A stretch of DNA of 64,000 bases from Tubulanus polymorphus. Taxonomy: Eukaryota > Animalia > Nemertea. Positions within the stretch are counted from its first letter, which is position 1. Every line of letters starts with the position of its first letter. The stretch covers positions 12,945,807-13,009,806 of the forward strand of contig NC_134031.1 in the NCBI RefSeq assembly GCF_964204645.1, written 5' to 3'. Both the position numbers and the translations under genes were made by a program. Shown here piece after piece: positions 1 to 64,000 of this stretch. The notes beneath the pieces were generated by a model. It was given only the letters and a program-made list of their open reading frames with translations, was not told the origin of the DNA and made no database searches.

Positions 1-387
1 GCTTTTCGTGTTGCATGATGGGAGAGTAAATTACAGATTCGGATTTAAACTTGAACTGACATTGATGCCAATGCAGATATTATTCTTGTTTCAAATAATT
101 ATTAAGGTTAAAATTGACCAAAATTTATGCGTTTTATCAACAAAAAATAACTTAATTTTAGAGAGACATATTGTATTTTCACATTTTATTAATCTAGTCC
201 GTATTGGAAATCCCGAGTATGGCAATCAACTCAATTCAAATCAATAAATTCTCCGGTTCGCGATTTAAATCATTCTTCTGCTAAAATCAGTTGATGCATT
301 GCAATTAACAGGAGTTAACCTCTAAATGATACTAGAGTCAGACGTTGTAGGGAACCGTAACAACGACTGGTATTCAGACTATCGGAG

Positions 388-1120
388 CACAGGGGCTTGT
401 AAACTGGCTTGGATTTTACTTCCGGGTTGTTGATAATCTCGCGAGAATGGCGCTAAATTTAAACTGCAAATAAATTTAAAATATCACAGAAACACCTCTT
501 GTTGATGTTGTTTATTTATCCACTATAGAGTTCCGATAAACAATTGGCTGTTAAGGATCAGTATCAGCGGGCGCGACACCCTACTATATCAAAATAACAA
601 GGGATGAAACGGCTTCGCTTTTGCCTGTGACCGTATTGATGCGGCGGAAACCACTGCGCATGCGCGGCAACTTCCGAGCGCTAGTGAGCTGTCAATCAAA
701 CTACAAATTATAGTTTTTCTACATCAATTCAAAAATTGATACTTTCCTTAGAAGTGTGATTGCCTTGGCTTGAAAGAGGTTTTTGAGAAAAATCAATTGA
801 ACTTGAACTGATCTTAACCTCTCGGAAAGTTGCTGCGCATGCGCAGTGGTTTCTGCCGCATCAATACAGTCACAGGCTAAAGCGAAGCCGTTTCATCCCT
901 TGTTATTTTAATATAGTATTAGTAAGGCGTCGCGCCCGCTGATACTGATCCTTATTAACAGCCAATTGTTTATCGGAACTCTATAGTGGATAAATAAACA
1001 ACATCAACAAAAGGTATTCCCGTGATATTTTGAATTTATTTGCAGTTTAAATTTAGCGCCATTCTCGCGAGATTATCAACAACCCGGAAACAAATCCAAG
1101 CTAGTTTACAAGCCCCTGTG
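388..1120. mobile_element. Non-autonomous fold-back DNA transposon (MITE), P-element-like
   Basis: ~290-bp inverted arms (CACAGGGGCTTGTAAAC...GTTTACAAGCCCCTGTG); 7-bp direct repeat ATCGGAG at 381-387 and 1121-1127; CANAG termini with a 7-bp TSD fit the P superfamily. Confidence 0.85.
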
Positions 1121-1298
1121 ATCGGAGGAGGGGTCTAAGTACATCTAAAAAAAGTTCAGATTTCTTAAAACATCAAAGGTTCCTAAAGAAAGGTGGGTGA
1201 CTATCGTGAGGTGCCGCCCTCTCCCCACTACTGTTTTGATTGAGTGTGGAGAGGACATAGGCCCCTGTACTATACAGACACTAGAGTTAGACAAGGGA

Positions 1299-1366
1299 AG
1301 GACGTTTGGTTTATGACCGAGGACGTTTTTACTGGAGGACGTTTTGGCGCGAGGACGTTTTGACCG
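1299..1366 (+). repeat. Short tandem AGGACGTTT motif array
   Basis: Four copies of AGGACGTTT(T) spaced about 16-21 bp apart. Confidence 0.7.
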
Positions 1367-1919
1367 TAGGTAATTCCTGTGCACATACCTACACTCCTCC
1401 TCAATCGCTTATTTTATATCGGGTGCCTTCCCTCAATTCCATCCAGATCCAGCCTTGTTGTTGTTGTTGTTGCTGTACTCGCGACTCGTGGTGGTGTCAT
1501 TGTATCGTACACTGTGGTTATAAACCTACATGAAGCTATCACTTTATTCGGATCTACCAGATTCAGGTTACTCATTTCCGGTTCTCCCGTACGTGTCTCA
1601 CTGCCGGCAATACTTAAAATGCAAACTCGTGTCATTACCCTGCTGAAATGGCGAATACTATGATTGTTTCCTGTTGTTGATCTTGATTATCGATCGCTAT
1701 CAGTATCAACCCGATTGACTGCGTAAAACCACATTTTATCAAAATAGCTTAACACAAAAAGAACTTATGAATTATGGATGATCCGGAGGGCCGTTTTTTA
1801 TCATTAACTTGACTACGGATCTAGGTAAAACAAAAGAATTTTATTTTTATCTGTTCCCCGTCGCTCCTTTATTATTCAACATATATATGGAAATAAGAAC
1901 AAATATTTGTAATTTTTTT

Positions 1920-2335
1920 ACTTTGAACATCTTAATTGCGGTCGCGTGTCTCTGACCCATCTTTGATAATAGATTTAGCAAAATCGAATCTGGAAGATGG
2001 GCTTTTTTAACATGTTTCTAGTTTTTGGCGGCATTTGAAGGTTCACGAAGATATCAAAAAATATAAAAAATTCAGAAAACTCTCAGTTCCTGTTTTTTTA
2101 TACATAGACTTTGAACATTTTAATTGCGGTCGCGTGTCTCTGACCCGTCCTTGATAATAGATTCAGCAAAGTAGAATCTGGAATATGGGCTTTTTTAACA
2201 TGTTTCTAGTTTTTGGCGGTATTAGCGAATTAGATCATTTGAAAGATCATACAGATTTCTCTAACATATCAAAAATGCAGAAAACTCTCAGTTCCCGTTT
2301 TTTAATTAATCGAACATCTTTGAATATCTTAATTG
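1920..2335 (+). repeat. ~190-bp tandem duplication
   Basis: ACTTTGAACAT..TAATTGCGGTCGCGTGTCTCTGACCC.. at 1920 and 2108, partial third start near 2319. Confidence 0.85.
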
Positions 2336-2736
2336 ACAACAGGCGCGCGCCTATTCAATTTCATTATATGGATCATGTTACTGACTAATCATATTTGGCC
2401 TATAATCAAACCGACATATAAACTACATTAATTAACGCGTATTGTGTTACGCCTTTTGATCGAGATAATGAGACAAATTTCGATTGAATTTCAAAGGACA
2501 CTTTTGCCTTTTAGGCCATTTTGAATAGGTTACATACCATTGGTAATTTGCTTTAATCTTACATCGCGTATCTCTAGGTGGTCAGTTTCCGAAATGCAAT
2601 CGATTTATCAATACTTTGAATATTATTATTGTCCCTACATTTTTAATAATCATATATCATCCTTATCCACTGATGATTCGGCGTTCCCCAGGATATAAAC
2701 TCTAATGGCTATGTTCTCTATTTTTTCAGACACAGC

Positions 2737-2886
2737 AGTAATAGGGAATAAGTTGTTTCATACCAAAGGTCGAAGGGTCGAGCTCATAAAAAATAAAAAA
2801 TAAATTCTCGCAAACTCGAATTTATTTTTTATTTTTTACTCACTCGCCCCTTCAATTTGATATGAAACAACTTATTCCCTATTACT
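2737..2886. repeat. Left terminal palindrome of element A (150 bp)
   Basis: AGTAATAGGGAATAAGTTGTTTCATA...TATGAAACAACTTATTCCCTATTACT with central loop TCGCAAACTC. Confidence 0.92.
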
Positions 2887-2945
2887 CTTAAAATATTCAT
2901 ATATATGAATAAAATATAAATGAATAACTTCTAAAATCAATTTTA

Positions 2946-5900
2946 TACTACTGTCCAACATGTAATATCAATATAGATAAATCCCAAAAAGCAAGACACA
3001 ATAAAACTAAAACACATTTAGAGAATAAATTGAAATTAGAATATAAAGATGATATATTAGAAACTAAATTAGATGAATTAAAGAATGAAAAAGAAACATA
3101 CAAATGTGATACATGTAATCAATCATTCAGTGATAAAAGATATTATAAAGAACATTTAAAATCTAAAAGTCATATTAGAAATATGATTAATGATATTTTA
3201 GGTGAAGATTATTTTGATAAAGATAATGATAAGAAACAGAAGACAATTAAAAGCATAAAAAATAAATTAAACAATAAAAGACCATACATGGAAGATGTAA
3301 GAAATTATATTAATTCATTAGATAATAAAAAAGATATGGAAATAACCGAAGCATTTAAAAGTGATATTGGTCCAGCAGCTATCGAGTTTAAATTTCATAA
3401 AGGAAAAACATTAGAAGAAAATAAAAAACATTTAGAAAATATGAAAGAAATAATAAAAATGATTACTGATGTTGAATATCGTAAAACTGGTATATCAGTT
3501 AAAGTAAAGTTTATAAAATCTGAAGATAAACCAATATATAATATAAATTCTCATTCACAACATATTATATCTAAACAACATATAGATGATAAATTAGATA
3601 AATGTTATAATGAAGTAAAAACTAAAATAGAAGAAAAATATTTTGAAGGATCTGGTTTAATATTTGATGAAATAATATTTATGACTTTACATGTTTATAA
3701 CACAAAATATAATAAGTTAACTAAATCAAAACCAATTGATGAAAATAATGTATCATATTATAAAGAACCAGATATTGAAGCATCGAGTTATATTAAACTA
3801 CCATTTAAAACTAATGCTGTTATAAATGTACAAAATGAAGATGATAAATGTTTTCTATGGGCTATAATAAGTTGTTTACATCCAACAGAAGATATTACAC
3901 ATAGTTTTAGATTAATTCATTACAAACCATTTGAAAATAATTATAAGATAGATAAGTATCCTGTTATAATTAAAAACATCCCAAAGATAGAAAGAGATAA
4001 TAATATAAAGATAAATGTATTTGATTTAATCAAATTGCCAAATACAAAAGGTAACAATATAAAACATTATACATTAGAACCTTTATACCTATCAAAAGAT
4101 TATGATTCAAACGATGTTATAGATATATTATATTATGAGAATCATTATATGTGGATTAAACAAATAGATTTATTTTTCAAATCAGAAAATGATTTTGATA
4201 ATAAAATATACCTATGTAGAAAATGTTTACATAAATTCAGAACTGAAAGTGCATTATTAAATCATAAACAATTATGTGAAAATCATGATTATTGTAAATA
4301 AGTTTTACCAAATGAAAAGGATAAAATATTAGAATTCAAAAAATATGATACAAAAAATAAAGTTCCATTTGTTATATATGGAGATTTTGAATCATTAAAT
4401 AAAGAATTAACTGATCAAGATAGAAAAGAAATATATTATAAAAGAAAGAAATTAAATTCTAATGAAAATGATTTTTCAGATGAACCACCAAAAACAAATA
4501 CTATTAAAAAGATTCATCAATCAGCTGCAGCTTTCGGGTTATATATAAAATCTGATTATCCAGAACTAATTGAAAGTGAATATTATAATTACAGAAATGA
4601 AAATGTTATCAATCATTTTTGTGACTTATTAATTAAATATGAAATAAGATTTAATGAAAAGTTAAATAAGAATATAGAAATCATAATGACAGAAGAAGAT
4701 AAAGAAGCATTTGAGTTTGCAGATAAATGTTATTATTGTGAAAAGATATTTAATTTTAGAGATAAAAAAGTAAGAGACCATGATCATTTGAATGGAAAGT
4801 TTAGAGGCGCTGCACATGAGAATTGTAACTTACAAGCTAAGAAAATTAACTTTGTACCAGTTATATTTCATAATCTATCAGGATATGATGCACATTTATT
4901 CATCAAACAGTTATGCCATAAAATAGAAGAAATAAATAATGAAATAGAAAGATTAAATTCAAATAGATCAAAAGATAAAGTACCAACTTATAAATTTAGA
5001 ATGTTAGCTAAAACATCTGAGAATTATATATCATTCCAATTTGGTTGCCTAAGATTTATAGATTCATATAGATTTTTAAATAGTTCATTAGATAACTTAT
5101 CACAATCATTAGTTGATGATGAATTAAAGATATTAAAAGAATATTACCCAAATAATGATGATTTTCAATTAATGAGATATAAAGGCGCAATTCCATATTC
5201 TTTCTATAAAAATCATAATGATTTTAACATAACTGAATTATTGAAAGAACAATTCTATGATGAATTAAAAAATGAATATGTCAAAGATGAAGTATATAAT
5301 AGAACATTGAATATTTGGAATCATTTTGGAATGAAAAATCATGGGCAATTAGTAGATATATATTTAAAATCAGATGTATTATTATTAACCGATATATTCG
5401 AAAGGTTTAGAGATGTAAACCTAAAATATTTTAACATTGATCCTTGTCATTGTTATTCATCACCAGGTTTAACATGGGATTGTGGATTAAAATTTACAGA
5501 TATAAAAATGGATTTGTTAACAAATATAGATCAATTACTATTGTTTGAAAAGTCTATAAGAGGAGGAGTTTCAGGTGTATTAGGGGATAGATATTTCAAT
5601 GTAAATGATAACCCCGGATATAAGTTATTGTATATAGATGCAAATAACCTATATGGTTGGGCAATGATGGAACCACAACCTTATGGAGTATTTGAATTAA
5701 CTGAAGTTTTACAGATTGAAAATAATGATAAATTTGATTGGAAGAAAAGAATTCTAGATATTGCAGATGATTCAGATACTGGTTACTTCTTTGTTGTAGA
5801 CTTGGAATATCCTGAACATATTAAATTTAAATCTAGAAATCTAGCTTACTGTCCAGAACATAAAACCGTAACTCATGAAGAATTATCAAATTACCAAAAA

Positions 5901-6970
5901 AGAATTAAACCCGAAAATCATATTCATACAGAAAAGTTAATGGTAACTCAAGAAGATAAATATAATTATGTAGTACATTATAGAATGTTGAAGTTTTATT
6001 TGAATCAAGGAATGGTTCTAAAAAAAGTACATAGATATATTTCATTTAGTCAATCTAAGTGGTTAGAAAAATATATAGATTTTAACACCAAACAGAGAAC
6101 TGAAGCTAAACTGATTTTGAGAAAGATTTCTTCAAACTAATGATTAATGCATTCTATGGTAAGACTTGTGAAAATATTAGAAATAGAAATGATATTGAGT
6201 TAGTTAGTAATGGTAAAAGGATAAGGCATTTACAATCATATCCTAAGTTCATTGGTAACAGAATATTTGATGAAAATTTAGCTGCAGTTAAGATGAGAAG
6301 AACATCAATGAAATTTAATAAACCAATCTATGTTGGAGCATCAGTTTTAGAATTATCAAAATTACTAATGTATGAATTCTATTATAATGTATTACAACCA
6401 CTTTTTGGAGAAAAACATATAGAAATATTATATTTTGATACTGACAGTTACATATTAAAGATAAAAACCAATAACATAACAGATGATTTCAAAACATTAA
6501 AACATCATTTTGATTTTAGTAATTATCCTAAAAATCATGAATTGTTTAGCAATGATAATAAAAAAGTTCCAGGGATGTTTAAGGATGAATTAGGTGGCGA
6601 AGAAATGATTAAATTCATTGGTATTAGATCTAAAATGTATTCATATAAAACTAAAGAACATGAAGCTAAAAAGTTAAAACGAATAACCAAAAATGTAGTA
6701 GAAAAGAATATTCATTTCAAAGATTACATCAATTGTATATTCAATGAAGAAGTTAGAAAACATAAGATGAGATGTTTAAGATCTGAAGATCATGAAATGT
6801 TTATTGAAGAAATTGAAAAGATAAGTCTAAACCCATTTGATGATAAAAGATATATTTTAGATGATGGAATTCATACAGTTACTTATGGTTGTAATTTAGA
6901 TGAATACTTAAAATTTAAAAGAGAAGAAACAAAAGAGAACGAGATAATGAAAAGAATTCTAACGTGTTAA
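2946..6970 (+). pseudogene. polB: Protein-primed family B DNA polymerase (A), disrupted
   Basis: ORFs 3030-4301, 4686-6140, 6140-6970; N-terminal C2H2 fingers, OTU-like CFLWAI..HY, exonuclease YGDFES and FHNLSGYD, EndoVII-like CYYC..DHDH..HENCN, YIDANNLYG, NAFYGK, YFDTDS; start codon deleted relative to B, two frameshifts. Confidence 0.93.
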
Positions 6971-7000
6971 TCAATTTTTTAATAAAAATATGTATTATAA

Positions 7001-7354
7001 ATGGAGAGTAAACAAGCAAACAGTGAGAACAACAATTTATTTCTAGATAGAATAAAAGATACTACAAATGTAAAATCTGTAGATTATAAATTCAAAAAGT
7101 TAACAGAATTAACAATCCATAAGAAATATCTAATTACAAATATTGATACAGTTACTAATAACTATGGAGATAAATTAGCTATACACTTAGAATATGAAGG
7201 ATTAAGAGGAAATACATATAAATTCAGAACATATTTACTAGATAGATTTCATAGATTATCAAGTGAAGACTTAGAAGAATTATGTTCTAGAGATTTCTAT
7301 TTCGTATACAAAGGTAAGAATGAAAAAGGGCACCATGAAATAGATTTCGAATAA
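7001..7354 (+). CDS. Conserved 117-aa protein, possibly OB-fold/ssDNA-binding
   Basis: Intact ORF with TAAATG start; homologues at 29279 and 59709; fold is a guess. Confidence 0.6.
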   Translation: MESKQANSENNNLFLDRIKDTTNVKSVDYKFKKLTELTIHKKYLITNIDTVTNNYGDKLAIHLEYEGLRGNTYKFRTYLLDRFHRLSSEDLEELCSRDFYFVYKGKNEKGHHEIDFE

Positions 7355-7368
7355 AATATGTAAAATAA

Positions 7369-8132
7369 ATGGTAGAATTGAAAAAATACAGAATATTTGT
7401 TGATTCTAGAAGGCTTACAAATTATAAATCTCATAATTTACTAGTACAATTAGATAGAGAATTCAAGAATTGTGTTGATTTAAAATTAGTTAATATGAGT
7501 TTATGTAATTCTTTTTATAATATATCGGATAAAACTTTTGAACATAGAGGGTTTATGATTTATATGAGAAATAAAGATAAATGGTTTCATATATTTTTAA
7601 AACCAAGATTATATAATTTAGAACCATTAGCGCAGGAAATTAATAGAAGAGCTCGGTTGAAAATCGGGGGCACTTCTGTATTTGAAATCAAATTTAATAA
7701 AATTGATAGTACTAATAAAATTAGAATAAAGATATCTAATGAACAACATAAATTTATGGTAAACAAACCACTGGCTAAAATGTTAGGAATTAAACCGCTT
7801 ACAGTTACTGGAAACGCAGAAGGCAGCTCAAATATAATACCTTTTACACACTTTTATATTTATTGCAATTTAATCGAGCCTACAAAAACTTTCGAAGCAA
7901 CTAAAGAAACAATTTGTAGTTCTAGTATACTAAATATTTTACCGCTAAAAAATGTTAAACAATTTGGAACTCAAATAAATCATAATTTAACTGAATGTGA
8001 TTTCAAACCATGCTAAATGCCATTCCTAAATTTAATAATTTTAAATTAGAAATAACAAATCATAATGGTTATTTAATTGATTTGAATAACTTTCCTGTGA
8101 TATATGAATTAGTTATAAGATGTAGAGAGTAA
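7369..8132 (+). pseudogene. Minor capsid protein (penton), frameshifted near 3' end
   Basis: YIYCNLIEP..LNILPL motif; homologous to intact 49063-49821; small insertion near 8014. Confidence 0.75.
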
Positions 8133-8148
8133 TTTTTTCATTATATAA

Positions 8149-8505
8149 ATGAATATAACTGTTGGACCGAGTATATGTTTTGGGTTTGATTTTAAACATG
8201 AGAAAGAAATGAAATTTAACGTTAATGATGTAATTATACATATCAAAAATATTACATTTTCTAATGAAACAACATTTGAGTATGAAACAACAATAGATAA
8301 AGAAACTTTAAATGTAGAAAAGATTACTAATTTAATTAGAGAATCTTTAAGATTTTATGAATTAGATGAAGATTTTATCATCGATGATATTGAAAAAATA
8401 ATAATTGAAATATATACAAATGAAACTAGTAATGAAATAAATGTTGAATTAATCATCAATAGGATAACTAAATATTTTGATGATAGTAATTTTTTTGATA
8501 AATAA
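8149..8505 (+). CDS. Hypothetical acidic protein
   Basis: Intact ORF, TAAATG start, near-identical to 49838-50197. Confidence 0.75.
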   Translation: MNITVGPSICFGFDFKHEKEMKFNVNDVIIHIKNITFSNETTFEYETTIDKETLNVEKITNLIRESLRFYELDEDFIIDDIEKIIIEIYTNETSNEINVELIINRITKYFDDSNFFDK

Positions 8506-8727
8506 ATGAGTGATAATAAGTGGATAATAACTGGATTATATAATGGAGCATTACTATCAGTTGGAACTGTTGGTTATTCAATGGTATTAAAAAAAGTATT
8601 CAAAATTGGAAGTGTTAATGTTGATAGATTTGATATAAATGATATCTTAAAATTAACATTAGCAGTAACTTTATCTAATTTAACTATTGATTATTTGGAA
8701 AAACAAAAATATATTCCTCCCATATAA
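8506..8727 (+). CDS. Small hydrophobic protein (73 aa)
   Basis: Almost invariant in all three elements; hydrophobic helices. Confidence 0.8.
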   Translation: MSDNKWIITGLYNGALLSVGTVGYSMVLKKVFKIGSVNVDRFDINDILKLTLAVTLSNLTIDYLEKQKYIPPI

Positions 8728-8751
8728 ATACATAATTATTTTACTAAATAA

Positions 8752-9174
8752 ATGGCTTCTGCAGTTATAACTATTATAGGATCAGCAATTGTTAACGCTT
8801 TAGCATTTACTGGTGGTGGATATTTATTTAAGCATATTGATAAAAATGGATCGTTAACAGAACAAAAAAGACATAACTTAGCATTAGAAAAATACAATAA
8901 AGCAGCAGAAGAATACAGAGAAAAACGACAAAACTATATGGATTATATTAACAAAGAATTATATGATCAGAAGATTTCACATAGAGATTTTCAATCAGTT
9001 GAGGATGCAATGAGTTTATATAACGCGGTAACCAATAAAGAAAAATTACATCTATACAAACCTAAATTATCAGATTATTATACCCCAAGTAAAGAACAAC
9101 AGAAATATGAAATAATTTGGATTTTAGGCGGAACTGTTATTGTTATATTTGTTGCTTATAAGTTTACTAATTAG
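8752..9174 (+). CDS. Putative membrane protein (140 aa)
   Basis: N-terminal hydrophobic helix, EQKRHNLALE coiled coil, C-terminal TM; conserved in all three. Confidence 0.8.
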   Translation: MASAVITIIGSAIVNALAFTGGGYLFKHIDKNGSLTEQKRHNLALEKYNKAAEEYREKRQNYMDYINKELYDQKISHRDFQSVEDAMSLYNAVTNKEKLHLYKPKLSDYYTPSKEQQKYEIIWILGGTVIVIFVAYKFTN

Positions 9175-9194
9175 TAATTTTTTTTGCCAAATAA

Positions 9195-9629
9195 ATGGAA
9201 GATAAAGTTGATAATATTGATATTATTCCTCATGATATAAATAAAACTAAATTAAAAACATATTTAGAAAAACAAATATTAGAATTTGAAAGTGACTTAA
9301 AGATAAAAAAGAAAATATATTTAAAAAGTAAAATTATATATTATCTTATTATCAGTGGTTCGGTTACAATTAGTTCTGTAATAACATTTCTAGCAATATT
9401 CAGTCCATTAACACCTTTAGCTATTTCAATTGGCGTATTAGGATTAAGTTCAAGTGTTTTAACTGGTATAAGTTCAAAATTAAATATAAAAAGTAATAAA
9501 GAAAAAATTAAAACTAATATAAAAGAGATTAATAAATTAAAGAATACACTAGATTATATAATAAGTGTAAATGGTCATATAACAGTTGAAGAACAAGATA
9601 AATTATTAAAAGAATTAATAAGTTATTAA
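9195..9629 (+). CDS. Two-TM membrane protein (144 aa)
   Basis: Central hydrophobic hairpin flanked by Lys-rich helices; conserved in all three. Confidence 0.8.
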   Translation: MEDKVDNIDIIPHDINKTKLKTYLEKQILEFESDLKIKKKIYLKSKIIYYLIISGSVTISSVITFLAIFSPLTPLAISIGVLGLSSSVLTGISSKLNIKSNKEKIKTNIKEINKLKNTLDYIISVNGHITVEEQDKLLKELISY

Positions 9630-9645
9630 TTTTTTAATTATATAA

Positions 9646-11005
9646 ATGGTAGATAATTTTTCCAAAAGCTTTCCAATATAATAAATCAATTAAATATAAT
9701 ATTCGAGCAATAGATTTTAATAAAGATATTACATATAGAAATGAAGTTTTAGATTCATTAACTAATTTAGAAATTTATGTTACTGAAACTAATAATTTTA
9801 ATGCAAAGATGGAAAATATATTTCATGTATATTTAATTAATTTTAAAAAATTGAAAGATGAAAAACAATGGTTATTAAAATCTAATATGAAGTATTGGCA
9901 GAAGCAATTAAATTTTGCTGTTTATTGTGCAACAACAGGTTGTGGAATTAGTTGGAATGATCATTTGAATAATTCTAAATATAAATTAATTCAAAGTTTA
10001 TTTAGATTTCATACATACTTTCAAATCAGAATAATATTAAATGAATTAGAGTGTGCTTTACCAGGATCTAGGTATTTTAAAGAATAAGATAATAATATTA
10101 ATTTATCAAAGTTTTATAAAATTTGTAATGAATTTAATATAGATATAAATAATTCTGATTTTAGAACAAAAATTGGAACAATAAGATCACTTCCTTGCCC
10201 TAAAAAGATTGCAGAATATTGTGCACTTCCCATACCATCTAATAGTTTTTATAATATCTATAATAATAAATTAGGTTATGGTAAAATAGAAACAAAGGAT
10301 TTAGAAACATTAAATTTCAATAAATTACCGACATTTTATGATAATTTAAAACAAGAAAACAATAATGGTTGGGTTTATTTCATTTTAGAAAATAATGAAG
10401 GTTTTACAAAATCAGGTATACAAAGAATAAATCAATCTATTAGAACTTATTTGATATGTATTTTAGGTGCGCAAGTTGAAACAAGATCCCCAATAATTGG
10501 AAATTTAAATACATCATTTGATACGTAGAAACAATTTAAAGTATTATTTGAAGATTCCATTCATAATGATAAAAATAGATCGATTCCGGAAAACATTGTA
10601 AGATATCAAAATTATTTAGATAAATCTCATGTAAGACTAAATTATTGCATAGGCCCTAATCTATTAATTATTTCTAATGATTTAGTATTAAAGATGGGAA
10701 ACATAATTGGTTACAATAATCTAATTAAAACTGCAACAATAAATAATTCATTTGGATTAAATGATATAAATAAAAAGATAATTACTGCTCCAAAACTAAT
10801 GGAAGGTGAAAAAAATAAAAAACATATTCAATCAACAGAAACTAGAACTAAGAATATTAAATCAAATAATGATTCTAAAATAAAAGATTACAATACATCA
10901 GAAGATATAAAAACTGATTATATTCAACATGATATAATTAAACTAAATGATGATAATAAATCCCATGAAAATACTAAATTAGCTATAACTTGTATAGGAA
11001 TTTTA
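9646..11005 (+). pseudogene. Conserved ~450-aa protein with C-terminal TM, disrupted
   Basis: QLNFAVYCATTGCG and FRFHTYFQ motifs; fragments 9809-10087 and 10694 onward; homologues at 31905 and 51339. Confidence 0.75.
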
Positions 11006-11022
11006 ATTTTTTTATTATGTAA

Positions 11023-12698
11023 ATGGATGTAGAACGTGGAGAAGATATTGGAATGGATACTTTTGATGAACCCGGCATAACTGAAGAACAACCACCTGAT
11101 TTTAGTGAAACAAGTTTTAATGATGATAATGAGCCAGAATATAATACTAATTTAGGTGAAGATGATGATTATGATTATGAAACGCGTAAAGAATTTAAAG
11201 AATATATGACAGCTACCGAAAGGTTAGTTATTAGAACCGCAACATCTAGAAAGGATTTAATGGGAAGATTAGTAAATACAACTGATCCTCTTATGAAATC
11301 TCAATTAAAATTAATGAAAAATAGAGTAATATATACAATTGTTAACGTATTATTACCAAAAGATGTAATAGATGAAATTGGTTCAGAAGGTGTTGTAGAA
11401 CAAATTTTAAAAGATGACCCATTTTTCATGAATAATTTAGAATTTAAAAATGATGCATGGTATTATAATGTTGAATTAAATAACAAAAATGTATCAATTC
11501 AATTATCTAGAATGGGTCAAGAAAATATTTTTAACCTGGAATGCGATCAAGATCTACAATTGAAGGTTCAAAAGGCGGTAGAGAATTTCTCAGAATCATA
11601 TGGAATGCAATCGATAGAATAAATAAAGAAAAACCAATTCCTAAAATTGATTATAAAAAATATTCACCATTTAAAAATCCAAATCCAAATCCTACTGATT
11701 TTGATCCAGAAATGGAAGAGAATAGAGATCGATTAGATAGATTAAGATCTTCAACACCAGAAACATCGAGAAGAGACACTCAACCAATTGATAATGATTC
11801 AAGTCAATTACTAGAAAGAACTCATTTAGATAGAGCGATAGAAACAGTAAATTACTTAGAAAAACAGATAAATAGTACTTTAGATACATCTCGTACTGGA
11901 ACAAATCAAATGCAACTTTTATCAGAAAAAGGATTTCTTAAATTAACTGATGAAGAATTAGAAACATTTCCAGAACAAGCACGTAGAGAAATTAAAGGTA
12001 TTCAAGAATCAGCTGATGTAAATGCTAATATTAATATGAGATTTTCTAAAATAACCATGTTAGAAAAAGAATTAGCTATTGCAAATGAAAAATTAGAACA
12101 ATTAGAATTAAATAGAGATCTCCAAGCTGATTATGAAAGCAGAAAGTTAGCTTTAGAAAAAGAAATAGATGATTTAAAATATAACAAAGAATTACAGGAA
12201 AAAGAAAGAGATACATTATTAAAATCATATGATCTTAATCATATTAAAAAATTAAAAGTTATTTTTAAAGATTTGTTGATAAAACCAAATTCTAAAATAT
12301 CATTAAAAGATAGAATAAAATCATTATTTAAACTAGAAGGAATAACAATTCTTTCAATTCTAACAGCTGTAACTATGTTATTTACAACAATAGGTTTAGC
12401 AATATCAAATGCTTTAAAATCTACTCCTACTCCCAATAAACCGGATAAACCCCCGAATGATAATAATTCTATACAAGATAAAGTTAAAGATGGTTTAAAG
12501 AAATTAGCAAAATATTTATGGGAACTATCTAAAAAATCTGCTGCAGCTTTACCAGGAATTATTGCATCAATTGTGGGTTTTATATTGAAATCTGCAGGAA
12601 ACATTATTAACTTTGCTGCTGAACATATTATTTTATTTTTAATTACAGTTGTAAGTGCTATTATTTTTGGGTTAATAAACATGATTAAAAATAAATAA
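11023..12698 (+). pseudogene. Acidic N-terminus/coiled-coil/C-terminal TM protein, one frameshift
   Basis: Overlapping ORFs 11023-11622 and 11541-12698 correspond to single ORF 52724-54157. Confidence 0.75.
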
Positions 12699-12718
12699 TT
12701 AATTTTTTTGTTAAATAA

Positions 12719-13966
12719 ATGAGTGGGAGTTATATCAATCCTTCTAAGAATCATAGAATATCTAATGCTATTAAAGCAGAAAGATCACATCATATAATTA
12801 CTCATACTCCTTCAAATATTAATCCCGATGAAACTTTATATGTTAGAATTCCGAGATTAACACAAAATACTTTTTATGTTCCAAATAGTATTTATTTATC
12901 AGCCGATATAAAAGTAACCGGTAATAATAATAATTATGTTGTTGATAATGTTGGGAGATATTTGATTAAAAAATTAACAATAAAGATTGGCCCAGAAACA
13001 GTTTTCTCATTAGATGATTATAATTTATTTATGCATTATAAAGATTTATGGTTAACTAAAGAAAATAGAAATAATATGATATTTCAAGGAATCCAATCAG
13101 AAAACCAAAATAAATTAAGATCAGAAGCGCATAATGCAATATTAACTAATGCTATAGATAAATTGATAAAAAGTATATATGGAAGCAAATATAAAATTCC
13201 ATTAGACTTTGAATTGATAAATAACAATGCACCTTTATATAAATACGCAATTCAAGAAGACGTTATATTCGAAATAACATTTGCTCCTGTAAATGAAATT
13301 GTAATATCTAGCGTTAATAAAGATATGAGTTATAAATTATCGAATATATGTTTAGAATATGATACAGTAACTGATGAAAATATTTCAAGTATAATTCAAA
13401 CTAAATACAATCAAGGATTTTCATTATTATATGATTATATTGATAAATTTAAAACTGTAACTATTAATGCAAATGATGAAATAATTAATGAGAATATTAA
13501 CTTCCCAAGAAGATCTATTAAAGGTATATTAATATTTTTTACCATTGCAACATATACTAATGGCGCAATAAATGTTGATAATTATTATAATCCTGAAATA
13601 ACAAAAGTAGAAATAACTATCGAAGGAATAGCAAATAAAATATTTTGTCAAGGAATGAGAATGATTGATCAATGGCCAGAAATTAGAAAACATTTTATGA
13701 ATGAAAAAGTAAAATCATCTGAAAATTGTAACATTAATCAAATTGATTATTATACCGGTAATAAATATGCATTATGGTTAGATTTTAGAACAACAGAGGA
13801 TAATTCATTACATGGTTCTGGGAAAAAGCTACAGAACACTAAAGATGGAATACAATTTTTCATGACAAAGAATAAAGGAATCAAAAATTTCAAAATGCAC
13901 ATTTATATTATATCTGACGCGCAATTAAATATTGTGAATTCACAATTAGATAGTGTTATGTATTAA
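12719..13966 (+). CDS. Major capsid protein (double jelly-roll), intact
   Basis: 415 aa, beta-rich pattern, Polinton MCP-like size and position, highly conserved in B and C. Confidence 0.8.
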   Translation: MSGSYINPSKNHRISNAIKAERSHHIITHTPSNINPDETLYVRIPRLTQNTFYVPNSIYLSADIKVTGNNNNYVVDNVGRYLIKKLTIKIGPETVFSLDDYNLFMHYKDLWLTKENRNNMIFQGIQSENQNKLRSEAHNAILTNAIDKLIKSIYGSKYKIPLDFELINNNAPLYKYAIQEDVIFEITFAPVNEIVISSVNKDMSYKLSNICLEYDTVTDENISSIIQTKYNQGFSLLYDYIDKFKTVTINANDEIINENINFPRRSIKGILIFFTIATYTNGAINVDNYYNPEITKVEITIEGIANKIFCQGMRMIDQWPEIRKHFMNEKVKSSENCNINQIDYYTGNKYALWLDFRTTEDNSLHGSGKKLQNTKDGIQFFMTKNKGIKNFKMHIYIISDAQLNIVNSQLDSVMY

Positions 13967-13998
13967 AATTTTTACTTTAATAAAAATTTATATAATAA

Positions 13999-14897
13999 AT
14001 GGAAGGAGGTAAAGTATATAAACATATTCCATACATCGATACACATGAAAATAATGATGGTTTGTATTATGTTATACCTTGTAATATAGCTTTGATATTT
14101 GATCCTATTTTCAAAATTTATAAAACTAAACTAATAGAAATCGATAATAATAAAAACGAAGTTGTTGATAATTTAAGTAATGTAATACCTACTACATCTA
14201 ATAATGTAATACCTACTACATCTAATAATGTAATACCTACTACATCTAATAATGTAATACCTACTACATCAAATAATGTAATACCTACTACATCAAATAA
14301 TGTAATACCCTCTACATCAAATAATGTAATACCTTCTACATATAATAATGCAATAATATTAAATGTTAGTGAAAATAGAAATTATTGTGATTATTGTAAA
14401 GGTGAATTTTCAAACGCTCCATCAAATTGGAATAAACATATGAATACAAGGGTACATATTACTAATGTTATAGAACGTGTTGGTTTAAGAGAATTTATAG
14501 AACACCCATTTAGATATATTACAAAATTTGTTTCAAATAAAAAAGTAAATGATAAAGAATTATATGAAGATTTATTATTAGCAACACCTAATAAAGATGA
14601 ATTAGATTTAACTGATGCTAATGAAATATTAGGATCAAACGCTGTAAATGAAATATTAGGAGCAAACACTAATAAAGATGATAATGAAAATACAGGAAAG
14701 CGCATTGACAATAAAGATTCTATGTAACTTAAATCAGAAAATAAAGATATAGTTGAGATGCCTAATAAGTATATCAATAAACCAATTATTTATGAAGATA
14801 CGGTAGAGCATTTGAATAAATTGTTAGGGCCTGATAATGAATTGGAGAGTGATGATGAAAGTGATTCAGAAATTAATTATCTAACAATCAAATAATA
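13999..14897 (+). pseudogene. Zn-finger protein with NNVIPTTS repeats, premature stop at 14727
   Basis: 24-bp coding tandem repeat at ~14178-14350; CDYC..HMNTRVH; full-length homologue 36151-37017. Confidence 0.75.
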
Positions 14898-14899
14898 AT

Positions 14900-15212
14900 A
14901 AAGGTTGAAAATTGTATAAAATAATAGTAAATAAAAAAAGGGGTTTTAAGTATTAAGGTATCTAATACATACATTATCTTATTTTATAAACTGATATTCA
15001 TATGGAAATTGAAACCTCAGTAATAATAAATAACCTTTATTATTTTCAAACTTATTCATATATTTGTTGAAAAATAAAAATAAATTGGTTGAAAATTGTA
15101 TAAATAATATTTATTAAAAAAAGGGGGTTTTAAGTATTTAAGGTATCTAATAGGGTATCAGGTATTAGGGTATCTAATAGGGTATCTAATAGGGTATCTA
15201 ATACATAGGTAT
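14900..15212 (+). repeat. Intergenic duplicated block with GGGTATCTAATA iterons
   Basis: Two copies of GGTTGAAAATTGTATAAA..AAAGGGGGTTTTAAGTATT followed by tandem GGTATCTAATA. Confidence 0.85.
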
Positions 15213-15220
15213 ATAAATAG

Positions 15221-15832
15221 TTATTTTATAAATTTATATTCATAGGGAAATTGTAATCTCAGTAATAATTTTGAACCTTTATTATTCTTTAATTTATTCA
15301 TATATTCATCATGTAATTCAGTAGGTATAATTTGAATTTCTTCCAATGATTGTTGCATAGATTTTTTATCTTTGTTATAGAATAAAACTAGAAATCTTAT
15401 ATTCTCCCTAAAGTCTTTAACAATTGAATTATATTTTTGATTTAAAACCCATGTTGTTATCCCGAAATGTCTTCCAGAGAAAGCTAGATAACATAACTCA
15501 CTTTCTCTCACTTTTGAATCATGTAAATTAGCGCAATCATCTACAATGAATAATGTATTTGATCCTTTATAAGTATCAATTGCTATTTTTATACAATTAT
15601 CTAAATTTTCTTTTACGGTTTTAGGATCTAATATAATAAACTTTTTTATCTTAACTATATCTCTATTATATGTTTTATTCATTTCATAAGTAGGACAGAA
15701 TAATATTATATTATCAAAATGATTCTTATAAATAGTTTCTAACAAATCTAATATGAAATGTGTTTTACCACAGTTTGTTACTCCAGTTATTAACATATTA
15801 TGCGGTTCGAATATGAATAAATCTTTATTCAT
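15221..15832 (-). CDS. A32/FtsK-like genome packaging ATPase
   Basis: Walker A GVTNCGKT, Walker B LFIVDD, GRHFGIT..LNQ. Confidence 0.92.
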   Translation of the reverse strand: MNKDLFIFEPHNMLITGVTNCGKTHFILDLLETIYKNHFDNIILFCPTYEMNKTYNRDIVKIKKFIILDPKTVKENLDNCIKIAIDTYKGSNTLFIVDDCANLHDSKVRESELCYLAFSGRHFGITTWVLNQKYNSIVKDFRENIRFLVLFYNKDKKSMQQSLEEIQIIPTELHDEYMNKLKNNKGSKLLLRLQFPYEYKFIK

Positions 15833-16927
15833 TTATTCTTTTAATTTTACTAGATAAAATCCATTCATTAAATTTATCATCATATCCTTTTTATTTCACC
15901 AAAGAATACTTTTTCCTTTAAGAGACTTTGTTTTCAATACTTTTTCTATTTTGTATTCTATTTCATCTGGATTTGGTACAAGTGATAATTCTTGTTCATA
16001 GAAATAACCTAATATTTCTTCGTCTTTTAGATCTTCTAATTTATAAACAAAAGGTTTAGTTAATATCATATTTTTAATCTTAAATATTTCTTCAGTAAAA
16101 TTTGGAGTATAACCTTTATAAAATGTTTTTCTATATTTAGATATTCTAACATGTTGTCTTATTTTAAATTTAGGTTCTCCGAAATCATGTGTAACAAACG
16201 CACCATATAAATTATTCCAAACTATTTCCGAATTATCTTCTTTTCTAGCTTGTATAGGTTTCATATTTATAGAACTATGTTCAGAATTATTATAACCTTT
16301 CACTAAATCATCTAATATATTTAAAGACTCATCGATATATTTATATGTTTCATTAGCAGTAAAATATTTCCACATTCTAGTTTTCAATGTTTTATTAAAT
16401 CTTTCTATAATAGATGCTTTTTTATCTGAATGTGTCGAAAAATATTCTCCATCGTTATCAGATAATAGTTTTTTTAAATGTTTGTTATAGAATTCCTTAC
16501 CTTCATCAAATTGTATCTTATCTGGAATAGCTTCTCTAAATATTGATTTAAAAGCATTTGTAACTTCTATTCCAGTTTTATTTTTGATTGGAATTGACCA
16601 TGCGTATCTACTGAATATGTCTATAACATTTAATATCCAGAAATATCCTTTGTTGTATTCCTCTAAGTTCTTCATGTCAATTAAATCTGCTTGCCATTGT
16701 TGATCGATATATGAAACCATAACTTTTCTTGTTAAATAAGTTTTATCCATTTTCTTGTGGATTTGATATGTTGGTTGATTTTGTAACCATGATTTTAATG
16801 CACTATATTTTATATTACCATTTTCTTTATCAGATTTAATTTTATCCCATAATTCTGTAACGCTAGAATATGATACTTCACTTTCTGGGTTATAATATAA
16901 ATCTCTTAAATATTGTTCTTTTTTCAT
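15833..16927 (-). CDS. Retroviral-type (rve) integrase with C-terminal chromodomain (frameshift in chromodomain)
   Basis: WQADLIDM, IDIFSRY, QFDEGKEF, IERFNKTLK; likely start MKKEQYL at 16927 by comparison with B. Confidence 0.92.
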
Positions 16928-19169
16928 CTTATTTTGATACCATTGGCGGACGATCCCACACGTTTCTTGCTCCAGCCCTAGAATGCTCAATATTCGTCAT
17001 GAACCCCGATTTGAGTTTAAATTCAAAATACTCCTAAAACACACCTGTTAACTAGATTACTCTAAAACATCTTTATGTGCAAGAATCAGTGAAATTGGCG
17101 CTTTATCAGTTGTATTCATCATTCGTACCCACGAATCTCGTATCGTATCCTATTAATGTGGAGACCCATCCTCGTAAAGAGAATGAATAGGCTCTGTTGC
17201 GTTCATATCATTTGATATGAGGCTACGTGTCATCTTCAATTGAAATCACGTTGTTTTTTTAAAGGGTGGGCGAGAATATATTCTTATGTTTTTGTTTCTC
17301 TGAATGTTGCTATTTAAGAGATCAATAATTTCAGTCTACCAAACAAAGGATTTTCCGTATGTTTCGTGACATGTTTTTCCATAACCCTAGGAGAGCATTT
17401 TAGGTATTTTTTTGCGGATGACCGAAAGCTGCTGTCCCTTTCTAGTAATTTGATGATATCCGTCGAAATCTAAATTCTAAAAAGGAATCAGGCATATCTT
17501 CTTTATTGACTAAATATGAACTCAACAACAAGTGACACTCCCTTCAAAGGCGCCGAAGTAAAATCATGTGTCGAGTGGAGATGATATTGTGTCAGAATTT
17601 CTTCAAAATCGGAGAAAATTGAATATTTTAAAAATAATCATTTTACATGTATGTTTAAATCCGTTATAACTGGAGCAATTTTCATGAAAAAAATATCTAT
17701 GGAATCAGCGAAATGTAATTAAGAGGAATACTATGTTTAAAAAGTTATCAAAGACATTTGAAAAAAGTTTTCTGAATTCGTCAACTGTTAAACTAGTAAC
17801 AACCAGATGTGTTCCCATTAAACCACCGACCGCGAGCCGAGTCGATGTGAGATGTGCCCTACACTGAAAATCTCAAGTGCTATACAACCGGTTTTTTAGG
17901 TGCCTCTGAATGTCGGCCGTTAAAAAACTGAACAATTACCATTTGGAAAGGGCCTACGTAGTTAGAGAAAATTCAAGATGTGTATATCGTGTGAGATACA
18001 GGCTCCATATTTCATGTGCGTTTGGAATTTAACCTTGTTTATAACGAAACACGCATGTATTTATGCTATTTTAGATTTAAAAAGAGCGCACGAAAGTGTT
18101 TCATGAGACCCGCAAATAACGTCAAGTTATTTATGCATTTTTGATTTATATGAATAAATTTCGCTTCGAAATCTTAAAATTTCTCAGGTGGATTATTCAA
18201 TAAATTCACAACAGTCCATTATGGATTAGTTTGACGCCAATCGTTCTTTTAAAGATCTTTCTTTCTCGAAGAAAGATTTTCTTAAAAACTTTGATTATGG
18301 CGAATCTTTTATGTGTCCGATAGTTAAACCTTCGGGTATTATACTAGAACACAAATTTTTAAAGATACTGAAGGATATCACAGGTTATACCCGAACATAT
18401 GCAGTTGGATAGATCTTTTTGTTTCGACTCGCATGCGACAGTAAAAACGGTACTTGATATAATAAGTGAACTTCATCATTGATATTTTCACTAATCTACT
18501 TGAATTCCAAAAAAGAACTGACAATGAAAAAGGGTTACAGACTGATATCGCTCCAAATTTCAATTCCTATGAACACTTTTAATATAAAGAAAACTATTAA
18601 CGAAACAGTTTTTAGAGGCGAAGAATCCGCGTTACCATCGAATTTTCAAAACTTGAAGGAATGGTTAATGCCTCGGTGACCACTGGTCTAGTACGCGGTT
18701 TTCTGAAATGAAAGTGGCCAAGTCTAAAGAACAACTATTGTATCACATGATTTCAAATATTAGGAACTCAATGCGTTTAATGATTTAATTAATTGGTATC
18801 GCGCAGATTGGTTGAAAGACGGGTGTTAGTCACCTTGTGATTTAATTGTTTTTCATGCATCGATTAATTAATCTTATTATAACTTATTTTTGGCGCATCC
18901 CGCAAACATTTTCTATTCGTTGAGTTTTCAAACGCGGTACTGTTCAGATGATTCGAGTCAAGTAGTAAAAAAGTTTATGTATTAGCATTACTATGCAGTG
19001 AAAATAACGCACTGCGGCAAGTGAGGTGCTGTGATCCAGATGTGTAACCCATTTATGGGTAATAAATTTCCATCATGTCAACGCCATTCAAAAACAGTAG
19101 CAAAACTTTCTGCTGGTTTCTAGAAATAGCAATACGACGACAAGCACTTTCGAATTCGACCACGATATT

Positions 19170-19430
19170 TGAGAAGTTTCACTGGTGGTCAGTGATGGTC
19201 AATTTATGAATTTTAATGGCGAATCCTTTCTAGTTTTACACCAAAAGCGGTACCGGTATATCGTTCTTTCAAGAAGTTTCAATTGGTCAGTGGTGGTCAG
19301 TGATGGTCAATTTATGAATTTTCAGTGGCGAATCCTTTCTAGTTTGACACCATAACGCGGTTTATCGTTTTCATATTCGAGAAGTTTGAATTGGTCATTG
19401 GTGGTCAGTGATGGTCAGTGATGAATTTGC
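19170..19430 (+). repeat. ~108-bp degenerate tandem repeat
   Basis: GGTGGTCAGTGATGGTCA recurs at ~19184, ~19292 and ~19400. Confidence 0.75.
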
Positions 19431-20452
19431 AATGATGATTCCTTAGAGGTTTGAAAACAAACATTACATGATAAATTTACGAAATTCGAAGTCAAGTGGT
19501 CAGACTCGGGGATATCTCAATTGGTCAGTTACTGACCATCATGGTGTCACCATTGTGGTCTAAGCTCAAATGAAACATGTGGAACCGACGAAGGGGCCCA
19601 AAAGCGTTAAGTCATTTCCTGGAGTGACGTGATCCAAAAACGCCCTAACTGGAAAAGGCAGTCTCTCAATTGGATGAAACCAAATCGGACAGGACAATTA
19701 AAATTTGGGAAGGCCACAGGTAGTGGTCTTTCTACGAAGCCCACGCGGTGAGCGTATTATTATGAAATCTTTTTTTAAACCACCATGTACCACGAAGTAA
19801 TAAGCATCGTTGTAAGCACTTGAAACAGCCATTAACCACTTGAAACTGTCAGATCAAACATCATACCGCATAGCCGCAAAGAGGGGTGGTTCAGCAAACC
19901 GGAGTTTTCATTAGCCTCTCTAGACTACCCGGCTAGTACGGGTAGCCGAGCAAACCGGAAAACTCATAATGAGTACCGGGTATATAAAATCAATAAACAA
20001 CAATACTTGCTTAATTCTTTCGTTGCGTCATTTATTTAATTATTGGAATTTTGTTCTAGACAAAATGTCGAGGTACCAAAAGTTTATTTCTGTTTTCGTG
20101 GAAACTAAAGGTTCTGAAAAACCTAGTAGGCCTAGTCTTCATGAAAACTTCAAACTTCCGTATATGTTGATGGAGCCCAGTGCCTGCATAATCTTTTTCG
20201 TAGGAATTCACCCTAACCCTAATTCAGATAAAAATTAAGTTTTGTGACTCTATCATCCTACGAATAAAAATTATGCTGCCTGGCAACAGGAGAGGCTGAA
20301 CCAGAAACAAACAAACAATTCCACTAGTGACTTGTAGTAGACTTCAACTGGGATTTCCCCAATACCGGGTACCGGTATCGATCTTTTACGCACTTGTTGG
20401 TACATCATTAATGAAATTAATGTTTTATTTGTGTTCTTTGCATCAATATAAT

Positions 20453-20594
20453 TGGGGGGGGGGGGGGTGGTCATGGGTGCGATGGTACGTACCTAAGAGG
20501 GGGGTCAGTGAATTTGGTACAAAGGTGGTACAAGGGGGAGGGGGGTCAGAAAAACGGGAGATTTCGAGGTACGTAATTTGTGAACGCTCCCTTA
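20453..20594. mobile_element. Probable end of a Harbinger-like MITE
   Basis: G-tracts followed by TACGTAATTTGTGAACGCTCCCT-TA, resembling common MITE TIRs; partner TIR not found. Confidence 0.35.
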
Positions 20595-20923
20595 CACAAT
20601 TTTAAAATTTGAATATACATGTACATAGTTCTGATTGACTTAAAAAAATTGGATTACAACACGGCCTACAGCATTTTAATAGTGCATACGGTGCAGATGA
20701 TGTTAAGTGACATTGAGTACAATATGGTGAATATTACAAGTCATTGATATACAAATATGGTGATTGTCAAACATTTCTCTACAACCATCGGGTTACTAAG
20801 ATATAAAAAATTATTATGTGTAAAAAGTTAAAAAGCAAACCAAAATGGCCAAATTAGCTCACCTGTTGCCGAAGTGTGCAGAAAATAAATGTTATCAAAT
20901 TACCTACCTCCAATTATTATATA

Positions 20924-20926
<3 letters not shown>

Positions 20927-21019
<93 letters not shown>
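20927..21019. repeat. (TA)n microsatellite
   Basis: ~90 bp perfect TA run. Confidence 0.98.
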
Positions 21020-21021
<2 letters not shown>

Positions 21022-22104
21022 GGTATATATATGCCAATGAGTCCACACATTTACAATGGACAAAAATTTTCCACAACTTTAAATGTTCCTATATTCAAAT
21101 AATTAGCATATTTTTTATGTGAACTAATCGACACCACATTTGTGCTCTGTAATGATCCCAATAACCTTTATCAAAAATACATCATAGGCCTATACATGTT
21201 ATATGGAGTATTAGACAAAAACATTAAGTCAAAAAGCAGTAAGTGAAAGAGAAAAAAGCATGTTGCACCCCTACCAAAAGTATGTTTTGGTATTAAGTCC
21301 ATTCAAGTCAAGCATTTATAAAATTAAAAATATAACCAGAAAATTATAGTTTAAGTAGGCTAGGCCAAGCAAAACTGGCAGCTTGTCAAAGCGGCATCAT
21401 GGGGGGGGGGAAGCATCTACCCCCCATAATTTTGGTTACGACCAAATTTTGGAATGATCACCATTAGGCTATATATTGTGATTTCGCTGAAATGAAATGA
21501 AGTGGTTTGCCCCAATAATATCTGTAATTCCGGTGACGCGCGCCTGGATGTATTAGCCTCTATAGTCATACGATCATATCGAAAAACAGTACAGGAAGGC
21601 TTATTCGTACTGGTGTATATATGCTGTTTGCGAGGCCATATGTCAACACGACAAGTGTTTTCTTAACACAACACTCATCAGCTTATAAGTTATCATACTG
21701 TTCTATAGGCCTAGATAGATAGAACAGAAAACAATTAACAAGACTACTAGGTCTAGAGTCAGAGAGACATTGGAATTACGGTAAAAGATAAACATAACAC
21801 CACTATATTCAGAGAACTTTTCCTTCCACCAGACGCACCACTTAGTTCTTGACTTCAATTCGTGTTCATTGATGAGTGCTGAGACCGCCATAAAATCATG
21901 ACAATCATGACAAAAATAAGACGGATCGGAAGATGAAGTTGAATCGTCCGCCATTTTAGGTACGTAGGTAAAGTCTAAATGTATAATTTGCAGACCGAAA
22001 TGAAGGTGACTCCCAGCCATCTGAAAGCCGTCAGACCCGTAAACTTGTGATGTCAAGGTCATGAATGGGAATCCCTTATTTCGGACTCATGGATCGGACT
22101 GTAG

Positions 22105-23333
22105 TGTAGCGGAAATTCCCTCGAGAGCGCCAAATTCAAAATCAATTTCCTTTAATCGCCATAGATAGCGTCACGAAATAATCGCCACAGATAGCGTCAT
22201 AATGTCATAATGTTATAACTACTCTATCGAACGTTAATCATCCGTCTTGTTCCTTTATGGCTGTTATATATCCGGGCCAAATTTCCAGTTTATGCTGCGG
22301 CACGAACTCTCAGTGAAGGTTCAGGCCGGAATTCTTATTAACTAATTTATGATGGAAAAGTTAGATCGAGCTTCGTTGTTGACAAACTTAATCACGCGTG
22401 ATCGTGACGTCACGTGTTCCTCGTGACCTCTAACCAATGAGACGCGTCGGGGACAAAGAACTCTGACCAATGGAGGGCATCGGGGACAAAAACTTCCATC
22501 CAATCAAAACGTCGGGGACTGGGAGCCCTATATAAGGCGCGCAGAACTCTAGTTCAGGATTCATTTTTCGATTGGCATCGCCGCGGAAAAAGAATACACA
22601 TAGTTATATATTACAAGCGACTCTCGAGCGACAATTATACGTGACACGATGTAAGCGCTACCTCTTACGTCCCGATAGGGACCCCCCCGTCTTAGGGGAT
22701 GTGATCACTTGTTACTACAGTTAAGATAGTTGATATATTATTATTATTATTATTGCCTTGCCGCGGCCTTGATTGCCCGGTTTTTGCGGTTACCGCCATG
22801 TTCTTTTATCCAAATTCCTTATCCTAATCTATCATTATTAGAATAACTTATCAAGGGTTGCTCCTAATGACGACCTTGTAATTTCAAATTATGTGGAATG
22901 TCCCGGGTGGGTGGATTTCGGCGACGGTGGCTGCTGTTCGGTAGATGTCCTCGCAGTAGGCCTATCGGTTTGCCTTCAGCTGATGGTACTAGATGGAAGA
23001 CGATGGCTACTGGTGTGGATGGTACAGCCACCCTGAGGGACTTGCCGGTGTAAGATGAGGCTTGGTGTGGAAGATTCAACCGCTGACGGGAATGGTTCAT
23101 TGGTCCGTGGAACGACGAAGAATGAAGCAGTGTCTACGCAATCCACCGAAAGATGTCCGATGGGATTCTGCAGAGACTGCAAGCTGGCCGGGTACCGACC
23201 CTGTCGCTGGATCCATTCCCCCCTTACCTTAATCCTTCCTTTGTTATTCGGGGTTTATCCGTCCTATATCTCGTATAGTATTATCGATCGACGATCGACT
23301 AAAAGTATTAAGTATTATTATTGAGTCGCCACA
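22105..23333 (+). mobile_element. Probable LTR
   Basis: TGTAGCG...CGCCACA ends; three CCAAT..TCGGGGAC repeats (22433-22520) then TATATAA at 22529; no second LTR found. Confidence 0.4.
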
Positions 23334-24625
23334 TCATTGTGATGCTGGGACTGGGACACGGCGAGGGTTATCCCTCTCCGTCTCCCAGTCGCTCATATAT
23401 CGAGCTAGATTAGTTCAAGCTTGTGACAATCAGGCAGTTTAGCCATCTGACCGTTAGTATTATGAACCTGCGGGATCTAACCGTTCAGGCTACCTCGCGT
23501 CAATCCGCGTCAGTGTATATCATATGGGTAGAATTAACCCCTTATTATTTTAGTCGGGTGCCGTCAACGGCCTTAGTGCATTTATACCCGCAAGCAAAGC
23601 TGCGTGCGGTATTTTTCTAGCTATTCATAGAGAAAGGTGTGAGAGTACTCTTCCAAATGCATTACAATTCGTTGGTTTAACTAAACCTCTTGAGTCTCGG
23701 AATTTGTCGGGTGACGATTAGCCATTCTGCCAGTGGTAGTCCAGGTCGAAACCAAGTCTTCCCTTGATGTGTTACTTCCTAAGAGGACCGGAGATGAGTG
23801 TCCCGAAGAAAGAATGGAGGGCCAGGGAACTGATCAGTCCCTGCGTCGGACCACCAGTGAAGGCGAATTCCAACCAAGATGAAGAATCCCTGTAGTGGTA
23901 GTTCAAGAGGAGGTGTTATCGAGTCGGCCCTGGGGCCGGGTTCAGATATTGGGATCTGTCTATCGTCACTGACATTTCCGCTTCAGACTCAAGCCTTTTA
24001 TTTATTTAATTTCATAGTTGTACCTCTCACCCCTTTCTCCCCCTAGATGTTCTTTCATAGCGTGAGTTAACCACATTTCGTACGAAATATTAGTTGAACA
24101 TGATTAGGCTGACGAGCAGTCATTTAGTGAGATATTGTGACCTTATCCTAGGGGTCTACTAGTATTACGAGTATTAAAGGTATTACGAGTATTAAAAGTA
24201 TTTCTATGAATGAGCACTACGAGTAGCGAGCAACATTCCATTTATAAATTTTGCGTTGTTGAGGCAATAAACATGTCTAACGTTACGTTTTACGAATAAC
24301 GGTCTTATGTCTTTATTGAGTGGATTTCTGAGTCCGAGTCAGTTCAACCAGTTTCGGGAACAACTCTGGAACCGATAAGGACACGCTACCCAGAACGAAG
24401 GAGTCCGAGTTGTTGTTGGTCGCCTTCAGGTTAAGGACGATTGGACCCGAAGACCCACCTAGAATCGATAGGAGGCACGACGTGTAGAGGGGAGCCCCGA
24501 CGAAGTTATTTGGCCCGGCCCGTGCGTTAGGGAGGCCAAGCTGTAGACCAGTACTGAGCGGCGGTATATTGTCTGGCGCAGCCGTTGCGAGAAAATCTGG
24601 CCCGGAGAGCCAGTCGGTTACTGTG

Positions 24626-25082
24626 AGTAATAGGGGTGATAGGCTTTCAGATCAAAGGTCGAACGGTCGAGCTCATTAAAAACAAAACATTAAAAGTAAT
24701 TTAAAACTATAATATGTTTTCATAACCGTGTGTATTTTATATTATAACTAAATATTTATTCTAAGATATCAATAATTTAAAAAACATATTGTATCAATTG
24801 GTCGCTCCACTTCGCTAACGCTCCGCTCCGCGACCAATTGATTTATTTACAATACACAAATTCATATAATCAAATATATTTTAATAATAATAATTATTCT
24901 ATTATTCAACTGAAATACACACGGTTATGAAAATATATTATAGTTTTAAATTACTTTTAATATTTGTTTTTAATGAACTCGACCATTCAACCTTTAACCT
25001 GAAAGCCTATTACCCCTATTACTCTTAAAATAATCATATACATGAATAACATTTAAATTGACAGATTATTCAATATAAAAGT
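24626..25082 (+). repeat. Left TIR of B, containing ~400-bp palindrome (24626-25023)
   Basis: Reverse complement of 42046-42513; internal arms AGTAATAGGGG...CCCCTATTACT, central stem TCAATTGGTCGC/GCGACCAATTGA. Confidence 0.95.
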
Positions 25083-25229
25083 ATATATTTACAACATTAT
25101 TTCAATATTCATATTTGTATGAGTTAGATTTTTAAACATTAAAAGTGTTAGTAAAGTGTGATTGAAATAATACATGATATAAATCATTGAACTTCTAAAA
25201 TCAATTTTTAAAAAAAATTTGATATTAAA

Positions 25230-28200
25230 ATGGAAGCAAATAAGTACTACTGCCCAACATGTAATATCAATATAGATAAATCCCAAAAAGCAAGACACAA
25301 TAAAACTAAAACACATTTAGAGAATAAATTGAAATTGAGAATATGAAGATGATATATTAGAAACTAAATTAGATGAATTAAAGAATGAAAAAGAAACATA
25401 CAAATGTGATACATGTAATCAATCATTCAGTGATAAAAGATATTATAATGAACATTTAAAATCATATTAGAAATAAGAATAATTATATTTTAGGTGAAGA
25501 TTATTTTGATAAAGATAATGATAAGAAACAGAAGACAATTAAAAGCAAAAAAAAATAAATTAAACAATAAAAGATCATACATGGAAGATGTAAGAAATTA
25601 TATTAATTCATTAGATAATAAAAAAGACATAGAGATAACCGAAGCATTTAAAAGTGATATTGGCCCAGCAGCTATCGAGTTTAAATTTCATAAAGGAAAA
25701 ACATTAGAAGAAAATAAAAAACATTTAGAAAATATGAAAGAAATAATAAAAATAATAACTGATGTTGAATATCCCAAAATAAGTATATCAGTTAAAGTAA
25801 AGTTTATAAAATCTGAAGATAAACCAATATATAATATAAATTCTCATTCACAACATATTATTTCAAAACAACATATAGATGATAAATTAGATAAATGTTA
25901 TAATGAAGTAAAGAAGAGAAATATTTTGAAGGGTCTGGTTTAATATTTGATGAGATAATATTTATGACTTTACATGTTTATAACACAAAATATAATAAGT
26001 TAACTAAATCAAAACCAATTGATGAAAATAATGTATCATATTATAAAGAACCAGATATTGAAGCATCGAGTTATATTAAACTACCATTTAAAACTAATGC
26101 TGTTATAAATGTACAAAATGGAGATGATAAATGTTTTCTATGGGCTATAATAAGTTGTTTACATCCTGCAACTTATAATATTTGTAGATTAACTCATTAT
26201 AAACCATTTGAAAATAATTATAAGATAGATAAGTATCCTGTTATAATTAAAAACATCCCAAAAATAGAAAGAGATAATAATATAAAGATAAATGTATTTG
26301 ATTTAATCAAATTACCAAATACAAAAGGTAACAATATAAAACATTATATATTAGAACCTTTATATCTATCAAAAGATTATGATTCAAACGATGTTATAGA
26401 TATACTATATTATGAGAATCATTATATGTGGATTAAACAAATAGATTTATTCTTTAGAACAGAAAGTGATCACCATAATAAAATATATCTATGTAGAAAA
26501 TGTTTACATAAATTCAGTAATGAAAGTACATTATTAAATCATAGACAATTATGTGAAAATCATGATTATTGTAAATTAGTTTTACCAAATGAAAAGGATA
26601 AAATATTAGAATTCAAAAAATATGATTACAAAAATAAAGTTCCATTTGTAATATATGGAGATTTTGAATCATTAAATAAAGAATTAACTGATCAAGATAG
26701 AAAAGAAATATATTATAAAAGAAAGAAATTAAATTCTAATGAAAATGATTATTCTGAAGAACCACCAAAAACAAATACTATTAAAAAGATTCATCAATCA
26801 GCTGCTGCTTTCGGGTTATATATAAAATCTGATTATCCAGAACTAATTGAAAGTGAATATTATGATTATAGAAATGAAAATGTTATCAATCATTTTTGTG
26901 GCTTATTAATTGAATATGAAATAAGATTTAGTAAATTATTGAATACAAATATAGAAATGATAATGACAGAAGAAGATAAAGAAGAATTTGAGTTTGCAGA
27001 TAATTGTTATTATTGTGAAAAGATATTTAATTATAAAGATGAAAAAGTAAGAGACCATGATCATTTGAATGGAAAGTTTAGAGGCGCTGCACATGAGAAT
27101 TGTAACTTACAAGCCAAGAAAATTAATTTTGTACCAGTTATATTTCATAATCTATCAGGATATGATGAACATTTATTCATCAAGCAGTTATGCCATAAAA
27201 TAGAAGAAATTAATAATGAAATAGAGAGATTAAATTCAAATAGATCAAAAGATAAAATACCAACTTATAAATTTAGAATGTTAGCTAAAACATCTGAGAA
27301 TTATATATCATTCCAATTTGGGTGTTTAAGATTTATAGATTCATATACATTTTTAAATAGTTCATTAGATAACTTATCAAAATCATTAGTTGATGATGAA
27401 TTAAAAATATTAAAAGAATATTACCCAAATAATGATGATTTTCAATTAATGAGATATAAAGGCGCAATTCCATATTCATTTTATAAGAATCATAATGATT
27501 TTAATATAACTGAATTATTGAAAGAACAATTCTATGATGAATTAAAAAATGAATATGTTAAAGATGAAGTATATAATAGAACATTGAATATTTGGAATCA
27601 TTTCAAAAAAGAAAATCATGGGCAATTAGTAGATATATATCTAAAATCAGATGTATTATTATTAACTGATATATTCGAAAGGTTTAGAGATGTAAACCTA
27701 AAATATTTTAACATTGATCCTTGTCATTGTTATTCATCACAAGGTTTAACATGGGATTGTGGATTAAAATTTACAGATATAAAAATGGATTTGTTAACAA
27801 ATATAGATCAATTACTATTATTTGAAAAAATCTATAAGAGGAGGAGTTTCAGGTGTATTAGGTGATAGATATTTCAATGTAAATGATAACCCTGGATATA
27901 AGTTGTTATATATAGATGCAAATAATTTGTATGGTTGGGCAATGATGGAACCACAACCTTATGGAGTATTTGAATTAACTGAAGTTTTACAGAATGAAAA
28001 TAATGATAAATTTGATTGGAAGAAAAGAATTCTAGATATTGCAGATGATTCAGATTCTGGTTACTTCTTTGTTGTAGATTTAGAATATCCTGAACATATT
28101 AAATTTAAATCTAGAAATCTAGCATACTGTCCCGAACATAAAACCGTTACTCATGAAGAATTATCAAATTATCAAAAAAGAATTAAACCCGAAAATCTTA

Positions 28201-29249
28201 TTCATACAGAAAAGTTAATGGTAACTCAGGAAGATAAATATAATTATGTAGTACATTATAGAATGTTAAAGTTTTATTTGAGTCAAGGAATGATTCTAAA
28301 AAAAGTACATAGATATATTTCATTTAGTCAATCTAAGTGGTTAGAAAAATATATAGATTTTAACACCAAACAGAGAACTGAAGCTAAAACTGATTTCGAG
28401 AAAGATTTCTTCAAGTTAATGAATAATGCATTCTATGGTAAGACTTGTGAAAATATTAGAAATAGAAATGATATTGAGTTAGTTAGTGATGGTAAAAGAA
28501 TTAGACATTTACAATCATATCCTAAGTTCATTGGTAACAGAATATTTGATGAAAATTTAGCCGCAGTTAAGATGAGAAGAACATCAATGAAATTTAATAA
28601 ACCAATCTATGTTGGCGCTTCAGTTTTAGAATTATCAAAATTACTAATGTATGAATTCTATTATAATGTATTACAACCACTTTTTGGAGAAAAACGTATA
28701 GAAATATTATATTTTGATACTGACAGTTACGTATTAAAAATAAAAACTGATAACATAACTGATGATTTAAAAACATTAAAACGTCATTTTGATTTCAGTA
28801 ACTATCCTAAAGATCATGAATTGTTTAGCAATGATAATAAAAAAGTTCCAGGTAAATTCAAAGATGAATTAGGTGGTGAAGAAATGATAGAGTTCATAGG
28901 TATTAGATCTAAAATGTATTCATATAAAACTAAAGAACATGAAGCTAAAAAGTTAAAACGAATAACCAAAAATGTAGTAGAAAAGAATATTCATTTCAAA
29001 GATTACATCAATTGTATATTCAATGAAGAAGTTAGAAAACATAAGATGAGATGTTTAAGATCTGAAGATCATGAAATGTTTATTGAAGAAATTGAAAAGA
29101 TAAGTCTAAACCCATTTGATGATAAAAGATATATTTTAGATGATGGAATTCATACAGTTGCTTATGGTTGTAATTTAGATGAATACTTAAAATTTAAAAG
29201 AGAAGAAACAAAAGAGAACGAGATAATGAAAAGAATTCTAACGTGTTAA
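25230..29249 (+). pseudogene. polB: pPolB (B), several frameshifts, intein-free
   Basis: Start MEANKYYCPTC; ORFs 25494, 25964, 27822; contiguous YFDTDS. Confidence 0.93.
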
Positions 29250-29278
29250 TCAAATTTTAATAAAAAAATGTCTTATAA

Positions 29279-29632
29279 ATGGAGAGTAAACAAACACACA
29301 GTGAGAACAACAAATTATTTCTAGATAGAATTAAAGATATCACAAATGTAAAATCTGTAGATTATAAATTCAAAAATTTAACAGAATTAACAATTCATAA
29401 GAAATATCTAATTACAAATATTGATACAGTTACTAATAACTATGGAGATAAATTAGTTATACACTTAGAATATGAAGGATTAAAAGGAAATACATATAAA
29501 TTCAGAACATATTTACCGGATAGATTTCATAGATTATCAAGTGAAGATCTAGAAGAATTATGTTCTGGAGATTTCTATTCAGTATACAAAGGTAAGAATG
29601 AAAAAGGGCACCATGAAATAGATTTCGAATAA
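29279..29632 (+). CDS. Conserved 117-aa protein
   Basis: Near-identical to 7001-7354. Confidence 0.7.
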   Translation: MESKQTHSENNKLFLDRIKDITNVKSVDYKFKNLTELTIHKKYLITNIDTVTNNYGDKLVIHLEYEGLKGNTYKFRTYLPDRFHRLSSEDLEELCSGDFYSVYKGKNEKGHHEIDFE

Positions 29633-29646
29633 AATATGTAAAATAA

Positions 29647-30405
29647 ATGGTAGAATTAAAAGAATACAGAATATTTGTTGATTCTAGAAGACTTACTAAT
29701 TATAAATCACATAATTTACTAGTACAATTAGATAGAGAATTTAAGAATTGTGTAGATTTAAAATTAGTTAATATAAGTTTATGTAATTCTTTTTATAATA
29801 TATCGAATAAAACTATTGAACATAGAGCTTTTTTAATTTTTAATGAAAATAAAAATGAATGGGCCTATATATATTTAAAACCGGGGTTATATAATTTAGA
29901 TACATTGGCACAAGAAATTAATAGAAAAGCCTGGCACAAGTCAGGTAATAATTCCGGGTTTGATATTAGATTTTGAAAAAGTGAGAGTACTGACAAAATA
30001 AAGATAAGGTTGTCTAATAGTGAAAAACATGCATTTATGGTAAAAAAACCTATAGCTAAACTGTTAGGAATTCCTCCAGATAAATCTTTTACAAATATTG
30101 ATGCTACACCAAACTTAATACCTTTTACACACTTTTATATCTATTGCAATTTAATCGATCCTACAAAAACATTCGAAGCAACTAAAGATATAACTTGTAA
30201 TTCTGGTTAACTAAACATTTTACCATTGAAGAATGTTAAAGAATTTGGAACGCAAATAAATTATAATTTAACAGAGTGTGATTTCAAACCATGCATTCCT
30301 CGTTTTAATAATTTTAGATTAGAAATTAGAAATCATAATGGATACTTAATTGATTTAGATAATTTCCCTGTAATTTATGAATTAGTTATAAGATGTAGAG
30401 AGTAA
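29647..30405 (+). pseudogene. Penton (B), two in-frame stops
   Basis: Homologous to 49063-49821; stops at 29974 and 30208. Confidence 0.75.
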
Positions 30406-30422
30406 ATTTTTTCACTATATAA

Positions 30423-30764
30423 ATGAATATAACTGTTGGACCGAGTATATGTTTTGGGTTTGATTTTAAACATGGTAAAGAAATGAGAATTAAACTAAAT
30501 GATGTAATTACTGATATAAAAAGTAAATCATTTAACAATGCATCAATGATTAATAAAGAAAATTATAATATAGAAAAAGTAATTGATTTAATTTAATCAC
30601 CTTTAGAATATTATGAATTAAATGAAGATGGAATTATTGATGATATTAAAAACATATTAACCAAAATATATGATAATCATAAAAGTAGTAATGAAATAAA
30701 TGTTGATTTAATCATAAATAAGTTAACTAAATATTTTGATGATAGTAATTTTTTTGATAAATAA
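30423..30764 (+). pseudogene. Homologue of 118-aa acidic protein, internal stop
   Basis: MNITVGPSICFGFDFK start and YFDDSNFFDK end shared with A and C. Confidence 0.7.
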
Positions 30765-30986
30765 ATGAGTGATGATAAGTGGATAATAACTGGATTATAT
30801 AATGGAGCATTACTATCAGTTGGAACTGTTGGTTATTCAATGGTATTAAAAAAAGTATTCAAAATGGGAAGTGTTAATGTTGATAGATTTGATATAAATG
30901 ATATCTTAAAATTAACCTTAGCAGTTACTTTATCTAATTTAACTATTGATTATTTAGAAAAACAAAAATATATTCCTCCTATATAA
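30765..30986 (+). CDS. Small hydrophobic protein (73 aa)
   Basis: Homologue of 8506-8727. Confidence 0.8.
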   Translation: MSDDKWIITGLYNGALLSVGTVGYSMVLKKVFKMGSVNVDRFDINDILKLTLAVTLSNLTIDYLEKQKYIPPI

Positions 30987-31010
30987 ATGCGTAATTATTT
31001 TACTAAATAA

Positions 31011-31433
31011 ATGGCTTCTGCAGTTATAACTATTATAGGATCGGCAATTGTTAACGCTTAAGCATTTACTGGTGGTGGTTATTTATTTAAGCATATTGAT
31101 AAAAATGGATCATTAACAGAACAAAAAAGACATAACTTAGCATTAGAGAAATATAATAAAGCAGCAGAAGAATATAGAGAAAAAAGGCAAAACTATATGG
31201 ATTACATCAATAAAGAATTATATGATCAGAAGATTTCACATAGAGATTTTCAATCAGTTGATGATGCAATGAGTTTATATAACGCGGTAACCAATAAAGA
31301 AAAATTACATCTATACAAACCTAAATTATCAGATTATTATACCCCAAGTAATGAACAGAAGAAATATGAAATAATATGGATTTTAGGTGGAACAGTTATT
31401 GTTATATTTGTTGCTTATAAATTTACTAATTAG
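31011..31433 (+). pseudogene. 140-aa membrane protein, stop at 31059
   Basis: TTA to TAA change relative to A and C. Confidence 0.8.
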
Positions 31434-31453
31434 TAATTTTTTTTGCTAAATAA

Positions 31454-31888
31454 ATGGAAGATAAAGTTGATAATATTGATATTATTCCTCATGATATAAA
31501 TAAAACTAAATTAAAAACATATTTAGAAAAACAAATATTAGAATTTGAAAGTGACTTAAAGATAAAAAAGAAAAAATATTTAAAAAGTAAAATTATATAT
31601 TATCTTATTATCAGTGGTTCGGTTACAATTAGTTCTGTAATAACATTTCTAGCAATATTCAGTCCACTAACACCTTTAGCTATATCAATTGGTGTATTAG
31701 GATTAAGTTCAAGTGTTTTAACCGGTATAAGTTCAAAATTAAATATAAAAAGTAATAAAGAAAAAATTAAAACTAATATAAAAGAGATTAATAAATTAAA
31801 GAATACACTAGATTATATAATAAGTTTAAATGGCCATATAACAGTTGAAGAACAAGATAAATTATTAAAAGAATTAATAAATTATTAA
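31454..31888 (+). CDS. Two-TM membrane protein
   Basis: Homologue of 9195-9629. Confidence 0.8.
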   Translation: MEDKVDNIDIIPHDINKTKLKTYLEKQILEFESDLKIKKKKYLKSKIIYYLIISGSVTISSVITFLAIFSPLTPLAISIGVLGLSSSVLTGISSKLNIKSNKEKIKTNIKEINKLKNTLDYIISLNGHITVEEQDKLLKELINY

Positions 31889-31904
31889 TTTTTTGATTAT
31901 ATAA

Positions 31905-33254
31905 ATGGTAGATAGTTTTCCAAAAGCTTTCCAATATAACAAATCAATTAAATATAATATTCCAGCAATAGATTTTAATAAAGATATTACATATAGAAAT
32001 GAAGTTTTAAATTCATTAATTGATTTATCTATTTATGTTACTGAACGTAATAATTTTCATGTAAAGATGGAAAATATATTTCATGTGTATACAATTAATT
32101 TCAAAAATTTAAATGAGGCAAAACAATGGTTATTAAAATCTAATATGAAGTATTGGCAGAACCAATTAAATTTTGCTGTTTATTGTGCAACAACAGGATG
32201 TGGAATAAGTTGGAATGATCATTTAAACAAACCAAGTTTACCATTGATGTTATCACTTTTTAGATTTCATACATATTTTCAAATAAAATTAATATTAGAT
32301 GAATTAGAATGTCCTATACCAGGTTCAAAATATTTTAAAGAATTGAATAATAATATTAATTTTTCTAAGTTTTATAAAATATGTAATGAATTTAATATTA
32401 ATTCAAATAAAGATTTTAGAGCAAAAATTGGAACAATGGGTGGATAAGGAATATTGTATACTAAAGAATTTGGAAAAATAATGACAAATTCAGATATAAG
32501 AACACTAAATTGGAATGTATTACCAAAATATTATAATAATATACAACAACAAAATAATAATGGTTGGGTTAATTTCATTTTAGAAAATGGTGAAGATTTT
32601 ACTAAAGCTGGAATACAAAGAATAAATCAATCTATTAGAACTTATTTAATTTGTATTTTAGGTGCACAAGTTGAAACAAGATCCCCAATAATTGGAAATG
32701 ATAACACATTCGATGCGCAGAAACAATTTAAAGTATTATTTGAAGATTCAATTCATAATGATAAAAATAGATCGATTCCAGAAAACATTGTAAGATATCA
32801 AAATTATTTAGATAAATCACATATTAGATTAAATTATTGTATAGGCCCTAATCTATTAATTATTTCTAATGATTTAGTATTAAAGATGGGAAATATAATT
32901 GGTTATAATAATCTAATTAAAACTGCAACAATAAATAATTCATTTGGATTAAATGATATAAATAAAAAGATTATCACTGCTCCAAAATTAATGGAAGGTG
33001 AAAAAAATAAAAAACATATTCAATCAACAGAAACTAAAACTAATAATATTAAATTAAATAATGATTCTAAAATAAAAGATTACAATACATCAGAAAATAT
33101 AAAAACTGATAATGGTGCCGTATGGCACCCACACGGTGATATTCAACATGTTATAATTAAACTAAATGATGATAATAAATCCCATGAAAATACTAAATTA
33201 GCTATAACTTGTATAGGAATTGTAATCGGAGGAATATTATATTTTAAATTTTAA
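31905..33254 (+). pseudogene. Conserved ~450-aa protein, one in-frame stop
   Basis: ORFs 31905-32447 and 32454-33254 in the same frame. Confidence 0.75.
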
Positions 33255-33270
33255 TTTTTTTATTATGTAA

Positions 33271-34850
33271 ATGGTAGAAGGTGAAGAAGATATTCCATTG
33301 GGTGACATGGGAAATAATAATGAAGGATATACTGATGATGATTATAATGATGCAGAAACTAATATTGATGATGGTAATGAATCAGCATATAATTCTAATT
33401 TAGCAGATAGTGGTTCTAAAGCCCCATCAACAGATGAATTTGATAGAAGAACTAGATCGAGAATACCTCCTGAAAACTTAAATCAAGGTTTATCAAGACA
33501 AGATTTAGAATATAATAAAATTATTTATAAATTCAAACCTGTATTTGAAAGATCTGGGTATAATATAAGTGATAGAGATGCTGAACTTTTAGTAGAAAAT
33601 TTAAAACTTTTTAAAGGTAAATATTATTATCATTTGGATGGTGATTATTATATTGATATCACTAATCAAAGGACAAAACTAAATAAAATATTAGCGGAAT
33701 CAACTTTGAAAAATTTAGAAACATTTAGAATTAAGAGAATAAGTAATAGTAATGAAATAACTGATGTTACACAAGAAGAAAGAGATGATAATATAACAGA
33801 ATTTAGTGAAAGAATTGATGACTTATTAAAAATAATCAATAAAATTCAGAAACAGAAATGGAAGAGTATAGAGATCGATTAGATAAATTAAGATCTTCAA
33901 CACCTGAAACATCGAGAAGAGATATTCAACAAATTGATAATGATTCAAGCCAATTAAATTATGGTAAAATAATTGATACAATGAATTCATTTGAAGAAGA
34001 TATGATTAGTATTTTAGATACGCCCGGTACTGAAACTGGAATAAATCGAATACTATCTTTACTAGAAAAAGGATTACTTGATTTAACTGATGATGAATTA
34101 GAAGAATTTCCTGAACTAGCACGTAGAGAAATTAAAGGTGTACAAATATCAGCTGGTGAAATTGCTAATATTAAGATGAGATTTTCTAAAATAACCATGT
34201 TAGATAAAGAATTAGCTAATGCAAATGAAGAATTAAAACAATTAGAATTAAATAAAAATCTTCAAGTAATAGAGGAAGCTGATTATGAAAGCAGAAAGTT
34301 AGCTTTAGAAAAAGAAATAGATGATTTAAAATATAACAAAGAATTACAGGAAAAAGAAAGAGATACATTATTAAAATCATATGATCTTTATCATATTAAA
34401 AAATTAAAAGTTATTTTTAAAGATTTGTTGATTAAACCAAATTCTAAAATATCATTAAAAGACAGAATGAGATTATTATTTAAGTTAGAAGGTATAACAA
34501 TTCTTTCAATTCTAACATCTGTAACTATGGTATTTACAACAATTGGTTTAGCAATATCAAATGCTTTAAAATCTACTCCTACTCCAAATAAACCGGATAA
34601 ACCCCCAAATGACAAAAATTCTATACAAGATAAAGTTAAAGATGGTTTAAAGAAATTAGCAAAATATTTATGGGAACTATCTAAAAAATCTGCTGCAGCA
34701 TTGCCAGGAATTATTGCATCAATTGTTGGTTTTATATTGAAATCTGCAGGAAACATTATTAACTTTGCTGCTGAACATATTATTTTATTTTTAATTACAG
34801 TTGTAAGTGCTATTATTTTTGGGTTAGTAAACATGATAAAAAATAAATAA
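33271..34850 (+). pseudogene. Coiled-coil/TM protein, one frameshift
   Basis: ORFs 33271-33882 and 33858-34850. Confidence 0.75.
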
Positions 34851-34871
34851 TTAATTTTTTTTGTTAAATAA

Positions 34872-36115
34872 ATGAGTGGGAGTTATATCAATCCTTCTAA
34901 GAATCATAGAATATCTAATGCTATTAAAGCAGAAAGATCACACCATATAATTACTCATAACCTTATAATATTAATCCCGATGAAACTTTATATGTTAGAA
35001 TCCCTCGACTAACACAAAATACTTTATACGTTCCAAATAGTATTTATTTATCAGCCGATATAAAAGTAACTGGTAATAATAATAATTATGTTGTTGATAA
35101 TGTTGGAAGGTATTTGATTAAAAAATTAACAATAAAGATCGGTCCAGAAACAGTTTTCTCATTAGATGATTATAATTTATTTATGCATTATAAAGATTTA
35201 TGGTTAACTAAAGAAAATAGAAATAATATGATATTTCAAGGAATCCAATCAGAAAACCAAAATAAATTAAGATCAGAAGCTAATAGCGCAATATTAACTA
35301 ATGCTGTAGATAAATTGATAAAAAGTATATATGGAAGCAAATATAAAATTCCATTAGACTTTGAATTGATAAATAACAATGCACCTTTATATAAATACGC
35401 AATTCAAGAAGACGTTATATTCGAAATAACATTTGCTCCTGTAAATGAAATTGTATTATCTAGCGTTAATAAAGATATGAGTTATAAATTATCGAATATA
35501 TGTTTAGAATATGACACAGTAACTGATGAAAATATTTCAAGTATAATTCAAACTAAATACAATCAAGGATTTTCATTATTATATGATTATATTGATAAAT
35601 TTAAAACTGTAACTATTAATGCAAATGATGAAATAATTAATGAGAATATTAACTTCCCAAGAAGATCTATTAAAGGTATATTAATATTTTTTACTATTGC
35701 AACATATACTAATGGTGCAATAAATGTTGATAATTATTATAATCCTGAAATAACAAAAGTAGAAATAACTATCGAAGGAATAGCAAATAAAATATTTTGT
35801 CAAGGAATGAGAATGATTGATCAATGGCCAGAAATTAGAAAACATTTTATGAATGAAAAAGTAAAATCATCTGAAAATTGTAATATTAATCAAATTGATT
35901 ATTATACCGGTAATAAATATGCATTATGGTTAGATTTTAGAACAACAGAGGATAATTCATTACATGGTTCTGGAAAAAAACTACAGAACATTAAAGATGG
36001 AATACAATTATTCATGACAAAAAATAAAGGAATCAAAAATTTTAAAATGCACATTTATATTATATCTGACGCGCAATTAAATATTGTAAATTCTCAATTA
36101 AATAGTGTTATGTAG
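34872..36115 (+). pseudogene. Major capsid protein (B), 5' frameshift
   Basis: Near-identical to 12719-13966; indel near 34965. Confidence 0.8.
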
Positions 36116-36150
36116 TAAAATTTTAACTTTGATAAAAATTTATATAATAA

Positions 36151-37017
36151 ATGGAAGGAGGTAAAGTATATAAACATATTCCATACATCGATACACATGA
36201 CAATAATGATGGTTTATATTATGTAATACCTTGTAATATAGCTTTGATATTTGATCCTATTTTCAAAATTTATAAAACTAAACTAATAGAAATCGATAAT
36301 AATAAAAGTGGTGTTGTTGATAATTTAAGTAATGTAATTGATAATAATGTAATACCTACTACATCTAATAATGTAATACCTACTACATCTAATAATGTAA
36401 TACCTTCTACATCTAATAATGTAATACTTTCTACATCTAATAATGTAATACCTTCTACATCTAATAATGAAATAATATTAAATGTTAGTGGAAATAGAAA
36501 TTATTGTGGATATTGTAAAAGTGAATTTTCAAACGCTACATCAAATTGGAATAAACATATGAATACAAGGGTACATATAAATAATGTTATAGAACGTGTT
36601 GGTTTAAAAGAATTTATAGAACACCCATTTAGATATGTTACAAAGTTTGTTTCAAATCAAAAAGTAAATGGTGAAAAAATATATGAAGGTTTATTATTAG
36701 TAACACCTAATAAAGATGAATTAGATCTAACCAATGCTAATGAAATATTTAAACCAAACACTGTAAATGAAATATTAGGAGCAAACACTAATAAAGATAA
36801 TAATGAAAATACAGGAAAGCGCATTGATAATAAAGATTCTATGAAACTTAAATCAGAAAATAAAGATATAGTTGAGATGACTAATAAGTATATCAATAAA
36901 CCAATTATTTATGAAGATACGGTAGAGCATTTGAATAAATTGTTAGGGTCTGATTATGAATTGGAGAGTGATGATGAAAGTGATTCAGAAAGTAATTATC
37001 TAACACTCAAAAAGTAA
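36151..37017 (+). CDS. Zn-finger protein with NNVIP(T/S)TS repeats
   Basis: Intact 288-aa ORF, homologue of 13999. Confidence 0.8.
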   Translation: MEGGKVYKHIPYIDTHDNNDGLYYVIPCNIALIFDPIFKIYKTKLIEIDNNKSGVVDNLSNVIDNNVIPTTSNNVIPTTSNNVIPSTSNNVILSTSNNVIPSTSNNEIILNVSGNRNYCGYCKSEFSNATSNWNKHMNTRVHINNVIERVGLKEFIEHPFRYVTKFVSNQKVNGEKIYEGLLLVTPNKDELDLTNANEIFKPNTVNEILGANTNKDNNENTGKRIDNKDSMKLKSENKDIVEMTNKYINKPIIYEDTVEHLNKLLGSDYELESDDESDSESNYLTLKK

Positions 37018-37019
37018 TA

Positions 37020-37372
37020 AAGGTTGAAAATTGTATAAAATAATAGTAAATAAAAAAGGGGGTTTTAAGTATTAAGGTATCTAATACGTATCTAATACGT
37101 ATCTAATACGTATTTAATACATATTATTTGAAAATACCTTAAATTATATTTCTTTTTTAAATTTATATTGAAACCTCAGTAATAATAAATAACCTTTATT
37201 ATTTTCAAACTTATTCATATATTAGTTGAAAAAATAAAAATAAATTGGTTGAAAATTGTATAAATAATATTTATTTTTAAAAAGGGGGTTTTAAGTATTT
37301 AAGGTATCTAATAGGGTATCAGGTATTAGGGTATCTAATTTGGTATCTAATAGGGTATCTAATACATAGGTA
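37020..37372 (+). repeat. Intergenic block with GTATCTAATA iterons
   Basis: Homologous to 14900-15212. Confidence 0.85.
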
Positions 37373-37530
37373 TATTTTAAACATATTTCAATATTTATAT
37401 TTGTATGAGTTAGATTTTTAAACATTAAAAGTGTTAGTAAAGTTTTATTGAAATAATTCATATATATTCATGAATAACATATAAATGAATAACTTCTAAA
37501 ATCAATTTAGTAAAAAAATATGTATAATAA

Positions 37531-38179
37531 ATGGAACCAGAACAACCACAAACTATCAATATTACAAATAACACTGGTGTCATAAACATATACTACAAGA
37601 AGTGTTCTAAATGTGAATTAGATAAATTAGCTTTAACAGAATTTAGTAAGCGTAAGATTAGCAAAGATGGTTTTCAATATTGCTGTAAAACTTGTTTTAA
37701 ACTATATACCAAACAATATCGAGAAGATAATATAGAACATTATAATTATGGCAGAATATGTGAGAGAAAGATATAAAACAGATCTTAATTTTAGATTGAA
37801 ACAATGCTTAAGGACTAGATTAACACAATCATTCAACAAAGAAACGCATTCAGAAACATTATCTAATTTGTTGGGTTGTTCAGATGAATTTCTCAAATCA
37901 TGGATTATATTTCAATTCGATGATAAAATGAATATAGATAATTATGGTGAATACTTTCATATTGATCATGTGTTGCCGATTTCTAAATTTGACATGAATG
38001 ATGAATACAATAAGAAGCTAATATGGAGCTGGAAAAATTTAAGGCCTTTAGAAAAGAAGGAAAACATAATTAAATCTAATAAACTAGATATACAGTTATA
38101 TTTAGATCAACTGGATAAAGCAAAGACATTTGTTGAATTATGGAACTCAACACATAATGAAAAATACGTTGAATGTTAA
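37531..38179 (+). pseudogene. HNH endonuclease of the type common in large DNA viruses, one frameshift
   Basis: KKCSKC..CCKTC N-terminus; LLGCS..DNYGEYFHIDHVLP..NLRPL..ENIIKSNK. Confidence 0.8.
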
Positions 38180-39323
38180 ACGCTTAGAAAACCGGTTACT
38201 CTCGATCTATGTCAAACCGCCTGTATGTAATTGTATTAGGTTGTTTACAAAAGCATCTGTCGCACGTTATATTCATTGAATAGGGTGTACCTCATTTGAA
38301 TATTGATCGAATGTTCTATTTCAGTTGAAAAGGATTAATCAATAACATTACAAAGGAACATCTGTTGCACAGACAGTGTTTAGCTAGTGAATAACTGGCA
38401 GTTATAAACGCGCAGCACATAAGCATAGGAACGTATAGGATATTCTCTCTATAAACACAATTTTAGGAGTTTACAGTTATAAATGTAAGTACTGTTTTTG
38501 TTGTTATTAATGCGTTGGGAAACGTTAAACATGTAAAACTTATCCTGGTAAGATGCGCCACAAATGGTTATGTTTAAGTGTTGTAATTAATATTTTACAA
38601 CTACAACTTCAAGTTAGTTTTATTCTACGTTAGATATTTATCTTCTAGATAACAAAATGAAGACCATTGAATCAAGAAAGTGAAGATAGGAAGATGTGGA
38701 ATCAGAAATTATGGATATTTCAACTCATGAGACTGTAGCAGTTTAGCCATACTGTATAGGCTTTCAATGCATTACGTTTGCCGGAATTTCAATTGTGTCA
38801 TTCAGCTGTTGTTAATGTCACACACAGTGACAGATGTTGTATTATACTTTATTGATTCCTGCATTCCACGCATACCTTACCGCTCCTCTCAGGAGCGGCT
38901 TGGAATGTGGAAATCGATAATGATTGTAGAATGAAATATATGTGTTTATGAAATAGTATTTCCACCAGTCGTTTATTTGAATTTATTTTCAGTTTAAGGA
39001 TTTATTATCAAGAATCGGAAATGACTTATCTGGACAGTTATAATTACTGCTCCTAATAGATAGACAATAGTAGTGAGATAATCTAAATCCTAATTTAAAT
39101 AAAAAGTATTTAAAAAACAATAACTTCAACTAGCTAGTGAATTCTATTATATTTTTAATATTTTCTTTTCAAAAGAGAATACTTTATATTTTGAATAGAT
39201 TCAAATAGAAATTCTTTAAATTCAAATAGCTAGTATCAGTAGTCAATACTAGAATTCTTTAACTTTAACTATCTAGTATCAGAATACTTATAATATTTTT
39301 CTTATTAAATTTCTCTTATATAA

Positions 39324-39926
39324 ATGTCAAAGAAATCTAATAAGAATAGTATTGATATTGAAAAGACATTAGATGATTTGGGTATAAGTGATAATAAAGA
39401 TACAGTTGTTTCTAATTCTATTCAAGTTAATAACAATATTGATTATGACTACTATTTATATTGTAAGCATCATCTTCAATTATTAATTGCTGGCGGGAAA
39501 TCTAAGGATTTCTTGGGAAAAATTTTAACTTATCAAGAACTAGATGCTATGAAACCCGATAAAGTAATAAAATATTTTAAGATTTATGAAGAAGCTAGAT
39601 TAGCTAGAATAAATGATTCTATTTCAGATGGTATTGTCAAATGTTATTCTAAGTTATGTAACCAGTTAATACCAATTGATGATGAAAATAAATTATATAG
39701 TGATTTGAAAAATGACTATTTAGTTATGATTGAATTACAAAAATGGGTTGGTTATGCTTCATTTCAATTAGGATCGGTTATGACATTAATTTCTACTGGC
39801 GTCATTACATTTTCGAATATCAAACCTATGGAATATAAATCAGGTAAGAACGAAACAGATGTACTACAACCAAACCGTGAAACAGAAAATGAATCAGAAC
39901 AAAAATTAACTAAAATAAATGAGTGA
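39324..39926 (+). CDS. Hypothetical 200-aa protein
   Basis: Homologue of 57503-58108 (LYSDLKNDYLVM). Confidence 0.8.
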   Translation: MSKKSNKNSIDIEKTLDDLGISDNKDTVVSNSIQVNNNIDYDYYLYCKHHLQLLIAGGKSKDFLGKILTYQELDAMKPDKVIKYFKIYEEARLARINDSISDGIVKCYSKLCNQLIPIDDENKLYSDLKNDYLVMIELQKWVGYASFQLGSVMTLISTGVITFSNIKPMEYKSGKNETDVLQPNRETENESEQKLTKINE

Positions 39927-40287
39927 TAGCGTTAAGAAAAAGGCTAGATCCGAGAAACAAATTAAATGGGCAAGAGAATTAGGTAAAAGATCTTCAGAAT
40001 TAAAAAAAGCTAAGAAAAAGAAATTAACAGATATAAATGAATCACAGACTTTATCTGATATTGATTCAAATAATAATCCATCTAATTCTTCTAATGCTGG
40101 AAGTAATTATAAATTATATATTACAATTGGATTAGTAACAGTTATTATATTATCCGGTGTAATATATAAATCAAAATTCAAATCTGATGATAAAGATGAT
40201 TCCAATGACAATAAACCTATCATACCAGAAAATAAGTCAAATCCTAAAACCATTGAAAATAACCCAAGATTATTATTAATGGATTAA
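39919..40287 (+). CDS. Single-TM protein (122 aa)
   Basis: KQIKWARELG motif plus TM; homologue 58041-58409. Confidence 0.8.
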   Translation: MSDSVKKKARSEKQIKWARELGKRSSELKKAKKKKLTDINESQTLSDIDSNNNPSNSSNAGSNYKLYITIGLVTVIILSGVIYKSKFKSDDKDDSNDNKPIIPENKSNPKTIENNPRLLLMD

Positions 40288-40293
40288 AAGAAG

Positions 40294-41402
40294 ATGTAAA
40301 AAGAACAATATTTAAGAGATTTATATTATAACCCAGAAAGTGAAGTATCATATTCTAACGTTTCAGAATTATGGAATAAAATTAAATCTGATAATGAAAA
40401 TGGTGATGGTGCCGTATGGCACCCACATGGTGATTTAAAATATAGTGAATTGAAATCATGGTTACGAAATCAACCAACATATCAAATCCACAAGAAAATG
40501 GATAAAACTTATTTAACAAGAAAAGTTATGGTTTCATATATCGATCAACAATGGCAAGCAGATTTAATTGACATGAAGAACTTAGAGGAATACAACAAAG
40601 GATATTTCTGGATACTGGATGTTATAGACATATTCAGTAGATACGCATGGTCAATTCCAATCAAAAATAAAACTGGAATAGAAGTAACAAATGCTTTTAA
40701 ATCTATATTTAAAGAAGCTATTCCAGATAAGATACAATTTGATGAAGGTAAGGAATTCTATAACAAACATTTTTAAAAACTATTATCTGATAACGATGTA
40801 GAATATTTTTCAACACACTCAGATAAAAAAGCATCTATTATAGAAAGATTTAATAAAACATTGAAATCTAGAATGTGGAAATATTTTACTGTTAATGAAA
40901 CATATAAATATATCGATGTATTAGATGATTTAGTGAACGGTTATAATAATTCTAAACATAGTTCTATAAATATGAAACCTATACAAGCTAGAAAAGAAGA
41001 TAATTCGGAAATAGTTTGTAATAATTTATATGGAGCGTTTGTTACACGTGATTTCGGTGAACCTAAATTGAAATTGGACAACACGTAAGAATATCTAAAT
41101 ATAGAAAAACATTTTATAAAGGTTATACTCCAAATTTTACTGAAGAAATATTCAAGATTAAAAAGATAATATTAACTAAACCATTGTTTATAAACTAGAA
41201 GATCTAAAAGATGAAGAAATATTAGGTTATTTCTATGAACAAGAATTATCACTTGTACCAAATCCAGATAAAATAGAATACAAAATAGAAAAAGTATTGA
41301 AAACAAAAACTCTTAAAGGAAAAAAGTATTCTTTGGTGAAATATAAAGGATATGATGATAAATTTAATGAATGGATTTTATCTAGTAAAATTAAAAGAAT
41401 AA
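40294..41402 (+). pseudogene. Integrase with chromodomain (B), disrupted
   Basis: ATG TAA at start, several frameshifts; near-identical to A integrase; ends YKIEKVL..VKYKGYDDKFNEWI. Confidence 0.9.
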
Positions 41403-42014
41403 ATGAATAAAGATTTATTTATATTTGAACCGCATAATATGTTAGTTACTGGTGTAACAAACTGTGGTAAAACACATTTCATATTAGATTTGTTAGAAAC
41501 TATTTATAAGAATCATTTTGATAATATAATATTATTCTGCCCCACTTATGAAATGAATGAAACATGTAATAGAGATATAGTTAAGATGAAAAAGTTTATT
41601 ATATTAGATCCTAAAACAGTAAAAGAAAATTTAGATAATTGTATAAAAATAGCAATTGATACTTATAAAGGATCAAATACATTATTCATTATAGATGATT
41701 GCGCTAATTTACATGATTCAAAAGTTAGAGAAAGTGAGTTATGTTATCTAGCTTTCTCTGGGGGACATTTCGGGATAACAACATGGGTTTTAAATCAAAA
41801 ATATAATTCAATTGTTAAAGACTTTAGGGAGAATATAAGATTTCTAGTTTTATTCTACAATAAAGATAGAAAATCTATGCAACAATCATTGGGAGAAAAT
41901 CAAATTATACCTACTGAATTACATGATGAATATATGAATAAATTAAAGAATAATACAGGTTCAAAATTATTACTGAGACTACAATTTCCCTATGAAAATA
42001 AATTTATAAAATAA
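41403..42014 (+). CDS. Packaging ATPase (B)
   Basis: Walker A/B; conserved GRH changed to GGH. Confidence 0.9.
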   Translation: MNKDLFIFEPHNMLVTGVTNCGKTHFILDLLETIYKNHFDNIILFCPTYEMNETCNRDIVKMKKFIILDPKTVKENLDNCIKIAIDTYKGSNTLFIIDDCANLHDSKVRESELCYLAFSGGHFGITTWVLNQKYNSIVKDFRENIRFLVLFYNKDRKSMQQSLGENQIIPTELHDEYMNKLKNNTGSKLLLRLQFPYENKFIK

Positions 42015-42045
42015 CTATTTATATATTTATTCTATAAGAGCTTAC

Positions 42046-42513
42046 ACTTTTATATTGAATAATCTGTCAATTTAAATGTTATTCATGTATATGATTATTC
42101 TAAGAGTAATAGGGGTAATAGGCTTTCAGGTTAAAGGTTGAATGGTCGAGTTCATTAAAAACAAATATTAAAAGTAATTTAAAACTATAATATATTTTCA
42201 TAACCGTGTGTATTTCAGTTGAATAATAGAATAATTATTATTATTAAAATATATTTGATTATATGAATTTGTGTATTGTAAATAAATCAATTGGTCGCGG
42301 AGCGGAGCGGTAGCGAAGTGGAGCGACCAATTGATTTAATACAATATGCTTTTTAAATTTAAATTATTGATATCTTAGAATAAATATTTAGTTATAATAT
42401 AAAATACACACGGTTATGAAAATATATTATAGTTTTAAATTACTTTTAATGTTTTGTTTTTAATGAGCTCGACCGTTCGACCTTTGATCTGAAAGCCTAT
42501 TACCCCTATTACT
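42046..42513 (-). repeat. Right TIR of B with palindrome 42105-42513
   Basis: Reverse complement of left TIR with few differences. Confidence 0.95.
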
Positions 42514-42680
42514 ACTGTGCCCGGCCTATTCGGTTACAGTAGCAGGTCGTTGTTACTGGTTCCCTACAACGTTGTTTGTGAAACGACGGCTGTACTAGCC
42601 TAAGTAATTGGAAAAGTGGGCTTTCAGATCAGAGTACGAGAGTACGAGACACCACTCATCACCACAAGTTTTCCTTATAA

Positions 42681-45600
42681 ATGGGGGAGAATGAACACCA
42701 ACCAGAAAACAGTAATGTCAATAAAAATCAATATTATTGTCAATATTGTAAAAAATACATCGATAAATCTAATAAATCTAAACATGAAAAATCTTCAAAT
42801 CATATAAAAAATGTTATAGATTTTGAAACTCCAGAAAATTCCAATGAAAGAAAAGAACGATTAGAAAATATGAATGTGGATGAAATAAAATGTGAAGTTT
42901 GTAATGAATTTATAGTAAAAAGGAATTATAATAGACATCTCGAATCACAAAAACACCATCAAAATTTGAGTAATAATGTTTTAGGAAAAGATTATTTTGA
43001 CGATAAACCTCAAAAAGTAAAAAAAACCAACTTCAAAAACTAAATCCATTTCAAATAAACCTTACATGGAAAATGTTAGAAATTATATTGATTCACTAGA
43101 AAAGATACAATTGAAATTTTAGAAACATTACATAGTAAAATTGGTCCTGCATAAATTTAATGAAATAATAGAAAAAATACTAGATTTGATAACAGATGTT
43201 GAATATCCAAAAATTAGTATCTCTGGGAAAGTAAGTTTTATAAAGTCAGAAGAAAAAATGGATTATAATATTCAAACACTCTCTGAAGAAATAATTTCAA
43301 AAACACAAATAAAAGAGAAGTTAGAAAAAATATTAAATGAATTTAAACGTCATATTGAAGAAAGATATTTTGAGGGTTCTGGCTTAACATTGGATGAAAT
43401 TATATATTTAGATTTAAATGTTTATAATACAAAAAGAAATAAAACATCAAAAAGTAATAAAATGTTTAAAAATGATTCAAACTTTACAACAGAAAAGGAT
43501 ATTAAAGCATCATCTTATATTAAATTACCATTTATAACAAAAGCAGTAATAAATATTCAAAATGAAGACAACAAATGTTTTCTGTGGGCAATTATTAGTT
43601 GCTTACATCCATCACAGGAAAATGTTTGTAGAATAACAGATTATCGGAAATATGAAACATTATATAAAATTGATCAATATCCAGTAACTATAAAAATGAT
43701 TCCTAAAATAGAAAAAGTTAATAATTTAAAAATAAATGTATTTGAATTAATGCAATTACCAAAGACAAAAGGTGAAAATATTAAAGATTATACATTGGAA
43801 GCTTTATATTTAACAGAATATTATGATGATGAAAATGCTATAGATTTGTTATATTACAAAAAAGATGAAAATGAACATTATATGTGGTTAAAACAAATTG
43901 ATTTATTCTTTAGAACAGAAAGTGATCATCATCATAAAATTTATCTATGTAGAAAATGTTTATCTAAATTTATGACTGAGAATACATTACTAAAACATAA
44001 AGAATTATGTGATAATAAAGATTTTTGTAAATTAATAATGCCAACAGAAAAAGATTATAAATTGAAATTTACTAATCATAAATTTAAAAATATTGTTCCA
44101 TTTGTAATTTATGGGGATTTTGAATCGTTGAATAAAGAATTAACTAATCAAGATAGAAAAGAAATATATAACAAAAAGCAATTATTAAAATCAATGGATA
44201 AAGGAAATGAATTAAATGAAGACACAATACAAGACCCACCAATTATAAATACAATTAAAAAAGTTCATCAAAGAGCTGCTGCTTATGGAATTTATATAAA
44301 ATCAAATTATCCCGAATTATATGAAAGTCAATATATTTCTTTTAGAGGTGAAAATGTAGTTAATGATTTTTGTGATAAAATGATTGAATTAGAAAGTGAT
44401 TTTGCAAAATTATTAAACAAAAATAAAAGAATAGTTATGACAAAAGAAGATGAAATTGATTTTAATTATGCAACTCATTGTTGTTACTGTGAAAAACGTT
44501 TTTATTCATTTGATAAAAAAGTTAGAGATCATAATCATTTGAATGGAAAGTTTAGAGGCGCTGCACATGAGAATTGTAATTTGCAAGCAAAGAAAATCAA
44601 TTTTGTCCCCATTATATTTCACAATTTATCGGGGTATGACGCGCATTTATTTATCAAACAGTTATGCTATAAAATAGAAGAAATTAATAATGAAATAGAA
44701 AGATTAAATTCAAATAGATCAAAAGATAAAATACCAACTTATAAATTAAAAATACTAGCTAAAACATCTGAAAATTATATTTCATTTCAATTTGGTTACA
44801 TTAGATTTTTAGATTCTTATAGATTTCTAGCAAGTTCATTAGATAATTTATCAAAAAGTTTAGTTGATAATGATTTTGTTATAACTCGATATTATTATCC
44901 AAATGACCAAGATTTTAAATTATTGAGATATAAAGGTGCAATTCCTTATTCATTTTATAAAACACATGATGATTTTAATGTAACAGAATTATTAAAAGAT
45001 CAATTTTATGATAAATTAAAAGAGGAGTATGTGAAAGACGAAGTGTTTAATAGAACATTAAATATTTGGAACCATTTTAAGATGAAAAATCATGGTGAAT
45101 TAGTTGATTTATATTTAAAATCAGATGTTATGATATTGGCTGACATATTTGAAAAATTTAGAGAAGTTAATTTGAATCATTTTAATGTTGATCCTTGTTA
45201 TTGCTACTCTAGTCCTGGTTTAACCTGGCAATGTGGTTTAAAATATACAAATGTAGAATTAGATTTATTAAAAGAACCAGATATGGTTTTATTATTTGAA
45301 AAATCAATTAGAGGTGGAATTAGTGGTGTTATGGGAGATAGGTATTTTAAAGCAAATGATGAATATAAATTATTATATATTGACGCCAATAATTTATATG
45401 GTTGGGCAATGATGCAACCTCAACCATATAAAAATTTTATATTAACAGAAGTTGAAAATGGTGATAAAACTGATTGGGAAAGCGCAATTGCGAGTTTAAA
45501 AGATGAAGCACCAATTGGTTATTTCTTTGTAGTTGATTTAGAATATCCTGAAAATATAAAGTTTAAAACAAGAAACTTACCTTATTGCCCAGAACATTTA

Positions 45601-47696
45601 ACTGTAGATGATAGTTATTTAAGTGAATACCAGAAGAAAATAAAACCGAAAGATCATGTTTTTACAGAAAAATTAATACTTACTCAAAATAATAAATACA
45701 ATTATATTGTTCATTATGGAATGTTAAAATTTTATCTAAAACAAGGAATGAAATTAAAGAAAGTACATAGATATATTGAATTTAATCAATCGAAGTGGTT
45801 AGAAAAATATATAGATTTCAATACTCAACAGAGAACCATATCAAAAACAGATTTTGAAAAAGATTTTTTCAAATTGATGAACAATAGTTTTTATGGAAAA
45901 ACATGTGAAAATATTAGAAATAGAAATGATATTGAATTAGTAAATAATTCTGAAAGATTAAGACATTTACAATCAAGTCCTAGACATTTAGGAAATAAAA
46001 GGTTTGAAGATTATTTAACCGCGGTAAAATTAAAAAGAACGTCCATGAAATTTAATAAACCAATATTTATAGGTTCAACTGTTTTAGAAATTTCAAAACT
46101 ATTGATGTATGAATTCTATTATAATGTTTTACAACCACTTTTTGGAGAAAAACATATAGAAATATTATATTTTGATTCTGTAACAGCTGACACCCCAATA
46201 TTATTAAAATGTAATAATAAAATATTGGTAAGAAGAATTTCAGAAATAATTCCAAAACAAAATGAATGTTATATTTCATATGGTGAAAAAGAACTAATAC
46301 AAATAAATGGTTTAATGGATGTTTGGACAAGAAATGGATGGAAAAAATTAAAGAATATTATTAGGCATAAAACAAATAAGAAAATCTATAGAGTTAGAAC
46401 TAAATTAGGATTTGTAGATGTTACAGAAGATCATAGTTTAATTAAACGAAATGGTGATGAAATAAAACCAACTGATATAAAAATTGGAGATGAATTATTA
46501 CATAAAAGATTTTTCCAAAGAATGAATCATATGTCATTTGATGAAATAATTGATAATATTTATAATATAGAACCCGAAACATTGGAAGAAAAAGAATATT
46601 TTATCAAAGGATTTTTCATGGGTGATGGTTCAGCAGGTGTGTATAATTATGTTAGTGGAACTAAATATTGTTGGTATTTATGCAATCAAGACTTAAAATT
46701 ATTAGAAAGAATTAAGAAATTCTGTGAAGAAGTTTATCCAAATAAAACATTCAAAATCATAGATGTTATGAAATCATCGCAATGTTATAGAATACATGTG
46801 AATAATCCTAAAGATTTTGCTACAAAATATAATGATGAATTCTATATTAATGCAATAGTGAAAAGTAATACTTCAACAAAAGAAAAGATAGTTCCAGATT
46901 ATGTATTGAATGCAAAAAATAATTTAAGAAAGTGGTTCTTCATTGGATTCTATGCCGCAGATGGTTCAAAAAGGTTCCAAAACCGCAAAACAATATCCTT
47001 TGCTCAAAAAGGAAAAGTTGCTATATCAGGATTGAATATATTATGTAGTTCATTAGGATTTAATATGAATATAGAATTAATTAAATCTAAACCAAATTGT
47101 TTTAATTTAAGGCATGCAGAAAAAGAATTAACAGAAGAAGTTAAAGATTTATTTGAAATATATAACCCAACTGACTATGTTTATGATTTATCAACAGATG
47201 ATGGAACATTCAATTCTGGGTTCCCATTAATCCAAAAAATACTGACGCCTACATTCTAAAAATCAAGACAAATGACATAACAAAAGACTTAAAAACATTA
47301 AAACATTATTTTGATTTTAGCAATTATCCTAAAGATCATGAACTATTTAGCAATGATAATAAAAAGATTCCTGGTAAGTTTAAAGATGAATTAGGAGGTG
47401 ATGAAATGATTGAATTTGTTGGGATAAGAAGTAAAATGTATAGTTACAGAACAAAAGATCATGAAGCTAAAAAGTTAAAAGGAATAACAAAACATGTGGT
47501 TGATAAACATATAGAATTTCAAGATTATATAAAGTGTTTATATAAATCAATTGTAATGAAACACAAAATGAATTGTTTAAGATCAGAAGATCATGAGATG
47601 TACATTAATGAAGTTGAAAAAACTAGTTTAAATCCATTTGATGATAAAAGGCATATTTTAGATGATGGTATAAAAACATCACCTTATGGCCATTAA
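42681..47696 (+). pseudogene. polB: pPolB (C) containing an intein; frameshifts at 5' end and at intein C-terminus
   Basis: ORFs 42681-43043, 43141-47259, 47406-47696; same motifs as A and B but divergent. Confidence 0.93.
46177..47240 (+). mobile_element. Intein with LAGLIDADG homing endonuclease (~355 aa)
   Basis: Insert between YFD and TD; block A SVTADTPI, block B VDVTEDHSL, IKGFFMGDG and FIGFYAADG, block F YVYDLST, end IQKN/T if one A is restored. Confidence 0.93.
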
Positions 47697-48994
47697 AACA
47701 TAAAATCAATATCATCATACTCGAAATCACTATTGGCTTCTTCATTTTCATTTAATTGTTCAGGTTCTTCTTCCATTCCATTTTTCTCATTTAAATAAAG
47801 TTCTATCTTGTTCCACATTTCATCTCGCTCTCTTTGTTTCTTTTTGTTTGTTAATTCATCAAATGGAATTATAATATCTAGGTTTAAATAATTTACAATC
47901 TTATTTAAAAAGAATTCATAATTTATTGAATCTGTTATTCTATTTTCCAAATGATACATTAATATTTGTTTGAATATTTTTTTTATATTTTTCATATCTT
48001 CTTCTGTTAATTTAGGTTTTTCATAATAATCATTAAATAATAAATATAAATACATTTTCTTTTCTTTTGTGTTAAATGTTGATGGAATAATTGTTTTTAT
48101 AATATCTTTTTTAGTTATTTCACCATTTTCATTTTCTATTATTTTCATTTTTTCAAACCATTGCATATATTCTGGTGTATGATCTTCTATAGAAAATATT
48201 TTAAAAATTTCATCAAGATAATTTAATTTTGGATCTATGAGAAAATCTCTAGTTTTTTCTTCACCTAATAAATTCTTTTGCCATCCACATTCATTACAAA
48301 ATATCACAGGACCTTCTTGTCTTAAGTACTCATAAATACATTGTGGGCATTTTTTTCTATCATAGCTTGGTAATAGATCTTCATTAAGCTCTTGGTATTT
48401 TCTTACGTTTTCTTTATGTTTTATTGTTCTATTATGTAGATTTGAATTACTTGTTGTAATAATCAATTTACAATATTTACAATAATATGTTTTTCTTGTT
48501 AATTCATTATATTGTTTTTCTAACTTTTCAACTGTTTCTTCATTATCTGGTAACGTTTTCTCATATTTTATTTTTTCTAATAAATTATTTTTTCTTTCAT
48601 TAAATTCAGTTTCAAATTTATTAGAAATTTTATCTATATGTACTTTACGAAATTGATGATTCTCCCAATCTTCTATATTTTCAGGGTTATATTTTATTCG
48701 ACAAGGCTCACAGAAATGATCTTTTATATTATCCTTATCATAGAATAAGAAAGGTCTTTTCCAAATAACTTCAGGTTCAACTTCAGCAGAATTACTATCA
48801 ACATTAGCCGTTGCGCCATTAATTCTACACTTCTCTGAATGTTTTTTAACATAATTTCTTGAGAATAATTTATTACATTTTGGACAGTTTATTTTAGGGG
48901 GTTTATAATTTTCATCATGTTTTTTCATATGTCGAGCCATATTACTTTTTCTTAGAAGTTCACCACAAATTTCGCATGCTATCTTCTCATCCAT
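47693..48994 (-). CDS. Multi-Zn-finger protein with VLTF3 (poxvirus A2)-like C-terminal region
   Basis: C2H2-like fingers; CPQC..CNECG ribbon; INYEFFLNKIVNYL..ERDEMWNKI resembles the VLTF3 C-terminus as I recall it. Confidence 0.65.
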   Translation of the reverse strand: MDEKIACEICGELLRKSNMARHMKKHDENYKPPKINCPKCNKLFSRNYVKKHSEKCRINGATANVDSNSAEVEPEVIWKRPFLFYDKDNIKDHFCEPCRIKYNPENIEDWENHQFRKVHIDKISNKFETEFNERKNNLLEKIKYEKTLPDNEETVEKLEKQYNELTRKTYYCKYCKLIITTSNSNLHNRTIKHKENVRKYQELNEDLLPSYDRKKCPQCIYEYLRQEGPVIFCNECGWQKNLLGEEKTRDFLIDPKLNYLDEIFKIFSIEDHTPEYMQWFEKMKIIENENGEITKKDIIKTIIPSTFNTKEKKMYLYLLFNDYYEKPKLTEEDMKNIKKIFKQILMYHLENRITDSINYEFFLNKIVNYLNLDIIIPFDELTNKKKQRERDEMWNKIELYLNEKNGMEEEPEQLNENEEANSDFEYDDIDFMF

Positions 48995-49062
48995 TTATTA
49001 AGGAAAAATTTTATTAAAATTAATTTTTAGTGATGAGCGGTAATTTTTTTATGTTATAAATA

Positions 49063-49821
49063 ATGGTAGAATTAAAAGAATACAGAATATTTATTGATTC
49101 TAGAAAACTTACAAATTATAAATCTCATAATTTATTAGTACAATTAGATAGAGAATTCAAGAATTGTGTAGATTTAAAATTAGTTAATATAAGTTTATGT
49201 AATTCTTTTTATAATATATCGGATAAAAGTCTAGAACATTTAATTTTTTCAATCTTTTACAAAAAAAGGAATAAATGGTTTTTTATATATTTAAAACCAG
49301 GATTATATAATTTAGATACATTAACACAAGAAATTAATAGAAAAGCTCGAGCTAAATTAGGAAGTGATTCCGGATTTAGTATTAGAATTTTAAAAAGTGC
49401 TAGTTCTAATAAAATAAAGATTAGGTTAGCTAATGACGAACAATTTAAATTTACAGTAAGAAAACCTTTAGGTAAACTGTTAGGAATTAACCCAGATATT
49501 GTTACAGCATACGCAGAAGGTAAATCAAACTTAATACCTTTTACACATTTTTATATTTATTGCAATTTAATTGACCCAACAAAAACATTTGAAGCAACTA
49601 AAGATACAATTTGTAATTCTGGTTTATTAAATATTTTACCATTAAAAAATGTCAAACAATTTGGAACTCAAATAAATTATAATTTAACTGAATGTGATTT
49701 CAAACCTTGTATTCCACATTTCAATAATTTTAAATTAGAAATAAGAAATCATAATGGTTATTTAATTGATTTGAATAACTTTCCTGTAATTTATGAATTA
49801 GTTATAAGATGTAAAGAGTAA
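49063..49821 (+). CDS. Minor capsid protein (penton), intact
   Basis: 252 aa; YIYCNLIDP, LEIRNHNGYLIDLNN. Confidence 0.78.
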   Translation: MVELKEYRIFIDSRKLTNYKSHNLLVQLDREFKNCVDLKLVNISLCNSFYNISDKSLEHLIFSIFYKKRNKWFFIYLKPGLYNLDTLTQEINRKARAKLGSDSGFSIRILKSASSNKIKIRLANDEQFKFTVRKPLGKLLGINPDIVTAYAEGKSNLIPFTHFYIYCNLIDPTKTFEATKDTICNSGLLNILPLKNVKQFGTQINYNLTECDFKPCIPHFNNFKLEIRNHNGYLIDLNNFPVIYELVIRCKE

Positions 49822-49837
49822 TTTTTCACCTATATAA

Positions 49838-50197
49838 ATGAATATAACTGTTGGACCGAGTATATGTTTTGGGTTTGATTTTAAACGTGAGAAAGAAATG
49901 AAATTTAACATTAATGATGTAATTACACATATCAAAAATATTGCATTTTCTAATGAAACAACATTTGAGTATGAAACAACAATTGATAAAGAAACTTTAA
50001 ATGTAGAAAAGATTACTAATTTAATTAGAGAATCTTTAAGATTTTATGAATTAGATGAAGATTTTATCATCGATGATATCAAAAACATATTAACCGAAAT
50101 ATATGATAATCATAAAACTAGTAATGAAATAAATGTTGAATTAATAATCACTAAGATAACTAAATATTTTGATGATAGTAATTTTTTTGATAAATAA
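49838..50197 (+). CDS. Hypothetical acidic protein
   Basis: Homologue of 8149. Confidence 0.75.
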   Translation: MNITVGPSICFGFDFKREKEMKFNINDVITHIKNIAFSNETTFEYETTIDKETLNVEKITNLIRESLRFYELDEDFIIDDIKNILTEIYDNHKTSNEINVELIITKITKYFDDSNFFDK

Positions 50198-50419
50198 ATG
50201 AGTGATAATAAGTGGATAATAACTGGATTATATAATGGCGCATTACTATCAGTTGGAACGGTTGGTTATTCAATGGTATTAAAAAAAGTATTCAAAATGG
50301 GAAGTGTTAATGTTGATAGATTTGATATCAATGATATTTTAAAGTTAACATTAGCAGTTACTTTATCTAATTTAACTATTGATTATTTGGAAAAACAAAA
50401 ATATATTCCTCCCATATAA
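50198..50419 (+). CDS. Small hydrophobic protein
   Basis: Homologue of 8506. Confidence 0.8.
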   Translation: MSDNKWIITGLYNGALLSVGTVGYSMVLKKVFKMGSVNVDRFDINDILKLTLAVTLSNLTIDYLEKQKYIPPI

Positions 50420-50443
50420 ATGCATAATTTTTTTGCTAAATAA

Positions 50444-50866
50444 ATGGCTTCTGCAATTATAACTATTATAGGATCGGCAATTGTTAACGCTTTAGCATTT
50501 ACTGGTGGTGGTTATTTATTTAAACATATTGATAAAAATAGTTCATTAGGAGAACAAAGAAGACATAACTTAGCGTTAGAGAAATACAATAAAGCTGCAG
50601 AAGAATATAGAGAAAAGAGACAAAACTATATGGATTACATCAATAAAGAATTATATGATCAGAAGATATCACACAGAGATTTTCAATCAGTTGATGATGC
50701 AATGAGTTTATATAACGCAGTAACAAATAAAGAAAAATTACATCTATACAAACCTAAATTATCAGATTATTATACCCCAAGTAAAGAACAACAGAAATAT
50801 GAAATAATATGGATTTTAGGTGGAACTGTTATTGTTATATTTGTTGCTTATAAATTTACTAATTAG
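50444..50866 (+). CDS. 140-aa membrane protein
   Basis: Homologue of 8752. Confidence 0.8.
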   Translation: MASAIITIIGSAIVNALAFTGGGYLFKHIDKNSSLGEQRRHNLALEKYNKAAEEYREKRQNYMDYINKELYDQKISHRDFQSVDDAMSLYNAVTNKEKLHLYKPKLSDYYTPSKEQQKYEIIWILGGTVIVIFVAYKFTN

Positions 50867-50886
50867 TAATTTTTTTTTCTAAATAA

Positions 50887-51321
50887 ATGGAAGATAAAGT
50901 TGATAGTATTGATATTATTCCTCATGATATAAATAAAACTAAATTAAAAACATATTTAGAAAAACAAATATTAGAATTTGAAAGTGACTTAAAGATAAAA
51001 AAGAAAAAATATTTAAAAAGTAAAATTATATATTATTTGATTATAAGTGGTTCGGTTACAATTAGTTCTGTGATAACATTTTTAGCAATATTCAGCCCAT
51101 TAACACCTTTAGCTATATCAATTGGTGTATTAGGATTAAGTTCAAGTGTTTTAACCGGTATAAGTTCAAAATTAAATATAAAAAGTAATAAAGAAAAAAT
51201 AAAATCTAATATAAAAGAAATTAATAAATTAAAGAATACACTAGATTATATAATAAGTTTAAATGGTCATATAACAGTTGAAGAACAAGATAAATTATTA
51301 AAAGAATTAATAAATTATTAA
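50887..51321 (+). CDS. Two-TM membrane protein
   Basis: Homologue of 9195. Confidence 0.8.
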   Translation: MEDKVDSIDIIPHDINKTKLKTYLEKQILEFESDLKIKKKKYLKSKIIYYLIISGSVTISSVITFLAIFSPLTPLAISIGVLGLSSSVLTGISSKLNIKSNKEKIKSNIKEINKLKNTLDYIISLNGHITVEEQDKLLKELINY

Positions 51322-51338
51322 TTTTTTTAATTATATAA

Positions 51339-52707
51339 ATGGTAGATAGTTTTCCAAAAGCTTTCCAATATAATAAATCAATTAAATATAATATTCCAAC
51401 AATAGATTTTAATAAAGATATTACATATAGAAATGAAGTTTTAGATTCATTAACTAATTTAGAAATTTATGTTACTGAAACTAATAATTTTAATGCAAAG
51501 ATGGAAAATATATTTCATGTATATTTGATTAATTTTAAAAAATTGAAAGATGAAAAACAATGGTTATTAAAATCTAATATGAAATTTTGCTGTTTATTGT
51601 GCAACAACAGGATGTGGAATTAGTTGGAATGATCATTTGAATAATTCTAAATATAAATTAATTCAAAGTTTATTTAGATTTCATACATACTTTCAAATCA
51701 GAATAATATTAAATGAATTAGAGTGCGCTTTACCAGGATCTAGGTATTTCAAAGAATTAGATAATAATATTAATTTATCTAAGTTTTATAAGATTTGCAA
51801 TGAATTTAATATAGATATAAATAATTCTGATTTTAGAACAAAAATTGGAACAATAAGATCACTTCCATGCCCTAGAAAGATTGCAGAATATTGTGCACTT
51901 CCCATACCATCTAATAGCTTTTATAATATCTATAATAATAAATTAGGTTATGGTAAAATAGAAACAAAGGATTTAGAAACATTAAATTTCAATAAATTAC
52001 CGAAATTTTATGATAATTTAAAACAAGAAAACAATAATGGTTGGGTTTATTTCATTTTAGAAAATAGTGAAGGTTTTACTAAATCAGGTATAGAAAGAAT
52101 AAATCAATCTATTAGAACTTATTTGATATGTATTCTAGGATCACAGGTTGAAACAAGATCCCCAATAATTGGAAATTTAAATACATCATTTGATACACAG
52201 AAACAATTCAAAGTATTATTTGAAGATTCAATTCATAATGATAAAAATAGATCGATTCCAGAAAACATTGTAAGATATCAAAATTATTTAGATAAATCAC
52301 ATATTAGATTAAATTATTGTATAGGCCCTAATCTATTAATTATTTCTGATGATTTAGTACTAAAGATGGGAAATATAATTGGTTATAATAATCTAATTAA
52401 AACTGCAACAATAAATAATTCATTTGGATTAAATGATATAAATAAAAAGATTATCACTGCTCCAAAATTAATGGAAGGTGAAAAAAATAAAAAACACATT
52501 CAATCAACTGAAACTAAAACTAATAATATTAAATTAAATAATGATTCTAAAATAAAAGATTACAATACATCAGAAAATATAAAAACTGATATTATTCAAC
52601 ATGATATAATTAAACTAAATGACGATAATAAATCCCATGAAAATACTAAATTAGCTATAACTTGTATAGGAATTGTAATCGGAGGAATATTATATTTTAA
52701 ATTCTAA
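51339..52707 (+). pseudogene. Conserved ~450-aa protein, 20-bp deletion frameshift
   Basis: Lacks GTATTGGCAGAAGCAATTAA present in A near 9892. Confidence 0.78.
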
Positions 52708-52723
52708 TTTTTTTATTATGTAA

Positions 52724-54157
52724 ATGGATGTAGAAGGTGGAGAAGATTATGAAATGGGAGAAATGGGAAATAATAATGAAGGATATATTGATGATGATTA
52801 TAATGATGCAGAAACTAATATTGATAATGATGATGAATCAGCATATAATTCTAATTTAACTACACCTCAATATATTGATAAAACACGTTCAAAGATAAGT
52901 ATTGAAAATGAAGTACCAGAAATAACAGAAAAAGAATACAATTATAATGAAATTATTCATGAATTTAAACCAATATTAAAAAGATCTGGTTTCAATATAA
53001 CAAATAAAGGTATGAATTATTTAGTAAAAGATTTAAAATATTTAAATGGTGATTATTATTGGAAATTGAAAGGCGACTATTATTTTAAGATTTCAAATCT
53101 TAAAAGTAGCGATAAAATAATAACACAATCAACTTTTAATTTATTTAAACCAGATAGAATTAAGAAAATCATTGATGATGTTATAACTGATGTTACACAA
53201 GAAGAAAGAGATTATAATATAAAAGAATTTAAACAAAGAAATGCTAATTTTTTTAAGATAATTAATGAAAATTTAAGACAAAAAAAAATTCCTAAAGAAG
53301 TTATTAATTCCAAAACTAGTAAACCTAATTCAAGCGAAGTTCAAACTGAAAAACTTTTACCAAATGGATTACTTGATGCAACAGATCAACAATTAGAAGA
53401 TTTAAATATATTTTCTGATAAAGCAATTAGAGAAATTACTAGTATAAGACTTGCATCTAATAAAATTGCGCATGATAAAAGTATAAGAGATTTTAAAATT
53501 AGAACTTTAGAAAAAGAATTAACTGATAAAGATAAAGAAATAGAACAATTAAAGTCTGATTTAGATCATCAAGTAATTGATGAAATAGAATATAAGCAAA
53601 AAGAATTACGTTTAGAAAAAGAAATAGATGATTTAAAATATAACAAAGAATTACAAAAAGAAGAAAGAGATACATTGTTAAAATCATATGATTATAATAT
53701 TAATAGATTAAAAGTTATTTTTAAAGATTTGTTGATTAAACCAAATTCTGAAATATCATTAAAAGACAGAATAAGATTATTATTTGAATTAGAAGGAATA
53801 ACAATTCTTTCAATTCTAACAGCTGTAACTATGTTATTTACAACAATTGGTTTAGCTATATCAAATGCTTTAAAATCTACTCCTACTCCCACTCCAAATA
53901 AACCAGATAAACCTCCAGGTAATAATTCTATACAAGATAAAGTTAAAGATGGTTTAAAGAAATTAGCAAAATATTTATGGGAACTATCTAAAAAATCTGC
54001 TGCAGCTTTACCAGGAGTTATTGCATCAATTGTTGGTTTTATATTGAAATCTGCTGGGAATATTCTTAACTTTGCTGCTGAACATATTATTTTATTTTTA
54101 ATAACTGTTGTAAGTGCTATTATTTTTGGTTTAGTAAACATTATCAAAAATAAATAA
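52724..54157 (+). CDS. Acidic/coiled-coil/C-terminal TM protein (477 aa), intact
   Basis: EGITILSILTA..AAALPGVIASIV hydrophobic C-terminus conserved in all three. Confidence 0.8.
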   Translation: MDVEGGEDYEMGEMGNNNEGYIDDDYNDAETNIDNDDESAYNSNLTTPQYIDKTRSKISIENEVPEITEKEYNYNEIIHEFKPILKRSGFNITNKGMNYLVKDLKYLNGDYYWKLKGDYYFKISNLKSSDKIITQSTFNLFKPDRIKKIIDDVITDVTQEERDYNIKEFKQRNANFFKIINENLRQKKIPKEVINSKTSKPNSSEVQTEKLLPNGLLDATDQQLEDLNIFSDKAIREITSIRLASNKIAHDKSIRDFKIRTLEKELTDKDKEIEQLKSDLDHQVIDEIEYKQKELRLEKEIDDLKYNKELQKEERDTLLKSYDYNINRLKVIFKDLLIKPNSEISLKDRIRLLFELEGITILSILTAVTMLFTTIGLAISNALKSTPTPTPNKPDKPPGNNSIQDKVKDGLKKLAKYLWELSKKSAAALPGVIASIVGFILKSAGNILNFAAEHIILFLITVVSAIIFGLVNIIKNK

Positions 54158-54177
54158 TTAATTTTTTTGTTTAATAA

Positions 54178-55451
54178 ATGAGTGGGAGTTATATAAGTCC
54201 TTCTAAGATTTCTAGAATATCTAATGCTATTAAAGCAGAAAGATCACATCATATAATTACTCATAACCCTTCAAATATTAATCCCGATGAAACTTTATAC
54301 GTTAGAATCCCTCGATTAACACAAAATACTTTTTATGTTCCAAATAGTATTTATTTATCGGCCGATATAAAAGTAATTGGTCATGATAATAATTATGTTG
54401 TTGATAATGTTGGAAGATATTTGATTAAAAAATTAACTATAAAGATTGGTCCGGAAACAGTTTTCTCATTAGATGATTATAATTTATTTATGCATTATAA
54501 AGATTTATGGTTAACTAAAGAAAATAGAAATAATATGATATTTCAAGGCATCCAATCGGAAAACCATAATAAATTAAGATCTGAAGCCAATAATGCAGTA
54601 GTAACTCGTGCCACAGATAATTTGATTAAAAAGATTTATGGAAGCAAATATAAAATTCCATTAGACTTTGAATTGATAAATAATAATGCACCTTTATATA
54701 AATACGCAATTCAAGAAGATATTATATTTGAGATAACATTTGCTCCTGTAAATGAAATTGTATTATCTAGCGTTGTTAAAGATATGGGTTATAAATTATC
54801 GTTAAAGATATGGGTTATAAATTATCGAATATATGTTTAGAATATAACACAGTAACTAATGAAAATATTGCTAGCACAATTCAAACTCAATACAATCAAG
54901 GATTTTCATTATTATATGATTATATTGATAAATTTAAAACTGTAACTATTAATGCAAATGATGAAATAATTAATGAGAATATTAACTTCCCAAGAAGATC
55001 TATTAAAGGTATATTAATATTTTTTACTATTGCAACATATTCTAATGGTGCAATAAATGTTGATAATTATTATAATCCTGAAATAACAAAAGTAGAAATA
55101 ACTATCGAAGGAATAGCGAATAAAATATTTTGCCAAGGAATGAGAATGATTGATCAATGGCCAGAAATTAGAAAACATTTTATGAATGAAAAAGTAAAAT
55201 CATTTGAAAATTGTAATATTAATCAAATTGATTATTGTACCGGTAATAAATATGCATTATGGTTAGATTTTAGAACAACAGAAGATAATTCATTACATGG
55301 TTCTGGAAAAAAACTACAAAACACTAAAGATGGAATACAATTATTCATGACAAAGAATAAAGGAATCAAAAATTTTAAAATGCACATTTATATTATATCT
55401 GACGCGCAATTAAATATTGTAAATTCACAATTAGATAGTATTCAATATTAG
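54178..55451 (+). pseudogene. Major capsid protein (C), frameshifted by 26-bp tandem duplication
   Basis: GTTAAAGATATGGGTTATAAATTATC repeated at 54775-54826. Confidence 0.85.
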
Positions 55452-55481
55452 AAATATAAAGTTAAAATTAAGGATATATAA

Positions 55482-56609
55482 ATGGGTGGTAAAAAAACTC
55501 CTAATACTAAAGAACAATATTTAAGAAATTTATATTACAACCCTGAGAGTTCGGTTGCTTATTCTTCTACTAAAAATATATGGCGTAAAGTAAAACAAGA
55601 TAAATTAGATAAGATAATCCCACAAAATTTAGTTAAATATAAAGATATAAATGAATTTATGTTAGAACAACCAACGTATACAACACATAAAAAAATTGTT
55701 AGAAAATATAAAACTCGTAAAACTATGGTAAGTTATGTAGATCAACAGTGGCAAGGAGATTTAATTGATATGAAAAATGTTAAGAAAGATAATGATGATT
55801 ATTGGTGGTTATTGAATATAATTGATATTTTTAGTCGTTATGTATGGAGCTTCCCACTTTATAGAAAAGATGCTGTACAAACATCAAATGTTTTAAGAAA
55901 ATTTCTTTCGGATGATAAACTAAATCCAGAAAAAATACAATTTGATGATGGAAAAGAGTTTGATAATTCACTTGTTCATGAACTCTTAGATAATCATAAT
56001 ATTAAATATTTTTCAACAAAATCAGATAAAAAAGCAGCAGTTGTTGAACGATTTAATAGAACATTAAGAACAAGAATGTGGAAATATTTTACAGCAAATA
56101 ATACTTTTAAATGGATTGATGTTTTACCAAAATTGATAGAAGGATATAATAATTCTTATCATTCTTCTATTGGAATGAAACCTATTGATGCTAGAAAATC
56201 TGAAAATGCTGAAATTGTTTGGAATAATTTATATGGAGCATTTCTTATAGATGATTTTGGTGAACCTAAATTTAAAGTTGGTCAAAATGTTAGAATTTCT
56301 AAGTATAAAAAGATATTTGATAAAGGATACGATCGAAATTTTACTAGAGAAATATATAAAATAAAAAAGGTAATAACAACAAAACCATATGTCTATAAAT
56401 TAGAAGATTTAGATGGTGAAGAAGTTGATGGCTACTTTTACGAAGAAGAATTAAGTTGAACTACTGAAAATCTAGAACAAGAATATAAAATTGAAAAAGT
56501 ATTAAAAACAAAAACTATTAAAAGAAAAAAATATTCTTTAGTAAAATGGGTTGGATGGCCAGATAAATTCAATGAATGGATATTATCAAGTAAAATTAAA
56601 AATATATAA
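55482..56609 (+). CDS. Integrase (C); chromodomain follows an in-frame TGA at 56457
   Basis: WQGDLIDM, QFDDGKEF, VERFNRTL; downstream YKIEKVL..VKWVGWPDKFNEWI in the same frame. Confidence 0.9.
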
Positions 56610-57218
56610 ATGAATAAGGAATTATTCATATTTGAGCCTCATAATATGTTAATTTCTGGTGTAACAAATTGTGGAAAAACTTATTTTATATTAAATTTAT
56701 TAGAAACTGTTTACAAAAACTATTTTGATAATATAGTATTATTTTGTCCAACATATGAATTTAATCAAACTTATGATAGAAATATTACTAGGAATAATAA
56801 ATTTATTATATTAGATCCTAAAACAGTAAAAGAAAATTTAGATAATTGTATTAAAATAGCAATTGATATTTATAAAGGATCAAATACATTATTTATCATA
56901 GATGATTGTGCAAATTTACATGATTCAAAAGTTAGAGAAAGTGAGTTATGCTATTTAGCTTTCTCTGGGAGACATTTTGGGATAACAACTTGGGTTTTAA
57001 ATCAAAAATATAATTCAATTGTTAAAGACTTTAGAGAAAACATTAGATTTCTAGTTTTATTCTACAATAAAGATAGAAAATCGATGAAAAATGCACTTGA
57101 GGAAAATGATATTATTCCACATGATTTACATAATGAATATATGGATAAGTTGAAAAATATTAAAAGATCAAAATTACTATTTAGATTACAACACCCATTT
57201 AAATATGAATTTATTTAA
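56610..57218 (+). CDS. Packaging ATPase (C)
   Basis: GVTNCGKT, LFIIDD, GRHFG. Confidence 0.92.
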   Translation: MNKELFIFEPHNMLISGVTNCGKTYFILNLLETVYKNYFDNIVLFCPTYEFNQTYDRNITRNNKFIILDPKTVKENLDNCIKIAIDIYKGSNTLFIIDDCANLHDSKVRESELCYLAFSGRHFGITTWVLNQKYNSIVKDFRENIRFLVLFYNKDRKSMKNALEENDIIPHDLHNEYMDKLKNIKRSKLLFRLQHPFKYEFI

Positions 57219-57224
57219 ATTCAA

Positions 57225-57470
57225 TTAGTTTGTTAATCTAGTTGAATTCTAGTTATTGGTAGTTGTAACAAAAATCAAATAGATTTAATAATATTTTAAC
57301 TAGCTTGTTAATCTATTTTAATTCTAGTTACATTCTAGTTGAATTCTAGTTGTTAGTAGTTGAAACAAAAATCAACTAGATTTAACAAGAAATAAACAAA
57401 CACAACAATATTTCAACTAGCTTGTTAATCTAGTTGAATTCTAGTTACATTCTAGTTGAATTCTAGTTGC
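57225..57470. repeat. CTAGTTGAATTCTAGTT iteron array
   Basis: Multiple copies, some inverted, between ATPase and 201-aa gene. Confidence 0.85.
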
Positions 57471-57502
57471 AACATCACACAATTAATTTTTTTGTTATAT
57501 AA

Positions 57503-58108
57503 ATGGGAGGTGAAAAGAAAATAAAATCTAAAAATGGTGATGTTCCAATTGAAAAAACTTTAGATGATTTAGGAATAACAGAAACAAAATTAACTCCAGA
57601 TGATGGTGCTTTAAATATTGTTACAACAAATAATAATTATGAATATTATCTTTATTGTAAACATCAATTAGAACTATTAATAGCATCTGGAAAATGTAAA
57701 AATTTTGTCGGTAAAAATTTAACTTATAATGAATTAGATACAATGAAATCAGATGAAATTATTAGATTATTTAAGATTTATGAAGCCGCGAGAACAGCTA
57801 GAATTAATGACGCGATATCAGAAAATGTAGTAAAAGGTTATAGTAAATTATGTAATTATATACTACCAATTGAAGATGAAAATAGATTATATTCCGATTT
57901 AAAAAATGATTATTTAGTTATGACTGAATTAAATAAATGGATTGGATATTTATCATTTCAATTAGGTGGATTTATGACATTATTATCAACTGGGGTTATA
58001 ACATTTTCAAATATTGAAAGTAAAAATATTTCTATAATAAATGAGCGAGGTGAAAGAAGTGAAGGAATTAACTGTGAAGAAAAAACCGAGAACTCAGAAA
58101 CAAATTGA
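57503..58108 (+). CDS. Hypothetical 201-aa protein
   Basis: Homologue of 39324. Confidence 0.8.
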   Translation: MGGEKKIKSKNGDVPIEKTLDDLGITETKLTPDDGALNIVTTNNNYEYYLYCKHQLELLIASGKCKNFVGKNLTYNELDTMKSDEIIRLFKIYEAARTARINDAISENVVKGYSKLCNYILPIEDENRLYSDLKNDYLVMTELNKWIGYLSFQLGGFMTLLSTGVITFSNIESKNISIINERGERSEGINCEEKTENSETN

Positions 58109-58409
58109 ATGGTCTCGACAATTAGGAATTAAATCACAAGAATATAAAAAAGCTGTAAAAGAAAAAATAAGTAATAAAAATGTTAATAAAAATGGTGAAA
58201 ATATTGTTATTTCTACTCCTTCTGATAATAGAATATTTGATAAATATTTATATTTTACAGTTGGATTTGTAATTGTATTCATTTTGATTGGGTGTAATTG
58301 GTATAAGAAATCAAATAAAATTCATGATATTAGTAATTCTGAAACAACTGCTATCAAAAATGAAAATACTTCTGAAATTCCAAAATTGATAATAAAAAAA
58401 ATGGATTAA
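58041..58409 (+). CDS. Single-TM protein (122 aa)
   Basis: Homologue of 39919. Confidence 0.8.
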   Translation: MSEVKEVKELTVKKKPRTQKQIEWSRQLGIKSQEYKKAVKEKISNKNVNKNGENIVISTPSDNRIFDKYLYFTVGFVIVFILIGCNWYKKSNKIHDISNSETTAIKNENTSEIPKLIIKKMD

Positions 58410-58825
58410 TATTTTAGAAAAAAAGCAAAAAAAATAATTGAATATCTCACTACTTTTGTCTATCTATGCGGAGCAATTAAATTGTCCAGATAAGTCATTT
58501 CGGATTCTAGATATTCATTATTTTTATTAATTTATTTTGTTTTTATTTGAATATTTGAATTCGTTAATCAATTAACATAGTAATTGATTACTAATTTGAT
58601 TAAAAATTATATCATAATTAAGTTAAAAATACATAATTCATTTATCAGTTTTCATTCTTACATTCTTTTCATTCGGAATAATTTATAATTTCAAATTTCA
58701 CATATTTTTTTAGCACCAACAACATTTACTTAGGTGTTTTAGCTAAGTATATAAGGTAATTCATTCAACCACTGGAGTAGCTCTGGCCAGCAGAGGCATT
58801 TTGATTATGCACCTTCGTCCACTCT

Positions 58826-59010
58826 CCGGGTTTCTCCTTCGGTTTCGAATTTCGAGGTTGGTAGAAATTACATTAGGCGCCTTTAATATAATGTGATTTC
58901 TACCAATCATTGAAGGAGATCCCGGTTGACGTGGGTCGCCGGGGGTGTAAGTAGAAATGACGGGGGATAAGCGTCCCGTGGCGCCTTTCAATAATGGGAT
59001 GCTTATCCCC
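58826..59010 (+). ncRNA. Candidate structured RNA: two hairpins with a shared loop motif
   Basis: 18-bp and 15-17-bp stems with only G-U deviations on the + strand; both loops contain GGCGCCTTT. Confidence 0.45.
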
Positions 59011-59382
59011 TGAAAACTCTGTAGGTCGAAGATAGGGCAATTTTGCTAAAACTTACCGTAAAAACATTGAAATATTCCTTTTAATCACGAGAGAATGATG
59101 ACTATCCTCCTGTCGTCACGGCCGAGCTAATTTAAATAAACCTCGTTTTCAGCAACTAATGAAAACGCAGTAGTTCAATACCGGCTAACTGGCTTGTGTG
59201 TGTTGTATGTACTATGTGCTTATTATAACAACAACGTTGTGCAACACCTGTTTGATTGATCAATATTCAAATGAAGCACTCTCTTATAATAATATGTAAC
59301 AGATGTACTGTATGATTATAGTTGTTTATAAAACGACTAAGGTCATTTTGGATTCTAGATATTCATTATTTTTATTTCTTAT

Positions 59383-59709
59383 TTAATCAACAATTTCTAA
59401 ATCATGATGACCGTCTTCATTTTTCCCATGATATATTATTTTAAATCCTACTAAATCTTTCAATTCCTCTGTACTCAATGAAACCCATTTATCGGGTAAA
59501 AACACTTTAAATTCTCGTGATGTACTAACATTACAGTAGCTTAAATTAGCTGATACTTTCTCTCCATATTTAGTTTTTATCTTTTCTAATTTCAATATTT
59601 TATGTTCAATTTCTTTTGTAACATCAACTAACTTTTTTATTTCAAATTGTTTTTTTGCTGGTTTTATTCTGTTATTTATTGTTGCTAAGAATGCTTTTCT
59701 ATCTCCCAT
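59383..59709 (-). CDS. 108-aa distant homologue of the 117-aa protein
   Basis: TKYGEK, FLPDKW, YHGKNEDGHH versus NNYGDK, YLPDRF, YKGKNEKGHH. Confidence 0.75.
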   Translation of the reverse strand: MGDRKAFLATINNRIKPAKKQFEIKKLVDVTKEIEHKILKLEKIKTKYGEKVSANLSYCNVSTSREFKVFLPDKWVSLSTEELKDLVGFKIIYHGKNEDGHHDLEIVD

Positions 59710-59836
59710 TTATAAGGAAAAAAAATTACTTGTGGTGATGAGTGGTGTCTCGTACTCTCGTACTCTGATCTGAAAGCCCACTTTTCCAATTACTAGCCTA
59801 ATAAGAATGGAATGGGACAGGCAAACAATCTAACAC

Positions 59837-60020
59837 CATAGGGGTTTGGCGATGGGCTTGGATTTTATTTCCGGGTTGTTGATAATCTCGCGAGAATGGC
59901 GCTAAATATGAACTGCGAATAAATTCAAAATATCACGGAAATACCTTGTGTTTATATTGTTTATTTATCCGCTATAAAGTTCCGATAAAAGATTGGTCGT
60001 TAAGGATCATTATCAGACGC
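59837..60020 (+). mobile_element. Truncated arm of the MITE family at 388-1120
   Basis: CATAGGGG..GGCTTGGATTTTA.TTCCGGGTTGTTGATAATCTCGCGAGAATGGCGCTAAA. Confidence 0.85.
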
Positions 60021-60074
60021 TCTATATAAAATCATTGTTGTAAAAAATTGTTGTAAGTTATTCGAAAAAGAACA

Positions 60075-60738
60075 GTGATCGTCCTGTCACCTCAAAAACT
60101 AGTAGTTTTCATCATCCGGTTGGTGATGGAATGTCCAACAAATAGGACAGAGGTCAAGTTGTCTCCATCCACGTCTAAACCGATTATACCAATCAACGAC
60201 AATGTTGGAATAGGAGATTCGAACTCCGAGTGTCAACCAACTGTTCACTGTCAGGAACAACCTCCACCTTATGACACTTTAGGTGACACGTCAACCAACG
60301 ACATAGGGTCATTTTCCAGTCGGAACAATACTATTGGACAGGAGGCTTATTCCCCATCAATCATGGCGACTGCCGCCAACCGAGTGACTGGTAGTCATTT
60401 GGGGACACCGTTAAACATTTTGATTGATACGGGTGCCGAAATTTCTGTACTGTCAAACAATTACTTCATCAATCATCCTCAGATATCGGGCCCTCTGCAG
60501 GTGGGACAATTTCAGTCCGTCCGTGGGGTAGATGGTACTAAATTTGATTTAAAAGGTGTTATTTCCGTAGATTTTGTATTAGGAAATTTGGACGTGTCAC
60601 ATTCTATGTACGTGGTGGATGGAGTCACCTCGGACTTTATTCTCGGAGCCGATTTCCTGGAACAAAACCAGGCAGTTATCGATTATGCTAAAAAGGCTCT
60701 CTTGTTGCCAGGCTCCGACGTAATTTACTTTGGTCTCA
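60075..60738 (+). pseudogene. Gypsy-type aspartic protease fragment
   Basis: LIDTGAEISV and ILGADFL. Confidence 0.85.
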
Positions 60739-60739
60739 G

Positions 60740-62200
60740 TCAGCTAACTAAAACGTTCAGTGGTAAGGTCATCTCACTGCCGAATGTCATGAAAATGGCG
60801 TTTCGCCAGTCGATTCCTGCACACTGGAACGAAAAGCCATCAAACATGTCATTCGCCGTCGTGGTCAACATTGATTTTATAGACTTGTTAAAATTCTTGA
60901 CCTGGCCGCTTCCCATGGGGTGATAGGCCGTCGTTCTGGTCTTTTCAATCTCAAGCAGGCTCAACATCTCACTGAAGAGTCCAGATTCAAAATTGGATCC
61001 ACGGTCCGAATGAATACTTTCGGGGCATCCGTAGCGTGTGATCCACTCGTTCACAACCTTCCTGGCAACTGTTGGTGCTTTCCGGTTTCTAGCCGGCCAG
61101 GCCTCAACCCACTTGGTGAAAGCGTTCTGCACCACAATGATATAAACGTTCCCACGTTTTGTTCGTTGCAGTGGGCCAACAATGTCGATATGCAGCCTTT
61201 GCTACCGATTGGCGTTGGTACCAGTGGCGCTTTAGGTCGTTTAGGAGGGTTTTTGCATTGCTGACATTTACGGCACTGCTTGACAAAGCTATTGACTGCC
61301 TTTGCCAGTCCAAAACACCAAATATTTTACGTTCTGTCTTAGTGGTCCCTAAGTGCCTACCGGATATACCATTATGGAGGTGTGACCTTAGGTAATAGCA
61401 CATTTGGCAGAACTACCCGGTTTTTGGCTAATCTGGCACCAGGAGGTGGTTTCAGAACAAGCAGGTTTTCTACCACAGCCAAGCGTTCAAATTCGCCCAA
61501 AAGAATCCTCGCGTTCGAACCATACTGACGCAGGGAATCAGAGTTTGGCTTTAATTGCAAACCCTTTCGGACTAATTCCTTGACTACTCTTATGTCATCA
61601 TCGGTATCCTGAGCATCACCAATCTTGACCTGAGTTAGAACATCCCCTATACCAATCGTTTGCACGAATGACACTGTTGGAATTCCGGTGTCGCCGCAAC
61701 TAGGGAAATCCCCATTACGCTTGACCCTCTTGGGAATCCGCGAGAGTGAATCAGCGTTTTGGTGATTGCGCCCGGGCCTGTGCTCAATGTCGAAATCGTA
61801 GTCCGCCAGCCTTTCATTCCAGCGGATGACTTGGTCTGATTGAATATTGGATGACCGAAGCCACCTAAGGGCTGCGTGGTCAGTCTGGACAAGGAACTTA
61901 CCGCCCAATAAGTAGTGGCGGAAATAGTCAATTGATTCGAATAGAGCAAGCATTTCTCGCTTCGCAATGGTTCTCCTCCCCGCCTCTCGAAACTCGACCC
62001 CCATATGCTATTACCTGTTCTGTGTGATCGCCTTGCAACTGTGAAAGAACTGAACCTATAGCCCAGTTACTAGCATCACAATCAACTATGAATTTCCCCG
62101 ATCCCTCTGAAAAGTCAGGGAAAGCCAGTACTGGAGGGCTTGTCAATGCAGATTTAATTTCTTCGAATGCTCGTAACGTAAACGGTCGTAATAATGGCGG
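60740..62200 (-). pseudogene. Gypsy pol fragment (RNase H and integrase), degraded
   Basis: CDASNWAIGSVL, TDHAALRWL, HSDRGSNFES, TTAYHP. Confidence 0.92.
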
Positions 62201-62485
62201 ACGGGTCAAGTCCACCATTGAGTTAACTCTGTTAAATTTTCATGGATATCTGACATCAGAGGGATTTATGATGGATTATAGTTCACTCATTATGAGGTAA
62301 ATAATGTTCACCAAAATCAACAAGGAACGTTGTGGTGTATAGTAAAGCAGTATGGTCGTAGTAGAACTTTTGTTAACTCTAGTCTGGTAGTAAACAGTTA
62401 TATTAGTCTGTGTAAACAGTTTTATACACCGTGACTGCGCAAAATCAAAGCTATAATCGAGGACAAATTCGAGAAACTTAATTCT

Positions 62486-63120
62486 ATGGTTTTTGATATT
62501 AATAAAAGCATGGACGATTTCAAAGAATCAGTATCCAGAAGATTCCACTCCATAGATACTCAACTAGAAGATATGAATATCCGATCCATCAATATAGAAA
62601 AAAAACACCAGGAAATGAATGATATCCTAGCACAGATAGGTTCTATCCAGGAGGAAGCAGAAATGTACCCGCGGCGCAATTCCATCAGAATATTCAATCT
62701 ACAGGAAGTAAAGATGAAAACTGTTCAGAGGCGTGCATTCAACTCTTCAAGGAGAAGCTTGATATTAATTTCAATAGTTCTGATTTCGACCGCGTTCATC
62801 GAGTGGGCCCAATATCAAAAGATCCGAGAATAAAACGTCACATTATTGTAAAGTTCGTGAGACATACCGACAAGGAACTTGTATCAAAGAACAGGAAAAA
62901 ACAGAAACAGTAAAACTACAATATCTGAAGACCTTACTAAAGCTAGAGCGTCGTTTCTGAAACATCTGTTTAAAAATTCTAGCGTAGCATCATCGTGGTA
63001 GTTTGATGGAAAAATCTTTATTAAGTTATTAAACAGTGATGTAAAGCATATTGTGAGAGGATACGAGGATCTAGAAAATCTGTTGCGTAATCATCAAAAA
63101 AAGGTCAATAATTATTTTGT
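62486..63120 (+). pseudogene. LINE ORF1-like remnant
   Basis: Coiled coil then RRNSIRIFNL; shifted frames give DRVHRVG, IIVKF, ISEDLT. Confidence 0.75.
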
Positions 63121-63699
63121 GTATCGGCAGCTTATATTTTTCCACTATTTGTAACAACGCTTATGCATATGTTGACTCGTGAATATAAATCATATTTATC
63201 GGCTTCTTTCCAACAGCTCAAATACTAGTTTACGAATCCTTATTTAGCAAATAATGTATTTCAATTGGATTACAAATTCTATTCATAGGGCAACATATAA
63301 AGTGTCGCTCTGTCAACTGTGACTCAAATGTTCTCATATGATATATGATCATTCATATAGAACTATTTAGATTATCAATACTATAAGTATTACTAACTGA
63401 GTGTTATACCCGCGTTCTCACGTCAGTATCCTCAGGCAGCTTTCCTAAATTACATTACTTTTTTTTTTCTTTTCTAGTTGTGTTCTACTTAATATTGAAT
63501 ATTATTTGATAATATTTTTTCATTTTATGTACATTAATAGTAACATATATGTACAATCGTTCTTTTTCTGTGTTTAGCTAAGTTATGAACGTGAAAAATA
63601 CTTTTTTAATGTGTCTAGGCAACACCGATTTTTTCAAATGGTTAGAGCAACGTACTAAAGATCAAAACCTATTTCTTGATTCAATGAGGATTCCGTTTT

Positions 63700-64000
63700 A
63701 GAAAGAAATAAATGTCCGTATCTTGAACCTTTGGAACTTAAAAGAAAACTGGACGTAGGTCCTGGTAATCTTAACATACTACAATTAAACATCCATAGTC
63801 TACATTCAAAAATGGATCAACTGAAAATTAAAATCGAAAACCTTAATCGCCAGGATTTAACTTTAGATTTGATTATGATCTGCGAAACATTTCTAACAGA
63901 CAAAAATGCATCCCTATGTACTTTACCTAATTATAACCTTATAGAGAACCATAGGTCTAAAATATCACAGGGAGGAGTTGCTATCTATATACATAATAAT
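63700..64000 (+). mobile_element. LINE (CR1/L2-like) ORF2 AP-endonuclease start, runs off window
   Basis: LNILQLNIHSL..DLIMICETFL..GGVAIYI. Confidence 0.85.

Follow-up and report, generated by a model that had tools for sequence, protein, structure and literature searches.

Adenovirus replicates by way of a panhandle, with a pPolB and protein priming, and in adenovirus as in the bidnaviruses it is two distant TIRs that pair, terminal hairpins being absent. Bidnaviruses encode a pPolB and start by protein priming once a duplex end has re-formed from single-stranded DNA (PMC4938981). In AAV an imperfect terminal palindrome folds so that the 3'-OH lies flush on the inner arm, and the system includes a Rep nickase and flip/flop isomers (PMC11575299).

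Truncated telomeres of Streptomyces, a protein-primed replicon (Tpg/Tap), are repaired by fold-back, in which the 3' single strand folds upon itself with GNA loops closed by sheared G:A pairs and is extended in repair (PMC5449611). This system is bacterial, has an internal origin, patches its ends through Tap and uses several short palindromes, and it serves here as a working analogy only. Virophages of Halocafeteria seosinensis and PLV subtype 4 contain palindromes inside their TIRs, for which hairpin priming was proposed in a 2026 bioRxiv preprint (10.64898/2026.07.28.741278). These palindromes adjoin the TSD in integrating rve elements, measure 52 nt in subtype 5 and occur mostly in non-pPolB elements; the section of the preprint on palindromes holds no analysis of mismatches or covariation.

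The nearest relatives of the locus described here are the Mavericks (Polintons) of the adintovirus type, whose TIR size, TSD and end motif have been described (PMC8097293). The likeness extends to a 6-bp TSD, TIRs of about 460 bp, an AGT-type terminus and genes for a pPolB, an rve integrase, an A32 ATPase and a capsid protein. In contrast to the described Mavericks, the TIR folds back on itself, and the non-canonical pairs in the fold are strand-specific. Like the AAV end it is an imperfect palindrome at the terminus in which the 3'-OH meets the inner arm flush, although neither a Rep nickase, among the ORFs scanned, nor flip/flop isomers, among integrated copies, were seen. The palindromes are longer than those of Halocafeteria (150–409 nt) and belong to elements with a predicted terminal-protein (TP) domain in their pPolB, and unlike in adenovirus and the bidnaviruses local pairing of the 3' end is possible.

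Three Mavericks in the window

The window, a stretch of 64,000 nt from the nemertean Tubulanus polymorphus (NC_134031.1, positions 12,945,807 to 13,009,806), holds three related Maverick/Polinton copies, A, B and C. Element A runs from 2737 to about 16944, where it is cut off. Element B occupies 24626–42513 between two copies of the TSD ACTGTG (24620–24625 and 42514–42519, + strand), and element C, a sister of B that acts as a natural control, occupies 42603–59794 with the TSD AGCCTA and an identical TIR core of 66 bp. All three start with AGTAAT, a variant of the (AGT)2 terminal repeat, and Pfam matches to DNA_pol_B_2, rve and Pox_A32, with weak matches to Capsid_N, were obtained in A, B or C. 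The 6-bp TSD and the TIRs of B, this gene set and the AGT-type terminus are those of Maverick/Polinton elements.

The left TIR of B (24626–25085, with its palindrome at 24626–25023) and the right TIR (42043–42513) are 96% alike over 471 columns, and their palindromes have the same orientation. B's copies of the pPolB, rve, ATPase and capsid genes show 75–91% DNA identity in the alignment and several are broken. The A32-like packaging ATPase of B (41403–42014, +) has its stop codon 91 nt before the inner arm of the right palindrome, so that read-through would transcribe the strand that carries the wobbles.

Only 89 nt (42514–42602) separate the insertions of B and C, which, with three Mavericks in 60 kb, suggests an insertion hotspot. 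Gene order varies among the elements, the integrase-ATPase block of A (15210–16944) being inverted with respect to those of B (40278–42025) and C (55509–57214), and an A-like inversion of this block is also found in two metagenome loci. C alone carries a zinc-finger ORF of 433 aa, which runs in the opposite direction (47693–48994, −). Elsewhere in the window, a separate fold-back of 745 nt with 83% arms (382–1126), which has a partial second copy at 59837–60016, has the look of a MITE or foldback element with no relation to the Maverick ends, and fragments of a retroviral-type aspartyl protease and an RT-RNase H at 60126–62004 are probably those of an LTR retrotransposon.

Fold-back geometry of the termini

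The end motif AGTAATAGGGG occurs at four places in B, at 24626 and 42105 on the + strand and at 25013 and 42503 on the − strand, as the first-pass annotation of this DNA had noted. When 42105–42513 is folded as single-stranded DNA it reaches −129.1 kcal/mol (z = −24.6), and none of 100 shuffles was as good. The imperfect palindrome of about 400 nt that had been claimed for each TIR is thus far beyond chance, but clean pairing is limited to about 111 bp of arm. The inner arm, an inverted copy of the terminus (42105–42215, +), carries six G·T-forming differences and is followed by a partly structured central loop of 186 nt (42216–42401) and by the outer arm (42402–42513), which ends at B's right terminus. 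The fold also bears out the suggestion that the 3' end sits flush against the inner arm.

Within the central loop there is an apex stem of 15 bp with a purine-rich loop of 24 nt (42284–42337, +). DNA loops of the cGNNAg type are stable, and a C(GGTA)G loop is present at 42308 on the 3'-terminus strand only. The same strand alone holds GCGGAGC at 42297 and 42302, a sequence described as folding into a hairpin with a sheared G:A closing pair (PMC5449611). Some copies have lost 66 or 92 nt of the loop (joints 42291–42358 and 42265–42358) and have retained the arms.

Strand-specific mismatches

The arm substitutions common to both TIRs of B number six and all are G·T on the 3'-terminus strand. Five of them, at arm positions 26, 28, 35, 39 and 47, had already been described as G-T pairs on this strand and are A·C on the opposite strand; the sixth, at position 62/63, is added here, and a 1-nt bulge lies at 59. 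Two changes private to the left TIR (positions 13 and 91) are A·C on the 3'-terminus strand, so that changes in a single TIR fall outside the G·T rule. The left-end palindrome of A (2737–2886, − strand; 150 nt, z = −18) has nine arm substitutions, a count that omits one further difference at position 75, located in the loop. All nine are G·T (four) or G·A (five) on the 3'-terminus strand, and a 2-nt bulge is also present. Two tandem GA steps are among the substitutions of A and fit the CGAG/py-GA-pu motif of stable tandem GA steps (PMC10085684).

Positions 35 and 47 are mismatched in both A and B. On the 3'-terminus strand, all 13 of the independent mismatches (six in B and nine in A, two of them shared) take the form G·T or G·A, for which the two-sided probability is 2 × 0.5^13, about 2e-4, if both orientations are taken as equally likely in this comparison of two subfamilies from one genome. 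In the genes of the elements, copy-specific transitions fall 73:59 by strand; with this baseline a general strand bias does not account for the pattern, and a bias local to the TIR could still be its source. Selection on a single-strand fold, as the first-pass annotation had proposed, is supported by the 13 mismatches and by the covarying partner sites in reads that are described below.

Within A, and likewise within B, inner and outer arm agree at all of their first 25 positions (25/25), and a further proposal, that the wobbles hide the inner end from the integrase, fits this poorly. Between A and B only 16/25 agree, so the arms change together. The three palindromic ends that the window holds share a single orientation.

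The outer arms of A and B have in common a block of GGTCGA direct repeats (42479–42461, −; arm positions about 30–50). In both inner arms the block is broken up, by changes that differ in part, and, judged from its sequence, it is a candidate protein-binding site.

Two sources of the B changes were rejected. CpG methylation alone is rejected because CpG sites hold only two of the six, and deamination of displaced strands was discarded by reasoning, as it would mostly hit the 5'-terminus strand.

The family in genomic reads

The wider family was followed in X6, a genomic run of which about 12% was read. Depth over the palindrome is roughly 1300–1600 as against 15.5 on the flank 42532–42562 (about 90–100×), which suggests that TIR copies number on the order of a hundred. 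Reads that pass the outer end enter varied flanks (agreement 0.34–0.37 in 1903 and 572 reads), as expected of many insertion sites; on the inner side reads run on into the element (637 reads, agreement 0.81). The palindrome is evenly covered by raw reads, which rules out an assembly artefact. A solo MITE at each end is likewise ruled out, since the inner end has no TSD and reads continue into the element.

Among the 40 variants listed of 110, which are unphased and in the outer 60 nt include reads pooled from other subfamilies, 17 lie in the stem. Eight of these form four partner pairs, at 42115/42503 (26/28%), 42120/42498 (56/56%), 42180/42437 (28/22%) and 42211/42406 (26/54%), and in the last pair these frequencies require T·G on the 3' strand in at least 28%. 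The four pairs vary together across copies, to the extent that unphased data show it, and the remaining nine have no listed partner. One of the unpartnered variants, at 42488 (44%), would make the position-26 wobble a G-C pair, and this wobble is therefore not universal.

Flip/flop isomers, a further expectation for hairpin ends, gave no signal among the variants and read ends listed. The inner diagnostic sites 42130, 42132, 42139 and 42151 are absent among the variants listed (down to 22%), a result that applies to integrated copies and that a minority below about 20% would escape. No loose end at 42105 is found among the X6 read ends listed, the smallest of which has 229 reads. Nor is there a pile-up of molecule ends among the listed reads, which come from a sheared genomic library that says little on free genomes.

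X6 reads also join B-type and C-type ends, in opposite strands, at 42040–42070/42601–42648 (21, 8 and 28 reads). These joints, whose orientation is ambiguous, suggest an exchange of terminal modules between subfamilies.

Beyond the genome, two ATPase-based scans of viral contigs confirmed no relative, and a scan for the terminal motif returned 120 matches, apparently at chance level. At 19 related metagenome loci neither a TIR nor a long terminal palindrome was found (0/19).

The polymerase and the palindrome-free sister

The pPolB of B (25518–29249, +) is divided into three ORFs (25518–25943, 25964–27865 and 27942–29249) and is broken in the N-terminal region; the test for a terminal protein was run on the corresponding ORF of A (3183–4301, +), which is 61% identical to that of C over 258 aa. 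The structural model of this ORF (pLDDT 86.6) has a beta-alpha-beta-beta-alpha-GSG-beta arrangement, with five strands and two helices, followed by a second domain, and the GSG lies after the second helix and before the last strand. Ser157 of the GSG is conserved in 73 of 81 aligned sequences (80 homologs out of 154 returned went into the alignment), Cys223 in 79 and His321 in 77. The top Foldseek matches are Y-family polymerases, including an isolated little-finger domain, at E 0.007–0.01, with E 0.001 not reached; PRD1-like terminal proteins are described as resembling the little finger and as having a TP plus vOTU signature (10.1101/2024.03.18.585575). The N-terminus of A's pPolB is accordingly modelled as a PRD1-like terminal-protein domain with Ser157 as the linking serine, followed by a putative vOTU domain (Cys223, His321) that is assigned from motif conservation and the literature.

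The EndoVII/HNH-like insert that the first-pass annotation saw in B's pPolB is real (26966–27112, +; residues 335–383; PF02945, E 5e-5). It is also present in A and C, its HNH catalytic motif is intact in all three, and of 29 long homologs of the pPolB 22 carry the motif. VSR nicks T·G mismatches. A VSR nuclease domain occurs in some marine Polinton pPolB2s, and HNH inserts in Polinton pPolB have already been published (both PMC10748475).

The pPolB of C has the GSG, the vOTU and EndoVII motifs and an intein. Neither end of C has a terminal fold (z 0.65 and −0.81), and C sequence stands at about 50× flank depth in X6. The EndoVII-like insert thus does not track the palindrome, and the abundance of C shows that the hairpin is not required in every member. 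No Pfam match to a HUH/Rep nickase was found in the 27 ORFs scanned, out of 55 ORFs of at least 100 aa, several of them without a family.

The intein in C's pPolB (43258–47259) has a LAGLIDADG domain and is inserted at polymerase motif C (46180–47239). The Pfam E values are 9e-7 and 1e-5, below and above the cut-off respectively. The reading frame breaks near the intein end, and A and B are without the intein.

A hairpin that may cap and repair the 3' end

The explanation that we favour, tentatively and at a little under an even chance, is that the fold-back of the A and B TIRs is a local single-strand hairpin that would cap and repair the 3' end and present it for protein priming. Every functional step of this mechanism is one that we infer. 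On a displaced or excised strand the 3' 110 nt would snap back onto the inner arm, and a duplex origin would form locally without an 18-kb panhandle. Nibbled 3' ends may then be refilled with the inner arm as template, which would explain the match between inner and outer arms within each subfamily. With G·T and G·A pairs the 3'-terminus strand would retain the fold, whilst the A·C and C·T pairs would weaken it on the other strand and hinder cruciform extrusion in the integrated duplex. A further effect of the mismatches at arm positions 26–62 may be that the second GGTCGA-repeat block no longer works. End protection by a hairpin, which the first-pass annotation had considered, is a plausible part of this.

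The flush hairpin end, the 13/13 bias against the gene baseline, the arms that agree within but not between A and B, the partner pairs, GCGGAGC at the apex, the tandem GA steps of A and the predicted TP fold are counted for this explanation. Against it stand the abundant, palindrome-free C, which speaks against the hairpin as a necessity, the nine stem variants without a listed partner, Foldseek matches short of E 0.001, and the 19 metagenome loci without a TIR. No extrachromosomal molecule was observed. Any polymerase could readily use a flush 3'-OH as a primer, and nothing that would stop its extension is evident.

Editing-like changes and an RNA hairpin

A further set of runs (X2, X3 and X4) comes from one sample and their run types are not on record; X6 comes from another sample. 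Within the palindrome the numbers of places with A>G and T>C changes are 30:8 in X4, 8:10 in X3 and 13:16 in X6, an X4 excess of A>G with a Fisher p of 0.015 against X3 and 0.005 against X6. Beyond the palindrome there is, by subtraction, no X4 excess (11:6 vs 17:12). The listed X4-specific changes number 13, with 11 A>G, a single T>C and a single A>C. All of these A>G changes fall in the arms, opposite T and preceded by A or T; they make up 22–100% of X4 contig depth, as against 0.1–2.2% in X6 and 0 in X3. Most X4 A>G changes are in the outer arm. The clusters are present in X4 and absent from X2 and X3 of the same sample and from X6. The strand of these changes is fixed as + by contigs that reach across the loop edge and the diagnostic sites.

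This pattern is very probably ADAR editing of an outward transcript, that is, of the wobble strand, in a run of unrecorded type, and the fold likely forms in RNA in cells. The first-pass annotation had not raised this apparent transcription and editing of the wobble strand as a dsRNA hairpin. Such editing points to folding in cells, though not to RNA as the site of selection.

It is nonetheless conceivable, if rather unlikely, that the selected structure is an RNA hairpin. Outward transcripts would fold on the wobble strand and be edited, retained in the nucleus or diced, with the effect of damping expression of the element or stopping read-through into host DNA. The X4 excess fits this, as does the preference for the wobble strand over its complement, which is larger as RNA (36 kcal/mol) than as DNA (11.5 kcal/mol). 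Yet editing is expected of any transcribed long inverted repeat and so bears on folding and not on purpose, and the comparison sets a run of unrecorded type against a genomic run from another sample. Furthermore, the stem stops exactly at the DNA terminus, which read-through RNA would not need, and Rfam has no match for the palindrome. Under the DNA hairpin that caps and repairs the 3' end, editing would be a by-product of outward read-through transcription; it counts against that hairpin that the folding signal in vivo comes from the likely RNA run only and not from DNA.

Accidental origin and self-priming

Somewhat less probable is an origin of the palindrome as a by-product, in which snap-back or a template switch duplicated the terminus, hairpin-mediated conversion holds the arms similar, and a local mutation bias towards G on the 3'-terminus strand produces the G·T and G·A mismatches in the absence of selection. 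Accidental annealing is the alternative given in the Halocafeteria preprint (10.64898/2026.07.28.741278). The by-product reading would suit the abundance of C without a palindrome, the differing palindrome lengths (150 vs 409 nt) and the loop deletions, and the six B changes, which with the outer arm as reference are all C>T or A>G on a single strand, have the deamination signature of an exposed strand. The gene baseline, however, is merely 73:59, the two private changes of B's left TIR run the opposite way, and the transversions of A (tandem GA) also suit the fold. In addition, mismatches 35 and 47 persist in both A and B despite separate homogenisation of the flanking arm.

Self-priming, in which the flush 3'-OH primes into the genome and the EndoVII-like domain of the pPolB nicks the mismatches in the style of a parvoviral rolling hairpin, was a proposal of the first-pass annotation and is weakly supported. 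The geometry is that of a perfect primer-template junction, the HNH motif is intact, hairpin priming has been proposed for the TIR palindromes of virophages and PLVs (10.64898/2026.07.28.741278), and integrated copies may be a selected subset that conceals the flop form. The pPolB, however, has a predicted TP fold with a linking serine and a vOTU dyad, and the palindromes of the preprint are mostly in non-pPolB elements. Hairpin transfer would invert the palindrome and place A·C on the 3' strand, as in the flip/flop of AAV (PMC11575299). The single orientation of the window's three ends, together with invariant inner diagnostic sites and no loose end at 42105 among the X6 data listed, goes against this, as does the wide occurrence of the EndoVII motif, C included, and self-priming is quite improbable. 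To the same low degree, the ends of A and B may be dual-mode, with protein priming at the ends, 3' ends that would also self-prime, and resolution by the EndoVII-like domain at the mismatches giving one orientation.

Implications

Palindromes in TIRs and the idea of hairpin priming are already known, and the new part appears, from sequence, to be the strand-specific pairs in Mavericks that encode a pPolB with a putative TP. A literature search of main texts, with most subscription papers outside its scope, found no report of strand-specific non-canonical pairs or of editing in Maverick TIRs, and the terms 'hairpin' and 'palindrom' are absent from the main texts of four Maverick papers (PMC8097293, PMC10748475, PMC8502044 and PMC11131425).

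In the literature consulted there is no experimental demonstration of how Mavericks exit the chromosome, keep their exact ends or replicate. If A and B were indeed dual-mode, their ends would be a living link that joins protein-primed to hairpin-primed replication. The apparent editing indicates that Maverick TIRs can supply the host with dsRNA. A family with a strand-selected hairpin and a palindrome-free sister family in the same genome offer a direct comparison for Maverick replication, one in which three roles can be told apart, namely the capping and repair of ends, self-priming and self-silencing through dsRNA.

Follow-up and report, generated by a model that had tools for sequence, protein, structure and literature searches.

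The window, i.e. the whole stretch of 64,000 nucleotides that we have analysed, contains three AT-rich Maverick/Polinton transposable elements, which are referred to here as Mavericks A, B and C. Their GC content is about 21-28%, and that of the surrounding flank is mostly 30-49%. Element C (42603-59794; like its parts and the empty insertion sites of A and B given below, on the forward strand) is 17.2 kb long, has ends of the form AG...CT and perfect 67-nt inverted arms (42603-42669 and 59728-59794), and is bounded by a 6-bp target-site duplication, AGCCTA, the left copy of which lies at 42597-42602 and the matching right copy at 59795-59800. We take a 6-bp target duplication and AG...CT ends to be marks of the Maverick family. 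In addition to a protein-primed family B DNA polymerase (pPolB), element C encodes an rve integrase (55482-56459; PF00665, 40.5 bits), an A32-like packaging ATPase (56610-57218; PF04665, 50 bits) and a major capsid protein, whose gene is read in two frames as two overlapping ORFs (54178-55451), the first piece giving a weak Capsid_N match of 18.1 bits, below the cut-off. As to the cysteine protease gene of Mavericks, 12 of the 16 ORFs of C that reach 120 aa were scanned, and none of these 12 matched a Pfam protease. Element C has the size, the terminal inverted repeats, the target duplication, the pPolB, the integrase, the ATPase and, with a match below the cut-off, the capsid of a Maverick/Polinton, for which a length of 15-20 kb and such a gene set are given in the available part of PMC5718144. 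The sequence-only reading from which this study started had placed the polymerase described below in an integrated Maverick, and the terminal repeats and target duplication bear this out. From the weak PF03175 score and the portion of PMC8502044 available to us, we would guess that the polymerase of C falls in the Beta adintovirus class; searches with the capsid and the polymerase reached no relative among named adintoviruses.

The polymerase gene of C is split within its catalytic motif C. The N-extein, a protein-primed PolB up to the YFD of this motif (43123-46176; PF03175, 63.3 bits), is directly followed by an insert of about 355 codons (46177-47240), and the C-extein, starting with the Thr-Asp of the motif, lies at 47241-47696 and shows 79% DNA identity to A and B. 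The empty site YFDTDS is uninterrupted in both Maverick A (6431-6448) and Maverick B (28710-28727), just as the earlier reading had it. The reading frame of the insert contains no stop, the two alternative frames having 34 and 51, and the intein motifs named in that reading were each found at their positions: the Ser1 nucleophile of block A (46177-46179), invariant in all 44 aligned inteins; the TxxH of block B, here TEDH at residue 83 (46423-46434), with T83 and H86 both invariant (44/44); a first LAGLIDADG helix, FFMGDGS at residue 146 (46612-46632), with Asp150 matched by Asp in 33 of the 44 rows; a second one, FYAADGS at residue 258 (46948-46968), with Asp262 matched in 39 of 44; and VYDL of block F at residue 335 (47179-47190), with Asp337 invariant (44/44). 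Both helix aspartates, as well as Lys237, are present in all four aligned pPolB relatives, and by analogy D150, D262 and K237 presumably have catalytic roles in the endonuclease. The terminal Asn followed by Thr, which had also been noted, are present as residues, but in copy C they are put out of frame by a break in the final codons of the insert (47230-47240), which is discussed below.

The same reading had suggested a search with Hint and LAGLIDADG profiles. The insert scored above the cut-off for TIGR01445 intein_Nterm (31.2 bits; cut-off 24.5) and for Pfam LAGLIDADG_3 (PF14528, 31 bits; cut-off 22.5), and below it for Pfam Intein_splicing (27.7 bits for copy C; cut-off 35.8). A sequence search of the PDB returned two matches in all, the best being PI-PkoII (E 4e-6). 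An AlphaFold model built on 44 sequences reached a pLDDT of 90.9 and a pTM of 0.91, and was used instead of a single-sequence fold with a pLDDT of 37.5. The ten best Foldseek matches of this model are intein endonucleases (PI-PkoII at E 3e-16, TliVMA, PhoVMA, PI-PfuI and PI-SceI among them), I-DmoI is also among its fold matches, and its Hint fold matches full as well as mini-inteins, e.g. 5o9i (E 1e-6, rmsd 2.5). The insert has what is expected, in sequence and predicted fold, of a self-splicing, DNA-cutting intein. Compared with the intein of the mimivirus PolB, it also shows 38% identity across 348 residues, and the site of that intein, YGD/TDS, is, as far as the available text of Ogata 2005 (PMC549080) goes, the pol-c allele; with YFD/TD here, the earlier assignment to the pol-c insertion site holds. 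Motifs, profiles, fold and mimivirus identity together mark the insert as a real LAGLIDADG intein of the pol-c allele family, predicted to be self-splicing in intact copies. As far as the partly available sources describe the mimivirus and archaeal pol-c inteins, it shares with them the motif C site, Ser1, a length of about 350 residues and two LAGLIDADG helices, and most of its relatives end in Lys-Asn as those do; the host protein differs, being the protein-primed PolB of a 17-kb integrating element here and an RNA-primed PolB there. Of the marks of a class-1 intein, copy C has Ser1, TxxH and the block-F Asp and lacks an in-frame terminal Asn followed by Ser, Thr or Cys, while an unbroken, in-frame junction of terminal Asn and following residue is found in its relatives P0003, P0004, P0005, P0008 and P0376.

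A search with the intein found 708 proteins. Among the best 120 of these, the highest identities belong to protein-primed polymerases that carry the intein at this very site, i.e. P0003 (64% identical to the C intein), P0004 (49%), P0008 (47%) and P0005 (46%), most of the others being RNA-primed PolBs at about 30-41%. A search with the polymerase added P0152 and P0212, which have the same intein start and end inside the intein, and a representative search added P0376, which is 74% identical over the second half of the intein and 85% identical in the C-extein and has an unbroken junction, as well as P0387, an intein fragment without extein. The sequence-only reading had proposed to look for other intein-bearing Maverick copies; a pol-c site intein is present in seven other protein-primed polymerase records (P0003, P0004, P0005, P0008, P0376, P0152 and P0212). 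Among the 120 polymerase relatives listed (118 of them scanned), 4 are filled, 96 are empty and 20 are unreadable at the site. Scans of viral contigs with P0003, P0008 and the capsid protein gave no relative. Scans that started from the intein or from the alignment of pPolB inteins brought up nothing but more distant inteins, with best full-length matches of at most 42% identity, and named phages gave two weak matches at 26-27%. In the Atlas, P0004 led to clusters of pPolB (0.83-0.84) that include records from arthropods and molluscs, which serves as a lead only, and a 140-aa ORF led to unnamed clusters.

In a tree of 120 inteins, which leaves out six near-duplicates and the short P0212 and does not contain P0376 and P0387, the seven pPolB rows form one clade (SH-aLRT 100), and its sister group consists of nine RNA-primed PolB inteins (SH-aLRT 95); a quick tree of 51 rows under a mixture model gave 100 for the pPolB clade and 88 for the sister grouping. 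Of the nine sister inteins, two match contigs labelled as giant-virus MAGs (99.7-100%) and one has a 100% match to a different viral contig; three score as phage-type polymerases (phrog_262, E 1e-155 to 1e-163). The trees favour a transfer from an RNA-primed PolB, with a giant virus as its likely donor. This much of the origin proposed in the sequence-only reading, i.e. the RNA-primed PolB of a large DNA virus, is favoured; against it stand the phage-type sisters and an AU test in which the arrangement with all RNA-primed inteins held together and the pPolB inteins outside was not rejected (p=0.27). The other part, which made the capture an event in the element of C itself, has to be given up: by the trees the capture is old and common to a whole clade of protein-primed polymerases. 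On the polymerase tree (47 of the 118 extracted rows) the intein is scattered, with 7 changes for 8 rows, which is not fewer than with shuffled labels (175 of 500 as low). The intein of P0008 is 44-48% identical to the other pPolB inteins while its N-extein barely aligns with theirs (best E 0.004), which suggests that the intein jumped horizontally from one polymerase class to another. Inside the polymerase class of the window, on the other hand, intein and extein identities are matched (64/59, 49/47 and 65/66%), a pattern that would agree with long co-descent and losses just as it would with homing.

Filled and empty copies were also found side by side. The stretch is present in 5 of the 11 sequencing runs listed, four of them under one species label. 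In one run under the same label, from another sample and study (X6), the intein is covered at a depth of 129-267 versus about 620-720 in the flanking polymerase; these figures vary with an 80% threshold and could contain a share of free viral DNA. The two main joints that skip the insert are formed by 47 and 39 reads of this run. From these depths and skipping reads it follows that filled and empty polymerase genes coexist in the species, roughly a third (a rough figure) being filled. The intein reads in X6 are diverse, and 16 of 27 variable intein sites are silent versus 33% expected for random transitions (p=0.005), these 27 being among the 40 best supported differences (527 more were seen) and hence a selected subset, with some sites near indels; the excess suggests purifying selection on the intein.

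The site itself was compared in the cluster of P0004, which has 136 members, 40 of which were read; the 15 listed lie on ENA contigs between 57 kb and 1 Mb in length, and among these 7 are filled, 6 are empty and 2 are too short. Filled and empty copies differ by 1.1-1.7% over 590 upstream residues, by 42% at residues -10 to -1 and 40% at +1 to +10, then by 16%, and by 4-5% further downstream. Over the twenty residues flanking the site the filled copies are identical, while differences of 24% and 11% separate the empty copies from one another, with three different site alleles among empty copies that are otherwise about 98% identical. Furthermore, the flank of the filled copies shows 10% mismatch (9 of 10 residues match) to that of the distant P0212, versus 50% for the empty copies, and the P0212 polymerase is elsewhere 24-32% different from the cluster. 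These mismatch counts come from pairs of near-identical, non-independent copies and give no direction of conversion; the patch at the site looks like gene conversion. In the window, a 72-nt tract adjoining the intein (46105-46176) is near-identical to the empty copy A, with 1 mismatch versus 22.6% gene-wide, one other of 44 60-nt bins being equally low, and no comparable near-identical tract was seen between C and copy A downstream of the intein. This tract is a possible co-conversion tract.

The reading that we prefer, and hold to be probable, is that the intein persists in a Maverick lineage by self-splicing and by homing among copies in the same, probably animal, genome. Intact copies would be translated into a precursor of about 1,500-1,700 residues, in which Ser1, TxxH, the block-F Asp, the terminal Asn and the +1 Thr would perform class-1 splicing and thereby restore the YxDTD active site. 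Class-1 splicing is established intein chemistry, and Thr and Cys are both able to act as the +1 nucleophile. Once freed, the endonuclease would cut empty sites, whether the copies that bear them are integrated or replicating, and a filled copy used as repair template would pass on the intein together with a short flank. Because the element is multicopy, donors and targets would be supplied in one nucleus and no mating would be needed, and empty copies would be selected for altered sites. A single, ancient transfer from the RNA-primed PolB of a virus would have brought the intein into a pPolB, and later it would have jumped to a second, distant pPolB class. That it is an active homing intein in animal chromosomes, which spreads among copies, disables or converts empty subfamilies and drives change of the catalytic motif, is a larger claim that we put forward tentatively, at slightly less than even chance.

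The matched intein and extein divergence in the polymerase class of the window would be equally expected if the intein had been gained once and then inherited vertically with many losses, homing having ceased and the patch at the site being due to empty alleles from other subfamilies that overwrote filled ones; the change counts on the tree cannot separate gain from loss, and the small share of filled sites among the listed polymerase relatives agrees with such a history. However, unused homing endonucleases usually decay, and here both catalytic Asp residues and Lys237 are kept in all four aligned pPolB relatives, where decay would be expected had homing ceased. The flank common to the filled P0004 copies and the distant P0212 also argues against such a history, as does the jump to P0008. 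We consider this history unlikely, and homing among copies remains the preferred reading.

Homing among copies of an animal genome also depends on the host, which we have approached through the flank. It contains pieces of a Gypsy/Ty3 retrotransposon (60057-62007, profile match, strand not assigned), and among 100 relatives of the flanking Gypsy fragment, 13 bear an organism name, i.e. 10 animals (sea cucumber, sea urchin, five fishes, two crabs and a fluke), 2 bacterial MAGs and 1 alga, the alga scoring weakest of the 13. The host is, to judge from these relatives, very probably an animal. It could instead be a protist, a fungus or a symbiont, in which case the intein would be real and would only extend the known cases of intein-bearing viral polymerases in the genomes of microbial eukaryotes: no host gene was found in the window, transposon relatives are weak taxon markers, and, according to the accessible part of PMC10710043, two green algae and a labyrinthulomycete have viral-like polymerases with inteins on their nuclear scaffolds. 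Against a non-animal host stand the named Gypsy relatives, which are mostly animals (10/13), and the gene set of C, which resembles that of adintoviruses by gene content; in the part of PMC8502044 available, adintovirus virion proteins are reported as restricted to animals. A non-animal host is in our view quite improbable, and the animal nuclear setting assumed in the sequence-only reading fits the Gypsy relatives, although it is inferred rather than identified. Near-identical small pieces of the stretch, one of them inside the intein, also occur in a metagenome of marine origin (X5), which hints weakly at the habitat.

As regards the break at the end of the intein, the polymerase ORF 43123-47259 ends at a stop, the terminal Asn, the Thr-Asp and the C-extein lie in the ORF 47202-47696, and the 1064 bases of 46177-47240 make no whole number of codons, so that copy C as assembled cannot yield a spliced polymerase. 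C is a decaying Maverick copy, since its capsid gene and probably also the 5' end of its polymerase gene are broken too, the latter apparently near 43050-43120, where 410 of 612 X6 reads differ in length. At the intein break, the length differs from the window in 26 of 99 and 16 of 138 X6 raw reads (two placements), and because only some reads differ there, the break is not common to all copies. The break falls in a homopolymer run, and in such runs both long-read errors and slippage are common; this, together with the length difference in only part of the reads, would also be consistent with an assembly error, C being intact at this point, or with a programmed ribosomal frameshift that meters polymerase output. 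We regard either as rather improbable: the other broken genes of C speak against an assembly error at the intein end, the window sequence departs from about 90% of the X6 reads at several single sites, as expected of an aged copy, and five relatives read through the junction in one frame, so that no programmed shift is needed. Two further candidates were ruled out, namely a spliceosomal or group I intron, by the open frame with protein-splicing motifs and by insert-skipping reads that come from a DNA run, and chance or misassembly of the insert, by its coverage in all four runs examined and by relatives at the same site. An Rfam scan gave no match.

A full-text search of the literature, with Repbase and most subscription papers outside its scope, brought up no description of a Hint-domain intein in a protein-primed polymerase, be it of a Polinton/Maverick or not, or in a chromosome of an animal; an intein of this kind in Mavericks or animal chromosomes is apparently not yet described. 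The allele family of the intein is a known one; its carrier protein class and its genomic setting appear new. In the survey of PMC5784728, as far as its text was available, the organisms given with nuclear inteins are fungi, amoebozoa, choanoflagellates, an apusozoan and a green alga; animals do not appear among them. A close likeness is found in the available main text of PMC10710043, where a viral polymerase likewise carries an intein into a eukaryotic chromosome in Klebsormidium, Tetrabaena and Hondaea, and where inteins spread inside one genome in Anaeramoeba, which is comparable with the spread among Mavericks proposed here. However, these hosts are not animals, that main text has no occurrence of Polinton or Maverick, and unlike in those cases the carrier here is a transposable element present in many copies, some filled and others empty. 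Insertions into Maverick polymerases are known in the form of HNH and VSR nuclease inserts in the pPolB2 of Polintons (Jeong 2023, 10.1101/2023.08.22.554363), and nuclease inserts in pPolB have been interpreted as possible intein invasions (Krupovic 2024, PMC11071308, as far as available). For the inserts of Jeong 2023, the text at hand reports no splicing domain and contains no occurrence of intein or LAGLIDADG, whereas the insert of C splits the catalytic motif and includes a Hint domain. When a homing endonuclease sits in an essential viral gene, related co-resident viruses that lack it could also be damaged, in the manner of gp210, the intron endonuclease of phage PhiPA3, for which interference competition was tested according to the available part of PMC11620839; that system is a phage intron, while the Maverick case is a eukaryotic intein for which interference is a hypothesis only. 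If the host is an animal, Mavericks would be a route for inteins into animal germ lines. With filled and empty transposon copies in one genome, the homing cycle of invasion, resistant sites, decay and loss could be read from a single assembly.

Several other observations concern the relatives. The residue after the first Asp of the empty sites is Thr in 56 of 96 and Cys in 40 of 96; the latter, which read YxDCD (P0139-P0256), possibly represent escape from the putative endonuclease, and most of these rows may stem from one assembly. Related inteins, at 30-32% identity, are present in the gyrase/topoisomerase II proteins P0104 and P0009, so that the intein family also occurs at non-allelic sites. 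P0146, a Maverick-type polymerase 58% identical to that of the window, is labelled Sulfurimonas in UniRef and is probably eukaryotic DNA in a MAG.

As for the elements themselves, the three Mavericks lie inside 60 kb, and B (24626-42513, target duplication ACTGTG, strand not assigned) and C are separated by 89 bases, each with its own 6-bp target duplication, which makes an insertion hotspot possible. C is a mosaic, its structural gene block being 85-92% identical to A/B and its polymerase and integrase/ATPase only 74-79%, which suggests module exchange between Maverick subfamilies. In A, the block of integrase and ATPase (15205-16940) is inverted relative to B and C, and the right end of A was not found by the end motif. 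The polymerase of C has a weak endonuclease-VII/HNH match (44449-44586; P0001 residues 443-488; 16.6 bits, below the cut-off), which resembles the insert described for nematode and oomycete pPolB2. In B, the ORF 37736-38179 gave no Pfam match and carries HIDH...N, which we take to resemble a free-standing HNH endonuclease. The ORFs 32448-33254 and 40300-40776 of the same element, otherwise unrelated, both contain the word GAVWHPHGD, which suggests a small mobile insertion. Finally, inside the long terminal repeats of B (24625-25024 and 42105-42513) there is an inverted repeat, which might fold into a hairpin.
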